Positions 1 to 64,000 of a stretch of DNA of 64,000 nucleotides are shown here, piece after piece (the first letter of the stretch is position 1; each line of letters starts with the position of its first letter). Origin of the DNA: a virus (taxonomy: Duplodnaviria; Caudoviricetes); IMG/VR virus record IMGVR_UViG_2851775564_000002, positions 34,219 to 98,218 of that record. The stretch is one strand, 5' to 3'. The notes under the pieces were generated by a model. The model had not been told where the DNA came from. It did no database searches and saw only the letters and a list, made by a program, of their open reading frames with translations. Both the position numbers and the translations under genes were made by a program.

Positions 1-133
1 CATTATTAAGAACTAATAGGTTATTTAGCGGGATATAATAATATAGCATTTAAATAATTTTAAGTTAAACTATGGAGAACGGAGTTTAACTTTTTTCTTT
101 ATATAAAAACTAAAAAAGGCAGGAGGTGATAGA

Positions 134-1987
134 TTGATATGCATTTATGACAAGAAAACCGCAAAAGGTAACTTTGAAACCAATGGCCTTGGAGTTCTAG
201 ACCAAGTTATAAGCTGCTTTATTACAGAAGAACTCAATGGAGATTATGAATTAGAACTTGAATATCCAGCCAAGGCACGCAAAGCAAAGTACCTTGAAGA
301 GTGGAATATAATAAAAGCAGATGGGCAGCTTTTTAGAATCTATAGAGTTTTCAAAGAAAGTAAAGATACCAAGATGTTAAAGGTTTTTGCAAAGCATATC
401 TTCTATGACCTTCGTTATTATTTTATAGAAGATAGCAGGGCTGTAAATTGTAGCATTAAAACTGCTATGGAAAAAGCACTTCCAGGAGATTTAAGTCTTA
501 CATACAAAGTTGATAGTGATATTATTTTAGCTAACACTATTTATTTTGTGCAAACCAATCCTGTTGAAGCCTTGTTTTCTATAATTGTGAGATGGAAATG
601 TGGAGAGATTAAAAGAGATAACTTTGATATAAAAATCTTAAAAAGTATAGGAAAAGACTCAGGAGTTTTAATAGCAGAGGGTAAAAATATTATAGGAATT
701 AAATTCAACTCAGATACTACAGATGTTGTTACAAAGCTTTATCCATTAGGCTATAATGGTATAAAACTTACTGAAAAATATATAAATGTGCCTAATTGGA
801 ATAGTGATAAATATCCACCTTTTCCTATAGTTAAAAAGATTGAATTTAAAGATGCTAAAGATGAAGTAACCTTAAGAGCAATGGCTAAGGAAAGTATAAA
901 AACTATAGGTCTTAGTAAAGTTAATATTGAAGTGGATTTTATAGAACTTAGCAAAACTAAAGAATATGAAAATTATAAGCATCTTCAAAAGGTTAATGTA
1001 GGAGATAAGGTTATTGTAAGATACAAAGATTTTGATATAGATATTAAAGTTCCAGTTATAAAAATAAAGAAAGATGTACTTAGGGGATTAAATGCAAAAG
1101 TAGAACTGGGTGAGCCTAAGGATAATATCTTAAATCAAATGGATACATCAGAAATTAAAACTACTGTGGATGAACTTGGAAACAAAGTAGCCGAATCTTT
1201 TAGTTCAATGCTTTATTATGCAAATCCAGTGGAGCTTACAGTTGGTACAAGTAAGATTCAGCCAGTGTATTTAGGAATATCAGCAGTATCTTCAACTAAT
1301 CTTTCTATGAATATATCATTATATTGCATAGCAGATAATGAATGTACAATTACAATTCAAATTCAACTAGATGGAAAAGACATTACATTTACACCAAAAC
1401 AAAAGCTTTTAAAAGGAGATAACATTGTAGGAATACCTATAGGAATACCACAAGTTAAAAGTGGTGCTCACTATTTAGGTATTTTTTTATGTGTTGATAA
1501 TGGAAATTTACAAATACCAAAGTTTAATCTTCAATGTATGATTGATGGTAGAAATCTTCAAGGCGGACTTAGTGCAGAGCCACCTCATGCAGAAGTTAAA
1601 GAATATCAGCCACTTGTTAATATTAATGGAATGTATTTTGATAAGATATTTGCAGGTGATGAAGTAATTGATTTTGAAGAACCCATACCAGTAATTTTTA
1701 ATGAATATATGATTAAGGAAAGAAAGCTTTTTAAAGATAAATACATGAACACAACTTATGATATATTTATTAAAAAATATGGAGCTATTTTATATTTTAA
1801 TCCACAGTTCCAAAATAAATATTTAGGAGATGAAAATATAACTATTATAGATGATAAGGGATTATATATTAAAACTAATTATGAATCATTAGCACAAAAG
1901 GAAACAATAGATTCTGGAATTATGTATAGCTTAGAATTAGTGGATTTAAATAAAGTTAAAGCAATTGAGAACTTGGAGGTGAAATAG
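134..1987 (+). CDS. Phage minor structural protein / tail endopeptidase-like (Tal)
   Basis: N-terminal NGLGVL..C.ITEELNGDYELELEYP and VTKLYPLGYNG are typical of prophage tail proteins; RBS AGGAGGTG. Confidence 0.85.
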   Translation: MICIYDKKTAKGNFETNGLGVLDQVISCFITEELNGDYELELEYPAKARKAKYLEEWNIIKADGQLFRIYRVFKESKDTKMLKVFAKHIFYDLRYYFIEDSRAVNCSIKTAMEKALPGDLSLTYKVDSDIILANTIYFVQTNPVEALFSIIVRWKCGEIKRDNFDIKILKSIGKDSGVLIAEGKNIIGIKFNSDTTDVVTKLYPLGYNGIKLTEKYINVPNWNSDKYPPFPIVKKIEFKDAKDEVTLRAMAKESIKTIGLSKVNIEVDFIELSKTKEYENYKHLQKVNVGDKVIVRYKDFDIDIKVPVIKIKKDVLRGLNAKVELGEPKDNILNQMDTSEIKTTVDELGNKVAESFSSMLYYANPVELTVGTSKIQPVYLGISAVSSTNLSMNISLYCIADNECTITIQIQLDGKDITFTPKQKLLKGDNIVGIPIGIPQVKSGAHYLGIFLCVDNGNLQIPKFNLQCMIDGRNLQGGLSAEPPHAEVKEYQPLVNINGMYFDKIFAGDEVIDFEEPIPVIFNEYMIKERKLFKDKYMNTTYDIFIKKYGAILYFNPQFQNKYLGDENITIIDDKGLYIKTNYESLAQKETIDSGIMYSLELVDLNKVKAIENLEVK

Positions 1988-1989
1988 AG

Positions 1990-3111
1990 TTGTATAGTTC
2001 AAAAATTATTGAAGCTAAGGGGCATGAAGGTATGACGCTTTTAGCTTCGAGTATAGATGATGATACAAAGTCAATTCCAGATATAGGTTTTGATTTTTTT
2101 TACAATGGGGAAAATTGCAGAAATACATTAAAGATAAGTGGTAACTCATGGCTTGGCTTTACAGGATCTAATGAAGAATTAAAAGTTAATAGAAGAGATA
2201 CAAAAGCAGATAAAATTTATTATGCAAAAGAAACGGAAGCAGGGAAATCAATATTTAGAATTAGATGGGAAGGTTTTAATTCTTGGTCATACAAAGGAAA
2301 TTATAATATAGCTTGGGAAGTTATTTTATATAATGACAGTGCTTTTGTTTTAGTAGTTGAAAAAACCACAAAAGATGGAACTGATAGCTTTGAAAATCCT
2401 AGTAAAGGAAGAATTGATTTAGATTTTAAAGCAGGAATTTCCTATGCTTTTATTCCTTCAGAAGATGGCGGTAAAGCTTATTTAGTGCAAGAAGGTTCTT
2501 ATATTCAAGCTAAGATAAAATATTTAATGTTGGATGGTAATGATATAAAGAGATGGGATGATAACTTAAAGCAATATGTTAAAGTATTGGAACTACCACT
2601 TACTAAAGAAAAGTTTATAAATTATGGAGATGATATTCTTCACAAAGAAAGGGCTGGAATAGTTAATACTAAACTAGTCCTTAAAATTTGGAGCGATGCA
2701 GAAAAGATGGTAGCACCTACAATAGTTCAAACTTTAGTACCTAAACCTACATTAATTGAAATGAAGGAAGATATTTTATTTAATGAAGATTATATTATTG
2801 CTATAAATAAAGCAGTAGTTGAAGCTGTGAATAAGGGAAATGGACTTATAAAGTTTATTGTAAGCACTGATAGTGGGGGCAACTTTAAATCGTGGAATGG
2901 CAGCAGTTGGATAAGTGTAGATAAAAACAATTTAGAGGATGTTAAAAATAATGGAATGAGCATAGATACACTTCAAGGAATTAATCAAAGTCAGTGGAAT
3001 AATTTAGGACTAGAAAGTAAAAAACTAAGATTTGCTTTTTATATGGAAATATCATCAAGTAGTGATGAGTTGAAATTAAAGCAAGTAACTCTTAATTATG
3101 AAACAAAGTAA
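1990..3111 (+). CDS. Phage tail/baseplate-associated protein
   Basis: Between Tal-like gene and lysis genes; beta-rich; tightly coupled. Confidence 0.6.
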   Translation: MYSSKIIEAKGHEGMTLLASSIDDDTKSIPDIGFDFFYNGENCRNTLKISGNSWLGFTGSNEELKVNRRDTKADKIYYAKETEAGKSIFRIRWEGFNSWSYKGNYNIAWEVILYNDSAFVLVVEKTTKDGTDSFENPSKGRIDLDFKAGISYAFIPSEDGGKAYLVQEGSYIQAKIKYLMLDGNDIKRWDDNLKQYVKVLELPLTKEKFINYGDDILHKERAGIVNTKLVLKIWSDAEKMVAPTIVQTLVPKPTLIEMKEDILFNEDYIIAINKAVVEAVNKGNGLIKFIVSTDSGGNFKSWNGSSWISVDKNNLEDVKNNGMSIDTLQGINQSQWNNLGLESKKLRFAFYMEISSSSDELKLKQVTLNYETK

Positions 3112-3170
3112 ACATTACACAAACATAAATAATACAAAATATATCTTAATAAAATAAGTTCTAAATGTAG

Positions 3171-4547
3171 TTGAGAGGAGATGAAAACATGGCTTTTAAA
3201 GAAAGTATTTCATATAGTAAGGATTTTTTAACAGGGAGAAGAATAGAAAAAATAAAGCAGAAATTAATAATGCCAGTTCAAGGAATAGCTACAGTAAAGA
3301 TTTATGATGACTTAACTGGAAAACAAATTTATGAAGCTAAAAGTGAAAATAGAATTACAGCGGTTTTAGCAAATCCAGCTTTTTTAGATGGGTATTATTA
3401 CCCAATGCTTGATAATAGAAAGGAGGGGTTACTTGAAGATATATTTAGAACTTATCCTTTTAGAGTTTTAGCTTTAACCTCAGGAGATATAGAGGAAGAT
3501 CCTTATGATTATTTTACATGGGGAAATATTATTGGTTATGCTGATGCATGGTACACATATAGCGGTGATTCAGAACTTATGGGAACTGTAAACAAAGGGG
3601 AATGGTCAAGAGAAGATAAGGATGGAAAAGGAGTAAAACACTTTGTTTTTGATTTTCCAACTCATGCGGCTAATGGAACCTTTAAAAGTATTTATTGGAC
3701 AGGAGGTCAGCGTGATGATAGCTCAGCACAAACTCCAAGAATAAATTGTACTTATCAAAAGAGAACTATAAAAAAAGAAACTCATTCAATACCCTATTAT
3801 AATTTATGTACTGATGAGAATAATCTTTATGCATTAGAGCCAGATAAAACTAAAATTAATGTGTATGACAAATTTACTGCTGAGAAGAAAAATGATGTAA
3901 TACTTAAAGTAGAAGCAAAAGCTATGGCTTACGATGGTGAATGCTTTTGGTTACTTATAAAAGATGGTTCGTTTAAAAAGTTAGATAAGAGTTTTAATGT
4001 AATAGGAAGTTATTCAAAAAGTGCTAAAGTACCAGATAATTTGGTTTATGATGTTTATTATTATGATATTGTTGCTACAGAAAGCAATGTATATATAACT
4101 TATAATGGATGCATTAATAGGGATGGTAATAGCAGAGATTATAGAAGCTGCGTAGCAATGTATGATAAGGATGGTACTTTTGTTAAAAAAGCAGAAGTAT
4201 ATACTGGGACAGGATCTAGACTTTATATTACGAGAATACCAAACAACAGGTTATATGTAATAATTAATGATTATAGGGGCATCCAGTTAAATAGTGATTT
4301 AAATATTTATGGAAGTACAGGACTTACATCTGATGGATATTACAGTATAAGTTGGGATAAGAATACTCAAACATTATTTGTGTTTGATGATTATAATAAC
4401 GGAAGTATAGATGAGTATTATATTGTACCAGCTTCAGCCCATACGCTTTTACCAGAACCAGTAACAAAAACGCCAGTTAATACAATGAAAATTCAATATG
4501 ATTTTACTTGTGACTATGTAAATCCGTTAGATATGCCTGCTCATTGA
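3171..4547 (+). CDS. Phage tail protein, possible receptor-binding protein (likely ATG at 3189)
   Basis: HFVFDFPTHAANGTFKSIYW tail motif; central propeller-like repeats; last gene before holin. Confidence 0.6.
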   Translation: MRGDENMAFKESISYSKDFLTGRRIEKIKQKLIMPVQGIATVKIYDDLTGKQIYEAKSENRITAVLANPAFLDGYYYPMLDNRKEGLLEDIFRTYPFRVLALTSGDIEEDPYDYFTWGNIIGYADAWYTYSGDSELMGTVNKGEWSREDKDGKGVKHFVFDFPTHAANGTFKSIYWTGGQRDDSSAQTPRINCTYQKRTIKKETHSIPYYNLCTDENNLYALEPDKTKINVYDKFTAEKKNDVILKVEAKAMAYDGECFWLLIKDGSFKKLDKSFNVIGSYSKSAKVPDNLVYDVYYYDIVATESNVYITYNGCINRDGNSRDYRSCVAMYDKDGTFVKKAEVYTGTGSRLYITRIPNNRLYVIINDYRGIQLNSDLNIYGSTGLTSDGYYSISWDKNTQTLFVFDDYNNGSIDEYYIVPASAHTLLPEPVTKTPVNTMKIQYDFTCDYVNPLDMPAH

Positions 4548-4587
4548 TTTGAGTGGGCTTTAATTATGTAAAAGGGAGGCTTTAAAA

Positions 4588-4995
4588 GTGAAAAATATTA
4601 TTGAAACAATACAAATGATATTTGCTACTATTGGTGGCTATATTGGATGGTTTTCAGGAGGGGTTGATGGCTTTATGTATGCACTCATAACCTTTGTTAT
4701 CATTGATTATTTGACAGGACTTATGGTAGCAGTGCTAGAGAAAAAGCTATCAAGTGAGGTAGGTTTTAGGGGCATCTTTAAAAAGGTCTTAATTTTTGTA
4801 TTTGTGGGGATAGGAAATATAGTAGATGTTCAATTGATTAAGAACGGTAGTGCAATTCGTACTGCTACTATATTTTTTTATATCTCCAATGAAGGAATAA
4901 GCATTATGGAAAATTCAGCTAAGATAGGACTTCCAGTACCTAAAAAACTTCAAGATATTTTAGCACAGTTGAACAAGGAGGAGAAGAATGAGTAG
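4588..4995 (+). CDS. Holin (toxin secretion/phage lysis holin family)
   Basis: DYLTG, SEVGFRGIFKK, NEGISIMEN..KIGLPVP motifs; hydrophobic segments. Confidence 0.92.
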   Translation: MKNIIETIQMIFATIGGYIGWFSGGVDGFMYALITFVIIDYLTGLMVAVLEKKLSSEVGFRGIFKKVLIFVFVGIGNIVDVQLIKNGSAIRTATIFFYISNEGISIMENSAKIGLPVPKKLQDILAQLNKEEKNE

Positions 4996-5692
4996 ATTAT
5001 GTTTTGATTATGGACATGGTGGAGAAGATAGAGGTGCTTGTTACAAAGGAAGAAAGGAATCTAATGATGTTTTAAATATAGGTAAAGCAGTAGCAGAAGA
5101 AGTTAGAAGACATGGAATTACAGTTGATGAAACAAGAACTTCAGATGCTACAGTAAGTCTTAATGGTAGAAGCAGCTTTGAAAGTAGAAATAGCTACGAT
5201 TACTTTATATCATTTCATAGAAATGCTTTTAAACCAGAACAGGCTAGGGGTGCTGAAACTTACACTTATTTAAGTGCAAGTACAAGAGCTAAAGCATTAG
5301 CTGAAAAAATACAAGCTGGACTTGTAGGTGTTGGTTTTGTTAACAGAGGAGTAAAGACTGCTAATTATCATGTATTAAGAGAAACTAGATGCCCAGCAGT
5401 TTTAATCGAAATTGGGTTTATTGATAACAGTGTAGATAACAATATTTTTGATTCTAAAAGGAATGAAATAATTAAGGTAATAACTAAAGCTATATTGGCT
5501 CAACTAGGTATAAACTATAAAGGAAATGAAGTTAACGAATCAACAACTTATAAAAAGCAGCAATCTGCAAGTGGACAAACTCTTTATAGGGTTATGGCAG
5601 GATCATATGCTCTGAGGGATAATGCAGAAAAGCAAGTTAAGAAGCTAAAGTCAGCAGGATTTGATGCTTGTATTATGATTTTTAACAAGTAG
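4988..5692 (+). CDS. Endolysin, Amidase_3 plus C-terminal SPOR domain
   Basis: DYGHGG..E, SFHRNA, LIEIGFIDN; C-terminal LYRVMAGSY..NAEKQVKKLKSAGFDA. Confidence 0.93.
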   Translation: MSRLCFDYGHGGEDRGACYKGRKESNDVLNIGKAVAEEVRRHGITVDETRTSDATVSLNGRSSFESRNSYDYFISFHRNAFKPEQARGAETYTYLSASTRAKALAEKIQAGLVGVGFVNRGVKTANYHVLRETRCPAVLIEIGFIDNSVDNNIFDSKRNEIIKVITKAILAQLGINYKGNEVNESTTYKKQQSASGQTLYRVMAGSYALRDNAEKQVKKLKSAGFDACIMIFNK

Positions 5693-5713
5693 TTTTTTAT
5701 AAATCCATAAACC

Positions 5714-5740
5714 TTGACTTCTATCACATTTAGAGTGATA
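5714..5740 (+). promoter_or_regulatory. Promoter/operator upstream of recombinases, TTGAC-N9-ATTTAGAGTGAT
   Basis: Same motif and spacing at 12275-12300; contains IR TATCAC-N7-GTGATA. Confidence 0.5.
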
Positions 5741-5777
5741 TATAGTAGTACAAATTTGATAGAAAGGAGGATTTACA

Positions 5778-7067
5778 TTGCGTGTAAGAATTATTGAGCC
5801 TACTTTAAAAGTGCAAAATCAAAAGAAAAGAGTATGTGCTTATGCAAGGGTTTCAACAGATAGTGAAAAGCAAGAAGAATCTTTAGAAAATCAAATACAA
5901 TATTATGAAAATCTTATATTGGCTAATCCAGACTATGAGTTTATAGGAGTATTTGCAGATAGAGGAATAACAGGAACTACTGAAGAAAGACCAGAGTTTC
6001 AAAAGATGCTGCAAATTGCAAGAAATGGAAAAGTGGATTTAATTATAACAAAATCTATATCAAGGTTTGCAAGAAATACTACTATAGTTTTGAAAACTGT
6101 AAGACAACTTAAAGATATAGGTGTTGAGGTGAAATTCGAAAAAGAAAATATAGAAACCTTATCAGGGGATGGTGAGTTAATGCTCACTGTCCTTTCTTCT
6201 TTTTCTCAAGAGGAAAGCAAAAATGTAAGTGATAACATCAAATGGAGAATGAGAAAAAAGTTTCAGCAAGGAGAAATGATTATAAATACTAAAAGATTTT
6301 TGGGATATGACAAGGATGAGTATGGAGATTTAGTTATAAATCCTAAAGAGGCTGAGGTAGTAAAAAGAATTTTTAATGAATACTTAAGCGGAAAAGGATG
6401 TTTTACAATTGCAAAAGGTCTTAGAGAAGAAGGAGTTCCTACAGTTGCCGGTGGAACATGGAGAGACAGTACTATTTTAAGAATACTAAAAAATGAGAAA
6501 TACAAAGGGGATGCATTACTTCAAAAATATTATACATCAGATCATTTAAGAAAAAAGAAAGTTAAGAATAACGGAGAAGTTGAAAGCTATTATATTGAAG
6601 ATGATCATGTACCAATAGTTTCAAGAGAAGCATGGGAAACTGTTCAAGAAGAAATTAAAAAGAGAGCAAAGAAAAAGGGGATTATTTCAGGAGATACAAA
6701 AAAGTATAAGAGAAGATATCCACTAACAGGAATGCTTTACTGCAGTAAATGTGGTTCTACCTTAAGAAGAAGAACATGGAACACTAAACATTCTTGCAAA
6801 AAGATAGTATGGCAGTGTAGCAACTACGTTAAAAATGGAAAGAATGCTTGCATGGGAACTTCAATAGATGATGAAGTTATAAGCAAGCTTAATATAAAGG
6901 AAGAAACTGTAGTAAAGGAGGAATTTAGAAATGGCAAGAAGTATTACAGTTATACCAGCAAAATCCAACAGAACCAACATAGTACAAGCAGCAAAGTCAC
7001 AGAAAAAGAGAATGGCTGCATATTGCAGGGTATCAACAGACCAAGCAGAACAGTTATCAAGCTATGA
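5778..7067 (+). CDS. Large serine recombinase 1
   Basis: YARVST catalytic Ser, TKSISRFARN, recombinase domain, CxxC zinc ribbon. Confidence 0.95.
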   Translation: MRVRIIEPTLKVQNQKKRVCAYARVSTDSEKQEESLENQIQYYENLILANPDYEFIGVFADRGITGTTEERPEFQKMLQIARNGKVDLIITKSISRFARNTTIVLKTVRQLKDIGVEVKFEKENIETLSGDGELMLTVLSSFSQEESKNVSDNIKWRMRKKFQQGEMIINTKRFLGYDKDEYGDLVINPKEAEVVKRIFNEYLSGKGCFTIAKGLREEGVPTVAGGTWRDSTILRILKNEKYKGDALLQKYYTSDHLRKKKVKNNGEVESYYIEDDHVPIVSREAWETVQEEIKKRAKKKGIISGDTKKYKRRYPLTGMLYCSKCGSTLRRRTWNTKHSCKKIVWQCSNYVKNGKNACMGTSIDDEVISKLNIKEETVVKEEFRNGKKYYSYTSKIQQNQHSTSSKVTEKENGCILQGINRPSRTVIKL

Positions 7068-8343
7068 AGCACAGGTAAATTACTATACTAATTTTATAAA
7101 TAATAGTTCAGAATATGAAATGGTAAAAGTTTATGCAGATGAAGGAATTTCAGGAACTAACACAAAAAAGAGAGAACAATTTAATGAAATGATTAGAGAT
7201 TGCAAGGCAGGAAAAATAGATGTAATTATAACAAAATCCATATCAAGATTTGCTCGTAATACTTTGGATTGTTTAAATTATGTAAGAACCCTTAAAGAAC
7301 TTGGCATTGGAGTCATTTTTGAAAAGGAAAATATAAATACATTAGATGCTAAAGGAGAGGTATTGATTTCCATTTTAGCAAGCTTGGCTCAAGATGAAAG
7401 TCGCTCAATTTCTGAAAATTCAACATGGGGAATAAGAAGGAGATTTGAACAAGGAAAGCTGCACATAAACCATAAAAAATTTTTAGGATATACTAAAGAT
7501 GAGGAGGGCAATCTTATAATAGATGAAAAACAAGCCAAGATTGTAAGAAGAATTTATAAGGATTATCTTGATGGAAAAGGTACAAATAGAATAGCAAAAG
7601 AATTTGAAGAAAAAGGAATTAAAGGTTGGAATGGAAAAACTAAATGGTATGAAAGCACTATAAGAGGAATATTAACAAATGAAAAATACAAGGGAGATGC
7701 ACTACTGCAAAAAACTTATACAGTAGATTTCCTTACCAAGAAAAGGGCAGAAAACAATGGGGAAGTTCCACAGTATTATGTGGAGGAAAGCCACCCAGCA
7801 ATTATAGATAAAGAAATGTGGGAGGCAGTACAACTCGAGATGGAGAGAAGAAGAATTTTTGCTAAAGAACATGATATTGTAAAAGTAGATTATGCTACAA
7901 TAACTAATCCTTTTGCAGGGAAAATTATTTGCGGACACTGCGGCAATGTTTTTGGAAGAAAGGTTTGGAACTCCACAAATGAATTACGCAGGAGAATTGT
8001 TTGGAGATGTAATAGAAGATATATTAAAAAAGGGAAGAAAGGCTGTAATAATAAACATATAGATGATAAGGTTTTATATCAAGCTTTTATAGATACCTTC
8101 AATGCCATGATTGAAAATAAAGATTATTTCATGGAAAAGTGGAAGGAACATTTAAAAAGTGACAATGTTTTAGTAAGATATAAGGCAAAGCAATTTATGG
8201 GAATTTTAAAAAATGCAAAACCAATAAAAGAGTTTGATGAGGATTTATTTTTTAGGATAGTAGAGAAGATGACGGTGTTTGATGGAAAGAAGATTATTGT
8301 AAGTTTGCTTGATGGGACTGAGATTGAGGTTGTAATTGAATAA
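6931..8343 (+). CDS. Large serine recombinase 2
   Basis: YCRVST, TKSISRFARN, CGHCG zinc ribbon; overlaps recombinase 1 by 137 bp. Confidence 0.95.
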   Translation: MARSITVIPAKSNRTNIVQAAKSQKKRMAAYCRVSTDQAEQLSSYEAQVNYYTNFINNSSEYEMVKVYADEGISGTNTKKREQFNEMIRDCKAGKIDVIITKSISRFARNTLDCLNYVRTLKELGIGVIFEKENINTLDAKGEVLISILASLAQDESRSISENSTWGIRRRFEQGKLHINHKKFLGYTKDEEGNLIIDEKQAKIVRRIYKDYLDGKGTNRIAKEFEEKGIKGWNGKTKWYESTIRGILTNEKYKGDALLQKTYTVDFLTKKRAENNGEVPQYYVEESHPAIIDKEMWEAVQLEMERRRIFAKEHDIVKVDYATITNPFAGKIICGHCGNVFGRKVWNSTNELRRRIVWRCNRRYIKKGKKGCNNKHIDDKVLYQAFIDTFNAMIENKDYFMEKWKEHLKSDNVLVRYKAKQFMGILKNAKPIKEFDEDLFFRIVEKMTVFDGKKIIVSLLDGTEIEVVIE

Positions 8344-8352
8344 TAAAATAAG

Positions 8353-8398
8353 AGGCTGATTGTGATAATTTTTGTCATAATCAGTCATTTTTTTCTTT
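8353..8398 (+). terminator. Intrinsic terminator after recombinases
   Basis: GGCTGATTGTGATAA / TTGTCATAATCAGTC stem followed by T run. Confidence 0.7.
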
Positions 8399-8486
8399 AT
8401 TAAATAGAAAAAGAAAGAAAATAATTAGTATAATTGAAATAGAAAGATGTTTCATAATAATTTTAAGAAGAAATGGAGGGGAGAAA

Positions 8487-10145
8487 ATGCTCAAATTGGA
8501 GGAGTATATTTCAAAGAGAAAAAAGGAGGATAGAATTGATGAATTTGACTTTAAAAAACATTCAGAGAATATGGCAAGTGCTATAAAATATGTAACAGAT
8601 TATTTTAATAATTATTTGAATTTAGAGGATTACGATTATGAACAAACAAAAATACAACAAACAGTAGAGAAGTTTAAGAAGGATATACAAAAAAGATATC
8701 CAGAAACATATGACTATATAATCTCATACTATTTAGATAATAAAAAACGATTGGATAAATATATTGCTAAAGCTTATGAAGAAATTAAAGATAGTGAGTT
8801 ATTTTATAAAGAAGAGGATTATGATAGGGTTGCGGAGTATGTTATTGAAAAAAAATTAAATATTCCTATGAATGAAACATTATGTCATAAATTATCTGTG
8901 ATGGCACGAGAATATAAAAAACATGAAAATGAATGTCCATCTATTTCTGAAATGAAGGAACTTGATAATGCACTAGTGGATTGGGTAAAATATGTATTCA
9001 GGAAATATGATGTAAATTTATTAAATTATGCAAGCGAAATAGCATATCATTACTATGAAACTTACGTGGTTACAGAGTATGATAGGGATACAGATACTTT
9101 TTATCATATAAATAAGTATGACTATAGGTATCAAGAAAATCCATTTGATATTAATACTATTTATGTTAGAAATGAGCATAGGGAGTTTATTAAGGATAAT
9201 AAAGGTGAACTTGAAATGCTAATAATGTATTGCTGGTTAAATGACGAAATAAGAGATTTAGATTATTGGCCAGAATATGTTCAACTTTGCATTGATTCCA
9301 ATAGAGTAAAGTTATCAAAAAGAAAGTGTGTATTTATACCAGTTCGGATTTCTAATATTAATTACCCACCCGAAATAGTAACTTCGGGTAAATATATTGA
9401 AACAGTTAATGGTTTAATTGAGAAGGATCCAGGAAAAGATTATATATTAAGGATAGCTTATCGAAAGAACAATGATGAAATATGGAAAGATAATATATTA
9501 TTAGAATCTATAATTAAAAATATACAAAGTAGCTTTAAAAGATACGGAACTCCTAGTCTTGTAGAATTTCAATCCCCGTATAAAACAGTAGGATATAATA
9601 AAGAAAAGTTTTTTGATAGTTATCAGGTATTCGAGAAAGGTTTACGTAGATTTACTAATACTAAAATAGCTATAATAAATGGGAATACGAAAGGAAGTAA
9701 AGGAAAAGAATTTTTATTTTCAAATATAGAGGATATTATTAAATTACATAATACATGTAAACAATTAAATCTAAGATTAAAACTATCAGTGGATTTTACT
9801 GATAGTAATAGAAAAAATATTTTGAAGGAAAAAATTGAAGAAACAATTAATGCTTTATCTTCAATGAGAAGTTTTATAGTAGCAATTCATCTTAATAGTA
9901 TTGATTGTTGGAGTAATTATAGGAGTATATATGATAAAGACAATAAACATGCATACATAAGTGCCCATGAATATCCAACAGTATCAATTTTTATGAAGGG
10001 TTTGGCTACTATTGTACAGGATAGTAAAGTACGATATTTAATTCCAGAGAAAGCTAAAAATGAAGATGTACTTGAAGGGTTAATAGATATACTGTATCGT
10101 GTTGGATTTAGTTTTAAAAAAGGCGGTAATATTAATGAAAAGTAG
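8487..10145 (+). CDS. Hypothetical protein: helical N-terminus, possible degenerate TIM-barrel C-terminus
   Basis: 552-aa ORF with RBS GGAGGGG; alternating beta/alpha pattern in C-terminal half. Confidence 0.6.
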   Translation: MLKLEEYISKRKKEDRIDEFDFKKHSENMASAIKYVTDYFNNYLNLEDYDYEQTKIQQTVEKFKKDIQKRYPETYDYIISYYLDNKKRLDKYIAKAYEEIKDSELFYKEEDYDRVAEYVIEKKLNIPMNETLCHKLSVMAREYKKHENECPSISEMKELDNALVDWVKYVFRKYDVNLLNYASEIAYHYYETYVVTEYDRDTDTFYHINKYDYRYQENPFDINTIYVRNEHREFIKDNKGELEMLIMYCWLNDEIRDLDYWPEYVQLCIDSNRVKLSKRKCVFIPVRISNINYPPEIVTSGKYIETVNGLIEKDPGKDYILRIAYRKNNDEIWKDNILLESIIKNIQSSFKRYGTPSLVEFQSPYKTVGYNKEKFFDSYQVFEKGLRRFTNTKIAIINGNTKGSKGKEFLFSNIEDIIKLHNTCKQLNLRLKLSVDFTDSNRKNILKEKIEETINALSSMRSFIVAIHLNSIDCWSNYRSIYDKDNKHAYISAHEYPTVSIFMKGLATIVQDSKVRYLIPEKAKNEDVLEGLIDILYRVGFSFKKGGNINEK

Positions 10146-11109
10146 TGGAGCAATAGATATATATGATGAAACTGAGTTTCACTCATGGGTTAAAATGATT
10201 AATGTTACATTAGCAGAAAAGAATTATTGCAGCATGATTGAAGAACATAGTAGTGAGATGAATAATAGGAAAAATATAAATAAAGACAAGTATTTAGAAA
10301 ACCTACCTTTTAATATAAGATGGAAGCTGAAAGGGGAAATTTACACTTACTCAAATGTAAGAAAAACAGTTGTATTAGATATAGATACTTCAGAAAAAAT
10401 GAGGGATAAAACATATAGCTTTATGAGTGGTTTTATAAATAGCATTTATAAAATTGGTGGTGAAGTATATGTTGACAATATGCAAAATGCTGATAATACA
10501 ATATTTACGTTATTAGAGAGTAGATACAAATGTAGATTATATGAAAAGCAAGTTAAGTTAAGGGATAAGATAAAAATAGAGGAAAGAAAAATGAGACCTT
10601 TATACGATTTGGAATATACTGGTGATTTGTGCTTTCAAGTCTTTGGTGAAGAAATAAATAAAAAGGATACTTGGAAATTATTACAGACTATAGAGTTTTA
10701 TAAATCGCATACTATAGAAAATAAATTAATAGATTTGTTTTATAAATTAAGAGAAGATGCAATATCTAAAAAAATTATTATAGATCAAGAGATGGCAAAG
10801 CAACAACAAGAGAGGAAAAAAGAAATTAAACAATGGGAAGAAGAGAAGATGCGTGAAGATCAAGCCCATAAAGAAAAAGAAAAATTGCTAAAGAAACAAA
10901 AAATGCAAGAAAAAATAAAAAACCATATTGATAAATGGGAGAATATTAATAAAGTCTTAGAGTATGTTAATGATTTACGTAATATGTCAGGTATCAGTGA
11001 TAATAAAAGAAAACTAATTTTAAAGTATTGCGATTATGTTGAAAAGACCTATAGTAAATCAGAATTTTACGAAGAAATTTTAGAATTTTCACAAAACTTA
11101 GAATTGTAA
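10099..11109 (+). CDS. Hypothetical protein with C-terminal coiled coil (likely ATG at 10135)
   Basis: RBS AAGGCGGT before 10135; overlaps upstream stop; E/K/Q-rich helix. Confidence 0.6.
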   Translation: MLDLVLKKAVILMKSSGAIDIYDETEFHSWVKMINVTLAEKNYCSMIEEHSSEMNNRKNINKDKYLENLPFNIRWKLKGEIYTYSNVRKTVVLDIDTSEKMRDKTYSFMSGFINSIYKIGGEVYVDNMQNADNTIFTLLESRYKCRLYEKQVKLRDKIKIEERKMRPLYDLEYTGDLCFQVFGEEINKKDTWKLLQTIEFYKSHTIENKLIDLFYKLREDAISKKIIIDQEMAKQQQERKKEIKQWEEEKMREDQAHKEKEKLLKKQKMQEKIKNHIDKWENINKVLEYVNDLRNMSGISDNKRKLILKYCDYVEKTYSKSEFYEEILEFSQNLEL

Positions 11110-11122
11110 AGGAGAGATACAA

Positions 11123-12214
11123 ATGAAAATAACTATTAAAGATACTAATTTAGTTGATAAAGAGCTAGAAAAAAAGATTAGTAAAGAATTAGAAGATAAA
11201 GTTCAACAATTTGATAAGAACAAAAAATATACTATGGATTTGCAATTTACTGAAGATTTTATTATATGTGAGTCTGAAATAGATTCATATAAGATACCAG
11301 AAGAGTCGTTGCCACCATATCAAAGGGGAAAAGAATTAAAAGGCAAAGAGAAAATGTATGCATTATTAAGTTATAGAATTCATACTGTTATAAATATAGT
11401 TAAGGAATATGGAATAAGTTTGGGGAATTCAGGTATTAAAGGAATGCCGTTTATGGAATTTAATAAAATAGAACTATGTTTTTCAGAAGAAGATGTGCAG
11501 TTGGATAATAAATGCAAACGAAAAAAGGATAAGCAAATTACAGTTACTGCAATAATGCCAAGTTTTTCAGGGTTTATTAAAAATCTTGAATCTGCTTTCA
11601 AGGATATTGAAAATAGAATAGAAAAAGAATTAGAGAATGTATTTGATGATAAAAAAGAATATGATAAATATAAATCACTTGTTGATAAATTTGAGTTATA
11701 CAATATAGTAAGTGATTTTAAAAAAGAATATGGGAAAATGTGGATATATTCAAGGGAACATAAATCAGAATTGAAAAAGAAGTTTATAGAGACAATAAAA
11801 ATTAAAGCTGGAATTGTTTCAGATGATATATTAAAAGAGCAGATATTACAACCACTTGAGTTTAAAACAGTTGTAATATGTGAAATTCCTGTTTGTAAAA
11901 TAATTAAGAAAAATACTGGAGTAAATAAGTGTATTGGGCATATTAGATTATTAACAAATGGAAGAATAATTAATGTTAAGTATCAACCACATAGTAAGCC
12001 ATATGTAATACCAGATGAAGTTTTTGAAGAATGCATTGTTAGTGTCACATCTCAAAACAATAATAAAAAATTACTTAAGATAATAGAAGAACTTGTTAAT
12101 AAGGTTGATGAAATCTGCCAAGAGTTTGGATATGTACTTGAAAAGGATATAATTCACAATGTAATAGGATATATGGATATAAAGAGTATTATAAAAAAAG
12201 CTAGAGAAGCATAA
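11123..12214 (+). CDS. Hypothetical protein
   Basis: 363-aa ORF with RBS AAGGAGAG, 13 bp after previous gene. Confidence 0.6.
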   Translation: MKITIKDTNLVDKELEKKISKELEDKVQQFDKNKKYTMDLQFTEDFIICESEIDSYKIPEESLPPYQRGKELKGKEKMYALLSYRIHTVINIVKEYGISLGNSGIKGMPFMEFNKIELCFSEEDVQLDNKCKRKKDKQITVTAIMPSFSGFIKNLESAFKDIENRIEKELENVFDDKKEYDKYKSLVDKFELYNIVSDFKKEYGKMWIYSREHKSELKKKFIETIKIKAGIVSDDILKEQILQPLEFKTVVICEIPVCKIIKKNTGVNKCIGHIRLLTNGRIINVKYQPHSKPYVIPDEVFEECIVSVTSQNNNKKLLKIIEELVNKVDEICQEFGYVLEKDIIHNVIGYMDIKSIIKKAREA

Positions 12215-12314
12215 TGTGTAAGTTAATATAAAAAAAGTAATTAGTAAATATAAGTGCCGTACAGTAAATTCTATTTGACAAATATGAAATTTAGAGTAAT
12301 TACTAGATTACTAT

Positions 12315-12845
12315 TTGTTAAGGAGGAATAGAAAAATGACGAATGAGGAAAGAGATCAAATAATATTATTGAGATGCCAGGGTTTAAGTTATGAGAAGAT
12401 ATCAAAAGCATTAGGATTGAAGCGGGATACAATTAGGGCGTTTTGTAAAAGAAATGGTCTTAATGGTCAAGCAGCTGATATTAAAGAATCCCATAAAAAA
12501 ATAGTTATTGATGAATTCACATACAAGATTTGCCTTTATTGTGGGAAAAAACTTGAGCAAAAACAAACAGGCCGAAGAAAAAAATACTGCAGTATAGAAT
12601 GTAAAAGAGAATGGGAAAAAGGGCATAGAAAAATATATATTCTTAAATGCCAATATTGTGGCAAAGACTATGAGTCTAAAGGATTTAAAAATCGAAAATA
12701 TTGTAGCCATGAGTGCTATATTCGAGATAGGTTTTGGAGAGAAGAAGATGCTGCTGAGATTTTAAGAAAATTATTTAAAAGAGAAAGTATTCCTTCAATA
12801 CCTAAATGGGTAAAAGATTTATTGCTTAAAACAAATGATGAGTAA
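12315..12845 (+). CDS. HTH plus zinc-finger protein (likely ATG at 12336)
   Basis: GLSYEKISKALGL HTH; CxxC and YCSxxC pairs twice; RBS AAGGAGG. Confidence 0.75.
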   Translation: MLRRNRKMTNEERDQIILLRCQGLSYEKISKALGLKRDTIRAFCKRNGLNGQAADIKESHKKIVIDEFTYKICLYCGKKLEQKQTGRRKKYCSIECKREWEKGHRKIYILKCQYCGKDYESKGFKNRKYCSHECYIRDRFWREEDAAEILRKLFKRESIPSIPKWVKDLLLKTNDE

Positions 12846-13088
12846 AATTTTACTAGGGTAAAAAATAGTATTGAAAAGCCTTAGGGTTAGAATATGAGAA
12901 GTTAGTGTTTAGCCGAAAGTAGCTTTAAAGTTATAATTTCTAGCTTATTTTAATAAGATTTTTTATTTATAAGGCAATAATACATTAAAGAAGGATTGAA
13001 TTTGTTACACTTTTTAGTTCGACCCCCATTAAATACTAAAGCCCCCCGAAAAAAATATGCTTTTTGTGCGAAAATGTATTTACGGCTT

Positions 13089-13108
13089 GTCTACACACAT
13101 GTGGAGAC
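13089..13108. repeat. Serine-recombinase-type attR of prophage 1, imperfect IR around central CA
   Basis: GTCTACACA-CA-TGTGGAGAC, arms 8/9 complementary. Confidence 0.65.
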
Positions 13109-13111
13109 GGT
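13096..13111 (+). repeat. attL core of prophage 2
   Basis: CACATGTGGAGACGGT identical at 62766-62781; next to tyrosine integrase 3' end. Confidence 0.9.
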
Positions 13112-13133
13112 TGTTAAACTATCTAGGAAATAA
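13098..13133 (+). pseudogene. rlmD: Orphan 3' end of 23S rRNA m5U methyltransferase gene (HVETVVKLSRK*)
   Basis: Matches the RlmD/RumA C-terminal motif (DMFPxTx)HVETV; no upstream gene body in frame. Confidence 0.75.
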
Positions 13134-13170
13134 GCGGTATTACAAAGCATATAAAGATTTTTAAACACAA

Positions 13171-13212
13171 AATTCCTACATTCTTCCGACTAAAATTTTA
13201 TAATGTCGGAAG
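13171..13212. promoter_or_regulatory. Putative integrase arm-type sites, left
   Basis: TTCCTACA, CTTCCGAC and inverted TGTCGGAAG; same motif set at 62586-62621. Confidence 0.6.
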
Positions 13213-14355
13213 TTTTTTTAATACTTCATTTTTTAGTATATTTATAGTATTATTTTTCATCTTTTTTGTAACATGAGAATAAGTATCCATTGTAGTTGAT
13301 ATTTTGCTGTGACCAAGTCGTTTCTGAATTTCTTTAGGTTGTGCACCTGATTCTAAAAGCATGGTAGCATGAGTATGCCTTAATGAATGAAAGTGAAATT
13401 TTATTCCAAGCTCATAATTGACTACACGGCTTAAATACTTTAAACTACCGGTAGTTATAGGTTCACCATTTTCTTTAGTACAGACAAAATTAGAATTTGC
13501 ATAATATCTTCCGTATTTTAATTTATTTTCTTTCTGCCATGTTTGATGGCGCTTTAAAATTTTAACTAAGGTATCTCCAATATCAATAGTTCTATGAGAA
13601 CTTTTAGTTTTTGGAGTACCAAACTCCCATATGCCCTTACCTTTGCCAATTAATATTTTTTCAACCCTTATATTTTTGTTTTCTAGATCAACACAACCCC
13701 AAGTAAGCCCACAAACTTCTGCAGCTCTCATTCCAGTATTAAAAGCTATCTGCAGTGGAATATAGAAATTGCTTCCTTGTGGAAATCTTTTAAGTATTGT
13801 TTTAAATTGATCTATTGTAATTATTTTTAGCTTATCTTCATTTTCGATATTATCAAACTTTGGCATTTTTACATATATCATAGGACTTTGTTTTATGAAC
13901 TGATAAGGATACACAGCTTGCTTCAATGCCCCTGAAAGTACACCATAAAATCCACGTATAGAGTTTTTACTGAATCCTTCTACATACTTCTTGTTTAAGA
14001 AGCCTTGCAGTGTACTTGGCTTTAAAGTCTTTAATCTATAGGATCCCAAAGCTGGTTTTATATGTTTATTAATAATTCTTTTGTAATCTTGCTGGGTATT
14101 GTATTTAAGATTTACAAGTACGTATTCCTTGTACCAATAGTCAAAATAATCCGCTGTGGAAATATTACTTTCGTCAACTACAGAACCACATTTTTCAAAT
14201 TCATTTAAAGCTTGTCTTAAAGCTTTTTCGGCTTCGGCTTTAGTCGATCCTCCAGCGCGTTCAACTCTTTTCCTTTTTCCATTTACTCGACCAACCTCAA
14301 AACTATAATACCATTTACCACCTTTTTTTCTAACTGAGCCTTGCACTATGATCAT
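13198..14355 (-). CDS. int: Tyrosine integrase (likely GTG at 14346)
   Basis: Arm-binding N-terminus; TGMRAAE, HSLRHTHAT, RLGH, TYSH catalytic residues. Confidence 0.96.
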   Translation of the reverse strand: MIIVQGSVRKKGGKWYYSFEVGRVNGKRKRVERAGGSTKAEAEKALRQALNEFEKCGSVVDESNISTADYFDYWYKEYVLVNLKYNTQQDYKRIINKHIKPALGSYRLKTLKPSTLQGFLNKKYVEGFSKNSIRGFYGVLSGALKQAVYPYQFIKQSPMIYVKMPKFDNIENEDKLKIITIDQFKTILKRFPQGSNFYIPLQIAFNTGMRAAEVCGLTWGCVDLENKNIRVEKILIGKGKGIWEFGTPKTKSSHRTIDIGDTLVKILKRHQTWQKENKLKYGRYYANSNFVCTKENGEPITTGSLKYLSRVVNYELGIKFHFHSLRHTHATMLLESGAQPKEIQKRLGHSKISTTMDTYSHVTKKMKNNTINILKNEVLKKLPTL

Positions 14356-14370
14356 CCTTTCTTATTAAAT

Positions 14371-14388
14371 TAGGAACACATGTTCCTA
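14371..14388. promoter_or_regulatory. Firmicutes LexA (Cheo) box-like palindrome upstream of int
   Basis: TAGGAACACATGTTCCTA contains GAAC-N4-GTTC. Confidence 0.65.
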
Positions 14389-14438
14389 CAAATATTAAAA
14401 ATATATAGGAGATTAACTCCTATGAATATATTTTATAT

Positions 14439-14747
14439 CTAAACTGATTTACGTCTTAATGTTCTTATTTCAGCTTCATGTGCGCCATACATTTCAAGCA
14501 GAGATTTATTTGTTTCATTTAAATCAGAAGAATTCTTATCTATATTATTAGACATATTTTTAACCGTACCTTGAAGCTCTGCAACTTGATGAGTTAAATT
14601 ACTAATATCGGTTTTATGCACTTCTGAATTATGTTCCAAAGCCTTAAGAATTTGAGTGCTTTCATTAAGTTGAGATTTAATAGGTGATAGTTCCTGTCTT
14701 AATAGTTGTTTGATGGCAGACAAAGTTTCCTTATCCGTTAATATCAT
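14439..14747 (-). CDS. Coiled-coil hypothetical protein, paralog of 18425-18691
   Basis: Shared SQ(L/I)NE.TQILKALEH.S..HK motif. Confidence 0.7.
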   Translation of the reverse strand: MILTDKETLSAIKQLLRQELSPIKSQLNESTQILKALEHNSEVHKTDISNLTHQVAELQGTVKNMSNNIDKNSSDLNETNKSLLEMYGAHEAEIRTLRRKSV

Positions 14748-14785
14748 TCCTTTCTATGATTTAGTATAATCTGTGTTTGGTAAAT

Positions 14786-15598
14786 TTATACTGATAGTTC
14801 TCTATATATTGCGATAGGTCGTATTACATTTGCATTATTTTTTAATACCATTGAAGCAAATACAGAGTTAGTACCATCAATAATACCTTTAAACTCTTCT
14901 GTCATGTTGTTTATAGTATTAAGTTCAGTAACATCTAGTATTCCGATTATAGTCCAAATGCTTGGGATAATATTCCCGTATGATCTAAATAAATCATCAG
15001 GAGATATTGTTAAATATTCTTTGTTTATAATACAAGTAGCGGTTTCATCTGTAGTTGTCTCTACTGAAAACTCCAATCCGTAAGGAATCATTTTTATGAT
15101 ATCCTGTATAGCTTTGCCTAAAGTATTATTTTTATTTTTCCCGCGCATATTTGGATTTATAGGTGTATTAAATTCGGGAACCAATTTGTTCTTTTCAATA
15201 AATGGAAATATTTGATCTATGATATTATAATCACGGTACGTTAGTTTGCCTTTAGTTGCAATTATAGAACCTTCATGAGCATCACTTAATGAATGAATAG
15301 TCAAGTTAAATCGTTGTAGTAACTCAAGCACTTTGTAATCATATGGATTTATGTTTTTTGTAATGTTTTGAGTATCTGAGCGTTTTGAAGATGTTGATCC
15401 GCTAGCAATTTTAATGCTACCTCCAATATTATTAGAACTTTCGTCAGCACATATTTCAGATTTACTAAGAGTCATTATGTCGCCGCCAAAAATCTGAGAG
15501 TAAAATGAATTTATTAGGTTTGTATCTTTATATAAGAAATCTATTAAGGTAATTTCTTCGCTATTTTCGTATTGTTCTTGTTTCCCCATTTTTCCCAC
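14786..15598 (-). CDS. Conserved prophage hypothetical protein (DUF6414-like)
   Basis: DFLYKD..LINSFYSQIFGG start and RPIAIYRE end, recalled family pattern. Confidence 0.55.
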   Translation of the reverse strand: MGKMGKQEQYENSEEITLIDFLYKDTNLINSFYSQIFGGDIMTLSKSEICADESSNNIGGSIKIASGSTSSKRSDTQNITKNINPYDYKVLELLQRFNLTIHSLSDAHEGSIIATKGKLTYRDYNIIDQIFPFIEKNKLVPEFNTPINPNMRGKNKNNTLGKAIQDIIKMIPYGLEFSVETTTDETATCIINKEYLTISPDDLFRSYGNIIPSIWTIIGILDVTELNTINNMTEEFKGIIDGTNSVFASMVLKNNANVIRPIAIYRELSV

Positions 15599-15693
15599 TC
15601 CTTATTAAATGCAGTGGTTTTCCTATCAAGATCATCTGTAGTTTGATGTTGCTGCTTTTTTATGTCATTAATTAATTTCTTGAATTTAAACAT
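15544..15693 (-). CDS. 49-aa ORF not in the ORF track (MFKFKKLIND...), overlapping the next gene
   Basis: RBS GAGGTG, ATG at 15693, TAA at 15544-15546. Confidence 0.55.
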   Translation of the reverse strand: MFKFKKLINDIKKQQHQTTDDLDRKTTAFNKEWEKWGNKNNTKIAKKLP

Positions 15694-15774
15694 AATAAAC
15701 ACCTCAACGTTATTACTTTATATTATTTATTATAGACTATCAAGTAAGAATACCAAAGTGTATTTTTTATTAAT

Positions 15775-15906
15775 TTATTTTTCAAATTTATACTTAACCA
15801 ATTGTTCAGGAACACCATAATAGTCAGCTAGTTGATTTATGCATATGTTTTCCAAACAACATTTATCTATATCTTTATCATTAATTAATAGTTCTACCGC
15901 AAACTT
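15775..15906 (-). pseudogene. C-terminal remnant of an ImmA/IrrE-family peptidase
   Basis: KFAVELLI...NQLADYYGVPEQLV, no start or HExxH. Confidence 0.65.
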
Positions 15907-15971
15907 ATATAATAACTTAATCTATATATCTATTTAGAACTTCAATTAATTTATCAGAGTATGAGTATAAA

Positions 15972-16301
15972 TTACCTATATAACTTTTCTGCCATAGCAT
16001 CAGCATTCCGTTCCATATATGTATATTGCATATCCAAACCTATCATATATCCAAGATGTGGCATATCGTCAGCTATGTGCTTAATTTCATGTATGAAAGT
16101 TTTACATTGAGTCTTATAATTTACTTCACCGTTTAAAATAAGATGATAATTTCCTCTTTTACTTAAATAGACAAATCCTAATATACTAGATGGTAGATTG
16201 CAGGCTATAGTAGTTTTTATATCAAATGCATTCATAGCTTCATAAAAAGGAATATCTTCATTTAAAAGGGCCTTTAGCAAAGGCTTGTCCAATATATCCA
16301 T
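15972..16301 (-). CDS. Short ImmA/IrrE-like metallopeptidase
   Basis: GFVY..ILN..HEIKH..E.NAD; downstream of the repressor. Confidence 0.75.
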   Translation of the reverse strand: MDILDKPLLKALLNEDIPFYEAMNAFDIKTTIACNLPSSILGFVYLSKRGNYHLILNGEVNYKTQCKTFIHEIKHIADDMPHLGYMIGLDMQYTYMERNADAMAEKLYR

Positions 16302-16328
16302 AATGTCATCCCCTTTAATGATTTATAT

Positions 16329-17474
16329 TTATTTAAATAATGACTTTAGTTTTGCAAAGAATCCTTTATCTTTCTTTGTATTTGTACAATCTTTTTGTGA
16401 ATCAATAGATATATTTAATTTAAAAGCAACATTATGATTTGTTGGTTGAATCCCATTATATGATTTTTGCCATTCCTTATTTTTTCTTAAATCTATTGTA
16501 TCAGGTAAAGAATCTACAACAGATTTAATGTTTTCAATAGAAAAGCAAGGACACATTACATATGGCAATGAATATGTTTTAATTCTTTCTAGTATAGCTT
16601 GTTTATTAACACGCCATATTGAAGAAGTTATAAAATCACCTATTGTCCACCAAGGATGATTGTAGGCACTTATTTGAAGTCTATGACATCCAAAAGGATT
16701 CGCCGTCATTTCACTAGCTCCAAAACAAAAATCAGGATTACCCGATCTACATTTATCACCATAACAATAATTTAATCCACCAATTATTTTTCTATCCATA
16801 ATAGTTCCATTTATTATAACAAAACAAGATTTCCAATTACTTACTAACTCATATAATTTTATAAATTGTAAGTATTCTGTAGGTTTATTTGAGTAAACAG
16901 CTTGGTATAAAATCTTATTACTAACGTTATTTTCAATATATTGTGGTGCACTTTGGGCAAGTGCTAATGCTTGAGAAAAACTTGGAGACCTAGATTCTCC
17001 AAAAGATATACTTACATACCAGTCGGGAAATTTGATATTTTTAGTAGAGATTTCTTTTGCTTCAATTGGTGTAATGGTTGTTGCTGAAGAATGTTTTACC
17101 GGTTTATTTGTAGTTCTATTTTTAGGGATAGCAACCTTAGAGTTTTTTTGTTTTTCTATTTTATTATTTAATCTGTTTAACCTATGTTCAAACATATCAG
17201 GTCTACAGTTAAAGTATTCTTTCCAAGGAACATTAATAGCTCTTTTACATATTTCAGCCGCTTCCTTGTACATTTTTCTACGTTCAAGTATTATTGCAGG
17301 CCTTTCATAATAATCAATTCCCCTAGGGCTATATCTATTTAATATATTAAGATATATCTTTAACGCCTCATCTTCCTTTTTTAATTTTTCCAAACTCCTA
17401 GCTTTTTCATATAAATTAAAGTATATTGAAAAATTTTCATCTTCAAAATACATAGTTTTCAACCTCCAATGCAA
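16329..17474 (-). CDS. TPR-like plus Cys-rich hypothetical protein in lysogeny module (likely ATG at 17453)
   Basis: N-terminal TPR-like helices; CYGDKC..FC..NPFGCH..CPC; RBS GGAGG. Confidence 0.65.
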   Translation of the reverse strand: MHWRLKTMYFEDENFSIYFNLYEKARSLEKLKKEDEALKIYLNILNRYSPRGIDYYERPAIILERRKMYKEAAEICKRAINVPWKEYFNCRPDMFEHRLNRLNNKIEKQKNSKVAIPKNRTTNKPVKHSSATTITPIEAKEISTKNIKFPDWYVSISFGESRSPSFSQALALAQSAPQYIENNVSNKILYQAVYSNKPTEYLQFIKLYELVSNWKSCFVIINGTIMDRKIIGGLNYCYGDKCRSGNPDFCFGASEMTANPFGCHRLQISAYNHPWWTIGDFITSSIWRVNKQAILERIKTYSLPYVMCPCFSIENIKSVVDSLPDTIDLRKNKEWQKSYNGIQPTNHNVAFKLNISIDSQKDCTNTKKDKGFFAKLKSLFK

Positions 17475-17502
17475 ATAGGTCTAAGTTAAAATTATATGTT
17501 TT

Positions 17503-17955
17503 TTAACCATCATTTCTATCTTCTTCATCTTCGATAGCTTTTATAATTCTAATTATTTTCTTTATGTCATTAGAATCCATGTTCTTTGTTTGTTTGAAGA
17601 GTAATTTTAAATCTTCTCTTTCTTTTAATAGATTCCAGAATTCAGATAGTTCTGGATCATCATCTAATGATTTTGATATTTTTTCAACTGGTGTATCTTT
17701 TTTTTGAGCAGATAGAGTTCTATCGTCTGAATTTCCAAGAAGATAGTCTGTAGAAACATTATAGTAATTAGCAAGCTGATTTATAAAATCAGCATTTGGA
17801 GTTCTTAAGTTATTTTCATATCTTGACAAAGTTGATTTAGTTGTATTTAATGCTTTAGACAGTTCTTCTAAAGTAACATTTTTTTCGTTTCTAAGTTTTT
17901 TCATTCTTTGATTAAAAGTTGCCATAATAACACCTCTTTGAACTAATGATAACAT
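17503..17955 (-). CDS. CI/ImmR-like XRE repressor 1 (likely ATG at 17925)
   Basis: HTH TLEELSK..STLSRYENN..VSTDYLLG; no S24 self-cleavage domain. Confidence 0.9.
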   Translation of the reverse strand: MLSLVQRGVIMATFNQRMKKLRNEKNVTLEELSKALNTTKSTLSRYENNLRTPNADFINQLANYYNVSTDYLLGNSDDRTLSAQKKDTPVEKISKSLDDDPELSEFWNLLKEREDLKLLFKQTKNMDSNDIKKIIRIIKAIEDEEDRNDG

Positions 17956-18062
17956 TTAGTTGCCAAAAATAACAACTAAGTTGCCAAAAATAAAATATAT
18001 TTATTAAAATTCATTGACAAGTTGCCAAATGTATAATATAATGAAGTTACCAAATAGATAAC
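17918..18062. promoter_or_regulatory. Switch 1: operator array and consensus sigmaA promoter
   Basis: GTTRCCA(A/T)A at 17918, 17959, 17980, 18021, 18046 (and 18292); TTGACA 18014 - 17 nt - TATAAT 18037. Confidence 0.85.
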
Positions 18063-18075
18063 AAAAGGAAACGAG

Positions 18076-18303
18076 GTGGGAGTATTGCAAAAAAGAAAAG
18101 CTAACTTTAAATTGAAAGGATTAAGGGTAGAACATAATTTAAAACAGTCCGATATAGCTAAAAAAATTGGTATAGCAGAATCTACCTATAATAGAAAAGA
18201 AAACGGATATACTGATTTTTCAGCAACTGAAATGTATAAAATCAGCAAAGTTTTTAAAAAAGATCCTGCGTTTATTTTCTTTGATAATAAGGTTGCCAAA
18301 TAG
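18076..18303 (+). CDS. Cro-like HTH protein 1
   Basis: QSDIAKKIGIAESTYNRKENG; divergent from repressor 1. Confidence 0.88.
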   Translation: MGVLQKRKANFKLKGLRVEHNLKQSDIAKKIGIAESTYNRKENGYTDFSATEMYKISKVFKKDPAFIFFDNKVAK

Positions 18304-18308
18304 ATAAC

Positions 18309-18388
18309 AAAAGGAGGTAGCGAGCTAATGGATAAACAGTCAGAGCAAAGAATCAAGCAACTTGGGCAAAGGGTAGCTGTACTTGAAG
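18309..18388 (+). repeat. 80-bp imperfect direct repeat, copy 1 (contains start of 27-aa ORF 18328-18411)
   Basis: 70/80 identical to 19388-19467, first 30 bp identical. Confidence 0.85.
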
Positions 18389-18424
18389 AAGATATTAAAG
18401 CACAGCCTTAGGATTTTAATAAGT

Positions 18425-18691
18425 TTATTTAACAGATTTCAAATAAGCTATATCCATAATATTTTTACCTGTTGCAGTCTCAACAAAATTTAGATCCTTT
18501 GATATGGTATCAACCTTAGAGGTTAAAGTTTCGATTTTACCTTCAACTGATGCAGTTCTGTGGTTGAGTTGATCAAGTAACGCTTTATGTTCTTGCGAAC
18601 TATGTTCAAGAGCTTTGAGTATTTGAGTATTTTCATTAATTTGAGATTGCATTGATTCAAGGATTTTTAATATTTTTTCTTCATTATTCAT
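18425..18691 (-). CDS. Coiled-coil hypothetical protein, paralog of 14439-14747
   Basis: TQILKALEH motif; 12 bp downstream of repressor 2. Confidence 0.7.
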   Translation of the reverse strand: MNNEEKILKILESMQSQINENTQILKALEHSSQEHKALLDQLNHRTASVEGKIETLTSKVDTISKDLNFVETATGKNIMDIAYLKSVK

Positions 18692-18703
18692 GATAACGCT
18701 CCT

Positions 18704-19018
18704 TTATTTTATTGATTTTATGAATTTAGAAAGTAGTTCAAGTTGTTCAGGAGTTAGGTCTTTAGCACTATTTAATAACTCTTTAAGCTGTTGATTAAGA
18801 ATAACAGGTTCTGAATTATTATCATCATTGAAGAATTCAGAAAGAGTAATTTTAAAGTGATTACAAACTTTAATTAATAAATCAATTGATGGTTTTGCAG
18901 TACCTTTTTCAATCTTATTTATGGTTGAAGGGTCAACACCAATTGAAATAGCTAGTTTATTAGCAGATATATCATTAAGTTTTCTTATTTTTATTAATCT
19001 TTTACCAATATTAATCAT
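18704..19018 (-). CDS. XRE repressor 2
   Basis: SANKLAISIGVDPSTINKIEKG..PSID..LSEFF. Confidence 0.88.
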   Translation of the reverse strand: MINIGKRLIKIRKLNDISANKLAISIGVDPSTINKIEKGTAKPSIDLLIKVCNHFKITLSEFFNDDNNSEPVILNQQLKELLNSAKDLTPEQLELLSKFIKSIK

Positions 19019-19031
19019 AACATTACCTCAT

Positions 19032-19135
19032 TTGAATATAATTCAACTTTAATTATACAGTAATAATTAACTTAAAAAAATATTGGATTATATTCATGAA
19101 GTTCTATTGACATGTTGAATTAAATCCAATATAAT
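19032..19135. promoter_or_regulatory. Switch 2: three palindromic operators and consensus sigmaA promoter
   Basis: TTGRAT-N3-ATYCAW at 19032, 19083, 19115; TTGACA 19107 - 17 nt - TATAAT 19130. Confidence 0.85.
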
Positions 19136-19149
19136 TAATTTGTAAGGAG

Positions 19150-19407
19150 GTGAAAATAGTGCTTGGCGACAAAATAAAAAAGCTAAGAGAAAAACATTCT
19201 TTAACCCAAATACAACTTGCTGACAAGGTTAACGCAGATATATCCACAATTTCAAAAATAGAAAATAACAAGTCCAATCCATCATTGCCTATGCTTTATA
19301 AAATTGCTAAGGTATTGGATTCTACTCCAGATGAATTAATAAAAAATACTGAAATAAAATATTTTAAACTGAAATCAGAAGAAACTAAAAAGGAGGTAGC
19401 GAGCTAA
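19150..19407 (+). CDS. Cro-like XRE protein 2
   Basis: LTQIQLADKV..STISKIENN..PSL; divergent from repressor 2. Confidence 0.88.
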   Translation: MKIVLGDKIKKLREKHSLTQIQLADKVNADISTISKIENNKSNPSLPMLYKIAKVLDSTPDELIKNTEIKYFKLKSEETKKEVAS

Positions 19408-19467
19408 TGGATAAACAACTAGAGCAGCGAATCAAGCAACTTGAGCAAAGGGTAACTGCTCCTGAAG
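19388..19467 (+). repeat. 80-bp imperfect direct repeat, copy 2
   Basis: See 18309-18388. Confidence 0.85.
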
Positions 19468-19601
19468 GACAGGTTCAAGAGCAGTCAAGTGCAAAAATAG
19501 AAATTACAAATGTAGATGAATTTAAAAAATTAATTGCCGAAGCTATAGAAAAGTTAGATAAAATTAAAAATTTTAAATTCAATATTAAAGTATCTGACTA
19601 A
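19407..19601 (+). CDS. Small hypothetical protein
   Basis: RBS AGGAGG; TAATG coupling. Confidence 0.6.
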   Translation: MDKQLEQRIKQLEQRVTAPEGQVQEQSSAKIEITNVDEFKKLIAEAIEKLDKIKNFKFNIKVSD

Positions 19602-19602
19602 A

Positions 19603-19839
19603 TTATTTTCCAAAATCATCAAACATCTTTTTTAAATCATCAAGTGATTTATTTACTGATTCTTTTGTGGAATCGAAATTAGAATCTTTTTTAAGTGTAA
19701 TTCCAGTTTTACAATGCGGACAGGTTATCGTTTTGCCAGCATCGTTAAGTGTATAAGGTATTTTACTTTTGCATTTTGGACATTCCATGTCAAGTTGTGC
19801 ATTGCCATATAGAGAATCAAAATTTAAATCATTACTCAT
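19603..19839 (-). CDS. Small zinc-ribbon moron protein
   Basis: CPKC and CPHC; own promoter; opposite strand. Confidence 0.7.
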   Translation of the reverse strand: MSNDLNFDSLYGNAQLDMECPKCKSKIPYTLNDAGKTITCPHCKTGITLKKDSNFDSTKESVNKSLDDLKKMFDDFGK

Positions 19840-19866
19840 AAATTATCACCACCTTTCATGGTGATA

Positions 19867-19895
19867 AAATTCTACAAAATATATAAAAATCCTTT
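19867..19895 (-). promoter_or_regulatory. SigmaH-type promoter
   Basis: AAAGGATTT-N11-GTAGAATTT. Confidence 0.65.
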
Positions 19896-19932
19896 TATAT
19901 ATTAATTTTAGCAGTAAAAGGAAGTGATTTAA

Positions 19933-20379
19933 ATGGACAAAGAGTGCAGAAATATCTACCAAATAGCAAGAGAAAGTGCAGGCTTGACTCAAGAAAAAGC
20001 ATCCGAGTTAATGGACATATGTGTTGAAAGCCTGAGGGCATATGAAAGTGGTAGAAGAATACCACCGGATCGAATAGTTATCAAAATGATAGAGATATAT
20101 AATACGCAGTATCTAGCATATCAACATCTTAAAACAAGCGCTGAGGTAGGACAGAAGTATTTGCCTGACATTATAATTGAAGATTTGCCAGCATCAATAT
20201 TAAAACTTCATACAGAGATTAAAGATTATATTGATTGTGAAGATTTACTCATGGGAATCTGTTCTGATGGAAAAGTTAGTGAAAATGAAGCTTGTGATTT
20301 TAAGAAGATATGTAAAGAACTTGATGATGTACTTGAAGCAATTTACACTTTTAAATTTTCTAAGAAGAAATCTGAATAG
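19933..20379 (+). CDS. XRE-HTH phage regulatory protein
   Basis: AGLTQEKASE..SLRAYESGRRIPP. Confidence 0.8.
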   Translation: MDKECRNIYQIARESAGLTQEKASELMDICVESLRAYESGRRIPPDRIVIKMIEIYNTQYLAYQHLKTSAEVGQKYLPDIIIEDLPASILKLHTEIKDYIDCEDLLMGICSDGKVSENEACDFKKICKELDDVLEAIYTFKFSKKKSE

Positions 20380-20395
20380 AGAGGGGTTGAAATAA

Positions 20396-20623
20396 ATGGA
20401 CAATGAAATACTCTATACAGTTGATGAAGTAGCCATGAAGTTAAAAACTAATAAAAATATGGTATATGACTTGATAAGAAGAGGATATATTTCAGCATTA
20501 AAACTTGGCAGATTAAAAGTAACGAAGTTTGAACTTCTAAGGTTTGCAAAATGGGCACAGGGTAAAGACTTTACTAATTTGGACAATGTAAAAGATCTTA
20601 CGTTTCAAAAAAAGGAGGCGTGA
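20396..20623 (+). CDS. Excisionase-like HTH protein
   Basis: LYTVDEVA..LK..VYDLIRRG.I.A.KLG. Confidence 0.8.
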   Translation: MDNEILYTVDEVAMKLKTNKNMVYDLIRRGYISALKLGRLKVTKFELLRFAKWAQGKDFTNLDNVKDLTFQKKEA

Positions 20624-20707
20624 AAAGTAAGTAGCTTAGTAAAACATGCTTAAATATGTAGGTTATTGGAAGTTGGTACCAAAATATAAAGAAACGGAGG
20701 GGAATAA

Positions 20708-20984
20708 ATGAACGACTTACAGATTTTTAAAGATCAGCAGTTAATCCCACTAAAAGAAAGGTAGAAAAGGAACTGACTATAATATGCCAACTCAGAGAGC
20801 CATGGATCTAGGATTATTTTCTATAAAGGAAACATCAATAAGCCATTCGGATGGACACATAAGTATATCTACTACTACCAAAGTGACAGGGAAAGGGCAA
20901 ATATACTTTGCGAACAAATTTAAAGAGATTCAGGATAAGAATTTAATGGATAGGAGGGCTACCAAATGCATCTTAGAAAATTAA
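20708..20984 (+). pseudogene. Internally deleted antirepressor (N-terminal stub plus KilAC-type C-terminus out of frame)
   Basis: MNDLQIFKDQQLIPLKER* then RKGTDYNMPTQRAMDLGLF..TKVTGKGQIYF in +1 frame. Confidence 0.75.
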
Positions 20985-21118
20985 CCAGGAGGCAAAAGGA
21001 CATTTTAAACAAAATGGACATGGACCCAAAGAATTATTTAAGCCTTAAAAAGGATTTTGAAAGCTTTACAGTTGTTGATATTAGAACTATGAAGCCACTT
21101 AAACCAATCAGATATTAG
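20966..21118 (+). CDS. 50-aa phage protein not in the ORF track (MHLRKLTRRQK...)
   Basis: RBS AGGAGG, ATG 20966, TAG 21116-21118. Confidence 0.6.
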   Translation: MHLRKLTRRQKDILNKMDMDPKNYLSLKKDFESFTVVDIRTMKPLKPIRY

Positions 21119-21134
21119 GGGGTGAGAAATAAAA

Positions 21135-21371
21135 ATGTTTGATGCAGAGGAAGTAAAAGGTTACAGCAAGCTAGGAACTGTTGATATTATGATAAAACGC
21201 TTATTCGAAAAGGCTGCTATTAAGATAACTTATGATGAACTTGAAGAAGTATTGCAGATTACTACAGATGATATAAGAGAAAATCGCATTAAATTTGGGA
21301 AGAGGACGAGTTTAGAGCAGATGGTTACTATTGCACTTAGAGTCTATTGTGTTTTAAAAAAAGTGGCATGA
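21135..21371 (+). CDS. Phage hypothetical protein
   Basis: RBS GGGGGTG; early operon. Confidence 0.6.
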   Translation: MFDAEEVKGYSKLGTVDIMIKRLFEKAAIKITYDELEEVLQITTDDIRENRIKFGKRTSLEQMVTIALRVYCVLKKVA

Positions 21372-21592
21372 AAGGGGGTGAAATAGATATGCTTTCAAAT
21401 GCACTTAATAAAGTCGAGAGTTTGGTATTTGAACATAACTACGGATATAAAGAAGCTATAGATGAAGTTAAATATGAACTTGATGGAGATAAGATTTATG
21501 ATCCAAAGACAGGACAAACCTTAAACAGTATTGATGAAGCTACACAGAATCAGTTAGAAGAAATTTTAGGTATAAAAAAGACCCTCTGGTAA
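21347..21592 (+). CDS. Phage hypothetical protein (true start probably downstream ATG)
   Basis: RBS GGGGGTG before MLSNAL. Confidence 0.55.
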   Translation: MCFKKSGMKGGEIDMLSNALNKVESLVFEHNYGYKEAIDEVKYELDGDKIYDPKTGQTLNSIDEATQNQLEEILGIKKTLW

Positions 21593-21640
21593 AGGGTAAA
21601 AGTTTAAATAAAAAATTCATTAATCCCATTTTATCGTGAA

Positions 21641-22618
21641 ATGGGGAAAAAATCAAATATGGAGGGAGAAAGATTGTACAAGGTATTAGTTAAAACTAAA
21701 GATATGACAGAACTAGAATGGCTAAAAAGCAGACAGCATGGCATTGGCGGTTCTGATGCTGGAGCAATTATTGGAGTAAATAAGTGGAGAACACCATTTC
21801 AAGTATACATGGATAAAACTCAAGAAATAAATGAACCTAGTGAGCAAAGTGAAGCTGCTTACTGGGGGACTGAACTTGAAGATCTTGTTGCAAGAGAATT
21901 TTCAAAGAGGACAGGTAAAAAGGTTAGAAGGAGAAATGCAATACTTCAAAGTACTGAATATCCTTTTATGACAGCAAATTTGGATAGAGAGGTAGCAGGT
22001 GAAAAGTCATTACTCGAATGTAAAACAGTAAATGCTTTTGGAGCTAAAGAATGGGATTCTGATGAAATACCTGCAAGTTATTTAGTACAAGTCATGCATT
22101 ACTTAGCAGTAACAGGGTATGAAAAAGCATATATAGCAGTACTTATAGGTGGGCAAAAGTTTCTTTATAAAGAAGTAGATAGGGATGAGGAGCTTATAAA
22201 AATGATTATAGATGCAGAAAAGAATTTTTGGGAGAATTTCATAGTTAAAAAGGTACCGCCTCCACTAGACGGATCTACAGCAGCAGAAAAATATTTAAGG
22301 GAAAGGTACAGCGCTTCAACTCCTGAAACTAGTGTGAATCTAAAGTCTGAATATAAGGACAAGATAAAGGATTATTTTGAACTTAAAAATACAATTAAGG
22401 ATTTAGAATTACAGGCTAAGAAAATTGAAAATAACATAAAACTTGAACTAGGTGAAGCCGAGGTGGGATATGCACCTGATTATGAAATTGACTGGAAGAG
22501 CATAACTTCAAATAGATTTGATAGTAAGGGATTTAGGAAAGATCATCCTGAGTTATTTAAAGAGTATCTAAATACGAGTTCGTACAGGAAATTTAGTATC
22601 AAGGAGGTAAAAGCATAA
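21641..22618 (+). CDS. YqaJ-like viral recombinase exonuclease
   Basis: GIGGSDAG, ANLDR, LLECKT, Y..QV.HY. Confidence 0.93.
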   Translation: MGKKSNMEGERLYKVLVKTKDMTELEWLKSRQHGIGGSDAGAIIGVNKWRTPFQVYMDKTQEINEPSEQSEAAYWGTELEDLVAREFSKRTGKKVRRRNAILQSTEYPFMTANLDREVAGEKSLLECKTVNAFGAKEWDSDEIPASYLVQVMHYLAVTGYEKAYIAVLIGGQKFLYKEVDRDEELIKMIIDAEKNFWENFIVKKVPPPLDGSTAAEKYLRERYSASTPETSVNLKSEYKDKIKDYFELKNTIKDLELQAKKIENNIKLELGEAEVGYAPDYEIDWKSITSNRFDSKGFRKDHPELFKEYLNTSSYRKFSIKEVKA

Positions 22619-22806
22619 TGTCAAATCCAGCATTTACAGCACTTATAGATAATTTTAATGTTCAATTGGCGTCTATGAACAGGAACAATTTTAAAATGTA
22701 TGATCCAGGTGATTCAGAGTACTTTATAGATTCAATTTACTATGACAGTGATGAGGACAAGATAATGTGCAATTTTAAAGAAGATTTGAGAAGAGAGGGT
22801 GAATAA
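22618..22806 (+). CDS. Small hypothetical protein
   Basis: RBS AAGGAGG; coupled to YqaJ gene. Confidence 0.6.
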   Translation: MSNPAFTALIDNFNVQLASMNRNNFKMYDPGDSEYFIDSIYYDSDEDKIMCNFKEDLRREGE

Positions 22807-22809
22807 TGT

Positions 22810-23679
22810 ATGGCTACAAGCAAGAGCTTAAAAAATGAATTGGCTAAGAAAGAAAAGGAAAAGTTACCTAAAGATCCATTCAAGGCTTTAGTGTATTCAG
22901 CAGGAATAAAGAAAAGATTTGAGGATATGCTTGATAAACAAGCTGATGGTTTTATAACAAGTTTACTTAATTTAAAGCAGGATAAATTAAAGAAATGCGA
23001 CAACATGACAGTTTTGGGGAGTGCCTTAAAGGCAGCTTCCTTGAAACTTCCGATAGATCCTAACCTCGGTTTTGCATGGATTATACCATTTAAGAATCAT
23101 GGGAAGCTAGAAGCACAATTTCAAATAGGATACAGAGGATTTATACAGATGGCTCAAAGGTCCGGACAGTATAAAAAGTTAAATGTTACGGAGATTTACG
23201 AAGGACAGCTCAAAAGTTTTAATCCACTTACTGAAGAGATAGAACTTGATCTTGATAATAAACAATCTGATGCGGTTATTGGATATGCAGCGTATTTTAG
23301 ATTGCTGAACGGATTTGAAAAAATGGTTTACTGGAGTAAAGAAAAGGTAACATCACATGCTAAAAGGTTTAGCAAAAGTTTTGGCAACGGACCATGGAAA
23401 ACAGATTTTGATGCTATGGCTAGAAAGACAGTATTAAAGAATATGTTATCTACTTGGGGTATCTTAAGTATTGATATGCAGGAAGCAGTCATAAGTGATA
23501 ATAAGATAATTAAGACTGACGAAGAGAACTATGAACTTCTTGAGGAAGGAACAGAAGATCCTCAGGGAGTAGAAGCTACTGATGTGGAGTATACCGAAGC
23601 TGGAGAAGATACAAATAGTTCAGATGATGGTAAAGATCCATACGAAGGTACACCATTTTCGGAAAATACTAAGTCATAA
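22810..23679 (+). CDS. recT: RecT-family single-strand annealing protein
   Basis: LPIDPNLGFAWIIPF, QFQIGYRGFIQMAQRSG, FDAMARKTVLK. Confidence 0.93.
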   Translation: MATSKSLKNELAKKEKEKLPKDPFKALVYSAGIKKRFEDMLDKQADGFITSLLNLKQDKLKKCDNMTVLGSALKAASLKLPIDPNLGFAWIIPFKNHGKLEAQFQIGYRGFIQMAQRSGQYKKLNVTEIYEGQLKSFNPLTEEIELDLDNKQSDAVIGYAAYFRLLNGFEKMVYWSKEKVTSHAKRFSKSFGNGPWKTDFDAMARKTVLKNMLSTWGILSIDMQEAVISDNKIIKTDEENYELLEEGTEDPQGVEATDVEYTEAGEDTNSSDDGKDPYEGTPFSENTKS

Positions 23680-23703
23680 GGAGTTATTGAACTATGGGAG
23701 AAG

Positions 23704-24597
23704 GTGATTACATTGGCTAGGCCTCAAAAAGAAGGATTGGAATATTTTCCTCTAGATGTAGATATGGATCAAGATGATAAAGTTGCACTTATAGAAGCAC
23801 AACATGGATTAGTTGGTTTTGGTGTAGTAGTTAAGTTATTAATGAAAATTTATAAACACGGTTACTTCTATGAGTGGACAGAAAAACAGCAATTATTGTT
23901 TTCAAAGAGGGTTAATGTAGACATTAACTCACTTAATGCAATCATTAATGATTGCGTTAAGTGGGAATTGTTCGATAAAAATGCCTTTGAAACTTACAAC
24001 GTACTTACTTCCAAGGGAATTCAAAGACGTTATATAGAAGCAGTAGGGAGAAGGCAAAAGGTAAAAATATACAAAGAATACCTACTTTTAGATGATGAAA
24101 CCATTAATGTGTACAAAAACTTAGTTATTGTTGACATTAACTCTAATAACGAGGAAGTTAATGCAAACATTAATCCCCAAAGTAAAGTAAAGGAAAGTAA
24201 AGTAAAGAAAAGTAAAGAAGAGAGAGAAGGAAAAAAGGTTTCTGATGACAGAAACTCTCTCTCTGAAAAATCACTTGAACTTTGTAAATATTACGAAACA
24301 TTAAAACCGGGTGAAAGTATAAGCAAACATGTGGCAGCTTTAAACGTGTTTATAAAAACTTATGGGTATGATTGGTGCAAAGAAGCACTACTCATAACTA
24401 TCAGCAATAAAAATAGCTTTATAAAAGAGTATATGGCTAAAATACTAAAAAATTGGGCTGCAAATGGCAAGGAAAGCAGCACTAAAAACGTTAAGTATGG
24501 CTGCCACAAGGAAAGTACGTTTAATAATTTTGAGCAGAGGGACTATGATTTTAAAGACTTAGAGAGAAAACTTTTAGGAATAGATGGAAAGGGATAG
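23704..24597 (+). CDS. Phage replication initiator (DUF4373-like N-terminus, DnaD-like C-terminus)
   Basis: ARPQKEGLEYFPLDVD, LTSKGIQRRY, Y..KILKNW, FNNFEQRDYD. Confidence 0.85.
   Translation: MITLARPQKEGLEYFPLDVDMDQDDKVALIEAQHGLVGFGVVVKLLMKIYKHGYFYEWTEKQQLLFSKRVNVDINSLNAIINDCVKWELFDKNAFETYNVLTSKGIQRRYIEAVGRRQKVKIYKEYLLLDDETINVYKNLVIVDINSNNEEVNANINPQSKVKESKVKKSKEEREGKKVSDDRNSLSEKSLELCKYYETLKPGESISKHVAALNVFIKTYGYDWCKEALLITISNKNSFIKEYMAKILKNWAANGKESSTKNVKYGCHKESTFNNFEQRDYDFKDLERKLLGIDGKG
23911..24174. repeat. Iteron-like 18-bp palindromes inside initiator gene (probable origin)
   Basis: GTTAATGTAGACATTAAC 23911 and variants at 23932, 24124, 24157. Confidence 0.65.
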
Positions 24598-24603
24598 ATT
24601 GAA

Positions 24604-25431
24604 TTGAAACTTAAGAATTTAAGCAATATCAAATGGATTGGTGGCAAACATGGGAAAGAAGAAAGATACCTTAAGCTTATGCCTGAACATAGAATATTTG
24701 CAGATGTTTTCTTTGGATCAGGGGCAGTTACTTTTTACAAAGAAACTATAAGACCTGCTGATATGACAGTTATCAATGACATAAATGATAGACTTGTAAA
24801 TTACATGATGGTCCTAAAAGATGATCCAGGAAGTCTTTATAAAGAGTGCAACTCACTTCCGTATTCAGAGAGTTTGTATGAAAAGTGGAAATGGGAACCA
24901 TGGCCAGAAGATCAACTTCAATCGGCAGTTAGGTTTTATTATTTAATGCGTGTTTGTTTTGGCGGTGGAGGTCACAAGTACAAGAATGGTATAGGGCTTT
25001 CAAAGACACAGAATAAAGCTAAACAGTTAGTTTCAGCAACGAAGTTAATCCCTAGGATGGCAGGGTTAATAAAAAACTGGAATATACTTTGCAGGGATTT
25101 TGAAGAAGTAATAAGGTTTTATGACACCAAGGATACGTTGTTTTTCTTAGACCCACCGTATATAGGACATGAAGATATGTATTTCGGAGGATTTAAAAGG
25201 GAAGACCACATAAGGCTAAATAAGATTCTTGAAAACATAAAAGGCAAAGCTATGGTTTGTTACTATCCGGATCCATTAGTAAATGAATTATATTCTGATT
25301 GGTACCGAGCTGAGTATCATACGGCCAGCCAAATAAAAAAGAGAACTGATGGAGATAAGTGTCCGGTACGGACTGAATTAATTTTAATGAATTACAAGCC
25401 AGAAGTTACAGAACAATTGAAAATTATATAA
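24604..25431 (+). CDS. DNA adenine methyltransferase (Dam-like)
   Basis: WIGGK, FFGSG, INDIN, DPPY. Confidence 0.92.
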   Translation: MKLKNLSNIKWIGGKHGKEERYLKLMPEHRIFADVFFGSGAVTFYKETIRPADMTVINDINDRLVNYMMVLKDDPGSLYKECNSLPYSESLYEKWKWEPWPEDQLQSAVRFYYLMRVCFGGGGHKYKNGIGLSKTQNKAKQLVSATKLIPRMAGLIKNWNILCRDFEEVIRFYDTKDTLFFLDPPYIGHEDMYFGGFKREDHIRLNKILENIKGKAMVCYYPDPLVNELYSDWYRAEYHTASQIKKRTDGDKCPVRTELILMNYKPEVTEQLKII

Positions 25432-25585
25432 AAGCACAGCACATAAATATGCAAATTTTAGTCGAAAACAGGGTAAATTTTAAGGATAGGTGTACAAGTA
25501 ATATAATTACACATTTTAAAATAAAAGTTGCTTAGAATTCGTGTATGAGAGTTTTAGAATATTAAAAAAATAGTAGGTGATGAAG

Positions 25586-25750
25586 ATGGACCTCAAAACT
25601 CCTAAAGAAAAGGCAGAATGGACTTACAAAATGATACAAAGGGAAAGGCAAAATAAGAAATACGAGCAAAGGCGAATGGAAAGTGATTTGACTGCTATTG
25701 GTATAAAAGGTTTTGAAAAAACATCAAGAAGGAAGGCAAGGCAGATATGA
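25586..25750 (+). CDS. 54-aa basic protein not in the ORF track
   Basis: RBS AGGTG; ATGA overlap with next gene. Confidence 0.5.
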   Translation: MDLKTPKEKAEWTYKMIQRERQNKKYEQRRMESDLTAIGIKGFEKTSRRKARQI

Positions 25751-26148
25751 ACTGGACTCAAGAGGAATATGATGAGTTTTTAAAGCGAAGAGGTCAAGCA
25801 GCAGAAAAACCCAAAATTAAGGTACAAAAATATAGAAATAAAGGTGTTTGGTATGATGGATTGTATTTTAGATCTCAATTAGAGTGTCAGAGATATTGCC
25901 AACTGAAGCTATTATTTAATGCAGGAGAAATAGCAGGATTCATATTGCAGCCTGAGTTTGTTCTTCAGGAAGGCAATGGAGAAAATAAAGCAATAACGTA
26001 TACTGCTGATTTTTTAATATTGAATAATGATGGAACATACGATGTTGAAGATACTAAGGGTTATGAAAGTCAGCAATGGAAAAGGACGTATAAGCAATTC
26101 AAGCTGAGATATCCTAAAGTAGATTTAAAGATATTAAGAGAGGTTTAA
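25747..26148 (+). CDS. DUF1064 PD-(D/E)xK nuclease-like protein
   Basis: KYRNK..DG..F.S..E, LQPEF, Y.ADF, VEDTKG. Confidence 0.88.
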   Translation: MNWTQEEYDEFLKRRGQAAEKPKIKVQKYRNKGVWYDGLYFRSQLECQRYCQLKLLFNAGEIAGFILQPEFVLQEGNGENKAITYTADFLILNNDGTYDVEDTKGYESQQWKRTYKQFKLRYPKVDLKILREV

Positions 26149-26150
26149 AA

Positions 26151-26363
26151 ATGGATAGATGTCTTATCTGCCATAGGAAACTAAAGGATTCTGAAAGTAA
26201 GAAAAGAGGAATAGGACCGACCTGTTGGCGTAGGGTTATGAAGGTAGTTGAGGAGGACAAGGAACGGAGAAAAGCCAACATAGCCAAAAGAAGAAGATCA
26301 ACTGGGGAAATACCAGGGCAGATAAATCTTTTTGAAATGGGTGAAGAGGACGAAAAAATGTAA
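26151..26363 (+). CDS. DUF6011-like zinc-finger protein
   Basis: C..C.RKL.D.ES..RGIGP.C. Confidence 0.75.
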   Translation: MDRCLICHRKLKDSESKKRGIGPTCWRRVMKVVEEDKERRKANIAKRRRSTGEIPGQINLFEMGEEDEKM

Positions 26364-26368
26364 GGAGT

Positions 26369-26572
26369 ATGCATTATATAAGAGAAGGTGAAAAAATGAG
26401 AAGTGCATGGTTAATAAATTTTAAAAATGGTTATAAAGCTATTTTATCGGAGAAAATTTATGCTGAAAAATACCAAAAAGAAACTCCTAAAAAGGATGCT
26501 GAAAGTGAAGAACATTGGTTTAGCATGGAAAGTTGTATAGAAAAAAATCCTAATGTAGATGTATTTGATTAG
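26369..26572 (+). CDS. Hypothetical protein
   Basis: ORF in operon with RBS. Confidence 0.5.
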   Translation: MHYIREGEKMRSAWLINFKNGYKAILSEKIYAEKYQKETPKKDAESEEHWFSMESCIEKNPNVDVFD

Positions 26573-26577
26573 TGTGG

Positions 26578-26621
26578 AAAATGAAATTTTTACGAATCAA
26601 AGTTAAGGGGGAATTAAAATG
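26578..26621 (+). repeat. Gene-boundary linker repeat
   Basis: 40/44 identical to 29004-29047; shorter copies at 27250-27265 and 28363-28383. Confidence 0.8.
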
Positions 26622-27251
26622 TTTTGTTTGACAAGATATGATATGAGATTTGGAGATATATTTATCCCTGCAAGAACTAAATGTACTGTAATAAATAAGA
26701 TAGTTGATGATATAGTAGACGCACCTGGAATTCAAGTGAAAATGTCTGTAGACAACTATGATATTAAAAGACATTATAAAGAAAATGAAAATAAGGTAAT
26801 TAAATATAATCAAAATTTAAATGATGCTTCTCTTTATGGCTTTGTTATAGATACAAATACAGAAGCAGTTTATATGGATGCAGGAGCAAATATCTATTTT
26901 CATGCAGGCGTTTATGATTGGCAACTGGAAAAAATTTTTGGCAAAGAAAACTTGCCTAAGAATTTAATTATAGGAAAATATGAATATAACGGCAAAGATG
27001 CCAAACTTAGAACAGTTATAGAGTACCTTGAAGATGAATTTAGCGAATGGGTCCAAAATAATTGTGAGTTTTATGCTCTTGATGAAGATGATATTGAAAA
27101 TGGAGAAGGATTTGATGGGGCACAACCTGGAGACAAAATCTTATCAAGTTTTGGATTACAACAATTTTATATAAAAAAACTGGAATATCAAAACAAATTA
27201 GAAACTATTGGATTTACTTATGATTTTAAAGGCGGACTAATTTGGGACTAA
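26619..27251 (+). CDS. Hypothetical protein
   Basis: 210 aa, start supplied by the linker repeat. Confidence 0.6.
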   Translation: MFCLTRYDMRFGDIFIPARTKCTVINKIVDDIVDAPGIQVKMSVDNYDIKRHYKENENKVIKYNQNLNDASLYGFVIDTNTEAVYMDAGANIYFHAGVYDWQLEKIFGKENLPKNLIIGKYEYNGKDAKLRTVIEYLEDEFSEWVQNNCEFYALDEDDIENGEGFDGAQPGDKILSSFGLQQFYIKKLEYQNKLETIGFTYDFKGGLIWD

Positions 27252-27566
27252 ATGAAATTTTTACGTCCAGGAGGTGAAAAGATGCTGGAAAGTGCAAAGG
27301 TAACATTAAGCTATAAAGAGCTTAAGGAATTGGTAGATAAAGCTGACATGTCAGAAACGTTAGATAAGGAAAATTTAAGGTTGGAAAAAGAACTTGAAGA
27401 TAAGACTGAAAGAAAGGCACCAGATAAAGTATTGGATATATTGGTAAAGGCAAGTAACTGTAAAACATTGAAGGGTAAGCAAACATATATAGAAAAATGC
27501 ATTGAAATATATTGTAAATTCTTCAATATACCTATGAAAGAATTATTAATATCAGAGGAGAAATGA
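27252..27566 (+). CDS. Hypothetical protein (likely start MLESAK)
   Basis: RBS AGGAGGTG. Confidence 0.55.
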   Translation: MKFLRPGGEKMLESAKVTLSYKELKELVDKADMSETLDKENLRLEKELEDKTERKAPDKVLDILVKASNCKTLKGKQTYIEKCIEIYCKFFNIPMKELLISEEK

Positions 27567-27567
27567 T

Positions 27568-27708
27568 ATGGAAGAATTAACTGAGCTAGAAAGGTTGAAA
27601 CTTTCTTTAAAATACAGCATCTCAGAGAAACATAAAAAGATACTTAAATCTAAGATTGACAAAATCAAGAACAGAGGGAATAGCAGTGTGCAACAAAGCT
27701 TTTTATAG
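27568..27708 (+). CDS. 46-aa hypothetical protein not in the ORF track
   Basis: RBS GAGGAG; abuts previous stop. Confidence 0.5.
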   Translation: MEELTELERLKLSLKYSISEKHKKILKSKIDKIKNRGNSSVQQSFL

Positions 27709-27718
27709 GGGTGATTGA

Positions 27719-27826
27719 GTGAAAGTATTATTTGAATTTATAGTTTTGTATATAACAGCTGCCGTAGCATGTGTTGGAATAATGGCTGCGGGTGTAAAGA
27801 TACTTAGAATTAGGCATAGACAATAA
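27719..27826 (+). CDS. 35-aa single-TM peptide with basic tail
   Basis: RBS GGGGTG, GTG start, hydrophobic core. Confidence 0.45.
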   Translation: MKVLFEFIVLYITAAVACVGIMAAGVKILRIRHRQ

Positions 27827-27851
27827 TAAAATTTAAGGGGAGGATTTCAAA

Positions 27852-28373
27852 ATGGTAGATAATAAAGAATTTAGAGATATGGGGCAAAAACTTTTTAATT
27901 ATTTCAACAAGGATAAAAAGGTTAGTGTTCTAAACAAAAGGCTAGAAATTTTGAAAAAGCAAATATCTGAAATAGAGTACAAGTTAAGAAATATTGATAT
28001 AGACCTCCCCGAAGAATCTAAATCAATTACTTATGAAGAGAGAGTGCAGACAAGTCCTACAGGCGAAAGCTATACCGAGAGGACTTTACTGCGTATAACC
28101 GACAAGTTGTTAAGAGAACAGTCTTGGAAAAAAGAACAGACCGCTGATATAGAAGAAACTATTAGGAATATTGAAGCAGACAATGCATTTATTGAAGCTA
28201 ATATAAAAGACTTAAGGGCTGAGGACCAGGAGTTTTTAAAAGAGAGATATAAGTATGGAAAAAAAGATTGGCAGTTGGGAATGGAGTTTAATATGTCTCC
28301 AGGAGGAGCTACTAAAAGAAGGCACAGACTTGTTGAAAACATAATTGATTGGGATGTATGGGTTAGTGCATAA
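27852..28373 (+). CDS. RinA/ArpU-like late transcription activator
   Basis: ITYEERVQTS, coiled coil, C-terminal sigma region 4-like HTH; end of replication module. Confidence 0.75.
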   Translation: MVDNKEFRDMGQKLFNYFNKDKKVSVLNKRLEILKKQISEIEYKLRNIDIDLPEESKSITYEERVQTSPTGESYTERTLLRITDKLLREQSWKKEQTADIEETIRNIEADNAFIEANIKDLRAEDQEFLKERYKYGKKDWQLGMEFNMSPGGATKRRHRLVENIIDWDVWVSA

Positions 28374-28534
28374 AATGAAATTTGGATAAACAAGTATAAA
28401 TATTACAGGTTAATGCCAGATGGTCAAAAGATGTTCTATTCAGTTGAGCATATTGGGAAATATACCGTTGAAGAAATAGAAAAGGCTTTTAAAAAAATAA
28501 GTTAGCCAGAATCAACTAGCCAACTTATAAAGTA

Positions 28535-28897
28535 TTATTTTATAAAATGTTTTACTATATCGGGGGCTTTTTCTATTAACACTGGTAAACTTACGGAAGC
28601 TAAATGTTTAGTTGCATCTTTTAATTTAGACCAAACTTTATCGTCTCTAATATTTGATATATAAATATTACCTTCCCAAGATAAGCCAGCAATATCTTGA
28701 GGAGCATCATCAGCATAACTAACTGAATTGACTAAATTAGCTTGATCAATTTGTCTTACATGATAATTAATAACATCCGAGCTGTATTTTTGTAATTTAG
28801 ATTTTAAATCAGAAACAGAAACAAAAGGGTATTCATCAGTTGTGTGTTCTTCAATATAAAGAAGAATGTCTCGTATACAGTCATTATTTAAACGCAT
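28535..28897 (-). CDS. DUF2513 family protein
   Basis: MRLNNDCIRDILLYIE..YH..L.WEG..Y..NIRD..VW. Confidence 0.85.
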   Translation of the reverse strand: MRLNNDCIRDILLYIEEHTTDEYPFVSVSDLKSKLQKYSSDVINYHVRQIDQANLVNSVSYADDAPQDIAGLSWEGNIYISNIRDDKVWSKLKDATKHLASVSLPVLIEKAPDIVKHFIK

Positions 28898-28920
28898 AAT
28901 ATCACTACCTTTCTAGGTGA

Positions 28921-28949
28921 TAATTCTATAAAAGTAAAACAAACCCTTT
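28921..28949 (-). promoter_or_regulatory. SigmaH-type promoter
   Basis: AAAGGGTTT-N11-ATAGAATTA. Confidence 0.6.
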
Positions 28950-29044
28950 GGAAGAATATAGAACGAAAAGTAAGTATATTTAAAATTATAAATATTAATG
29001 CATAAAATGAAATTTTAACGAATCAAAATTAAGGAGGAATTTAA

Positions 29045-29263
29045 ATGAGTAAATGTAAAAAGGAATTTGAATGCGGTGGAAATTGTTGGATGAATGTCGC
29101 TGGTGATGGAGCTGTTTGGGATGTATTATCCGACCATTGTACAGGAACTTCAAAAGAACAAAAACTTATGGATGATTTTTTTAATGGAAGAAAAAACAAA
29201 GAGAAAGTATATGCAAAGTTTAATCTTTCAGAAGCAGAAAAATTAATTATAGAAAATAATTAA
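29045..29263 (+). CDS. Hypothetical protein
   Basis: RBS AAGGAGG within linker repeat. Confidence 0.6.
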   Translation: MSKCKKEFECGGNCWMNVAGDGAVWDVLSDHCTGTSKEQKLMDDFFNGRKNKEKVYAKFNLSEAEKLIIENN

Positions 29264-29299
29264 GTACTCATTTCAAAGATTTTGTTTATCAATATATCA

Positions 29300-29375
29300 G
29301 GAAGTAATGAGTAAGTAGGTAGTAATCAAATTGGAACTACAAAGGAATTAAAATCTTGCCAAAATGTAATATAAT
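29300..29375 (+). promoter_or_regulatory. Putative activator-dependent late promoter with 11-bp phased repeats
   Basis: G(G/T)AA at 29300, 29311, 29322, 29333, 29344; TATAAT at 29370. Confidence 0.55.
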
Positions 29376-29437
29376 AAATATATAGGCGAGTGAGCCTAAA
29401 TAAAATAAATTTAATATAAATGTACTGTGTTTAATAC

Positions 29438-29473
29438 AGAATAAGCACCTAGGCAATACTTGGTGCTTTATTC
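29438..29473 (+). terminator. Intrinsic terminator
   Basis: AAGCACC...GGTGCTT stem plus T-rich tail. Confidence 0.65.
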
Positions 29474-29627
29474 ATAGAATATTAAAAAAATATATATAAA
29501 CAAGTAACAAAAATTACACAAAACCATAATATTTACTATATATAATAATAATTGTCCTAAGGAAATAACCCTTACAGAAAAAATTGAAAAGTGTATAATA
29601 AGTTCCCTTTATTATATAAATAAACTT

Positions 29628-29660
29628 AAGCACTAGGTGATTATACTGGTGCTTATTTTT
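29628..29660 (+). terminator. Intrinsic terminator
   Basis: AAGCACTAG...CTGGTGCTT plus T run. Confidence 0.65.
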
Positions 29661-29717
29661 ATGCCTATAAATAAATGGATGCGAACTAATTTCACATCCA
29701 TTTAACTAAGATAATTG

Positions 29718-30122
29718 TTAGCTTTTAATATTAAGTTTTTCTTTAAGAGCTGATTGAATAACTTGTGAAAAATTTATACTATTTTCTTCGGCTAAATTTT
29801 TCAACCATTGAGGCATAGTAACAGTTGTTTTAACAGAAGTATTTTGAATAGCTTCACGATATAATGGCATATAAACATCTACTAGTAAAGGGATCTCATT
29901 TTTATTGACTTTAATTCTATCTATTGGTGATGGGTCGGGTATTTCAATATTATCTTCTTCCATACCAAATAAGTGTAGAGCTAAAACTTCTTTAGCATTT
30001 TTAACAGCTTCATTCATATTATCAGCATTTGAAACACAACCAGGTAAATCAGGAAATGTGATACCTATATTGTCTTTATATTGAGTTAATATAGCTGGAT
30101 AAATATAAACATCTTTTTTCAT
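29718..30122 (-). CDS. hicB: HicB antitoxin
   Basis: YPAI..FPDLPGC.S..EA..NAKEVL; C-terminal TVTMPQWL..INFSQ. Confidence 0.93.
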   Translation of the reverse strand: MKKDVYIYPAILTQYKDNIGITFPDLPGCVSNADNMNEAVKNAKEVLALHLFGMEEDNIEIPDPSPIDRIKVNKNEIPLLVDVYMPLYREAIQNTSVKTTVTMPQWLKNLAEENSINFSQVIQSALKEKLNIKS

Positions 30123-30181
30123 GTTTGTTTAACCTCCTATGGGAATAATATATATTAAACTTTCAAGGGAAAAGGGAGGGA

Positions 30182-30373
30182 TTAAGTAAATTTAATCCCT
30201 GTTTGTTTTTGAATACTCTTTATGTTATTTAAGCCTATGTCTTTAACTGGATGTCTTACTGTTGTTAGTTGATGACCGTCGGTATATTGATAATGGTCAC
30301 CAATTATTCTTTTTAAATACCATCCATGTTTTTCAAGTATTTTAATCACTTCCCTTGATGAGTAAGATTTCAT
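30182..30373 (-). CDS. hicA: HicA mRNA interferase toxin
   Basis: K.LEKHGW..R..GDH..HP.KDI; TTGACA promoter with ACACG/CGTGT inverted repeat upstream. Confidence 0.92.
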   Translation of the reverse strand: MKSYSSREVIKILEKHGWYLKRIIGDHYQYTDGHQLTTVRHPVKDIGLNNIKSIQKQTGIKFT

Positions 30374-30475
30374 TTATGTCCCTCCCTGTAATTACAGAAT
30401 AACACGCCTTAAAAGACGTGTCAATGATTATTATATATATTGGAATAAGTGGAATAAAATCTAATTAGAAGATAG

Positions 30476-30667
30476 GTGAGAGGTGTGAAAGTTCAAAAAA
30501 TATTAGAGGTACAGCAATCAGATAAACATAAGAAATTAAAAGAAAATAATAAAAAGAAGTCTGGGAGAGGTAAACAAGAACACCTCTCCTTTTCTGATAT
30601 TTTGGAACTAATGAAACATAGTTCTTATAGAAGAGGTAAGGGTGGAGCTATTAAGCAAGTGAGGTGA
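30476..30667 (+). CDS. Small basic phage protein
   Basis: LM.HSSYRR.KGGAIKQ motif; RBS. Confidence 0.6.
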   Translation: MRGVKVQKILEVQQSDKHKKLKENNKKKSGRGKQEHLSFSDILELMKHSSYRRGKGGAIKQVR

Positions 30668-30673
30668 ATATTA

Positions 30674-30961
30674 ATGTTACCTGAAAGTATAAAAATAGGT
30701 GGAATAGATTATAGGATTAAATTAGTTGATATATGTGATGAAGGTAACTTAAATGTTGATGGGAAAATAGTTTTTCCTACACAAGAGATCAGAATAAAAA
30801 AAGGTTTGGAGGAACAATATGGAGAGAATATTTTACTACACGAAATAATACATGGTATATTTGAATTCTGTGGATGGGAGCAAGATGAAGAAAGTATAAC
30901 AAGGTTATCTAATGCTTTATATCAAGTTTTAAGTGATAATGATATTTTTAAAGTAAGGTAG
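30674..30961 (+). CDS. Small HExxH zinc-metallopeptidase-like phage protein
   Basis: LLHEIIHGI..E. Confidence 0.7.
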   Translation: MLPESIKIGGIDYRIKLVDICDEGNLNVDGKIVFPTQEIRIKKGLEEQYGENILLHEIIHGIFEFCGWEQDEESITRLSNALYQVLSDNDIFKVR

Positions 30962-30983
30962 CTGGCAATTTATTTAGGTTATA

Positions 30984-31163
30984 TTAATCTTCCTTTGTTA
31001 CTCCTTTAAATGGTTTACTATTTGAAGTTTTATTGTTTATAAATTTACCAGTATTTGAGTCTCTTTCGACCCATGAATTTGTTTTAGGATTATGAGTTTG
31101 AGAACGCCCTTTAACTGCACCTTTACGATATCCTTTACCTGTGTTTCCACCTATGGCAATCAT
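30984..31163 (-). CDS. Small basic conserved protein (start uncertain)
   Basis: RKGAVKGRSQ..NP.T..W..RD..TGKF..PFKGV; track start at 31205 lies inside the promoter. Confidence 0.6.
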   Translation of the reverse strand: MIAIGGNTGKGYRKGAVKGRSQTHNPKTNSWVERDSNTGKFINNKTSNSKPFKGVTKED

Positions 31164-31194
31164 CTCCTTAATAAGCCAGCTACCTTTTAATCCA

Positions 31195-31259
31195 ATATTC
31201 AACACTTCGTGTTAAATTCCTGCTAATTTGGAAGGAATTTTGGGAACTGTGACGAATAT
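31195..31259. promoter_or_regulatory. Back-to-back sigmaH-type promoters
   Basis: Minus GCAGGAATT-N11-GTTGAATAT; plus GAAGGAATT-N11-GACGAATAT. Confidence 0.65.
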
Positions 31260-31279
31260 ATGAGTATGATATTAAGGAG

Positions 31280-31795
31280 ATGTATGTTTTGGATAAAAAG
31301 GTTATTGAAAGTTATTACAGATATGCAAATGAGGAATTAGATATCAATAAGCAAGAAAAATTTGATAATATAAATAATGAGAAAGAATTAAATTTGAAAC
31401 TCTTTGATTTGATTGAGCATATTAATACCAAATTCGATTGCAGAGATTTATATGGTAAAGTAAAAGTACATAATATTCCATATAGTCTTCTGAGTATAAG
31501 AATATATTTTAATAACAAATTGAAATTATGTGAGAAAAGAGAAAAAAATATTGATTATAGTTTATTTGTTGCATTTTTAGCAACAGGCATATCGATATTA
31601 GTGACTATGGCATTTAAGGCACTTGAAATTAATGTAATCTATTTTTTGTTTGATGTTATTTTGATTTTATTTATTTCGGGTGTTCTTTATTATGCCACAA
31701 GTAGACTTAAGCAAGGGTTACTAAATAAAATAAGGATTCAGTGTACATTTTATGAATTAGTTTTAAATATTTTAAATGAGAAAATTAATAATTAA
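31280..31795 (+). CDS. Two-TM membrane moron protein
   Basis: Two hydrophobic helices; very AT-rich; own promoter. Confidence 0.65.
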   Translation: MYVLDKKVIESYYRYANEELDINKQEKFDNINNEKELNLKLFDLIEHINTKFDCRDLYGKVKVHNIPYSLLSIRIYFNNKLKLCEKREKNIDYSLFVAFLATGISILVTMAFKALEINVIYFLFDVILILFISGVLYYATSRLKQGLLNKIRIQCTFYELVLNILNEKINN

Positions 31796-31876
31796 GTTAG
31801 ATATTGGCGAATGATAGTTAAAGGGCATTGTTTCTTTTTGTAAAAATAATAGGTAAAAGGAGAGTGGTGGTTTATT

Positions 31877-32281
31877 ATGGATAAGAAAGGACTTATAAAT
31901 ATAATAGGAAAATCAGATGAAAAAGATTGGGATTATAACAGAGACGAGGAAATTTATATATTTAATCTAAATAAAAATGTAACCATTGAATTAGATATGG
32001 ACTATAAAGAAAGTTTGTGTGGATTATGGACTCACGCTTTTGAGAAAACAGACGCTGAAAAAGTTAGATTTTTCTTGTGTTTTAAATGAGAAAAATTAGA
32101 TACATTTTATGTTACAAAAGTAGATAATGATAGAATGTATATACCTAGAACGGATTCAAGTAATGACAAAGTATCAATAAGCTATATACAATATAATATA
32201 TGTAATATTTTAAACAAAAAGTATTATACAGTAGTAAATGACTATGAATATTATTTAAAAAAAGCGAAAATTTATGTATAA
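31877..32281 (+). pseudogene. 134-codon ORF interrupted by one in-frame TGA (32087-32089)
   Basis: Frame stays open for 63 codons after the TGA. Confidence 0.7.
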
Positions 32282-32389
32282 TGATCGATTAAATATCTCT
32301 AGAACCCTATATTAAGAATGTAAGATCCGATTATAAGGCTCTTTTCCAATCCAAAACAAAACGAATAGGCAGGTGGTGACAGTGTAGGG

Positions 32390-33289
32390 ATGCCAAGACA
32401 GAGAAGCCCGAATCGAGACAAAGCATTTGAGATTTATAAAGAGAATGATGGAAATATTGATTTAGTAAAGATTGCAGAGCTTTTGAATCTTTCACCTGGA
32501 ACCATAAGAGGGTGGAAGAATAAAGATAAGTGGGACAGTAAATTGAATGGAACGTTCCAAAAGAAAAGTGCAAAAAATACGGAACGTTTCAAACGTAAAA
32601 ATAATATCATAAATAAAGAGCCAGAGCTTGAAGAAGTTACTGAGGTATTAAACCCAGAACTTACCGATAAGCAAAGACTCTTTTGTATCTATTATCCTAA
32701 ATGCTTTAATGCAACTAAGGCTGCTATTAAAGCTGGGTATTCAAAAAATAGAGCCTCAGAAATAGGGTACCAACTACTACAGAAAACTACAGTTAAAGAA
32801 GAAATTCAGAGGCTAAAACAAAATAGGCTTAATAGAGCAATGTTAAGCCCAGATGATATCTTTCAAAAGTATATGGACATAGCATTTGCAGACATAACAG
32901 ATTATATAAAGTTTGGTCAAAGAGAATATAAAGTTAAAGATAAAAAGGGTAAGGAAAAGAAAATTAAGTATAACTATACTGATTTTAATAATTATGATGA
33001 AGTAGATGGTACTGTCATTTCAGAAGTATCACAAGGTAAGGATGGTATTAAAATTAAGCTTCAGGATAAGATGAAAGCCCTTGATTGGTTGTCTAAACAT
33101 ATGGATATGGCTACAGAAGAGCAGAAACTCAGAATTCAAAAGTTAAAGGTTGATATTAGTAATTCTAATGGTACCAATGAGTACGATAAAGAAGGTATTA
33201 ATAATTTCATAAAAGCTACTACATTAAATGAAGATGAAGTAAAAGAATTATTTAAGGATGATGAAAATGATGAAGGAAAAGAAGATTAA
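32390..33289 (+). CDS. Terminase small subunit
   Basis: PRQRSPNRDKAFEIY HTH; LTDKQRLFC..NATKAAIKAGYS. Confidence 0.92.
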   Translation: MPRQRSPNRDKAFEIYKENDGNIDLVKIAELLNLSPGTIRGWKNKDKWDSKLNGTFQKKSAKNTERFKRKNNIINKEPELEEVTEVLNPELTDKQRLFCIYYPKCFNATKAAIKAGYSKNRASEIGYQLLQKTTVKEEIQRLKQNRLNRAMLSPDDIFQKYMDIAFADITDYIKFGQREYKVKDKKGKEKKIKYNYTDFNNYDEVDGTVISEVSQGKDGIKIKLQDKMKALDWLSKHMDMATEEQKLRIQKLKVDISNSNGTNEYDKEGINNFIKATTLNEDEVKELFKDDENDEGKED

Positions 33290-34598
33290 AGGATTTAAAT
33301 TTCGGCCATTTTCATTAAAACAAAAAAAATTATTGTTCTTCTGGGAAAAAGGATCGCCATTTGCAGATAAGGACATAGTTATAGCTGATGGTGCTATAAG
33401 ATCAGGTAAAACTATTGCTATGATATGCAGTTTTTTAAGATGGTCACTAAAGCATTTTAGTGGTGAAAACTTTATTCTTACTGGAAAAACCATAGGAGCA
33501 CTTAAAAAGAATGTAATAGGACCTATGCAGCAGATATTAAATTCTTGGGGACTTAAATATGAATATAATAGGTCAGAAAATTATATTGTTATTGGTGATA
33601 ATACTTACTATATGTATGATGCTAATAATGAGAAGTCACAGGATAGGCTCCAAGGTTTAACAGCTGCAGGAGCATTAGCAGATGAAGTAGCTTTATTTCC
33701 TCAAAATTTTGTAGATCAAATGATAGGCCGTTGTTCAGTTGAAGGTGCTAAAATTTTTATGAATTGTAATCCAGGTTCACCTTATCATTTCATCAAAACA
33801 GAATTCATAGATAAATCTAAAGAGAAAAATATACTCTACATGCATTTTACTATGGATGATAACTTAAGCCTTTCAGAGAAGGTCAAGGAGAAATTCAGAA
33901 GAATGTTCACAGGAGTATTCTTTAAGCGTTATATATTAGGGTTATGGGTACAAGCCGAAGGATTAATTTATGATATGTTTGATGAAGTAAAGCATAAGGT
34001 ACAGACAATACTGAGAGATTACAAGGAATATTATATTAGCTGTGATTATGGTACACAAAATGCAACTACTTTTCTTTTATGGGGTAAGTATTTAGATAAA
34101 TGGTATTTGGTTAATGAATATTATTATTCAGGAAGAGATAAAGGAAAGCAAAAGGCTGATGATGAGTATTATGAGGATTTAGTTAACTTTGTAGGAAATA
34201 GAAAAATAAAAGCTGTGGTAATAGATCCAAGTGCAGCAAGTTTTATAGCTTTGATAAAGAAAAAAGGGAAATTTAAAGTTAGGAAGGCTAAGAATGATGT
34301 ACTTGAAGGAATAAGGAATGTAGCAAGTGCATTGAATGAGAGTTTATTACAATTTAATGACTGCTGTTTAAATACATTCAAGGAATTTTTCTCTTATATT
34401 TGGGATGAAAAAGCTGTTGAACATGGAGAAGATAAACCATTAAAGGTTATGGACCATGCCATGGATGCTGTAAGATATTTTGTTAATACAATTTTGTATA
34501 AAAATATTAATGATAAATACTCGGATAGTGTTTACAGTAAAGGCAGAGGTCTTAAAAGTAATATTTATCACAGAAGAAAAGGAGGCGCTGTATTCTAA
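33258..34598 (+). CDS. Terminase large subunit (PBSX family)
   Basis: GAIRSGKT Walker A, ALADE Walker B, CNP, DYG, IDPSA, DHAMDA.RY. Confidence 0.95.
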   Translation: MMKMMKEKKIKGFKFRPFSLKQKKLLFFWEKGSPFADKDIVIADGAIRSGKTIAMICSFLRWSLKHFSGENFILTGKTIGALKKNVIGPMQQILNSWGLKYEYNRSENYIVIGDNTYYMYDANNEKSQDRLQGLTAAGALADEVALFPQNFVDQMIGRCSVEGAKIFMNCNPGSPYHFIKTEFIDKSKEKNILYMHFTMDDNLSLSEKVKEKFRRMFTGVFFKRYILGLWVQAEGLIYDMFDEVKHKVQTILRDYKEYYISCDYGTQNATTFLLWGKYLDKWYLVNEYYYSGRDKGKQKADDEYYEDLVNFVGNRKIKAVVIDPSAASFIALIKKKGKFKVRKAKNDVLEGIRNVASALNESLLQFNDCCLNTFKEFFSYIWDEKAVEHGEDKPLKVMDHAMDAVRYFVNTILYKNINDKYSDSVYSKGRGLKSNIYHRRKGGAVF

Positions 34599-36049
34599 TG
34601 GATACTAGACAACAGTTGCTAGGATTGACAAATGCACAGTTAAAAGAAAGAAAACAATCTAAAAATGATTATTTTTATTACAAAGGGAAATGCCAGGATG
34701 AATCTTTAGCAATAAGTGATTCAGAAACCATTGGACAGTCATGGACAGTTAGTGATGATTTGGATTACGTACCAGCACAGGACATAAGAAACAAGGTGGG
34801 TCCGCTTCTCCGTAAACAGGCCAGGTTCATGTTTAGCATACCTCCTGATATTCTATTCAAGCCATATGATATAAAAGATAAATATAAATGCGAAGAACTA
34901 AGGCAGTTTATAGATAAAATACTTACTGATAACAGCTTCTGGAGTGATACTTTAAAGGCTTTTTTAGATTGTACTGTCAGAAGAAGAGTGCTTTTAAGAA
35001 TTGAAGCTAATCCCGAACAGCCAATAAATATTTTTTATAATCCTATAGATGACTTCACTTATAAAACCACATCAAGTAACTATAAAAGGTTACAACAAAT
35101 TATTTTAGTAGTTCAGGAACCGGACACAGCAGATCTAGAGCAGGACAAGCAAATATGGTATAGGCATACTTATAGCTTAGAAAATAACACCTGCATGCAC
35201 CAATTAGAGACATTTACTAATGGAAACTTTGATAAGCCAGTTTCTATAGAAATAGTAGATACAAAACTTGATAGACTGCCTGCATGGGTTATATTAAATG
35301 ATGCTATGCTTGGAGATATACATGGTAAAAGTGATGTAACAGATCTCAGAGATGCACAAAATAGCTATAACAGGAAAGTTTCTGACTATGCAGATGCCCT
35401 TAGATTCAATATGTTTGGAGAAAGGGTAATTATAGATGCTGATGAAAACAGCGTAAATAGTTGCAAGGTTGCTCCAGGAGCTATAATCCCTCTAAAAAGT
35501 GTAGATGAAGATCATAAAGCTGATGCAAAAAGGCTTGAAAGTTCATTTACCTCTGCCGATCCTGCTGAAAAATTTCTTGATAGAGCTGAAAAAGATATGT
35601 ATGAAACTTTAGATATGCCGAGACAGGAAGAACTTAAAAATGTTCCTTCAGCTAAGGCATTGAAGTATCTTTATAATGACCTGATAGCCAGATGTAACGA
35701 GAAATGGAATACATGGGAGCCAGTAATAAAAGATTTAATTAAGCTGATTATTGAGTGCTGCAGTAAGTTTAATTGTTATAAGAATTGGAATCATGAATGG
35801 GATGATTTAGAATTTAATATCGTGTTTAATCATAATTTCCCCATTCCAGAGGACATGGACGATAAAAAGATGTTGGCCATGAATGAGGTTCAAGCCAATG
35901 TAAGAAGTCATAAATCTTACATCAAGGACTTTTCAAATACTGAGGATGCAGACGGCGAGATGGATGAAATAATTAAGGATATATCTGATATTACTGCAGC
36001 TGAAAATGATGAAATGCAATCAACCCAGGATGGTAATTTAGATGAATGA
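34598..36049 (+). CDS. Portal protein (SPP1 gp6-like)
   Basis: Follows terminase; 483 aa; SAKALK motif. Confidence 0.85.
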   Translation: MDTRQQLLGLTNAQLKERKQSKNDYFYYKGKCQDESLAISDSETIGQSWTVSDDLDYVPAQDIRNKVGPLLRKQARFMFSIPPDILFKPYDIKDKYKCEELRQFIDKILTDNSFWSDTLKAFLDCTVRRRVLLRIEANPEQPINIFYNPIDDFTYKTTSSNYKRLQQIILVVQEPDTADLEQDKQIWYRHTYSLENNTCMHQLETFTNGNFDKPVSIEIVDTKLDRLPAWVILNDAMLGDIHGKSDVTDLRDAQNSYNRKVSDYADALRFNMFGERVIIDADENSVNSCKVAPGAIIPLKSVDEDHKADAKRLESSFTSADPAEKFLDRAEKDMYETLDMPRQEELKNVPSAKALKYLYNDLIARCNEKWNTWEPVIKDLIKLIIECCSKFNCYKNWNHEWDDLEFNIVFNHNFPIPEDMDDKKMLAMNEVQANVRSHKSYIKDFSNTEDADGEMDEIIKDISDITAAENDEMQSTQDGNLDE

Positions 36050-37376
36050 GTACCAAAGATTAATTAAGCAAGCCAGGGAGAACAGAGATAAGCTTACAAG
36101 AAAGCAGTTTAAACAAATTAGAGATTTATATAAAGAAGCTGCTAAGGATCTTCAAGTTAAAGCTGATAAGGCTAAAAAAGGAAGTTTAACAGAGAGATGG
36201 GCAAAAGACTATAAAAAAGCTGTAAAGTCTCAAATAAAGCAGATAAACAAAATTTTATTCAAACAGATTGTAGAAAATATTTTGAAAAGTGCAAGCATAG
36301 CCACAGGCATTCAGCTTGATTTCTTTAATCTTATAGATAAAAAGTATAGGTTAAATATGAGTAAATCATTTACTAATATGTTTTCTCAGGTACCTAGTGA
36401 TGCAGTAGAAGAGCTTGTTAAAGGCAATATCTATAAAGATGGTAGAGGACTTTCTAAGAGAATATGGTGGAGTGGTAATAAAGTAAATGGTGATATTGAT
36501 AAGATAATTCAAAAGGGCATAACTGAAAAAAAAAGTGCATATGAATTAGCTCAAGATCTTCAAAGCTGTGTTAACCCAGAAGCAAAAAAGGATTGGAAAT
36601 GGAAAAAAGTTTATCCAGGTACTTCAAAAACAATCGATTATTGTGCTCAAAGACTTGCTAGAACTTCAATAAGCCATGCTTATACTTTGGCTATGCTTAG
36701 AAGTTGCGAAAGGAATCCATTTATAACCAAGATTAGATGGCATAGTGTTTTTGCACCGGGTAGAACCTGTCCTTTATGTAAGGACAGGGATGGGAGAGAA
36801 TATTTGCTTAAAGATTGTCCTATGGATCATCCTAATGGACTATGTTATCAGGAGCCTTTACTGGATGATAGTTTAGAGAATATAGGCTCTAGGCTAAGAA
36901 ATTGGGTTGATGGTAATTCTAACACTATGTTAGATAATTGGTATAAGGAATATGGTGGCTATTTCAGTAATAATAATGGTTCTGTAAATATAAAAAACAG
37001 TAAAAGCAGTAATCATAAAAATGATGGTGCACAAGGTCAAAATAGTAGTAAAATAGATTTGAAAGGTAATTATAATCCTAAATATGCACAAAAGCTTAAT
37101 GATATGTATATATACTTTAGCAGCAATGGATTTGATGTTTCAGAACATGCTTTAAATAAGATAATGGGGAGAATTAGACAGGGAAGAATTGAAAGTAAAG
37201 AACAAATATTGGATACATTAAATAACGATTTTAATTATGTAGAACCTGATGGAACACAGGTTAAGGCATATAATGGAATATCAGCGCATTTTGATAAAGA
37301 TACTGGTAAGATAATAACTATAACACCGAGAAATAAGATTCCTGATGATTGGGAGGAGATAGACAATGACGAGTGA
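36042..37376 (+). CDS. MuF-like minor head protein with C-terminal putative RNase toxin domain
   Basis: RLART..AY, RTC.LC..DG, HPNGLC; N/S/K linker; SEHAL..GR..TGKIIT extension. Confidence 0.8.
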   Translation: MNEYQRLIKQARENRDKLTRKQFKQIRDLYKEAAKDLQVKADKAKKGSLTERWAKDYKKAVKSQIKQINKILFKQIVENILKSASIATGIQLDFFNLIDKKYRLNMSKSFTNMFSQVPSDAVEELVKGNIYKDGRGLSKRIWWSGNKVNGDIDKIIQKGITEKKSAYELAQDLQSCVNPEAKKDWKWKKVYPGTSKTIDYCAQRLARTSISHAYTLAMLRSCERNPFITKIRWHSVFAPGRTCPLCKDRDGREYLLKDCPMDHPNGLCYQEPLLDDSLENIGSRLRNWVDGNSNTMLDNWYKEYGGYFSNNNGSVNIKNSKSSNHKNDGAQGQNSSKIDLKGNYNPKYAQKLNDMYIYFSSNGFDVSEHALNKIMGRIRQGRIESKEQILDTLNNDFNYVEPDGTQVKAYNGISAHFDKDTGKIITITPRNKIPDDWEEIDNDE

Positions 37377-37635
37377 AGCAACTAGTCTCATAGATATAAC
37401 AAATGAATATCTTAATGATAAGATTGATGTAGAACAATTTATTAGTTCTTATCAAAATAGATATGAGGATATTCAGGTAAAATTAAGCGGAATTGAGCTG
37501 GATAGTCTTGATAAAGTATATATGAGTTGTGAAATGTTTGAACCAGACAGTAATATTGCTGAAACAGACAAAAATTTAATTGATGAATTTGAACTTAGGA
37601 AAAGAGTTAAGAAATATAGTTCATTGATTCAATAA
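37366..37635 (+). CDS. Colicin D immunity-like protein
   Basis: 89-aa acidic protein; YMSCEMFEPD..IDE.EL...V resembles the ImmD C-terminus as recalled; overlaps toxin gene. Confidence 0.75.
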   Translation: MTSEATSLIDITNEYLNDKIDVEQFISSYQNRYEDIQVKLSGIELDSLDKVYMSCEMFEPDSNIAETDKNLIDEFELRKRVKKYSSLIQ

Positions 37636-37674
37636 AAACACTTACTAGGTAAAATAGTAGGTGCTTTTATTTTT
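37636..37674 (+). terminator. Intrinsic terminator
   Basis: CACTTACTA/TAGTAGGTG stem plus T run. Confidence 0.7.
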
Positions 37675-37685
37675 AGGAGGACATT

Positions 37686-37967
37686 ATGAAAAATAATTTA
37701 AAAGAGACGTTGAAAAGGTCAGAAATAAAATGTGATTTTTGTGGTAAAACATTTAAAATAAAAAAATTAAAAACTAAATGGATAGACAATAATGTCCAGA
37801 GAACCTATTTTATTTGCCCACATTGTAAGAAAGAATATACTTCTTTTTATGCAGATAGAAGAATAAGAAAAAATATTAAAAAAATAGATGATTTACAAAG
37901 GCAACATGATGCAATAGTTAAGGAAAATAAAGAAATAATGCATGAACTTAGAGAAAAATATGATTAG
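37686..37967 (+). CDS. Zinc-ribbon phage protein
   Basis: CDFC and CPHC. Confidence 0.65.
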   Translation: MKNNLKETLKRSEIKCDFCGKTFKIKKLKTKWIDNNVQRTYFICPHCKKEYTSFYADRRIRKNIKKIDDLQRQHDAIVKENKEIMHELREKYD

Positions 37968-37978
37968 AGGTTGAGATC

Positions 37979-38203
37979 ATGAAAGATTACTTAATATGGC
38001 TTAAAAGTGGTGAAACCATAAATGGAACTGCTGAAGAAGATATTATAAAAATGTTACAATGTAGATTTAAAGATCATATAGGCGGAAAAGAAATCATTTC
38101 ATTTGCTGATGAAGATGGTACTGTAGTTTTAGATATAGATAGAATTGAGGCTGTGGCAATTAACAAATATGTGGAAAATAATAAACTAGGATTTAGGTCT
38201 TAG
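37979..38203 (+). CDS. Phage hypothetical protein
   Basis: RBS GAGG; head module. Confidence 0.6.
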   Translation: MKDYLIWLKSGETINGTAEEDIIKMLQCRFKDHIGGKEIISFADEDGTVVLDIDRIEAVAINKYVENNKLGFRS

Positions 38204-38251
38204 AAATAAGGCTTTTTATTATGCCTAAAATTAAGAAAGGAAGAGGATATA

Positions 38252-38896
38252 ATGCCAAAGTTAAATGAAATTTTAGGAGAAGAAGCTTACAAAGCTATTC
38301 CAGATGGAGTAAAGAACAAATATAAAGATATAGATCTAGTGGATAGTAAAAGCTATGTTGAAAAATCTGAACTTGATACCGCAAATAATTCTATTAAAGA
38401 TTATAAAAAGCAGCTTAAAGACAGGGACAAACAGCTTGAGGATCTAAAGGAAAAAGCGAAAGGCAATGAAGAACTTACAACTGAGATTGAAAAGCTCAAA
38501 GAAGAAAATAAAAATGTTACTAAGGACTGTGAAGCTAAAATTGAAAAACTAAATTTTGATACTAAATTAGATAAGGCTCTTGCAAGTGCTAAGGCTAAGA
38601 ACCCTAAAACGGTCAAAGCACTTTTAAATATAGAAAACTTGAAGCTTGATGGTGGAGATATTATAGGACTTAAAGAGCAACTTGAAGGTTTAAAAGAATC
38701 TGATGGATATTTATTTAATGAAGATGGTAAAGAGAATAATTTAGGAGGTAATGCAAACCCAGGTGGAACTGGGAATATAGGTAATCCAGGATCTACAGGA
38801 ACAGATAAAGTTATGAACATAGGTGAAAGGCTTGCAAGGCAAAGGACAGAACAGCAAGCAGCAGCTAAAGGTATCGACGACTTTTTATTAAAATAG
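38252..38896 (+). CDS. Capsid scaffolding protein (GP20-like)
   Basis: LKDRDKQLEDLK, AKAKNPK.VKALL, GL.EQL..LKESD.YLF. Confidence 0.9.
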   Translation: MPKLNEILGEEAYKAIPDGVKNKYKDIDLVDSKSYVEKSELDTANNSIKDYKKQLKDRDKQLEDLKEKAKGNEELTTEIEKLKEENKNVTKDCEAKIEKLNFDTKLDKALASAKAKNPKTVKALLNIENLKLDGGDIIGLKEQLEGLKESDGYLFNEDGKENNLGGNANPGGTGNIGNPGSTGTDKVMNIGERLARQRTEQQAAAKGIDDFLLK

Positions 38897-38908
38897 GAGG
38901 AATAAAAA

Positions 38909-39250
38909 TTGAGTATTCAATCATCAAAAACAATTTTTGGAGAAAATAAAAATATACTTAGGGATGCGCAGCACTTTATAAGTTTACCAATCAAAGTTAA
39001 TTCAAGTTTAATTACAGCAGATGCCAATGGCAAGAAGGTATTAGCAGCTGGAAGTATCGTAGACAAGACAGGAAAGATAGTTAATGACAATACTGCTTAT
39101 GGACTTGTATATGAAGATGTTGATTTTACTAACTCTACAGGAGTAGAAACAGTTCCAGTGGTTGTTCATGGAATCATAGATAGCAAACAGATACCTACTC
39201 AACCGACAGCAGAGGCACTTTTAGCAATGAAACTCATAGAAATAGTCTAG
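38909..39250 (+). CDS. Head decoration protein
   Basis: ADANGKKVL.AG..GL.YEDVD; between scaffold and capsid. Confidence 0.7.
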   Translation: MSIQSSKTIFGENKNILRDAQHFISLPIKVNSSLITADANGKKVLAAGSIVDKTGKIVNDNTAYGLVYEDVDFTNSTGVETVPVVVHGIIDSKQIPTQPTAEALLAMKLIEIV

Positions 39251-39258
39251 AAAGGAAG

Positions 39259-40308
39259 ATGATATTAATGGCAATTAATTTTATGGATGTTTTGAATCCT
39301 GAAAATGTGACAACTTATATAACAAATTTACCACCCCAGAACTTATTAGGTGCGGCTTTATTTCCGGCATCAAAACAAATGGGAATAGATATAACCCTTA
39401 TAAAAGGTGCTAAAAATAAGGCCGTAGCATTAAAACCAAGTGCTTTTGATGTAGCAGTAAAGGTTAGAGCATTAAGAGCCAGCGTTGATGAAAAAACTAA
39501 GGAAATGCCTTTCTTCAAGGAATCTGTAGTTATAAAAGAAAGAGATAGGCAAAATTTACTTTTAGCTATGCAGGCAAACAATCAGCAGATGAGAGATTTA
39601 ATCCTTAATAATATTTATGGGGATATTTCTACTTTAGTTGATGGCGCAGACATTCAAGCTGAAAGAATGAGGATGCAATTACTATCTGATGGGAAAATAT
39701 ATATTTCAACTGCTGATGCAGACATTTCTTTAGATTTTGAAATACCTGCAGGGCATCAAGAAGTACTTACAGGAACTGCTAAATGGAGTGATTTTGATAA
39801 TGCGGATATTGTAGGAGATATAGAAAGATGGGTAAATAAAATTGAAACAGATCAGGGGGTTACTCCTTCAATACTTGTTATGACTAAAGCTACTTTTAAT
39901 TTGATAAAGCAAAATAAGGCTATAAAATTAGATATAAACAAAGACGGCACAACCATAATGACAGATGCAATTATAACTGCATATCTGCAAAACAAGTTAG
40001 GTGTTAGTGTTGCTATTGAGAATGGAAAATATTTTGACGAGGATGGAACTACTCAACTTCCATATTATCCAGATAATAAAATAACTTTAATTCCTAAAGG
40101 CACTCTTGGAAATACTCACTACGGTACAACTCCAGAAGAAGCTGATTTAATGAGTGGTGCCTCTGCTAATGTATCTATAGTTAGAAATGGAATAGCTGTA
40201 ACAACAGTAAAGAAAACAGATCCGGTGCAGATACAAACCAAGGTATCCCAAATTTGTATGCCTTCATTTGAACATTCAGATGAAGTATTTATAGCAACTG
40301 TAGCATAG
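39259..40308 (+). CDS. Major capsid protein (lambda gpE-like)
   Basis: MPFFKES, E.MRMQLL..GK, YGTTPEE.DL, DPV. Confidence 0.9.
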   Translation: MILMAINFMDVLNPENVTTYITNLPPQNLLGAALFPASKQMGIDITLIKGAKNKAVALKPSAFDVAVKVRALRASVDEKTKEMPFFKESVVIKERDRQNLLLAMQANNQQMRDLILNNIYGDISTLVDGADIQAERMRMQLLSDGKIYISTADADISLDFEIPAGHQEVLTGTAKWSDFDNADIVGDIERWVNKIETDQGVTPSILVMTKATFNLIKQNKAIKLDINKDGTTIMTDAIITAYLQNKLGVSVAIENGKYFDEDGTTQLPYYPDNKITLIPKGTLGNTHYGTTPEEADLMSGASANVSIVRNGIAVTTVKKTDPVQIQTKVSQICMPSFEHSDEVFIATVA

Positions 40309-40359
40309 ATAGATTAATTTCTTATCTATACTTAATTTATTATGAAAGGATTGATATAA

Positions 40360-40557
40360 ATGGCAACAACTAAGGCCAAGGAAGATATGATTGAGGTAAT
40401 TGCAAAGGTTAATATAAAATATGATACCAAAACTAAAAAAGTTGGAGAAAAGCTTCAAATAAGGCAATCTGATTTAAAAGAATTACAGGATAAGGAATAT
40501 ATAAGTTATACTCCATCAGTACAAACACAGCAGACTGGGCAGGACAATGGTCAGTAA
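40360..40557 (+). CDS. Small head-module protein
   Basis: RBS GAAAGGA; position. Confidence 0.55.
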   Translation: MATTKAKEDMIEVIAKVNIKYDTKTKKVGEKLQIRQSDLKELQDKEYISYTPSVQTQQTGQDNGQ

Positions 40558-40592
40558 GTTCCTCCAGCTGATAAGTAAGCAGGTGAAAAATT

Positions 40593-40868
40593 ATGGTTAC
40601 TAATTTAGATATTTTAAAATTCAATTTACAAGAAAAGGAGTATCCTTATTTTGATGATGAGGACCTTCAACTTTTGTTGGATAAAAATAATGGAGATGTG
40701 CAAGCAGCATCTTATAAGGGCTGTATGAAAAAGGCTGTGGCAGATGATTCACTTACCTTATCCGATATAAAGTTAACTAGCAATAGAGAATATTGGCTTG
40801 CATTTGCAAAACAATTTAAACCAGCACCGAATTATATTACAAGCATGAAAAGAGCTGATGGCCAATGA
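40593..40868 (+). CDS. Head-tail adaptor
   Basis: YPYFDDEDLQLLL; position. Confidence 0.7.
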   Translation: MVTNLDILKFNLQEKEYPYFDDEDLQLLLDKNNGDVQAASYKGCMKKAVADDSLTLSDIKLTSNREYWLAFAKQFKPAPNYITSMKRADGQ

Positions 40869-41239
40869 GATGGGATGAAACTAGAAAACAGAGGATAAGG
40901 AATCAACTAATTAGAAAAGTAACACCTTTTATGAAAGAAGTAAAAGTTTTAAGACAGGGTGAAAATATATTTGGAGAGAAGCAGGAGGATCAGTTCGTTT
41001 GCAAAGTAAAAGGATATTATCACGCTGGAGGTACTTCTATTAATGTAGTTAATTATAGTATAGATGCTGCAAATCTTAATAGAAACTATCAGGACAGGTT
41101 TTTAATAGTGGTTGATGATGAAGTTAGGAAAATAAAAGAACATGATTATTTTGATCTAAGTGGTATTAAGTACGAAATAGTTGATAAGGGTAACATAGAA
41201 GATATTATATATGATTCATATTTAAAAAGATTGGAGTGA
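40865..41239 (+). CDS. Head closure protein
   Basis: Position, size, ATGA coupling. Confidence 0.6.
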   Translation: MRWDETRKQRIRNQLIRKVTPFMKEVKVLRQGENIFGEKQEDQFVCKVKGYYHAGGTSINVVNYSIDAANLNRNYQDRFLIVVDDEVRKIKEHDYFDLSGIKYEIVDKGNIEDIIYDSYLKRLE

Positions 41240-41679
41240 TTTTTATGTCTGGGTTTAAATTTGATGCTGCTGATTTACTAAAAAGGATTGCTGAAAATGG
41301 TGAAGTAAATAATAGGATGAAAGCAGCTGCAGGAATTTATTGTGATAGTGCGGGAAAAAAGATGGAGGGTTATGCTAAAAATAATGCCCCTTGGAAAAAT
41401 AGAACCGGTAATGCAAGACAAACTATAAAAGGTGGATCTAAATGGGAGAGCCAAAGTAAATGCAGTGCTTATATTGCAGGAAATATGGAGTATTCACCAT
41501 ATCTAGAATTAGCTCATGCCAAAGGGAAAAGTCAAGATGATGAAGTCGGCATGGAAGTAGCTCCTTCTTTTTCAAAGTTGGAACTTGCTAGTGAAGGCAA
41601 GTATGCAATACTTAGACCAACAGTTAGAAAACTTACACCTGAATTTATTAGTGGCATGGCGAATTTATTAGGAAAATAG
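41236..41679 (+). CDS. HK97 gp10-like neck protein
   Basis: AK.NAPW..RTGNARQ, Y..YLELA, KYAIL.PT. Confidence 0.8.
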   Translation: MIFMSGFKFDAADLLKRIAENGEVNNRMKAAAGIYCDSAGKKMEGYAKNNAPWKNRTGNARQTIKGGSKWESQSKCSAYIAGNMEYSPYLELAHAKGKSQDDEVGMEVAPSFSKLELASEGKYAILRPTVRKLTPEFISGMANLLGK

Positions 41680-42120
41680 GTGTTTTTTATGGCAGAAATA
41701 GATTTTAAATATGCAGTTCCAGGAGATATCTTAGAAAACTATATAAAAGGAACTTATAAACCGCGTACCGTGTGGGAACGTGTTTTTTTATGTTTAAAAA
41801 GTAAAGGGGTAGACATATATTCTCCTGGACAACATAAGGGCAAATGTACAAATCCTTATATAGTTTTAAAGAATACAGGAACTACAGGATTTGAAGGAAG
41901 TAATCAAATAGGATCACAAACTTTAGATGTTATTATTTATTGTCCCTCAAGTAATTATTCAAATACGGAGCCTTATACATCACAGATCCAAAGCTTTTTA
42001 AGCGAATTAAAAGAATATATACGACCTACTGGGAACATTACACCTATAGTTTTAGATGATAGTGTAAATGGATACACACAATCAATAGAATATCAAACAT
42101 TTCAAAGATTAAGGAGGTAG
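41680..42120 (+). CDS. Tail terminator-like protein
   Basis: YSPGQHKG.C..PY.V; precedes major tail gene. Confidence 0.65.
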   Translation: MFFMAEIDFKYAVPGDILENYIKGTYKPRTVWERVFLCLKSKGVDIYSPGQHKGKCTNPYIVLKNTGTTGFEGSNQIGSQTLDVIIYCPSSNYSNTEPYTSQIQSFLSELKEYIRPTGNITPIVLDDSVNGYTQSIEYQTFQRLRR

Positions 42121-42125
42121 ATATA

Positions 42126-43046
42126 ATGTCAGAAAGTACAAGCTCAACCGGAACTGAAATTCAAGGTATGCCAATAGCAAATATTGCACTAGCTGAAATT
42201 ATAAATGAAGTTACCGGACAAAGGTATTATTTTGATACTGCTGAAAAAGCTGATATTAAGCCGGATTTGAGTAAAGGCAAAGAAGATATACTTAGGGTGA
42301 AGAATAGAATAATTGCTATGAACCGTACAGAAGATATTTGCATTGGATATAATATAAAGTTAACTGACAATACTTTTCCACCAGAGTTAATGTGCTTAGT
42401 AGATGGTGGAACTATGACAAGCAGTGGTTATGAAGGACCTCAAATTGGAGTTGCAGTGAATAAAACACCTTTTACTCTAAACCTGTACAGCGAAGAAAAA
42501 GATTATGATTCCTCTACTGTAAAGTATGTTAAATTTGGTTTTAAACATAATAAAGGGACACCAGTAGAATTTAAATTTGAAGATGGTAAGTTTTATGTGC
42601 CTGAATTTGAAAGCCATAGCAGACCTAAAAAAGGCGAGAAACCTGTATACATTGAGTATGTGGATAGGTTGCCTAATGGGGATGAAAGTGATGACCCAAC
42701 TAAGCCAAGTAGTGTAACAGTACCAGATCCACCAACTCCAACAAGTCCTGATTCATCTAAAGGTATTCCAGGAGTTACTGTAGGAACTGATTGCAGAGTA
42801 ACATGGACTTTTGCGGATGCTGTAAATGATGCAGATGTAACAGCTGCTAATTTTAAAGTTACTAAAAAATCCGATGGTTCAGTAGTCACTGGTAATGTAA
42901 CTATGGATACAACTAAAAAGATAATTACGTTTATACCTACTTCAATAGCTGCAGGAGTAACATATGAAGCTACAGCTAATGCAGTTAGAAAAGCAGATGG
43001 AAGCGGAAATACAACAGCTATAACGGTTGAATTTACTACAGCATAG
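42126..43046 (+). CDS. Major tail protein with P/T/S linker and C-terminal Ig-like domain
   Basis: Position; C-terminal TF..AV..V.G.V..ITF.P..TY..FTT pattern. Confidence 0.78.
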   Translation: MSESTSSTGTEIQGMPIANIALAEIINEVTGQRYYFDTAEKADIKPDLSKGKEDILRVKNRIIAMNRTEDICIGYNIKLTDNTFPPELMCLVDGGTMTSSGYEGPQIGVAVNKTPFTLNLYSEEKDYDSSTVKYVKFGFKHNKGTPVEFKFEDGKFYVPEFESHSRPKKGEKPVYIEYVDRLPNGDESDDPTKPSSVTVPDPPTPTSPDSSKGIPGVTVGTDCRVTWTFADAVNDADVTAANFKVTKKSDGSVVTGNVTMDTTKKIITFIPTSIAAGVTYEATANAVRKADGSGNTTAITVEFTTA

Positions 43047-43067
43047 AGTTTAGGAGGGTAAAAATAT

Positions 43068-43523
43068 ATGGAAGAATTAAAGGTTACAAGTTTGGAAGAG
43101 TTAAAAAATATGTCTACAGAAATAATAGAATTGAGTTCTTTTTCAGGGAATAAGCCTTTTTATGTAAGAGTAAAAAGGCTTTCTATTTTAGGGTTATGCC
43201 AAAGTGGGCAAATACCTAATCAGCTTTTGGGTGTAGCCAGAAGATTATTTTATCAGGACAAGATAGATCAAATAGATCTAAAAGAATATGGAAAAGTTAT
43301 TGACATAATTTGTGAAAGTACATTAGTAGAGCCAAGTATAGAACAACTTAAAGGAATAGGATTAGAGTTAACTGATACACAAAAATTTGAGTTATGGGCA
43401 TATAGTCAACAGGGGGTAGAAGGTTTAAAATCCTTTCGTACAGCAGCAAAGGATACTCTCAATAATAGTGATGGCAAGGACGTACAAAATAAGACCAAGC
43501 AAAATTTTAAACATAGAAAATGA
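43068..43523 (+). CDS. Tail assembly chaperone G
   Basis: G.IPN.LL, LVEPS..G.ELTD.Q, G...LKSFR; between tail tube and tape measure genes. Confidence 0.75.
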   Translation: MEELKVTSLEELKNMSTEIIELSSFSGNKPFYVRVKRLSILGLCQSGQIPNQLLGVARRLFYQDKIDQIDLKEYGKVIDIICESTLVEPSIEQLKGIGLELTDTQKFELWAYSQQGVEGLKSFRTAAKDTLNNSDGKDVQNKTKQNFKHRK

Positions 43524-43683
43524 TTATGATGCATTTTGTTTTGATGAAGCGTGTGATTATATACTATATGAATTAAGCAAGGAAAATCCTAAAGCACCAA
43601 GATGGAAGAATGAAGAAAAGAATACAGCTAATGATAATAAGTCTACAATTGAATGGATGATGAAACATAATAAATCCCTATAA
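43435..43683 (+). CDS. Tail assembly chaperone T segment, probably reached by +1 frameshift
   Basis: +1 frame opens after TAA 43426-43428; RPS..AFCFDEAC; no clear RBS before GTG 43468. Confidence 0.65.
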   Translation, partial: FVQQQRILSIIVMARTYKIRPSKILNIENDYDAFCFDEACDYILYELSKENPKAPRWKNEEKNTANDNKSTIEWMMKHNKSL

Positions 43684-43760
43684 AATGGTTAATATTGGAC
43701 ATAATGTGAATAATTTTGATATAATGTAGTAAATTATATCATTCAAGAGGGGACATTATT

Positions 43761-44120
43761 ATGGAATTGGATTATATATTTGCGCTTATTTCTATAATTT
43801 TTTTTATTACAATGATAGTTTTTTATTTTAAAAGACCTAAATTTATGAATAAATTAGAATCTATGCTTGTATGTTTGCTTGGATGCTTACTTTATGGATT
43901 TTTGTGTGGAGATTATTATGCAAGTAGTAAGTATCGATTTGAATCATCAGCATTATCTGCTGTATTTGGCATGGTAGGAGAGATATTCCTTGTGGCATTA
44001 ATATATGTGTCTTTTAGCGAAATAAAATGCATGGAGAAATGGCAAGCTATTGTTATATCTTTATTTGGATTTTTATTTTACGAGGCTCTAAGCGGGGTTT
44101 GTTATGGAATCATAAAATAG
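43761..44120 (+). CDS. Four-TM membrane moron
   Basis: Four hydrophobic helices; TGnTATAAT at 43717-43725; terminator near 44124-44152. Confidence 0.7.
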   Translation: MELDYIFALISIIFFITMIVFYFKRPKFMNKLESMLVCLLGCLLYGFLCGDYYASSKYRFESSALSAVFGMVGEIFLVALIYVSFSEIKCMEKWQAIVISLFGFLFYEALSGVCYGIIK

Positions 44121-44171
44121 TCTAAAAAGAATCACTTAGGTAGTTCTTTTTTCTTTGAAAATACACATAAG

Positions 44172-44294
44172 GATATTGTTAAATCTCTAAATGAAAAGGC
44201 TAATGTAATAGAACTGACGGTTAAAGATGTGAAGGAACTGAAACAGAACCAAAATGAAATCAAAGATGATCTTAAAAAGGTTAAAATGGATTAA
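44172..44294 (+). pseudogene. Possible remnant of a BhlA/UviB-like coiled-coil gene
   Basis: DIVKSLNEKANVIELTVKDVKELK...* without start. Confidence 0.3.
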
Positions 44295-44335
44295 ATAAAA
44301 TTTAATATATGAGTGAGCACTTACTTTTTTAGTAG

Positions 44336-46588
44336 GTGCTTTTCTCATGTCTGAAAGGAGATGAGGTATATTTGGCAATAAATGCAGGATCTGTAGTTGC
44401 TTTTATGGAGTTAGACACTTCTAGATTTACAAGTGGATTAAGCAGTGCAGGCCAGCAAATGAAACAATTTATGAATTCTAATAATTCTGCAGAAGCTAGG
44501 ATACAAAGTTTAGGCGGGGCAATGAATACTGTGGGTAAAACAGCAACAAAGGGTTTGACAATTCCTTTGGTAGGTGTTGGAACAGCTGCTACGAAAATGA
44601 GTATGGATTTTGGAGCCCAAATGTCTAAGGTTAAGGCAATTAGTGGTGCAACTGGAGATGATTTTAATAAATTAAGAGAGCAGGCTATAAAGCTAGGAGC
44701 TGATACAAATTTTAGTGCAAGTGAAGCTGCTGGAGGTATGGAGAACTTAGCTAGTGCAGGATTTAGTGTAAATGAAATAATGCAAGCTATGCCAGGAATG
44801 CTGGACTTAGCAGCAGCAGGTGATGTAAGTATTGCAGATGCGAGTGATATAGCAAGTGGTGCATTAAGGGGTTTTGGTATGGAAGCCGATAAAACCTCCC
44901 ATGTTGCAGATGTCTTAGCAAAAACAGCAGCTGATACTAATGCAGGAATAACAGATACTGGAGAAGCTATGAAGTATATTGCTCCAGTTGCACATTCACT
45001 TGGAATCAGTTTTGAAGATACGGCAGCTGCTATCGGATTGTTAAGTAATGCCAACATCAAAGGAAGCCAGGCGGGTACTACATTAAGAAGTGCTTTAACT
45101 AATCTTGCAAGTCCTACTAAACAGGCAAGCAAGGTTATGCAAGAATTAGGTATGAATTTTTTTGATGCACACGGTAAGATGTTACCTTTAGGACAAGTAA
45201 TACAGCAATTACAAGATAAGACTAAAGGATTAACAGAACAACAAAAGGCAAGTGTTATGGAAACATTGTTTGGTAAAGAAGCTATGTCAGGAATGCTTGC
45301 CTTAGTTGATCAGGGGCCTGATAAATTTAATAAGCTTACAAAAGGGTTAAAAAATTGTGATGGTGCGGGTCATGAAATGGCAACTACCATGCAGAAAAAC
45401 CTAAAAGGTGCTATTGAATCAATGAAAGGATCTCTTGAAACTTTAGGAATAAGGGTAGGAGATGTCTTAGCTCCTGGAATAAAGAAAGCTGCCAATTTTG
45501 TAGCTGCATTAGCAAATGCTTTTAATAAACTTCCAAGACCAATGCAAACTATAATTGTTTATGCTGGGGTTATGGCTGCAGCATTTGGACCTACAATGAT
45601 TATATTTAGCAAAATAATAACATCAACTGCTACAGTAGTTGGGGCTATGGGTAAAATAGGAGATGCCACAAAAGCAATGGGGAAAGCTTTTAAGGATCTT
45701 AAATCAGCTGCAAGTATTTTTGCCAAACTACCGGGATTAATTAAGCCGAATGTATTAATAACTATAGGAATTATTGCTGGATTAGGACTAATAGTATATG
45801 AGGTTGTAAAACATTGGGATTGGTTTAAAAAGAAAGCAATAGCTCTAGGGCAAGCTATAAAAGGAGTGTTTACATCTATAGGTGATGCTCTTACTACATT
45901 AATAACATCGTTTAAAAAATTACCTCAAGTCGTTGTATTCATGATTGACGGTATCGTAAAGGGTATAGCTGAAGGAATACCAAAAGTTATTAAATCTATA
46001 ATTAATCTTGGAAAGAGATTACTCGAATCATTTAAAGATTTTTTTGGAATTCATTCACCGTCAACAGTTTTCACCGAATTAGGGGTTTTTATGATGGAGG
46101 GACTTGTAAATGGTATAAGTGGTATGGCTAGTAAAATAAAAAACACGATATCGTCTATAGCTAATTCCATAAAAAATACATTTAAATCACTTTTAGGAAT
46201 TCATTCTCCTTCTGTAGTTTTTACAGAATTCGGAGTAAATACTGGTCAGGGTTATATAAATGGATTAGACAAAATGCAAAGTCCTATTAAAAATAGGCTT
46301 GTAAGATTAGCAAATGGTATTAAAAGCTTAGGCAGTGTAAGACCTAAATTAGACGATATTGCATTAAGTGGTGCTTATGAAGGACATTCAGGTGGAAGTT
46401 TAAGTAATATAAGAAATAACTCCAGCAAACTTCTTAATTTTGAACCCAAAATTAATCTGTATGTAACAGTTGCAGATACAGGAGAAAAAGGCACTGCAAA
46501 ACTTACTAATGAAGTAAAATCAATGGCTAAAAGTTCACTTAAAAATGGTCTGGTTGATTTCTTCATGAATGATGTTATAAGAGATTAA
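44336..46588 (+). CDS. Tape measure protein (TP901 family)
   Basis: VKAISGATG..T.FSASEAA..LASAGF, GSQAGT.LR, GIHSPS repeats. Confidence 0.93.
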   Translation: MLFSCLKGDEVYLAINAGSVVAFMELDTSRFTSGLSSAGQQMKQFMNSNNSAEARIQSLGGAMNTVGKTATKGLTIPLVGVGTAATKMSMDFGAQMSKVKAISGATGDDFNKLREQAIKLGADTNFSASEAAGGMENLASAGFSVNEIMQAMPGMLDLAAAGDVSIADASDIASGALRGFGMEADKTSHVADVLAKTAADTNAGITDTGEAMKYIAPVAHSLGISFEDTAAAIGLLSNANIKGSQAGTTLRSALTNLASPTKQASKVMQELGMNFFDAHGKMLPLGQVIQQLQDKTKGLTEQQKASVMETLFGKEAMSGMLALVDQGPDKFNKLTKGLKNCDGAGHEMATTMQKNLKGAIESMKGSLETLGIRVGDVLAPGIKKAANFVAALANAFNKLPRPMQTIIVYAGVMAAAFGPTMIIFSKIITSTATVVGAMGKIGDATKAMGKAFKDLKSAASIFAKLPGLIKPNVLITIGIIAGLGLIVYEVVKHWDWFKKKAIALGQAIKGVFTSIGDALTTLITSFKKLPQVVVFMIDGIVKGIAEGIPKVIKSIINLGKRLLESFKDFFGIHSPSTVFTELGVFMMEGLVNGISGMASKIKNTISSIANSIKNTFKSLLGIHSPSVVFTEFGVNTGQGYINGLDKMQSPIKNRLVRLANGIKSLGSVRPKLDDIALSGAYEGHSGGSLSNIRNNSSKLLNFEPKINLYVTVADTGEKGTAKLTNEVKSMAKSSLKNGLVDFFMNDVIRD

Positions 46589-46607
46589 GATGAGGAGGTA
46601 GTTTATA

Positions 46608-47042
46608 GTGGATATATCTAGACTTAACGAATTTAATATACAACTTTTATATTCAGATGATGCAGATACAGGTGCTGCAATTACAAATTATAAACCTCCT
46701 CGTCCTGCTTATTTTAGAAAGGCTGTTAGAACTGTTTCAGGATATAGTCAGTTTCAGGATAATGTTAAAAGTGACTGTATAATTGAATTTACAGCTGCTT
46801 TTAACATTAAAGGCAATACAGATGCAGAGACTCAGGTAAATGCACAAAAATATCTGGAATTTGTTAAAAGATACAGTGAGAGATTAACCTTAGTGAATGA
46901 ATTTGGAGTAACATACAAAGGTTATCTACAGGAGAAATTTGATCTAGATACAACAATTGAAGGAGATATTTATTATATAGCTACACAGATGCTTTGCAAT
47001 CATGATGTTTCTGGATGGACAGGTGATACAGATGCAGTATAG
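46608..47042 (+). CDS. Distal tail protein-like
   Basis: Directly after tape measure gene; size. Confidence 0.55.
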   Translation: MDISRLNEFNIQLLYSDDADTGAAITNYKPPRPAYFRKAVRTVSGYSQFQDNVKSDCIIEFTAAFNIKGNTDAETQVNAQKYLEFVKRYSERLTLVNEFGVTYKGYLQEKFDLDTTIEGDIYYIATQMLCNHDVSGWTGDTDAV

Positions 47043-48147
47043 GGTGGAGATATATAAGAAAATTGGCAGTATGGGATACAGTAATGAAGATGGAGATAAG
47101 GTTATACTGCAAAATAGTAATACAAGTATAAGGATAAATAGGGCTAGAGATACTCCAAATAGTGAAGCAACTATAATTGCACAATTTGAACATTTACCTC
47201 TTGCAGAATATAAAGGTGGCAGCAAAGGCATAATAGATAACTTTGCAAGAGTTGAGATATATTTTGATGAAAATATAGAGTTCTCTGGAATTATTAAGAA
47301 GTATGAGTATGATGAAGTTGAAAAAGTTATTACTTTAACCTGCCATGATATGATTTATAGGCTTTTAAATCTTACATTTGAAAATATAGATTATGTGAAT
47401 ACTACTGCAGTTAATGTAATAAGGGATTTAGTAATTAGAGCAGGATTGAGTTTTTATAGAAGTGGCGGCACTGATTATTCTATTCCAAAGCTTCATATAG
47501 AGGAAGGTACAGCTTATATGGATGTTATACAAAGCCTTTTAGAAACAATGCATGCAAATATAAGGTGTAGCAAAAGTGGCACTATATTTTTAGAAGAACA
47601 ATATCCAGATTATGTTGAAAGTGGTGGCGATATAAACCACTTTGATTGGACATATGTTGATAGTAAAAATGTGGCTACAGACAATGCTGGTAGGGATGCT
47701 TCTGAGATGAAAAATATCTTGAAAATAATGTGCCAGATTCAAGATGGTGATAAAACTCAAACTGTTTTTGACAAGTTTGAAGATCCGAGCATGACTGAAT
47801 ATCTTAATGGTGAGAAATGGTATGAAATAGTAGATAATGCATTGGCAAATACACAGGAAAAAAGGAAAGCTGTTGCAGGATGGCAGTATCTTGAGTATTG
47901 GAGAAAAAGTACTCCGTTAACTATTTTACCTACTAAAGGTAATAAGGATATAGAATTAGGACAGGTTGTAAAACTCATAAGAGATAACACAGATCCAGGA
48001 TATTATTTAGTTGTTGGTATAGATACAGAGGTAACAGCAGACAACGGATACACTGATACTTTGCAATTACAAGGTATGAGAGATAAAAGGACTATATACG
48101 AAATACCTAAGCTGCTTGCTTCTGGTGTAATGAAGGAGGCAAGTTAA
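47002..48147 (+). CDS. Baseplate hub protein (XkdQ/YqbQ-like)
   Basis: FSGII..LTCHD; position. Confidence 0.65.
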   Translation: MMFLDGQVIQMQYRVEIYKKIGSMGYSNEDGDKVILQNSNTSIRINRARDTPNSEATIIAQFEHLPLAEYKGGSKGIIDNFARVEIYFDENIEFSGIIKKYEYDEVEKVITLTCHDMIYRLLNLTFENIDYVNTTAVNVIRDLVIRAGLSFYRSGGTDYSIPKLHIEEGTAYMDVIQSLLETMHANIRCSKSGTIFLEEQYPDYVESGGDINHFDWTYVDSKNVATDNAGRDASEMKNILKIMCQIQDGDKTQTVFDKFEDPSMTEYLNGEKWYEIVDNALANTQEKRKAVAGWQYLEYWRKSTPLTILPTKGNKDIELGQVVKLIRDNTDPGYYLVVGIDTEVTADNGYTDTLQLQGMRDKRTIYEIPKLLASGVMKEAS

Positions 48148-48151
48148 ATCT

Positions 48152-48493
48152 ATGAGTATGGGATTTAAGAATTTTAGAGACCCAGTAGTTTACGTATTAA
48201 ACCAGGAACTAAGGAAGAAAAACCTTAAAAATAAAATATCTATGGATACTTCACCAGCTGAATATAGTGGTGACCTTGTTGAATATCCGGTCCAGCTTGT
48301 AAGAGATTCTAATACGAAGAAAGTAGTTAAATGTATATATGGAACTGGGACAAATCAATGGAGTGAGGAACTTATAAGAGATACCAACGGGAAAGTGTAT
48401 AGGATTAAAACAACCTATCCTGATGGAAGTATAAAGACAATACAGATTAATAAGGATTTAGATAACCTTGTTGATAATATAGATTATGTTTAG
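48152..48493 (+). CDS. Tail tip hypothetical protein
   Basis: Tail operon; L.RD..KV repeats. Confidence 0.55.
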   Translation: MSMGFKNFRDPVVYVLNQELRKKNLKNKISMDTSPAEYSGDLVEYPVQLVRDSNTKKVVKCIYGTGTNQWSEELIRDTNGKVYRIKTTYPDGSIKTIQINKDLDNLVDNIDYV

Positions 48494-48495
48494 AG

Positions 48496-49068
48496 GTGAT
48501 TGAGTTGAGCCTGCCAAGTTATGTTATAAATTTTGATGAATTAGCAGATGCAATAAAAGATTATTTACAAAATGGAGTTAAAGTTGATATAGGAAGTATA
48601 ACAGTTCCTACAGATAAAATGGAAGATTTGCTTACCCAAATAAGAGATAAAATACAGGGCGTAAATTATACAGATTTAATTAATGCATTAAATGCTCTTG
48701 GAATTAAATTAGATGGATTGGCTGGTAATTTAGGTATAAGTGGTATACAAAAAATATATGGAGAAATGCTTGAAATACCCGCAAGTTTAGAAACTTATAC
48801 AATAGAATTTGCAGTTCCTAAAAAAGGTAGAATTACTGGCATAACTTATTCTCAATCAGCTTGGAATTTCCAGGATACATGGGACTTAAAAGTAGGAGAT
48901 AATATATTATTTACTGGAGTCCGAACCAAAGAATATGGAGAAAATAAATTCTTTAATGTGTTTTATCCAGTAACTGCAGGCCAGAAAATAGACTTTGTAT
49001 TTAACAATACCAGTGGATCTTCTAAAATATTGTGGGTAGATTTTAATATATTGGAGGATTCACAATAA
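48496..49068 (+). CDS. Tail/baseplate protein
   Basis: SLPSYVINFDEL..TKEYGENKFFN; paralog of next gene. Confidence 0.6.
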   Translation: MIELSLPSYVINFDELADAIKDYLQNGVKVDIGSITVPTDKMEDLLTQIRDKIQGVNYTDLINALNALGIKLDGLAGNLGISGIQKIYGEMLEIPASLETYTIEFAVPKKGRITGITYSQSAWNFQDTWDLKVGDNILFTGVRTKEYGENKFFNVFYPVTAGQKIDFVFNNTSGSSKILWVDFNILEDSQ

Positions 49069-50111
49069 TGAGTTTGCCAAGGTATGTTATAAATTTTGAT
49101 GAATTGGAAGCTGAATTAAGGTTTAATTTACTAAAGTTAATAGATGCTGCAATGAAGAATAAGTATCCACAGCTTGATACAGGAGATATTGAATCTTTAA
49201 TGGCTGAAATAGAAGATTTATTACCTGATGAAAAATACAGAAAACTTAAAAATAAAATAAGGCAATTTGTAACACGTAAGTATAATGGTGATCAAAAAGT
49301 TAACGGAGCCTTAATTTATATTCCTGCAATTAGAAGCGACTATAAACAGGATTTTATATTTGATGAAGATGTATACTTAACAGGTTTTAATTTTGACCAA
49401 ACAGGGTGGAAGAAAGAGGATAGATATAGCTTATCCATAGATGAAGAAAAAATAATAGACTGTGCAACTACAAAAGAAATAGGAGAGCATAAATACTTTA
49501 ATACATATTATTATGTAAATGCTGATATCCCTGTTTCTTTTATTTTGCATAATATTAGTGGAAACAGCAGACAGGCTTTAGTAGATTTAGAATACTTAAC
49601 TGCAGGCAGTTTACCGCCATCTGGATCTACTATAATATTCTTAGATGTGAGTGGAAGTATGCGAGCATTATTAAAACAAATGTCTGCGTTAATGTTAGAG
49701 TATCTTCAAAATTTATATGATATTGATAAAGTAAGTCTATGTTTTGTATCTGGTATAGAAGACAAATACAAACATGGAACTTACTTTTTTAAAAGAAAAG
49801 ATTTTGAGGATAAATATAAGGCTATTGATTACTTATCTGTGGATTCTAATATACCTTTAGAAGGCGGTGGCACTTATGACATAGTAACTGTGCAGTGTGT
49901 GATAGATTATAATATTAGAAATTTTGATAATTATATATTTTGCACAGATCAAGTTTTAGAAAGTGATCCTATTCCGGACTTTATTGATAAACTTAAAAAG
50001 TTTTTTAATAAAGACCAAAATGTATTTTCTCTTCCGGTAGATAAACAGAATGAAAATTATTGGAAGAATGAATTTGAAGAGATTAAATTGTTTAAACCTA
50101 TAAAACCATAA
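49068..50111 (+). CDS. Tail/baseplate protein with C-terminal vWA domain
   Basis: SLPRYVINFDEL..TKEIGEHKYFN then IIFLDVSGSM..GGT..IFCTD (MIDAS). Confidence 0.7.
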   Translation: MSLPRYVINFDELEAELRFNLLKLIDAAMKNKYPQLDTGDIESLMAEIEDLLPDEKYRKLKNKIRQFVTRKYNGDQKVNGALIYIPAIRSDYKQDFIFDEDVYLTGFNFDQTGWKKEDRYSLSIDEEKIIDCATTKEIGEHKYFNTYYYVNADIPVSFILHNISGNSRQALVDLEYLTAGSLPPSGSTIIFLDVSGSMRALLKQMSALMLEYLQNLYDIDKVSLCFVSGIEDKYKHGTYFFKRKDFEDKYKAIDYLSVDSNIPLEGGGTYDIVTVQCVIDYNIRNFDNYIFCTDQVLESDPIPDFIDKLKKFFNKDQNVFSLPVDKQNENYWKNEFEEIKLFKPIKP

Positions 50112-50118
50112 GGAGGTA

Positions 50119-51357
50119 ATGAAATTGGCAGTAAAAGAAGATTTTTATTATGCAGAGGGAAATTCCAGCGTTAAGAATTTAGTTAAAACTCTTGTTACAG
50201 AGATAACTCAAGCAGGAATTTATAAATGGGATTTAGTTGTACCCGATAGTATAGATAAAATAGGATCAGCAGGAACAGCGCAAACACTAAACTTAATAAC
50301 GGATGGAAGTACTACAGATAAGGTTCAGACACAATATACAACAAGTAAACAAAATGATACATGCATATTGAAAGCTACTACAAGTTATGGAAAAAGTTTT
50401 TATGTAAAAATTGATAGACCCATGAGAGAATTGACAGTGGCAGAAAATCAGGCTATAAAACTATTTAAAAGTTTACATTCATATACCAATTATGACCATA
50501 TAGAACATAGGACAGATGCAGAAGTTCTTGAAATAATGTATGGAAAAAATCCTATCGTTGAAGGTAGTGGCTATAATGATTATGTAAGTGCTATGACAGT
50601 AGGATTTGCTTTAAACAATATAAGGTTTCAAATAGCAACTGAACTTAATTCTGATAATACAGATATTAATATAAGTAAGGATATACAAGATAAATATAAT
50701 TATAGGCTGGCTTGGTATAGAAATTTACAGCCAGAAATAAAGGATTTTTTACCTGTACAGTATTGGATTTGCGTAACCAAAGATAGTATTAATCTAGTAT
50801 TAAGAGGAGATCCTTCGGCTGATGTGGTACCATATAATAACTATTTAACAAGTTATGCTTATATTGGAACTTTGAAGCCTGTAGAAGATTCGGCTTATAC
50901 AGATGATGAATATAATTTTGGAATAACTGTATCTTCAGAAATTGAGCCTGAGTACAATAATCCTTATGGTGAGAGAACTGCTACAGGAGTGACAGATGTA
51001 TGTATGATAGCGAACAAAATAGGAATGCCGTATCAACCGCATTACCCGGCATTTTATAGTACCAATCCATTTATGGACAAGTGCAGTACAGAAGGGAGCA
51101 GGTGGAACCATAAAAAACACCAGTTCAGTGATATAACATTAGTTCATCCAGTAGATATGGAACGTGGAAAGATGATTAATGTCTTGGTAGGAGATGCATC
51201 TTCCATATATGATGGAGATAAATTGGTATATATGAAAGGAACGGATTCAGAAGAAAATTATAAGAAGTTTAAGATAACAGCACCATTTAATTTTTTAAAT
51301 AATAGTGCAAATATAAATTATTGTATAGCAATAAGATGCCCTCAATCTACTGAATAG
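50119..51357 (+). CDS. Conserved phage structural protein
   Basis: Tail operon; LVLRGDPSAD, YGERTATG.TD, PYQPHYPAF. Confidence 0.6.
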   Translation: MKLAVKEDFYYAEGNSSVKNLVKTLVTEITQAGIYKWDLVVPDSIDKIGSAGTAQTLNLITDGSTTDKVQTQYTTSKQNDTCILKATTSYGKSFYVKIDRPMRELTVAENQAIKLFKSLHSYTNYDHIEHRTDAEVLEIMYGKNPIVEGSGYNDYVSAMTVGFALNNIRFQIATELNSDNTDINISKDIQDKYNYRLAWYRNLQPEIKDFLPVQYWICVTKDSINLVLRGDPSADVVPYNNYLTSYAYIGTLKPVEDSAYTDDEYNFGITVSSEIEPEYNNPYGERTATGVTDVCMIANKIGMPYQPHYPAFYSTNPFMDKCSTEGSRWNHKKHQFSDITLVHPVDMERGKMINVLVGDASSIYDGDKLVYMKGTDSEENYKKFKITAPFNFLNNSANINYCIAIRCPQSTE

Positions 51358-51369
51358 GAAGTGAGATAG

Positions 51370-53397
51370 ATGCCCCTGCATGGTATTCCCTTGTGTGATT
51401 TCAAATATGCGGGGGAGATTTATTCTGGAGCAACTTTTAAATATGATACTGCTGGAACAATTTCGAAAGTTAAGTTAAAATTGCTTTCTAAAAGTTCAAA
51501 AGAGATTAGCTTAGATTCTGAAAAATTACTTTCTAAGTTTATTAATCCTAATATATTTAAAAACAATAAAAAATCTTTACTTAGAGAATCTTGTGAAATA
51601 GGGAAAGACAATCTTACTAAGGAACTAAAGGCTGGAGTTAAAGAAGAAAACAAATTATATAAAACATGTTTACTAAAAATAGAAGATTCATATTTTATAA
51701 AAAATAGCACTATAAGACTGAGAAGAGAAAATTCTTTTATGAATATGAAATCAGGAATAAGCTTAGATGTTATGAAAAATAACGGCTTAAATTTGAAGCC
51801 AAGTAGAAGTTTAAAAAATGAAAGTAATAGAAAACTAGGAATAGAAATAAGCAGAACACTAGGTAACACCGAATTCAATGGATTAAGTATAGAGAAAAGC
51901 AAAGAACTGAGTAATGAGGGAAACAAAAATTTAATTATAGAAATTGGCAGGCAGATGTTAAGAATTTGGGATAATGGGTTCAACAAAGATAAAGCTTTTA
52001 GTCTTACAGCAGTAGATAGAGAAAATGTATTATTAAGCAAATTAAATAATGTGTTTCTAAGTAGAGATATATGTGTATTTAATAAACATGATATTGTAAA
52101 ACTTGCTAGAAATAAGGTTAAAAATATTTGTAAGCCTGTAGAAAGATATATTGTAAGGAATGATTTAAAGCAGATTTGTTTTGATTTAAGTAAAAGACTT
52201 TATAGAAAATATAATTTAAAAGAGATGTTTAAAGACAATTACAGGCTTATTAATAAAATTGCTTTCAAAGGCGCTGACAAAATAAGCTTTCAATTTACCT
52301 TAAGAAAAAATCCATCAAAAAATATAAATAAAAGTTTTAATATAAATTATTTAAGAAAATTAAATTTGAAAAACATATCTAAAGTTAGAGAAACAAAACT
52401 TGTTTATAAATGGAGTAATAAAAATATTAGTAAAGTAGGTATTTACGGTCTTAATAAAACTGCGTTAAAGAATATTTTTAAAAGTAACTATAGATTGTTC
52501 AGGAAAATAATAAATAAAAATATTTGTTATGGTAATGAAGCTGTTGATTTAGTCAGGTTTAGGTCAAGTAATATAAACAAATATGATAATAAATTCTTAG
52601 ACTTTATAAAAGTTATAGATATTTATAAACAATTGGAAAAGGGATTAATTGATTTAGCCACAACTGATATATCACAAATTCAAAGTTACTATTTAAAAAA
52701 TAATTTTAATAGAGAAATTTATAAAGAATTTAAGAATAATAAGTTTATTAATGTCATAAAACGCTGGTGGTGGTTGAATGCTACAGATCCAAGAGATAGT
52801 TTGATTGTTCCAAATAAAGATTTTGATTATGACAGCAGCTTATTAAATAATCCGGGTTATGAGTATTTAAGATTCAACAATCATCCCATTTCATGGGGGA
52901 ATGACTGGGGTATTGATTTTAATATTCCTGCTTATAGAGTAAGCATAGAAATTATGTTAGACTTAGTAAATATCTTAATTATGATATGGCATGATAGTGT
53001 ACAGGCATGGATGTGCTGCAGTGGAAAAGAATCTATGCAGTTCATTATGGAACTTTTATATGATTGGTACACTTTAGATATTTCAAAGTCTAATACAGAT
53101 TACTGCAGAGCTTATAGATGGATAAGGTGGGAGATTGAAAAAGTCTATTTTTTAAATTTAGATACAGGGTTACAGGCGGTAGGAGTACTTATATCGAATT
53201 TAATAGATTATTTAAAGCAGCATCATTTTAATATAGTTCCAATATGGAAGAATCCAAAGGCTATGGATATAGAAAGAAATTTTAATAGAATAGCTCAGAA
53301 TGGTGATTTGATGAAATCTTTAAATAAGGCAAAAGGTAAAAGATATTACTATATAGAAACACAGAATATAGAAAAGAAAAATATTTTTGGGAGATGA
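51370..53397 (+). CDS. Tail-region protein with long K/N-rich degenerate repeat core
   Basis: Basic repetitive middle; W-rich C-terminal domain. Confidence 0.6.
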   Translation: MPLHGIPLCDFKYAGEIYSGATFKYDTAGTISKVKLKLLSKSSKEISLDSEKLLSKFINPNIFKNNKKSLLRESCEIGKDNLTKELKAGVKEENKLYKTCLLKIEDSYFIKNSTIRLRRENSFMNMKSGISLDVMKNNGLNLKPSRSLKNESNRKLGIEISRTLGNTEFNGLSIEKSKELSNEGNKNLIIEIGRQMLRIWDNGFNKDKAFSLTAVDRENVLLSKLNNVFLSRDICVFNKHDIVKLARNKVKNICKPVERYIVRNDLKQICFDLSKRLYRKYNLKEMFKDNYRLINKIAFKGADKISFQFTLRKNPSKNINKSFNINYLRKLNLKNISKVRETKLVYKWSNKNISKVGIYGLNKTALKNIFKSNYRLFRKIINKNICYGNEAVDLVRFRSSNINKYDNKFLDFIKVIDIYKQLEKGLIDLATTDISQIQSYYLKNNFNREIYKEFKNNKFINVIKRWWWLNATDPRDSLIVPNKDFDYDSSLLNNPGYEYLRFNNHPISWGNDWGIDFNIPAYRVSIEIMLDLVNILIMIWHDSVQAWMCCSGKESMQFIMELLYDWYTLDISKSNTDYCRAYRWIRWEIEKVYFLNLDTGLQAVGVLISNLIDYLKQHHFNIVPIWKNPKAMDIERNFNRIAQNGDLMKSLNKAKGKRYYYIETQNIEKKNIFGR

Positions 53398-53659
53398 TAC
53401 TATGGAAATTCCTAGCACGATAGATTTTAAGAAACCCAGACAAAAAGAATGGGGTGTTCTTCAAGGCAGGACGCTGGCTTCATTGAATTATGGTGAAATA
53501 GTAGATGAAAGTGGAAAAGCTATTAATTCAGTTTCAACAAATTGTTATCAGGATGCACTTGAACAAGCTAAAATACTTATAGCAAAAGGGACGGGTACAG
53601 CTAATGTGCAGGTAGTTGAATTTGTACCATATGATTACATGATGCAGCCTAATGTATAG
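53387..53659 (+). CDS. Tail-region hypothetical protein
   Basis: Coupled ORF. Confidence 0.55.
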   Translation: MGDDTMEIPSTIDFKKPRQKEWGVLQGRTLASLNYGEIVDESGKAINSVSTNCYQDALEQAKILIAKGTGTANVQVVEFVPYDYMMQPNV

Positions 53660-53670
53660 GAGCTGGTTAA

Positions 53671-54666
53671 ATGAAACTTATAAAAGTTAAAGATGGATTA
53701 CTTGAGGTTGAGAATTTTTTCTTAACCTCTTCTTTTAGTGATTTTGCTGGAAGTTCCAATATAACTAGAGATATAAGTACTGGAAAGGTCAAACTTATTT
53801 CAAATAATAAAATTGAAAGAAATTTTAATTTCAATGAATTTGTTATTGAGGTGGAGAAAGGAAATTTTAAGGATATGGCTGTCGATAATTATTCAATGAT
53901 TTATTTGGGAAATGATAAGTATACTTTTGGAATCAGGGATAAAAAGCGAGCTCAGCAGCATAAGTTTTGGAAAATACTTAAGCAAGATAATTATGTACAG
54001 GCATATGTATCGGATGATGGTGTTACCTATACCAACATAGGTGGCATGAACTTTGCAGATAAGATACTACATCAAGGTTTTCAAAAATACAGTGATGAGG
54101 ATTTTGTATTGGATAATTATAAAGTATATGGGAGCTCGTATGTTACTGTACAAAATTTCCCCGAAAATACTGTTTGTGAACTGTATGATTTAGATAACAA
54201 TTTGTTAAAAACAAGAACATTTGATGGCGATCTGGAGTGTAAAGTATTTCTGGATTGTAATATACAAGGATATTTTATTTTCAAAGATTCCACTGGAAAT
54301 CAGATATATAAGTCAGATTTATTGGATTTGAAGTATGGTGATGTATATGTATTTAGCAAATACGAACTTAAAGTAATTTATAATGGGTTGGTTGTAACTA
54401 ACACAACCCCTGGAGTATTAAAAGATTTGGATGAAAGCATAACTATTAGAAATACAGATACTAAAGATTATGCAGAGCTAAAAATAGGGATACAGACTGC
54501 AAGTGATGATTTAATTCAATTAAGTTTGGATGGTGTAGCATATTCAGATAGTGTAAGTTTAGATTTACTTGAAGGTCAAAGTAAAGATATATTTGTTAAG
54601 ATAACTAAAAATGTTGATAATCACAATTTTTCTGTGAGAGATTTCCAACTAGTAATAGATGAGTAG
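53671..54666 (+). CDS. Beta-sandwich tail protein
   Basis: QAYVSDDG.TYT.IG lectin-like motif; position. Confidence 0.55.
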   Translation: MKLIKVKDGLLEVENFFLTSSFSDFAGSSNITRDISTGKVKLISNNKIERNFNFNEFVIEVEKGNFKDMAVDNYSMIYLGNDKYTFGIRDKKRAQQHKFWKILKQDNYVQAYVSDDGVTYTNIGGMNFADKILHQGFQKYSDEDFVLDNYKVYGSSYVTVQNFPENTVCELYDLDNNLLKTRTFDGDLECKVFLDCNIQGYFIFKDSTGNQIYKSDLLDLKYGDVYVFSKYELKVIYNGLVVTNTTPGVLKDLDESITIRNTDTKDYAELKIGIQTASDDLIQLSLDGVAYSDSVSLDLLEGQSKDIFVKITKNVDNHNFSVRDFQLVIDE

Positions 54667-54677
54667 GTGATGACTGT

Positions 54678-55115
54678 ATGAGTGAATTTTTTAATGTAAC
54701 TCTCAGCAGTGATGTTATTATAGATGATTCCAGCAATGGGAAAAATAATACCTGGAGTGCATATCAAATAAATGAAAAGTTATCTGAAATGGATAAAAAA
54801 ATTGAAGAAAATAGGTTTTATACAGAAACTTTAAACAAGCGGTTTTCATATATAACATTTACTACTATAGCAAACCTAAATTCTATAAGTGGTACTATAT
54901 TAAATTCGGTTGTGGATATTGCAAATACATCATCAATTAAAAGTTTATCTTTTAAAATTACAGAAGGAAATATATTGCTATATGGTGGAGTAATACCTCC
55001 ACAAAGGGCTATTTCTTTTGAAACTCAAAGAACTGATTTAATAATCCAAGTAGATGGTGACGGAACAATAAATATGATAACAAAACACATAGGGCCAAAG
55101 GAGGCTGCAAATTAA
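54678..55115 (+). CDS. Tail fibre-associated protein
   Basis: IDD....TWSA.QI motif common in tail fibres. Confidence 0.55.
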   Translation: MSEFFNVTLSSDVIIDDSSNGKNNTWSAYQINEKLSEMDKKIEENRFYTETLNKRFSYITFTTIANLNSISGTILNSVVDIANTSSIKSLSFKITEGNILLYGGVIPPQRAISFETQRTDLIIQVDGDGTINMITKHIGPKEAAN

Positions 55116-56864
55116 ATGAATACCTTTTATGATTTTGGGGCAAAGACTGTTAAGGGAAATAATATAAGTAATTTATCAACAGCATATTCATATGCTGCAT
55201 CAATTCCACATTTTTTTGAAACTGATGATGCAATTTATTTGGATGGAATACCTTGTGATAAATATACTCTTTCACCTATAACATGTTACAAGGATAAAAT
55301 TAGAATGAATATGGCAGGCATAGCATTTATGACTTCCCCATTTACTTCAACTAGATATTTTAATAGAAGTATAGGTGATGAAAATAAATTTCCATATAGG
55401 ATGCCGTATTTGCCTGTGAATACATTATTTAAGAATAATGCTAGATTAAGCAATGGGGATGAAGTTATAATAACTCCTACTAGTAATTATAATAATGCAG
55501 GCAAAAGTACTTTTGTTATGGTGATTAGTAAAAATACAAATAAGATAACCTGGTTAAATTCTACTGATATTGCTAATTTTAAGTCTGGAATTATAGCGTT
55601 AGATGATAATAAATTTATAACTAATAGAGTTGGGTACAACAAGGGTACCAATCAAGACAGTATTGGCAGCCAAGAAGGCACTTTGCAGTGTATTGATAGA
55701 GTTAGTAATATTGTTTCAAATATTACATTATCTCAATATGGATACATCCATAACATAATAGGACGGACTGTCCAAGGAGACTTAGTTGTATTACACGCTA
55801 TTCAATCTGGAGTACCATCACAAAACACTATTAAAGTTAATTTCACAGTATCTAAAATATCCAAGTCAGATTTAACTGTAACTAATCTACTTACAATACC
55901 GATAACACAAACTGATAATTCAAAGTTTTATACTAATCTTCATTTTGAACCGGCTGTTACGCTGGATAACAAAACTATTTATTTTGTAGATGGTACTATT
56001 GACGATACTGCTAATAGAGGTGCTAAATATACTATAGGCAAATGTGAAGTGGATTTAGATAATGGGGCAGCAGTTCAGACCCCTATAAGTGTGGATTTAA
56101 ATGGACTTGTAGATGCACTTTATCATATCCCTGAGTATAATCAATACAAGTCCTGCCAAAGTACAAATATTATATTGAATTATTTGGAATTCGGCGATAA
56201 GAAATATTTAGCTGCAACAAATACGTCAAATGCTGAAGCTATCCTATATAATAATGCAAATGCAGCGAATTACAATGCCTATTGCTTTATGTATTTATTT
56301 GAAATCAATGGTAATACGTTAAAATTAGTAGATTATAAGCCGGGTCTAGGTGGCAGTGCAGATATTCCCCAGGCAGTTTTCCCGTTAAATAATGCTAAGA
56401 ATTTATTGGTTATTAGAAATAACGGACTAGATATAGTTACAGTTGATACCTCAACATCTAAATTTATTATACAGGATACTATAAGTGAGCCAATTTATTC
56501 ATGTGGAATAGATGAATTAGAAAGAGTCTGGTATGTAACAAGTTTGGATGGCTTAGTTAATGATGCAAAGTTAAAGGTATTTTCTGTTGGGGCTGTAATC
56601 ACAGTTAATACAGCTTTTGAAAATCCTAATATTACTTACGAGGAAAAAGACATAGATTCTAATGTAATTGTATCAACTAGAAATAATGAAGGAAATCGTG
56701 TGGTAACTAATTTGCAGTTGTTACTAGAAGGAAACGCTGTATTTAGCAGTACAAGCTCCAAAACAATAACTATAACAACAAGTAAAGATGTTGATACCTC
56801 TGTACCTATTAAAATTCAGGGTGATGGCATGATATCTATATATACAAATATTGTTCCAGCTTAA
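55116..56864 (+). CDS. Candidate receptor-binding protein
   Basis: 582 aa, beta-rich, N/T/S-rich; end of tail module. Confidence 0.55.
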   Translation: MNTFYDFGAKTVKGNNISNLSTAYSYAASIPHFFETDDAIYLDGIPCDKYTLSPITCYKDKIRMNMAGIAFMTSPFTSTRYFNRSIGDENKFPYRMPYLPVNTLFKNNARLSNGDEVIITPTSNYNNAGKSTFVMVISKNTNKITWLNSTDIANFKSGIIALDDNKFITNRVGYNKGTNQDSIGSQEGTLQCIDRVSNIVSNITLSQYGYIHNIIGRTVQGDLVVLHAIQSGVPSQNTIKVNFTVSKISKSDLTVTNLLTIPITQTDNSKFYTNLHFEPAVTLDNKTIYFVDGTIDDTANRGAKYTIGKCEVDLDNGAAVQTPISVDLNGLVDALYHIPEYNQYKSCQSTNIILNYLEFGDKKYLAATNTSNAEAILYNNANAANYNAYCFMYLFEINGNTLKLVDYKPGLGGSADIPQAVFPLNNAKNLLVIRNNGLDIVTVDTSTSKFIIQDTISEPIYSCGIDELERVWYVTSLDGLVNDAKLKVFSVGAVITVNTAFENPNITYEEKDIDSNVIVSTRNNEGNRVVTNLQLLLEGNAVFSSTSSKTITITTSKDVDTSVPIKIQGDGMISIYTNIVPA

Positions 56865-56882
56865 TAGGAAAGTGGTGAAAAT

Positions 56883-57545
56883 ATGGCTAATATTACACTA
56901 GAAGACTATGTAAACACATATAGAAACAAAATAGGAGGATTTAGAGTATCCTCTGCAAATACAAATATAATGAACATTAGTAGAAAGAGATCTGTGCAAA
57001 TTCCTAATAATAATAAGTTTAGTTTTTTGGAGACTGCAGTTAAGGTCAAGGTCAGCAGGATGTATATAATAAAAAGTGATGTTGCATATAAAAAACAGTC
57101 CAGTCCGGTAATTAACATAGTGTCTATGAATATTAAGAAGAAGAACAATGAAGAATTTAACTATAGCAACTATCACAATTTTATATATACAACCTGGAAA
57201 AATATAATGATGGTAGATACCCTTTATAGTAAGAGCATCATTAGCTTAGACATATCAGATATTGTATTTCCGCCAGTTCCAACAAAAGGGAGAGGAATAA
57301 CTGATATAGAACTGACCTTGATTTCAGGAAAGCATTATAAAATTGTATTAAAAAATTCTGATAAAGTAGGGATATCTTCTGTAGAGAATTTACCAGCCAG
57401 CTTAAGTTTTGACTCTGCAGAAAATTCTATAGAGGGAGTAGTTTTTTTAACCGGAACTACTATATCTAATATTACTCTATCCGATAAAACAGAAATAAAA
57501 TTAACTTTTAATGTAATACCGGCAAGTTTATCTGATGGAATCTAA
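56883..57545 (+). CDS. Tail-region protein with C-terminal putative Ig domain
   Basis: VENLPASLSFDS..SIEG. Confidence 0.5.
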   Translation: MANITLEDYVNTYRNKIGGFRVSSANTNIMNISRKRSVQIPNNNKFSFLETAVKVKVSRMYIIKSDVAYKKQSSPVINIVSMNIKKKNNEEFNYSNYHNFIYTTWKNIMMVDTLYSKSIISLDISDIVFPPVPTKGRGITDIELTLISGKHYKIVLKNSDKVGISSVENLPASLSFDSAENSIEGVVFLTGTTISNITLSDKTEIKLTFNVIPASLSDGI

Positions 57546-57559
57546 GGGGGAAGGATAAG

Positions 57560-57730
57560 ATGAATTACAAAATAATAAATGATGAAAATGGTCTGAGAGT
57601 AGAAGGATATAACGAAGATAAAAAGTTAGCATATGTCCAGCCTTTTAACTCATTTACCGGACAGAAGTTTACTTCAATTGATGAGTGTAAGTCATATTGT
57701 GAAGCATTAGGTTATGATATAGCAGAATAA
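57560..57730 (+). CDS. 56-aa protein not in the ORF track, possible fibre chaperone
   Basis: RBS GGGGGAAGG; QPFN..TG..F.S. Confidence 0.5.
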   Translation: MNYKIINDENGLRVEGYNEDKKLAYVQPFNSFTGQKFTSIDECKSYCEALGYDIAE

Positions 57731-57911
57731 TTTCATAAAATAATTAATAGGACTAGAGATAGTCTTTTTATTTTGCTTAAAATGGAAGTGGTGATATGGA
57801 AAAATAAGATATGTAAAGATATTACTGGACGAGACTATACAGCATAAAAAAGTTATTTAAATATATTGTGAACTGAATTAAGAAAAATATACGTAAATAA
57901 ACTAAGAAGGT

Positions 57912-58229
57912 ATGAGTTCTGGAGAAATCCAAAGCTTTTTTAATACTCAAAATTGGAGGTGCTATATGAGTGAAAATTATGATTCTGAGTTATGTGCAGA
58001 AAGGCATAAAAGGATAGACGAGAAATTAGATTTGCATGATACAAAACTAAATGATTGTTCTAATAGGTTGGATAAACTGGAACAGCGAGGTGCTGCAGTA
58101 GACGAAAAATTAGAAAATCTATGTGATCAAATTAAAAATTTAGTAGTTACCCTTAGGTGGGGTATGGGTATATTAGGAGCTTCATTCTTGGGGCTCTTTA
58201 TTTATTTGCTTGAATTACATTTGAAATAG
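57912..58229 (+). CDS. XhlA-family lysis protein (likely ATG at 57966)
   Basis: Coiled coil plus C-terminal TM; RBS GGAGGTG. Confidence 0.8.
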   Translation: MSSGEIQSFFNTQNWRCYMSENYDSELCAERHKRIDEKLDLHDTKLNDCSNRLDKLEQRGAAVDEKLENLCDQIKNLVVTLRWGMGILGASFLGLFIYLLELHLK

Positions 58230-58249
58230 AAGAGAAAGGAAATGATTTT

Positions 58250-59011
58250 ATGGTAATAACTTATGACTTTGGACATGGTACTGGTCAAGACAGAGGAGCT
58301 TCTGGCTATAGAAATGAGGAACACGATTGTAGAGAGTATGGAGCTTTAACTATTAAGAAGCTTCAGCAATTAGGACATACATGTTATAATTGTACCCCTT
58401 CAGCAAGTCCGGCTTTATCATTAGGTCAATCATTAGCTTATAGAGTTAACAAAGCAAATTCTATAGATTCACAACTATATTTATGCTTTCATGTAAATGC
58501 GTTTGAAACAGATAAAGCAAACGGATGTGAAGCTGAATATATAAGCGCTTCAGGTAAAACATATGCTGACAGGATATGCAACGAAATATCTAGCAGTTTA
58601 GGGTATAGAAATAGAGGTAGCCAATTAAGAACTGGATTATATGTTTTAAAATATACCAATATGCCAGCAATATTAATTGAGCCATTCTTCTGTGATACTA
58701 AGAGCGATTGTGATAAGTATGATCCTGAAAAGTTGGCAACAGCAATAGTAAAAGGAATTACAGGACAAACAGTTTCAAGTCAACCGGTTGCACTTAAACC
58801 AGTAGTTAAAGCAGCACCAAAGTATCCCGGAACTATTCCAGAGGGAGTATTTCAAATACCAGGTACTAAAGGATATGTTGAACCACGTACAGATGGGGGA
58901 ATAGGTATACATTTAGATAGAGGTAATTATATTACTATAGGCAAGGGGTATATAGATGCATATTGCAATGACAATAATGGACATGGTACAAGCAAAAGAA
59001 TAGTTGGTTAG
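58250..59011 (+). CDS. Endolysin, N-acetylmuramoyl-L-alanine amidase (Amidase_3)
   Basis: DFGHG..D.GA..E, FHVNA, AILIEPFFCD. Confidence 0.92.
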   Translation: MVITYDFGHGTGQDRGASGYRNEEHDCREYGALTIKKLQQLGHTCYNCTPSASPALSLGQSLAYRVNKANSIDSQLYLCFHVNAFETDKANGCEAEYISASGKTYADRICNEISSSLGYRNRGSQLRTGLYVLKYTNMPAILIEPFFCDTKSDCDKYDPEKLATAIVKGITGQTVSSQPVALKPVVKAAPKYPGTIPEGVFQIPGTKGYVEPRTDGGIGIHLDRGNYITIGKGYIDAYCNDNNGHGTSKRIVG

Positions 59012-59071
59012 CAATTGAGCTATTAAGGCTTTTTTTAATTGCCAAAAATAAGATTTTAGGAGGAAAAAAGT

Positions 59072-59551
59072 ATGTTAGGAAATGAAGTAGCAAATATAAT
59101 CTCAAGTGGGGTATTAAGTATTTTAGGGGCTATAGCATTTTATGGTGTGGCAGTAGGAGTTACTTATCTTAAGAAGAAAAGGGAAGCTCTTATAAATCAA
59201 CTTGGCGTGGATCAGTACAATGAAGATTATAAAGTTGCGCAGGATATTTATTATATTGTAGAACAGCAGTTTAAGTTTATTCCACAGGCAGGAGAGCAAA
59301 AGAAAAAGGAGTTTAATAAGTTACTAACTGGGAAAATACCAGGAATATCTCAAGAGGAATTGGACCATTTCAGAGAAACTATTTGTGGGAAAGTTAATTC
59401 AGAGTTTAAGAGTGCTAATATATTGGCTCCTGCTTATGATGAAAATAAGGATGTTGCTGACGTGATGGATGTTAATAAAAGACAAAATAATGATATTGCT
59501 AAAGAACAGTATCAAGAACAAAACATACAACCCCAAGCAGCAGCTCAATAA
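59072..59551 (+). CDS. Holin (LL-H-like)
   Basis: N-terminal TM; VEQ..GE.KK; follows endolysin. Confidence 0.72.
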   Translation: MLGNEVANIISSGVLSILGAIAFYGVAVGVTYLKKKREALINQLGVDQYNEDYKVAQDIYYIVEQQFKFIPQAGEQKKKEFNKLLTGKIPGISQEELDHFRETICGKVNSEFKSANILAPAYDENKDVADVMDVNKRQNNDIAKEQYQEQNIQPQAAAQ

Positions 59552-59561
59552 GAATTTTTTT

Positions 59562-59589
59562 AAGCTTAGAGTAGAAAAAACTCTAAGCT
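59562..59589. terminator. Terminator hairpin between convergent genes
   Basis: AGCTTAGAGT / ACTCTAAGCT stem. Confidence 0.7.
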
Positions 59590-59610
59590 CTATTTACTAC
59601 ACGATATAAA

Positions 59611-60657
59611 CTATAGGCTTTGATTATTTGACATTTCAACATATTCAAATAAATCATATTCTTCCCTATTTTCCCAATCACATACATAACCATTAAAGAA
59701 ATATGATTCTGTAAAATTATCACATATATTAACTGATATATCAAAATGATTATATAAGGATAATAAACCTAGAAGTTTGTCATTTACTTTTATAATTGAT
59801 ATATTGTGTACTTTTCCTGGTAGAGAAAATTTCTTAGGGTATTTTCCTCTATCTATAAGAACAGAAAATTTATTTTTTCCACCATTAACAATCCAATTTC
59901 TTATAGGATCAAATTTATTCTGTAATACAAACTGTGAACCATTTGAGAATGCTAGAAAATTAAAAACAATTTTAGCACAAACTCTATAAAAGTTTTCTAT
60001 ATCAAATTTTGTAGATTGGTGAGATATAACTTGTTCTGACTCAAATTTAGGTTGAGGTTTTGATACTATAATGCTTTTAATTATCTTATTGATGTATTCC
60101 AATGAAGGAGGTTTAACTGTATCATCGTGTACTCCTAAATACCACTTATTTTGAAAATTACCTAGTAACATTATATTTGATGGTATATTATTATCTTTTA
60201 TAGTTATATATTTATTATTGAAATTTCTAAGTGCTTCGATTAAATTTGATAACTGAATATTATAGTTACCTTCTGATGGATCTAAAATAGTGTCTATTCT
60301 AGTTTGATTTATAATTTTAAATTGCGGTATAGGATGTGGAGTTGCAAGTTTAGTATAGCCTAAGATCACATTGCTTGGATCATTACTAAAAGACATAACA
60401 TGGATTTTTGATTTAGTTGCGTTCTTAGTACATAAAGATCCCCTTTTACCTGGACCTTCAAATTGTCTTGGTATAGCAATAATTGAATTTCGCATAAAAT
60501 CTAATTCTATACGTGAAAATATATCAGTATTAAATTGGTCACTAACCATACCTTTAGGTAGCTTAGCAATTCCACCTATACCTGCAGGGATAATGTGTTC
60601 CCTTTCTTTAAATGTCACTTCTGGTTCCGTTTTTTTTAAATATATACATTTGCTCAT
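59611..60657 (-). CDS. HNH-family endonuclease with large C-terminal domain
   Basis: CIY..EHIIPAGIGG..V.D.FN. Confidence 0.75.
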   Translation of the reverse strand: MSKCIYLKKTEPEVTFKEREHIIPAGIGGIAKLPKGMVSDQFNTDIFSRIELDFMRNSIIAIPRQFEGPGKRGSLCTKNATKSKIHVMSFSNDPSNVILGYTKLATPHPIPQFKIINQTRIDTILDPSEGNYNIQLSNLIEALRNFNNKYITIKDNNIPSNIMLLGNFQNKWYLGVHDDTVKPPSLEYINKIIKSIIVSKPQPKFESEQVISHQSTKFDIENFYRVCAKIVFNFLAFSNGSQFVLQNKFDPIRNWIVNGGKNKFSVLIDRGKYPKKFSLPGKVHNISIIKVNDKLLGLLSLYNHFDISVNICDNFTESYFFNGYVCDWENREEYDLFEYVEMSNNQSL

Positions 60658-60673
60658 TTATATATTCCCCCTC

Positions 60674-60758
60674 ATATAGATGTAAAAATAACTTTATTTT
60701 ACATCTATATAATTATAATAACATATCTATTGTAGATCTATAATAGATATGTTATTAT
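60674..60758. repeat. Two adjacent palindromes
   Basis: 14-bp arms with 9-nt loop at 60674-60710; 44-bp loopless palindrome with one mismatch at 60715-60758. Confidence 0.85.
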
Positions 60759-60766
60759 CTTAAAAT

Positions 60767-60788
60767 AGGACATATGTTCGTATATAAT
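60767..60788 (+). promoter_or_regulatory. LexA box-like site next to a -10 element
   Basis: AGGACATATGTTCG (one mismatch to GAAC-N4-GTTC); TATAAT 60783-60788. Confidence 0.55.
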
Positions 60789-60817
60789 AGTATTATCTGG
60801 AACATAGGAGGTACTAT

Positions 60818-60859
60818 ATGAATAGTTTTATAGGATGGATAGGTGGAAAGAAACCATAA
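60818..60859 (+). pseudogene. 13-codon N-terminal stub of a Dam-like methyltransferase
   Basis: RBS AGGAGG; MNSFIGWIGGKKP*; WIGGK also in the intact methylase at 24604. Confidence 0.7.
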
Positions 60860-60943
60860 TCTAGCTAGAAGATATGAAAATAAAGATCATACTTATAATG
60901 AATTGATTATTAGAAACTATTAATTAAAACAATTTAATAAACA

Positions 60944-61035
60944 AAAGTACCACATATCTAACTAAATATACGGTACTTTCTCAGGTTGATTTATAAAATA
61001 AATGAACATCAAAAAATTTTAGACATAATATGTTT
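60944..61035 (-). ncRNA. Candidate small RNA of about 90 nt
   Basis: TTGACA-17-TAGCAT at 61070-61042; strand-specific terminator at 60979-60944; no substantial ORF. Confidence 0.4.
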
Positions 61036-61142
61036 ATATAAATGCTACAATAATATTACGCCTATGTCAAGTTTTAGTAGGCAACCTACCTTTTTACAAA
61101 ACATCATATAATATATATGTAAATCAGCTTGACCATAAGGAT

Positions 61143-61304
61143 AAAACGGATGCTGAGAAGGAAACTGAAAAACATGCATTACAGGCTCAGTTATCACAAG
61201 TGCAACAAGAAAATCAACAATTAAAGCAAAAAATTGCTACTGTACAAAGTGCCATAGCATCTTGACAAACTCAAACTGGGTTTGCACAATCAGTACAGAA
61301 GTAA
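61143..61304 (+). pseudogene. Q-rich coiled-coil gene remnant with internal stop
   Basis: KTDAEKE..QVQQENQQLKQKI..*; followed by hairpin CCTCCC/GGGAGG. Confidence 0.4.
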
Positions 61305-61448
61305 TTTTCCTCCCTTATGGGAGGACTTTTTTTGTTTTTGTAGAAGTTATTGTTATTATAATTCAATAGCTGTTTTACATATTAAGATAATGTAATATAA
61401 TAAAACTATAAGTAATTTATATATATATATGTATTCGGGAGGACAAAG

Positions 61449-61970
61449 ATGGAAGATAACGAAATAGAACAATATTTTAACATATTGTTGGAAAATTACA
61501 GGAGTGGTAAATTCAAGATTAGTTGGAGACCAAAATCTGTATTTATAGCTGATGATATAAATTTTAATGATGCACATGAAGAAAAGGGATTTAGAGAATT
61601 TGTTTCTAAATTCGTAGATGCATTAAGAGATAGGGTATTTGAAAATAAGAATGATGAAAAATATTCAAAATATGTTAATACCTTTTTAGAAGAAGATAAA
61701 TATCTTAAAGATGATATGCAAACCAGATGTACAAGCATTTCAAACCTATGCAACTTTTTTAACATAGAAATTTTAACTAAAAGGGACCGTAATCAAAACA
61801 CAAAATGTTATTCTGCTTTAGTTAATATGAATTTGCAAAAACCATGTTTAGAAGGCAAACCAATAATAGAGCCAATTACTTTTGAATTGAGTATAAGAGA
61901 CTTAAAAACATTTTCTGATTCCTTAGAAGATACAATAAGGAATATAGAAAAACTAAAGGATAATTTATAA
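61449..61970 (+). CDS. Hypothetical protein (right-end cargo)
   Basis: RBS GGGAGG; 173 aa. Confidence 0.65.
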   Translation: MEDNEIEQYFNILLENYRSGKFKISWRPKSVFIADDINFNDAHEEKGFREFVSKFVDALRDRVFENKNDEKYSKYVNTFLEEDKYLKDDMQTRCTSISNLCNFFNIEILTKRDRNQNTKCYSALVNMNLQKPCLEGKPIIEPITFELSIRDLKTFSDSLEDTIRNIEKLKDNL

Positions 61971-61978
61971 AATTAATA

Positions 61979-62557
61979 GTGGGTGATATTATGAATTATA
62001 ATAGAAATGGTAATAATAACTTACATATTGTCAAAGGTGGTATTGCAAATAAAATAGAGATTAACTGTACTAGTGAGGTTAAGAAGTTAGATTGGAAAGA
62101 CAATGGAATAATATGGGGACAAGATGGACATATATATAATAGTACATATAATAGAGTGAAAGGTAATATGATAAATAAGGAGGTGTTTTCTGATATGGAC
62201 AATGACGAATTATATGATAAAAAACTTGATTCTATAAATCAGCACATTAGGGATATGGAAAGTAGAGTTAGGGAGGATAGAATCGAAAGTGAACAAAGAA
62301 TTGAAGAACAAAGAAAACGCTCTGAAGATAGAATAGAAAAAAGGTATGAAGAATCGCTTAAGAATACACAAAATTCTGAAGAACGAATGGAAAAAAGGTT
62401 TAATGAAACTATGGATGCTATAAAGTATCAAAGTGATAAGGTAGAAAAGAAAATAGATAATATGGATACCAAATTGGGTACTATATATAGGTGGATTATT
62501 GGATTATGTTTAACTACTATTCTTGCAATAGCGGCATTAGTGATAACTAAACACTAG
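61979..62557 (+). CDS. Coiled-coil protein with C-terminal TM helix (start may be internal)
   Basis: SE.R(I/M)E repeats; WIIGLCLTTILAIAALVI; internal RBS AAGGAGGTG before MDNDEL. Confidence 0.65.
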   Translation: MGDIMNYNRNGNNNLHIVKGGIANKIEINCTSEVKKLDWKDNGIIWGQDGHIYNSTYNRVKGNMINKEVFSDMDNDELYDKKLDSINQHIRDMESRVREDRIESEQRIEEQRKRSEDRIEKRYEESLKNTQNSEERMEKRFNETMDAIKYQSDKVEKKIDNMDTKLGTIYRWIIGLCLTTILAIAALVITKH

Positions 62558-62585
62558 CATTTCATGCATATATTAAAATAAGAGT

Positions 62586-62621
62586 TGTAGGAAGTATTAA
62601 AAAATCCTACATACTTCCTAC
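62586..62621. promoter_or_regulatory. Putative integrase arm-type sites, right
   Basis: Inverted TGTAGGAAG then ATCCTACA and CTTCCTAC. Confidence 0.6.
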
Positions 62622-62758
62622 CATGTGTAAGATACGTTAAAATATGAAATAATATATAAATATATTTAATGATATTGAGTATCTAAAATGTTGTACATAT
62701 AATGAGGTTTGTTTATATCATGTAATAATTTATTATATTGTACAGTATTTATGTTAAA

Positions 62759-62809
62759 CAAACTTCACATGTGGAGACGGTAGTATTGCTGTCAAGGGTG
62801 AAAAAATAA
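62759..62809 (+). pseudogene. rlmD: Displaced rlmD 3' end (QTSHVETVVLLSRVKK*)
   Basis: RlmD/RumA C-terminal motif. Confidence 0.8.
62766..62781 (+). repeat. attR core of prophage 2
   Basis: Identical to 13096-13111. Confidence 0.9.
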
Positions 62810-62924
62810 AGTGTCGGAAAACGGTTTAAACAAGGAATTTCTAGGATTTGAGCCGTGATTTTTTGACGGTTCAAAGTTACGAAAGTTCCTTTAAAATCAA
62901 TACTTGGGAACATATCAATCGGTA

Positions 62925-63000
62925 AGGTTGAGTTGACAGAATTGTCTTTGGGTAGGTTGTGTAGACAGTATTGATTTTTACAGGTTGAGTTGATAATATG
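62925..63000 (+). repeat. Three direct repeats AGGTTGWGTWGAYA
   Basis: Starts at 62925, 62954, 62982. Confidence 0.75.
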
Positions 63001-63022
63001 ATTGTATATAGGCTAACAATCA

Positions 63023-64000
63023 TTGGCGAAAATAGATTATATGATAATTAGCCATATGACAGTGGATCAGAATTTATCTTTAAGGAGTATGATTATGAAA
63101 ACATATAAGATTTACCAAGTAGATTCTTTTACACGGGAGAAGTTTCATGGTAATCCGGCGGGTGTTGTTCCGAATGCGGATGGTTTAACAGACGAACAGA
63201 TGCAACGAATTGCGAGGGAATTGAACAATTCAGAAACTGCTTTTGTTTTTTCGTCGAGTGTTCCCGATTATGATGTTGAGGTAAGATTCTTTACCCCAAC
63301 GACAGAGGTTCCTCTTTGTGGTCATGCAACAATAGCTGCTCATTATGTTAGAGCGGTTGAGGGAACAGCAGTTTCGGGAACGGTTTTACAGAAAACAAAA
63401 GCGGGAATTTTACCTGTAGATATTGTACAGGAATACCATGATTTTAGCATTATAATGACGCAAGGAGCACCAGAAGTAAGCGAGCCATTCAGTTCCGACT
63501 TGGTAAAAAGAATTGCGCGGGCACTGGGGATTGCGATAAACGACATAAGGGAAGATTGTCCGATTGCTATTGCGTCAGCGGGACATTCAAAAATCATGGT
63601 AGGAATAAAAGAAAATGGTCGATTACATTCGCTTAAGCCTAACATGGAGGAATTGTCTGCTATTAGTGCAGAGGTTGGCTGTAATGGATATTATGTTTTT
63701 ACTTTGAATCCTGATGAAGAGGTATTGGTTCATGGTCGTATGTTTGCTCCTGCAATTGGTATTTCAGAAGACCCCGTTACGGGAAATGCAAATGGCCCGT
63801 TGGGCATGTATTTAGTACATTATGGTATTTGCAAGTCATTAGAAACACAAAACGAGCTCTCATTTTTAATTTTACAGGGAGAAGCGATAAAACGAGATGG
63901 CGGTATGCGTGTAAATGTGAAGATTGAAAATGGGAATCCGATTTTAGTACAAATTGTTGGTCAAGCTGTTGTTGCATTTAAAACGGAGATTGAGGTATAA
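63023..64000 (+). CDS. PhzF-family isomerase (likely ATG at 63095)
   Basis: QVDSFT..GNPAGVV, SETAF, EVPLCGHAT, EDPVTGNA. Confidence 0.93.
   Translation: MAKIDYMIISHMTVDQNLSLRSMIMKTYKIYQVDSFTREKFHGNPAGVVPNADGLTDEQMQRIARELNNSETAFVFSSSVPDYDVEVRFFTPTTEVPLCGHATIAAHYVRAVEGTAVSGTVLQKTKAGILPVDIVQEYHDFSIIMTQGAPEVSEPFSSDLVKRIARALGIAINDIREDCPIAIASAGHSKIMVGIKENGRLHSLKPNMEELSAISAEVGCNGYYVFTLNPDEEVLVHGRMFAPAIGISEDPVTGNANGPLGMYLVHYGICKSLETQNELSFLILQGEAIKRDGGMRVNVKIENGNPILVQIVGQAVVAFKTEIEV

Follow-up and report, generated by a model that had tools for sequence, protein, structure and literature searches.

Probable tandem accretion of a serine-recombinase prophage and a tyrosine-integrase prophage at the 3' end of rlmD in a Clostridiaceae genome

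Here we describe two prophages, prophage 1 (P1) and prophage 2 (P2), that share an attachment region at the 3' end of the rlmD (rumA) gene of a Clostridiaceae host. The stretch of DNA analysed, 64,000 nt in length and hereafter called the window, corresponds to G000:C1:609,967-673,966. Judged by gene content and junctions, P1 and P2 appear to be two complete siphovirus-type prophages that adjoin each other in the final codons of rlmD, and we place at about 0.8 the probability that they accumulated by tandem accretion, in which P1 would have crossed over at a CA dinucleotide through a serine recombinase, P2 would have entered through a tyrosine integrase, and three attachment (att) sites would have resulted. 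The array is a case of site-specific tandem accretion at rum/rlmD, of a kind known from streptococci, and embodies no new principle; what seems unusual is the pairing of phage with phage and of serine with tyrosine chemistry, with putative cuts within ~10 nt of each other, in the Clostridiaceae.

P1 measures ~54.3 kb, from genome position 568,764 (window position -41,202) to window position 13099, and encodes a DNA polymerase and a primase-helicase; its large terminase, portal, major head and tape measure genes lie upstream, in L002/L003. P2 measures 49,670 bp. The main features of the array are listed below by window position and strand, followed by the basis of the assignment.

1..13099, + strand: right 13 kb of P1, with tail fibre, holin and amidase ORFs
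13060..13097, + strand: P1 P arm of the attachment site, conserved in L028, L029, L033, L034 and L038, diverged in L047
13089..13108, no strand: inverted repeat (8/9) around the putative serine crossover dinucleotide CA; window identical to L028 through A13099
13096..13111, + strand: left copy of the 16-nt repeat, hybrid attR1/attL2 (repeat search)
13098..13133, + strand: P2-supplied rlmD tail, HVETVVKLSRK-stop, with no rlmD body joined here; the same tail stands directly on rlmD in G001
13101..13108, no strand: putative P2 tyrosine strand-exchange (overlap) zone (identity runs of six attL/attR pairs)
13112..62765, no strand: P2 body, with repressor, terminase, portal, major head, tape measure and endolysin genes
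62753..62781, + strand: attR2, comprising the P2 P arm (rlmD-identical from 62758) and the right 16-nt copy (sequence comparison)
62768..62809, + strand: native rlmD tail, HVETVVLLSRVKK-stop, resembling the tail of the G002 rlmD (which ends VLMSRVKK-stop)
63023..64000, + strand: host PhzF-family gene right of the array (Pfam E 3.5e-76)

An exact 16-nt repeat, CACATGTGGAGACGGT, flanks P2 with copies at 13096-13111 and 62766-62781; a 16-mer taken from the site (2-nt offset) gave 2 matches at ≤2 mismatches, against 0.00 expected from 100 shuffles. A third site, attL1, was located at genome position 568,755-568,774 (window ~-41,211), at the 3' end of an intact rlmD, in the position of its last 12 codons. 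The three sites (attL1, hybrid attR1/attL2, and attR2) have 13 nt (CACATGTGGAGAC) in common, with a different version of the rlmD tail at each. Numbering from the C of the His codon as +1, identity between attL1 and attR2 runs from -10 to +11, whereas that between attL2 and attR2 is limited to -2 to +14; the rlmD match at attR2 reaches 10 nt further left, and the codons left of the His codon at attL2 are P1 DNA. From this comparison, attL1 reads as rlmD joined to a P1 tail, the hybrid as a P1 P arm, the shared 16 nt and a P2 tail, and attR2 as a P2 P arm joined to the native rlmD tail. The hallmarks of accretion are present, namely n+1 att sites with a common core, a hybrid middle site, and a separate recombinase for each element.

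The hybrid site is also distinguished by symmetry. A 9-2-9 inverted repeat (GTCTACACA CA TGTGGAGAC, 13089-13108) is paired at 8/9 around C13098-A13099; repeats of at least this quality occur at only 21 of 63,980 window positions, and pairing is 8/9 at the hybrid site versus 3/9 at attL1 and 3/9 at attR2. A preliminary description of this DNA had proposed a 16-bp core at 13096-13111 overlapping an inverted repeat centred on CA 13098-13099, and had noted that the rlmD match extends further left at attR while the corresponding codons at attL are replaced by P1 DNA; the exact repeat, the 8/9 pairing and the two identity ranges given above bear out both observations.

It was further predicted that rlmD would be found at the left end of P1, its absence there being named as grounds for refutation. 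An intact 451-aa rlmD/rumA ORF with TRAM and tRNA_U5-meth_tr domains does lie there (genome 567,444-568,799, ~41.2 kb left of the window). The accompanying expectation that the rlmD body would break off at the CA did not hold: P1 supplies a tail of its own, 13 nt are common with the middle site, and the gene is intact, finishing HVETVVKIVRR-stop before passing into non-host DNA. We propose that each phage brings a substitute rlmD tail, which would keep rlmD whole, now ending in the P1 tail.

A degenerate search recovered HVETVVKL-type tails in 27 viral contigs, mostly behind non-rlmD DNA, and extra short copies of the rlmD 3' end occur in 10 of 40 related genomes, with three in G016. The 3' end of rlmD is a busy hotspot at which arrays are common. 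A metagenome pattern scan for the P2-type tail returned 2 matches, both plain rlmD-family genes of other organisms. The only genome of the same genus, G001, carries at C1 ~2,252,200-2,252,400 (L005, L024) an rlmD with the P2-type tail (KLSRK-stop), followed by ~200 nt of P2-like arm and a 3' fragment of an integrase gene, and then by host genes; a prophage, since decayed, has here replaced the end of rlmD for good. G001 was considered as an empty or single-prophage reference and was set aside, given that it holds only a decayed P2-like remnant and that its downstream synteny is unlike that of G000. The Peptidase_M27 profile gave no match in the single contig of the host, and none in the controls either, so that this negative does not establish absence.

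The recombination genes and their neighbours near the hybrid junction are as follows.

4988..5692, + strand: P1 endolysin, Amidase_3 and SPOR (Pfam E 7e-40)
5778..7067, + strand: P1 large serine recombinase 1, 429 aa; Resolvase PF00239, Recombinase PF07508 and Zn_ribbon_recom PF13408, all above curated cut-offs
6931..8343, + strand: P1 large serine recombinase 2, 470 aa; the same three Pfam domains above curated cut-offs
8487..12214, + strand: three P1 cargo ORFs (552, 336 and 363 aa) between the recombinases and the att arm
12315..12845, + strand: HTH and zinc-finger-like protein beside the P1 att arm (HTH_38, phrog_2308)
13198..14355, - strand: P2 tyrosine integrase, 385 aa, with arm-binding domain; Phage_integrase PF00589 (4e-29), Phage_int_SAM_3 PF14659 (5.8e-15) and Arm-DNA-bind_4 PF14657 (5.9e-06)

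Large serine recombinases combine an N-terminal resolvase catalytic domain with recombinase and zinc-ribbon domains. Their att sites are short, with a non-palindromic central dinucleotide and imperfect inverted half-sites, and excision proceeds via a separate directionality factor. Enzymes of the lambda-Int type, in turn, have catalytic, SAM-like core-binding and arm-binding domains, and act on a 6-8 bp overlap that is identical in both partners and flanked by core-type binding sites. The earlier suggestion that the two prophages use different chemistries is matched by these Pfam assignments, with two large serine recombinases in P1 and a tyrosine integrase in P2; no tyrosine integrase was found at the left end of P1 beside rlmD.

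Relatives of serine recombinase 2 were retrieved from 30 IMG/VR loci (43-97% aa identity). The right junction was readable in six of these (L028, L029, L033, L034, L038 and L047), the remaining 24 stopping earlier or lacking a right junction. All six pass from the phage arm, conserved in five of them and diverged in L047, through the CA of the His codon into an rlmD-type tail that varies by locus, which is in keeping with the serine crossover that had been placed at this very CA. In L028, whose recombinase is 93% identical, the match to the window is base for base through A13099, with divergence from 13100. Combined with the 13 nt over which attL1 agrees with the middle site, these comparative junctions confine the P1 crossover dinucleotide to 13096-13099, and the 8/9 symmetry probably singles out CA 13098-13099 within this interval, an assignment that we regard as well supported. 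P1 would thereby integrate by means of its pair of large serine recombinases, with crossover at CA 13098-13099. In G012, G017 and L088 an rlmD body directly abuts the P1-like left end. A scan of viral contigs for the P1 P arm followed by the His codon gave 4 matches, three of them already among the loci described here and the fourth, L159, unrelated. L033/L160 was examined as a third tandem and rejected: a terminator-like hairpin comes after its right arm, which may be native.

The P1 recombinase genes show 64% nt matches to Streptococcus suis phages named '_rum', e.g. MN270261 phi-SsuFJNP8_rum. P1 resembles the Phi-m46.1 / PhiSsUD.1-type phages, to which MN270261 belongs, in integrating at rlmD and in its gene order, in which the lysin precedes a pair of overlapping large serine recombinase genes and these in turn precede the cargo slot and the att arm (lysin, recombinase, recombinase and cargo follow in this order in MN270261 as well), whereas those phages carry resistance genes as cargo and P1 carries three family-less ORFs in a Clostridiaceae host. 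The ends of the MN270261 record contain no recognisable rlmD tail. The recombinase 1 and 2 ORFs overlap by 137 nt (6931-7067) in different frames, compared to 38 nt in MN270261 (50340-50377). The three cargo ORFs at 8487-12214 gave no Pfam or PHROG match; in L028 and L035 they adjoin the recombinases and are conserved at 80-90% nt identity, and they occupy the position of tet(M) in MN270261. The gene at 12315-12845 is kept at the right end of 8 of the 30 P1-like loci, and from its position its product is a candidate accessory or directionality factor.

The P1 right-end module (12275 to 13111/13121) was found at 96-98% identity, with other partners, in Logan contigs of three of the four runs examined. 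In two runs it leads into a P1-like left end, a join that represents either attP or a P1-P1 junction, and in one into a KLKRKH-type tail, which also occurs in L028 and L029. The runs in which module 12275-13121 is kept are labelled as three different organisms, and the DNA left of 12275 differs among them. The module behaves like an exchangeable integration module. At the opposite end of P1, a cargo block directly follows the rlmD tail (L001:9050-15749, genome 569,049-575,748) and encodes DUF5655, TIR_2, a nuclease resembling MutH, a pair of N6_N4 DNA methylases, and a 635-aa protein in which a D12 (Dam-type) methyltransferase is fused to a DpnII endonuclease; this block looks like a defence island at the att-proximal end.

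The P2 exchange zone was approximated from related prophages. Species-level genomes contained P2-like integrases at 30 places, of which 4 weak ones (≤32% identity) were dropped and 26 scanned; 19 junctions were classifiable (at least 45 nt upstream), the other 7 being cut, masked or without the motif. In 17 of the 19 an rlmD-family gene lies directly at attL (16 by tblastn, 1 by a DMFP-coding tail), and ~11 of these 17 genes are a 31-36% identical paralogue, not the orthologue; in the other two (L107, L109) different DNA is present. Both sites could be compared in five P2-like prophages and in the window itself, giving six attL/attR pairs. Identity in the five prophages runs as follows.

G045: -10..+17
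G048: -9..+17
G043: -6..+14
G050: +1..+12
G042: -9..-5, -3..+2 and +4..+11

The only stretch of overlap length common to all six pairs is +4 to +11, 8 nt corresponding to window 13101-13108, a zone that rests mainly on the mismatched pairs of G042 and G050 (integrases 73% and 66% identical to that of P2) and that presumes no mutation after integration. We infer that P2 integrates by its lambda-type tyrosine integrase and exchanges strands at ~13101-13108, a zone beginning 2 nt right of the P1 CA and extending ~2-10 nt right of it. A pattern search of the same contig did not find an attR for the P2-like prophages of G041, G044, G046, G047 and G049. In G042 a P2-like prophage on rlmD forms part of an array (C31:152409, 165126 and 218559; L150, L152 and L153) in which two copies of one right arm lie 12.7 kb apart after the prophage, which suggests a further small element or a remnant. 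The attR right arms of G048 and G050 likewise resemble phage-type tails. The early region of P2 itself contains a 97-nt direct repeat (18309-18405 and 19388-19484, 82% identity) that takes in the ribosome-binding site and start of two small paralogous ORFs.

P2 resembles lambda-type integrators into gene 3' ends in its arm-binding integrase next to attL, its duplicated core and its phage-borne substitute tail, and differs from them in that the rlmD-side flank of its attL is replaced by the arm of another phage. The P1 junction appears to fall inside the P2 core and to have replaced this flank, and to that extent the displacement of the left part of the P2 attL proposed in the preliminary description stands. 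Of a P2 core spanning ~-10 to +14, the hybrid keeps just -2 to +14, within which the putative exchange zone at 13101-13108 is retained, as is the whole P2 right arm.

What this loss means for P2 depends on whether its integrase needs the rlmD-side flank. If it does, then P2 came first and would be impaired until P1 excises precisely, an event that would rebuild a normal attL2; if the integrase can do without the flank, there is no lock, and either order is allowed. The preliminary description had taken it that P2 integrated first. This is not settled, since both orders yield exactly the three sites observed and sequence alone cannot fix the order; we consider P2 first to be the somewhat likelier one. 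Impaired excision of P2 for as long as P1 stays is conceivable, at less than even odds.

According to the fuller ordered-excision account, raised in the preliminary description and plausible at less than even odds, P2 was resident first, P1 then cut into the attL of P2 and moved the rlmD-side half of that site 54 kb off, and P2 would exit only after P1. The account draws on what the hybrid lacks, beginning with the core left of -2. The two arms of P2 form a 9/11 inverted repeat with a 15-nt spacer (a weak signal alone, with 34 such repeats in the window), to the left arm of which native rlmD matches at 8/11 and the hybrid site at 0/11. An rlmD-like ACAAAC/ACAAG motif lies at ~-10 to -5 in the P arms of P2, G042, G043, G045 and G048 (ATAAAC in G050), and is replaced by GTCTA in the hybrid. 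If the flank matters, P2 could hardly have entered the attR of P1, which favours P2 first, and P1 is on the rlmD side in both tandems seen. Against these points, attL and attR of G050 share hardly any identity left of the His codon, from which it follows that P2-like integrases need no identity there; the members of streptococcal rum tandems are each described as still excising by their own integrase (PMC13651849); and P2 is fully intact and without decay, hence shows no sign of long-term trapping.

The converse history, in which P1 entered native rlmD first and P2 then used the attR of P1 through the shared 16 nt and the native tail, is a reasonable minority alternative. The entry of P2 would then have swapped the outer part of the right-hand target half-site of P1, and the site used for integration would have been of the hybrid type, from which P2 could also excise, leaving no reason to expect a lock. 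Besides accounting for the three sites, this history is compatible with the native-looking right arms of the P1-like loci L038 and L047, which have no obvious neighbour on the right side, with the occurrence of the P1 right-end module beside at least 3 different right-hand partners, and with the complete retention of the exchange zone in the hybrid. It fits less well with the position of P2, as attL1 would have offered P2 a full rlmD-side flank and thereby the order rlmD-P2-P1, which is seen in 0 of 2 tandems, and with the use by 17 of the 19 classifiable P2-like prophages of a site with an rlmD-family body. Public read data were consulted as well: 78 sampled words of 12700-13500 gave no public run with half or more of them, and in the contigs of the four runs examined the hybrid junction was unspanned and excision products were not observed, these being assembled contigs, from which rare forms are dropped.

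Tandem accretion by two independent elements, in whichever order, was also weighed against joint inheritance. A second rlmD-P1-P2 tandem was found on an independent IMG/VR contig (3300011904_000034), which carries recombinases that are 79% and 68% identical at the aa level. That pairing and order recur with diverged versions of both recombinases would be expected of a composite element of ~104 kb, inherited or moved jointly and excising through the outer attL1 and attR2, and phage-ICE tandems at rum can excise as a unit (PMC13651849). We nonetheless consider a composite improbable: 104 kb probably exceeds the packaging capacity of either capsid, attL1 lacks the P2 arm region, no conjugation genes were seen, and attR2 resembles a target site rather than a partner for attL1 by serine-integrase rules (PMC3783163). 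Still less probable, to the point of being hardly credible, is an origin of the array in homologous recombination between rlmD-tail repeats, or the reduction of one element to a defective remnant, the att anatomy then being without present function. Remnants do occur, as with the decayed arm in G001 and the doubled right arm in G042; against this, the recombinases of both prophages here are intact and their structural modules complete, and the shared repeats are just 13-21 nt.

The preferred reading, tandem accretion of two prophages, has close parallels in streptococci. In Streptococcus suis and other streptococci, elements arranged in tandem with three att sites are described at the 3' end of rum, with an asymmetric dependence on the two integrases (PMC5053989, PMC13651849); the elements use serine recombinases (PMC5053989), phage-ICE tandems occur, rlmD is named as a recurring hotspot, and an 8-bp motif and a GA dinucleotide are mentioned for the att site (PMC13651849). 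In Erysipelothrix and other Gram-positive bacteria, too, rlmD lies beside serine-recombinase prophages (PMC12785378). The streptococcal tandems are like the array described here in the gene and 3' position used, in the side-by-side pair, and in the three att sites with a hybrid in the middle; there, a newcomer uses an att site of the resident, the contributions of the two integrases are unequal, and an ICE is usually one of the partners, whereas here both are phages, one serine and one tyrosine. A single search of the literature for ordered excision of tandem prophages returned general integrase papers among the matches listed, none of these with 'tandem prophages', which is no proof of absence. 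In the ICESt1/CIME accretion of Streptococcus thermophilus, related elements reportedly share one tyrosine integrase, making cis-mobilisation possible; in contrast to the one tyrosine integrase for both elements there, two unrelated recombinases are present here.

A bolder reading, less likely than not, is that a serine phage specifically enters the attL of a resident tyrosine phage, cutting 2 nt from the exchange zone of the resident and taking its rlmD-side core flank along, and that the resident would then be held until the newcomer leaves; the matching order on the independent contig would make this recurrent in the Clostridiaceae. If true, such entry into attL would amount to a contest between phages, or to enforced co-induction, encoded by att sites that overlap. 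Arrays at rlmD (rum) shape the movement of phages and ICEs in streptococci, and the same hotspot is at work in the Clostridiaceae, where two recombination chemistries are aimed at one conserved His codon. If the hybrid site ties the escape of one prophage to that of the other, it would constitute a simple sequence-encoded hierarchy between co-resident prophages, and orthogonal recombinases whose sites interlock would have a precedent in nature; failing that, the locus would be no more than a clear textbook case of accretion.
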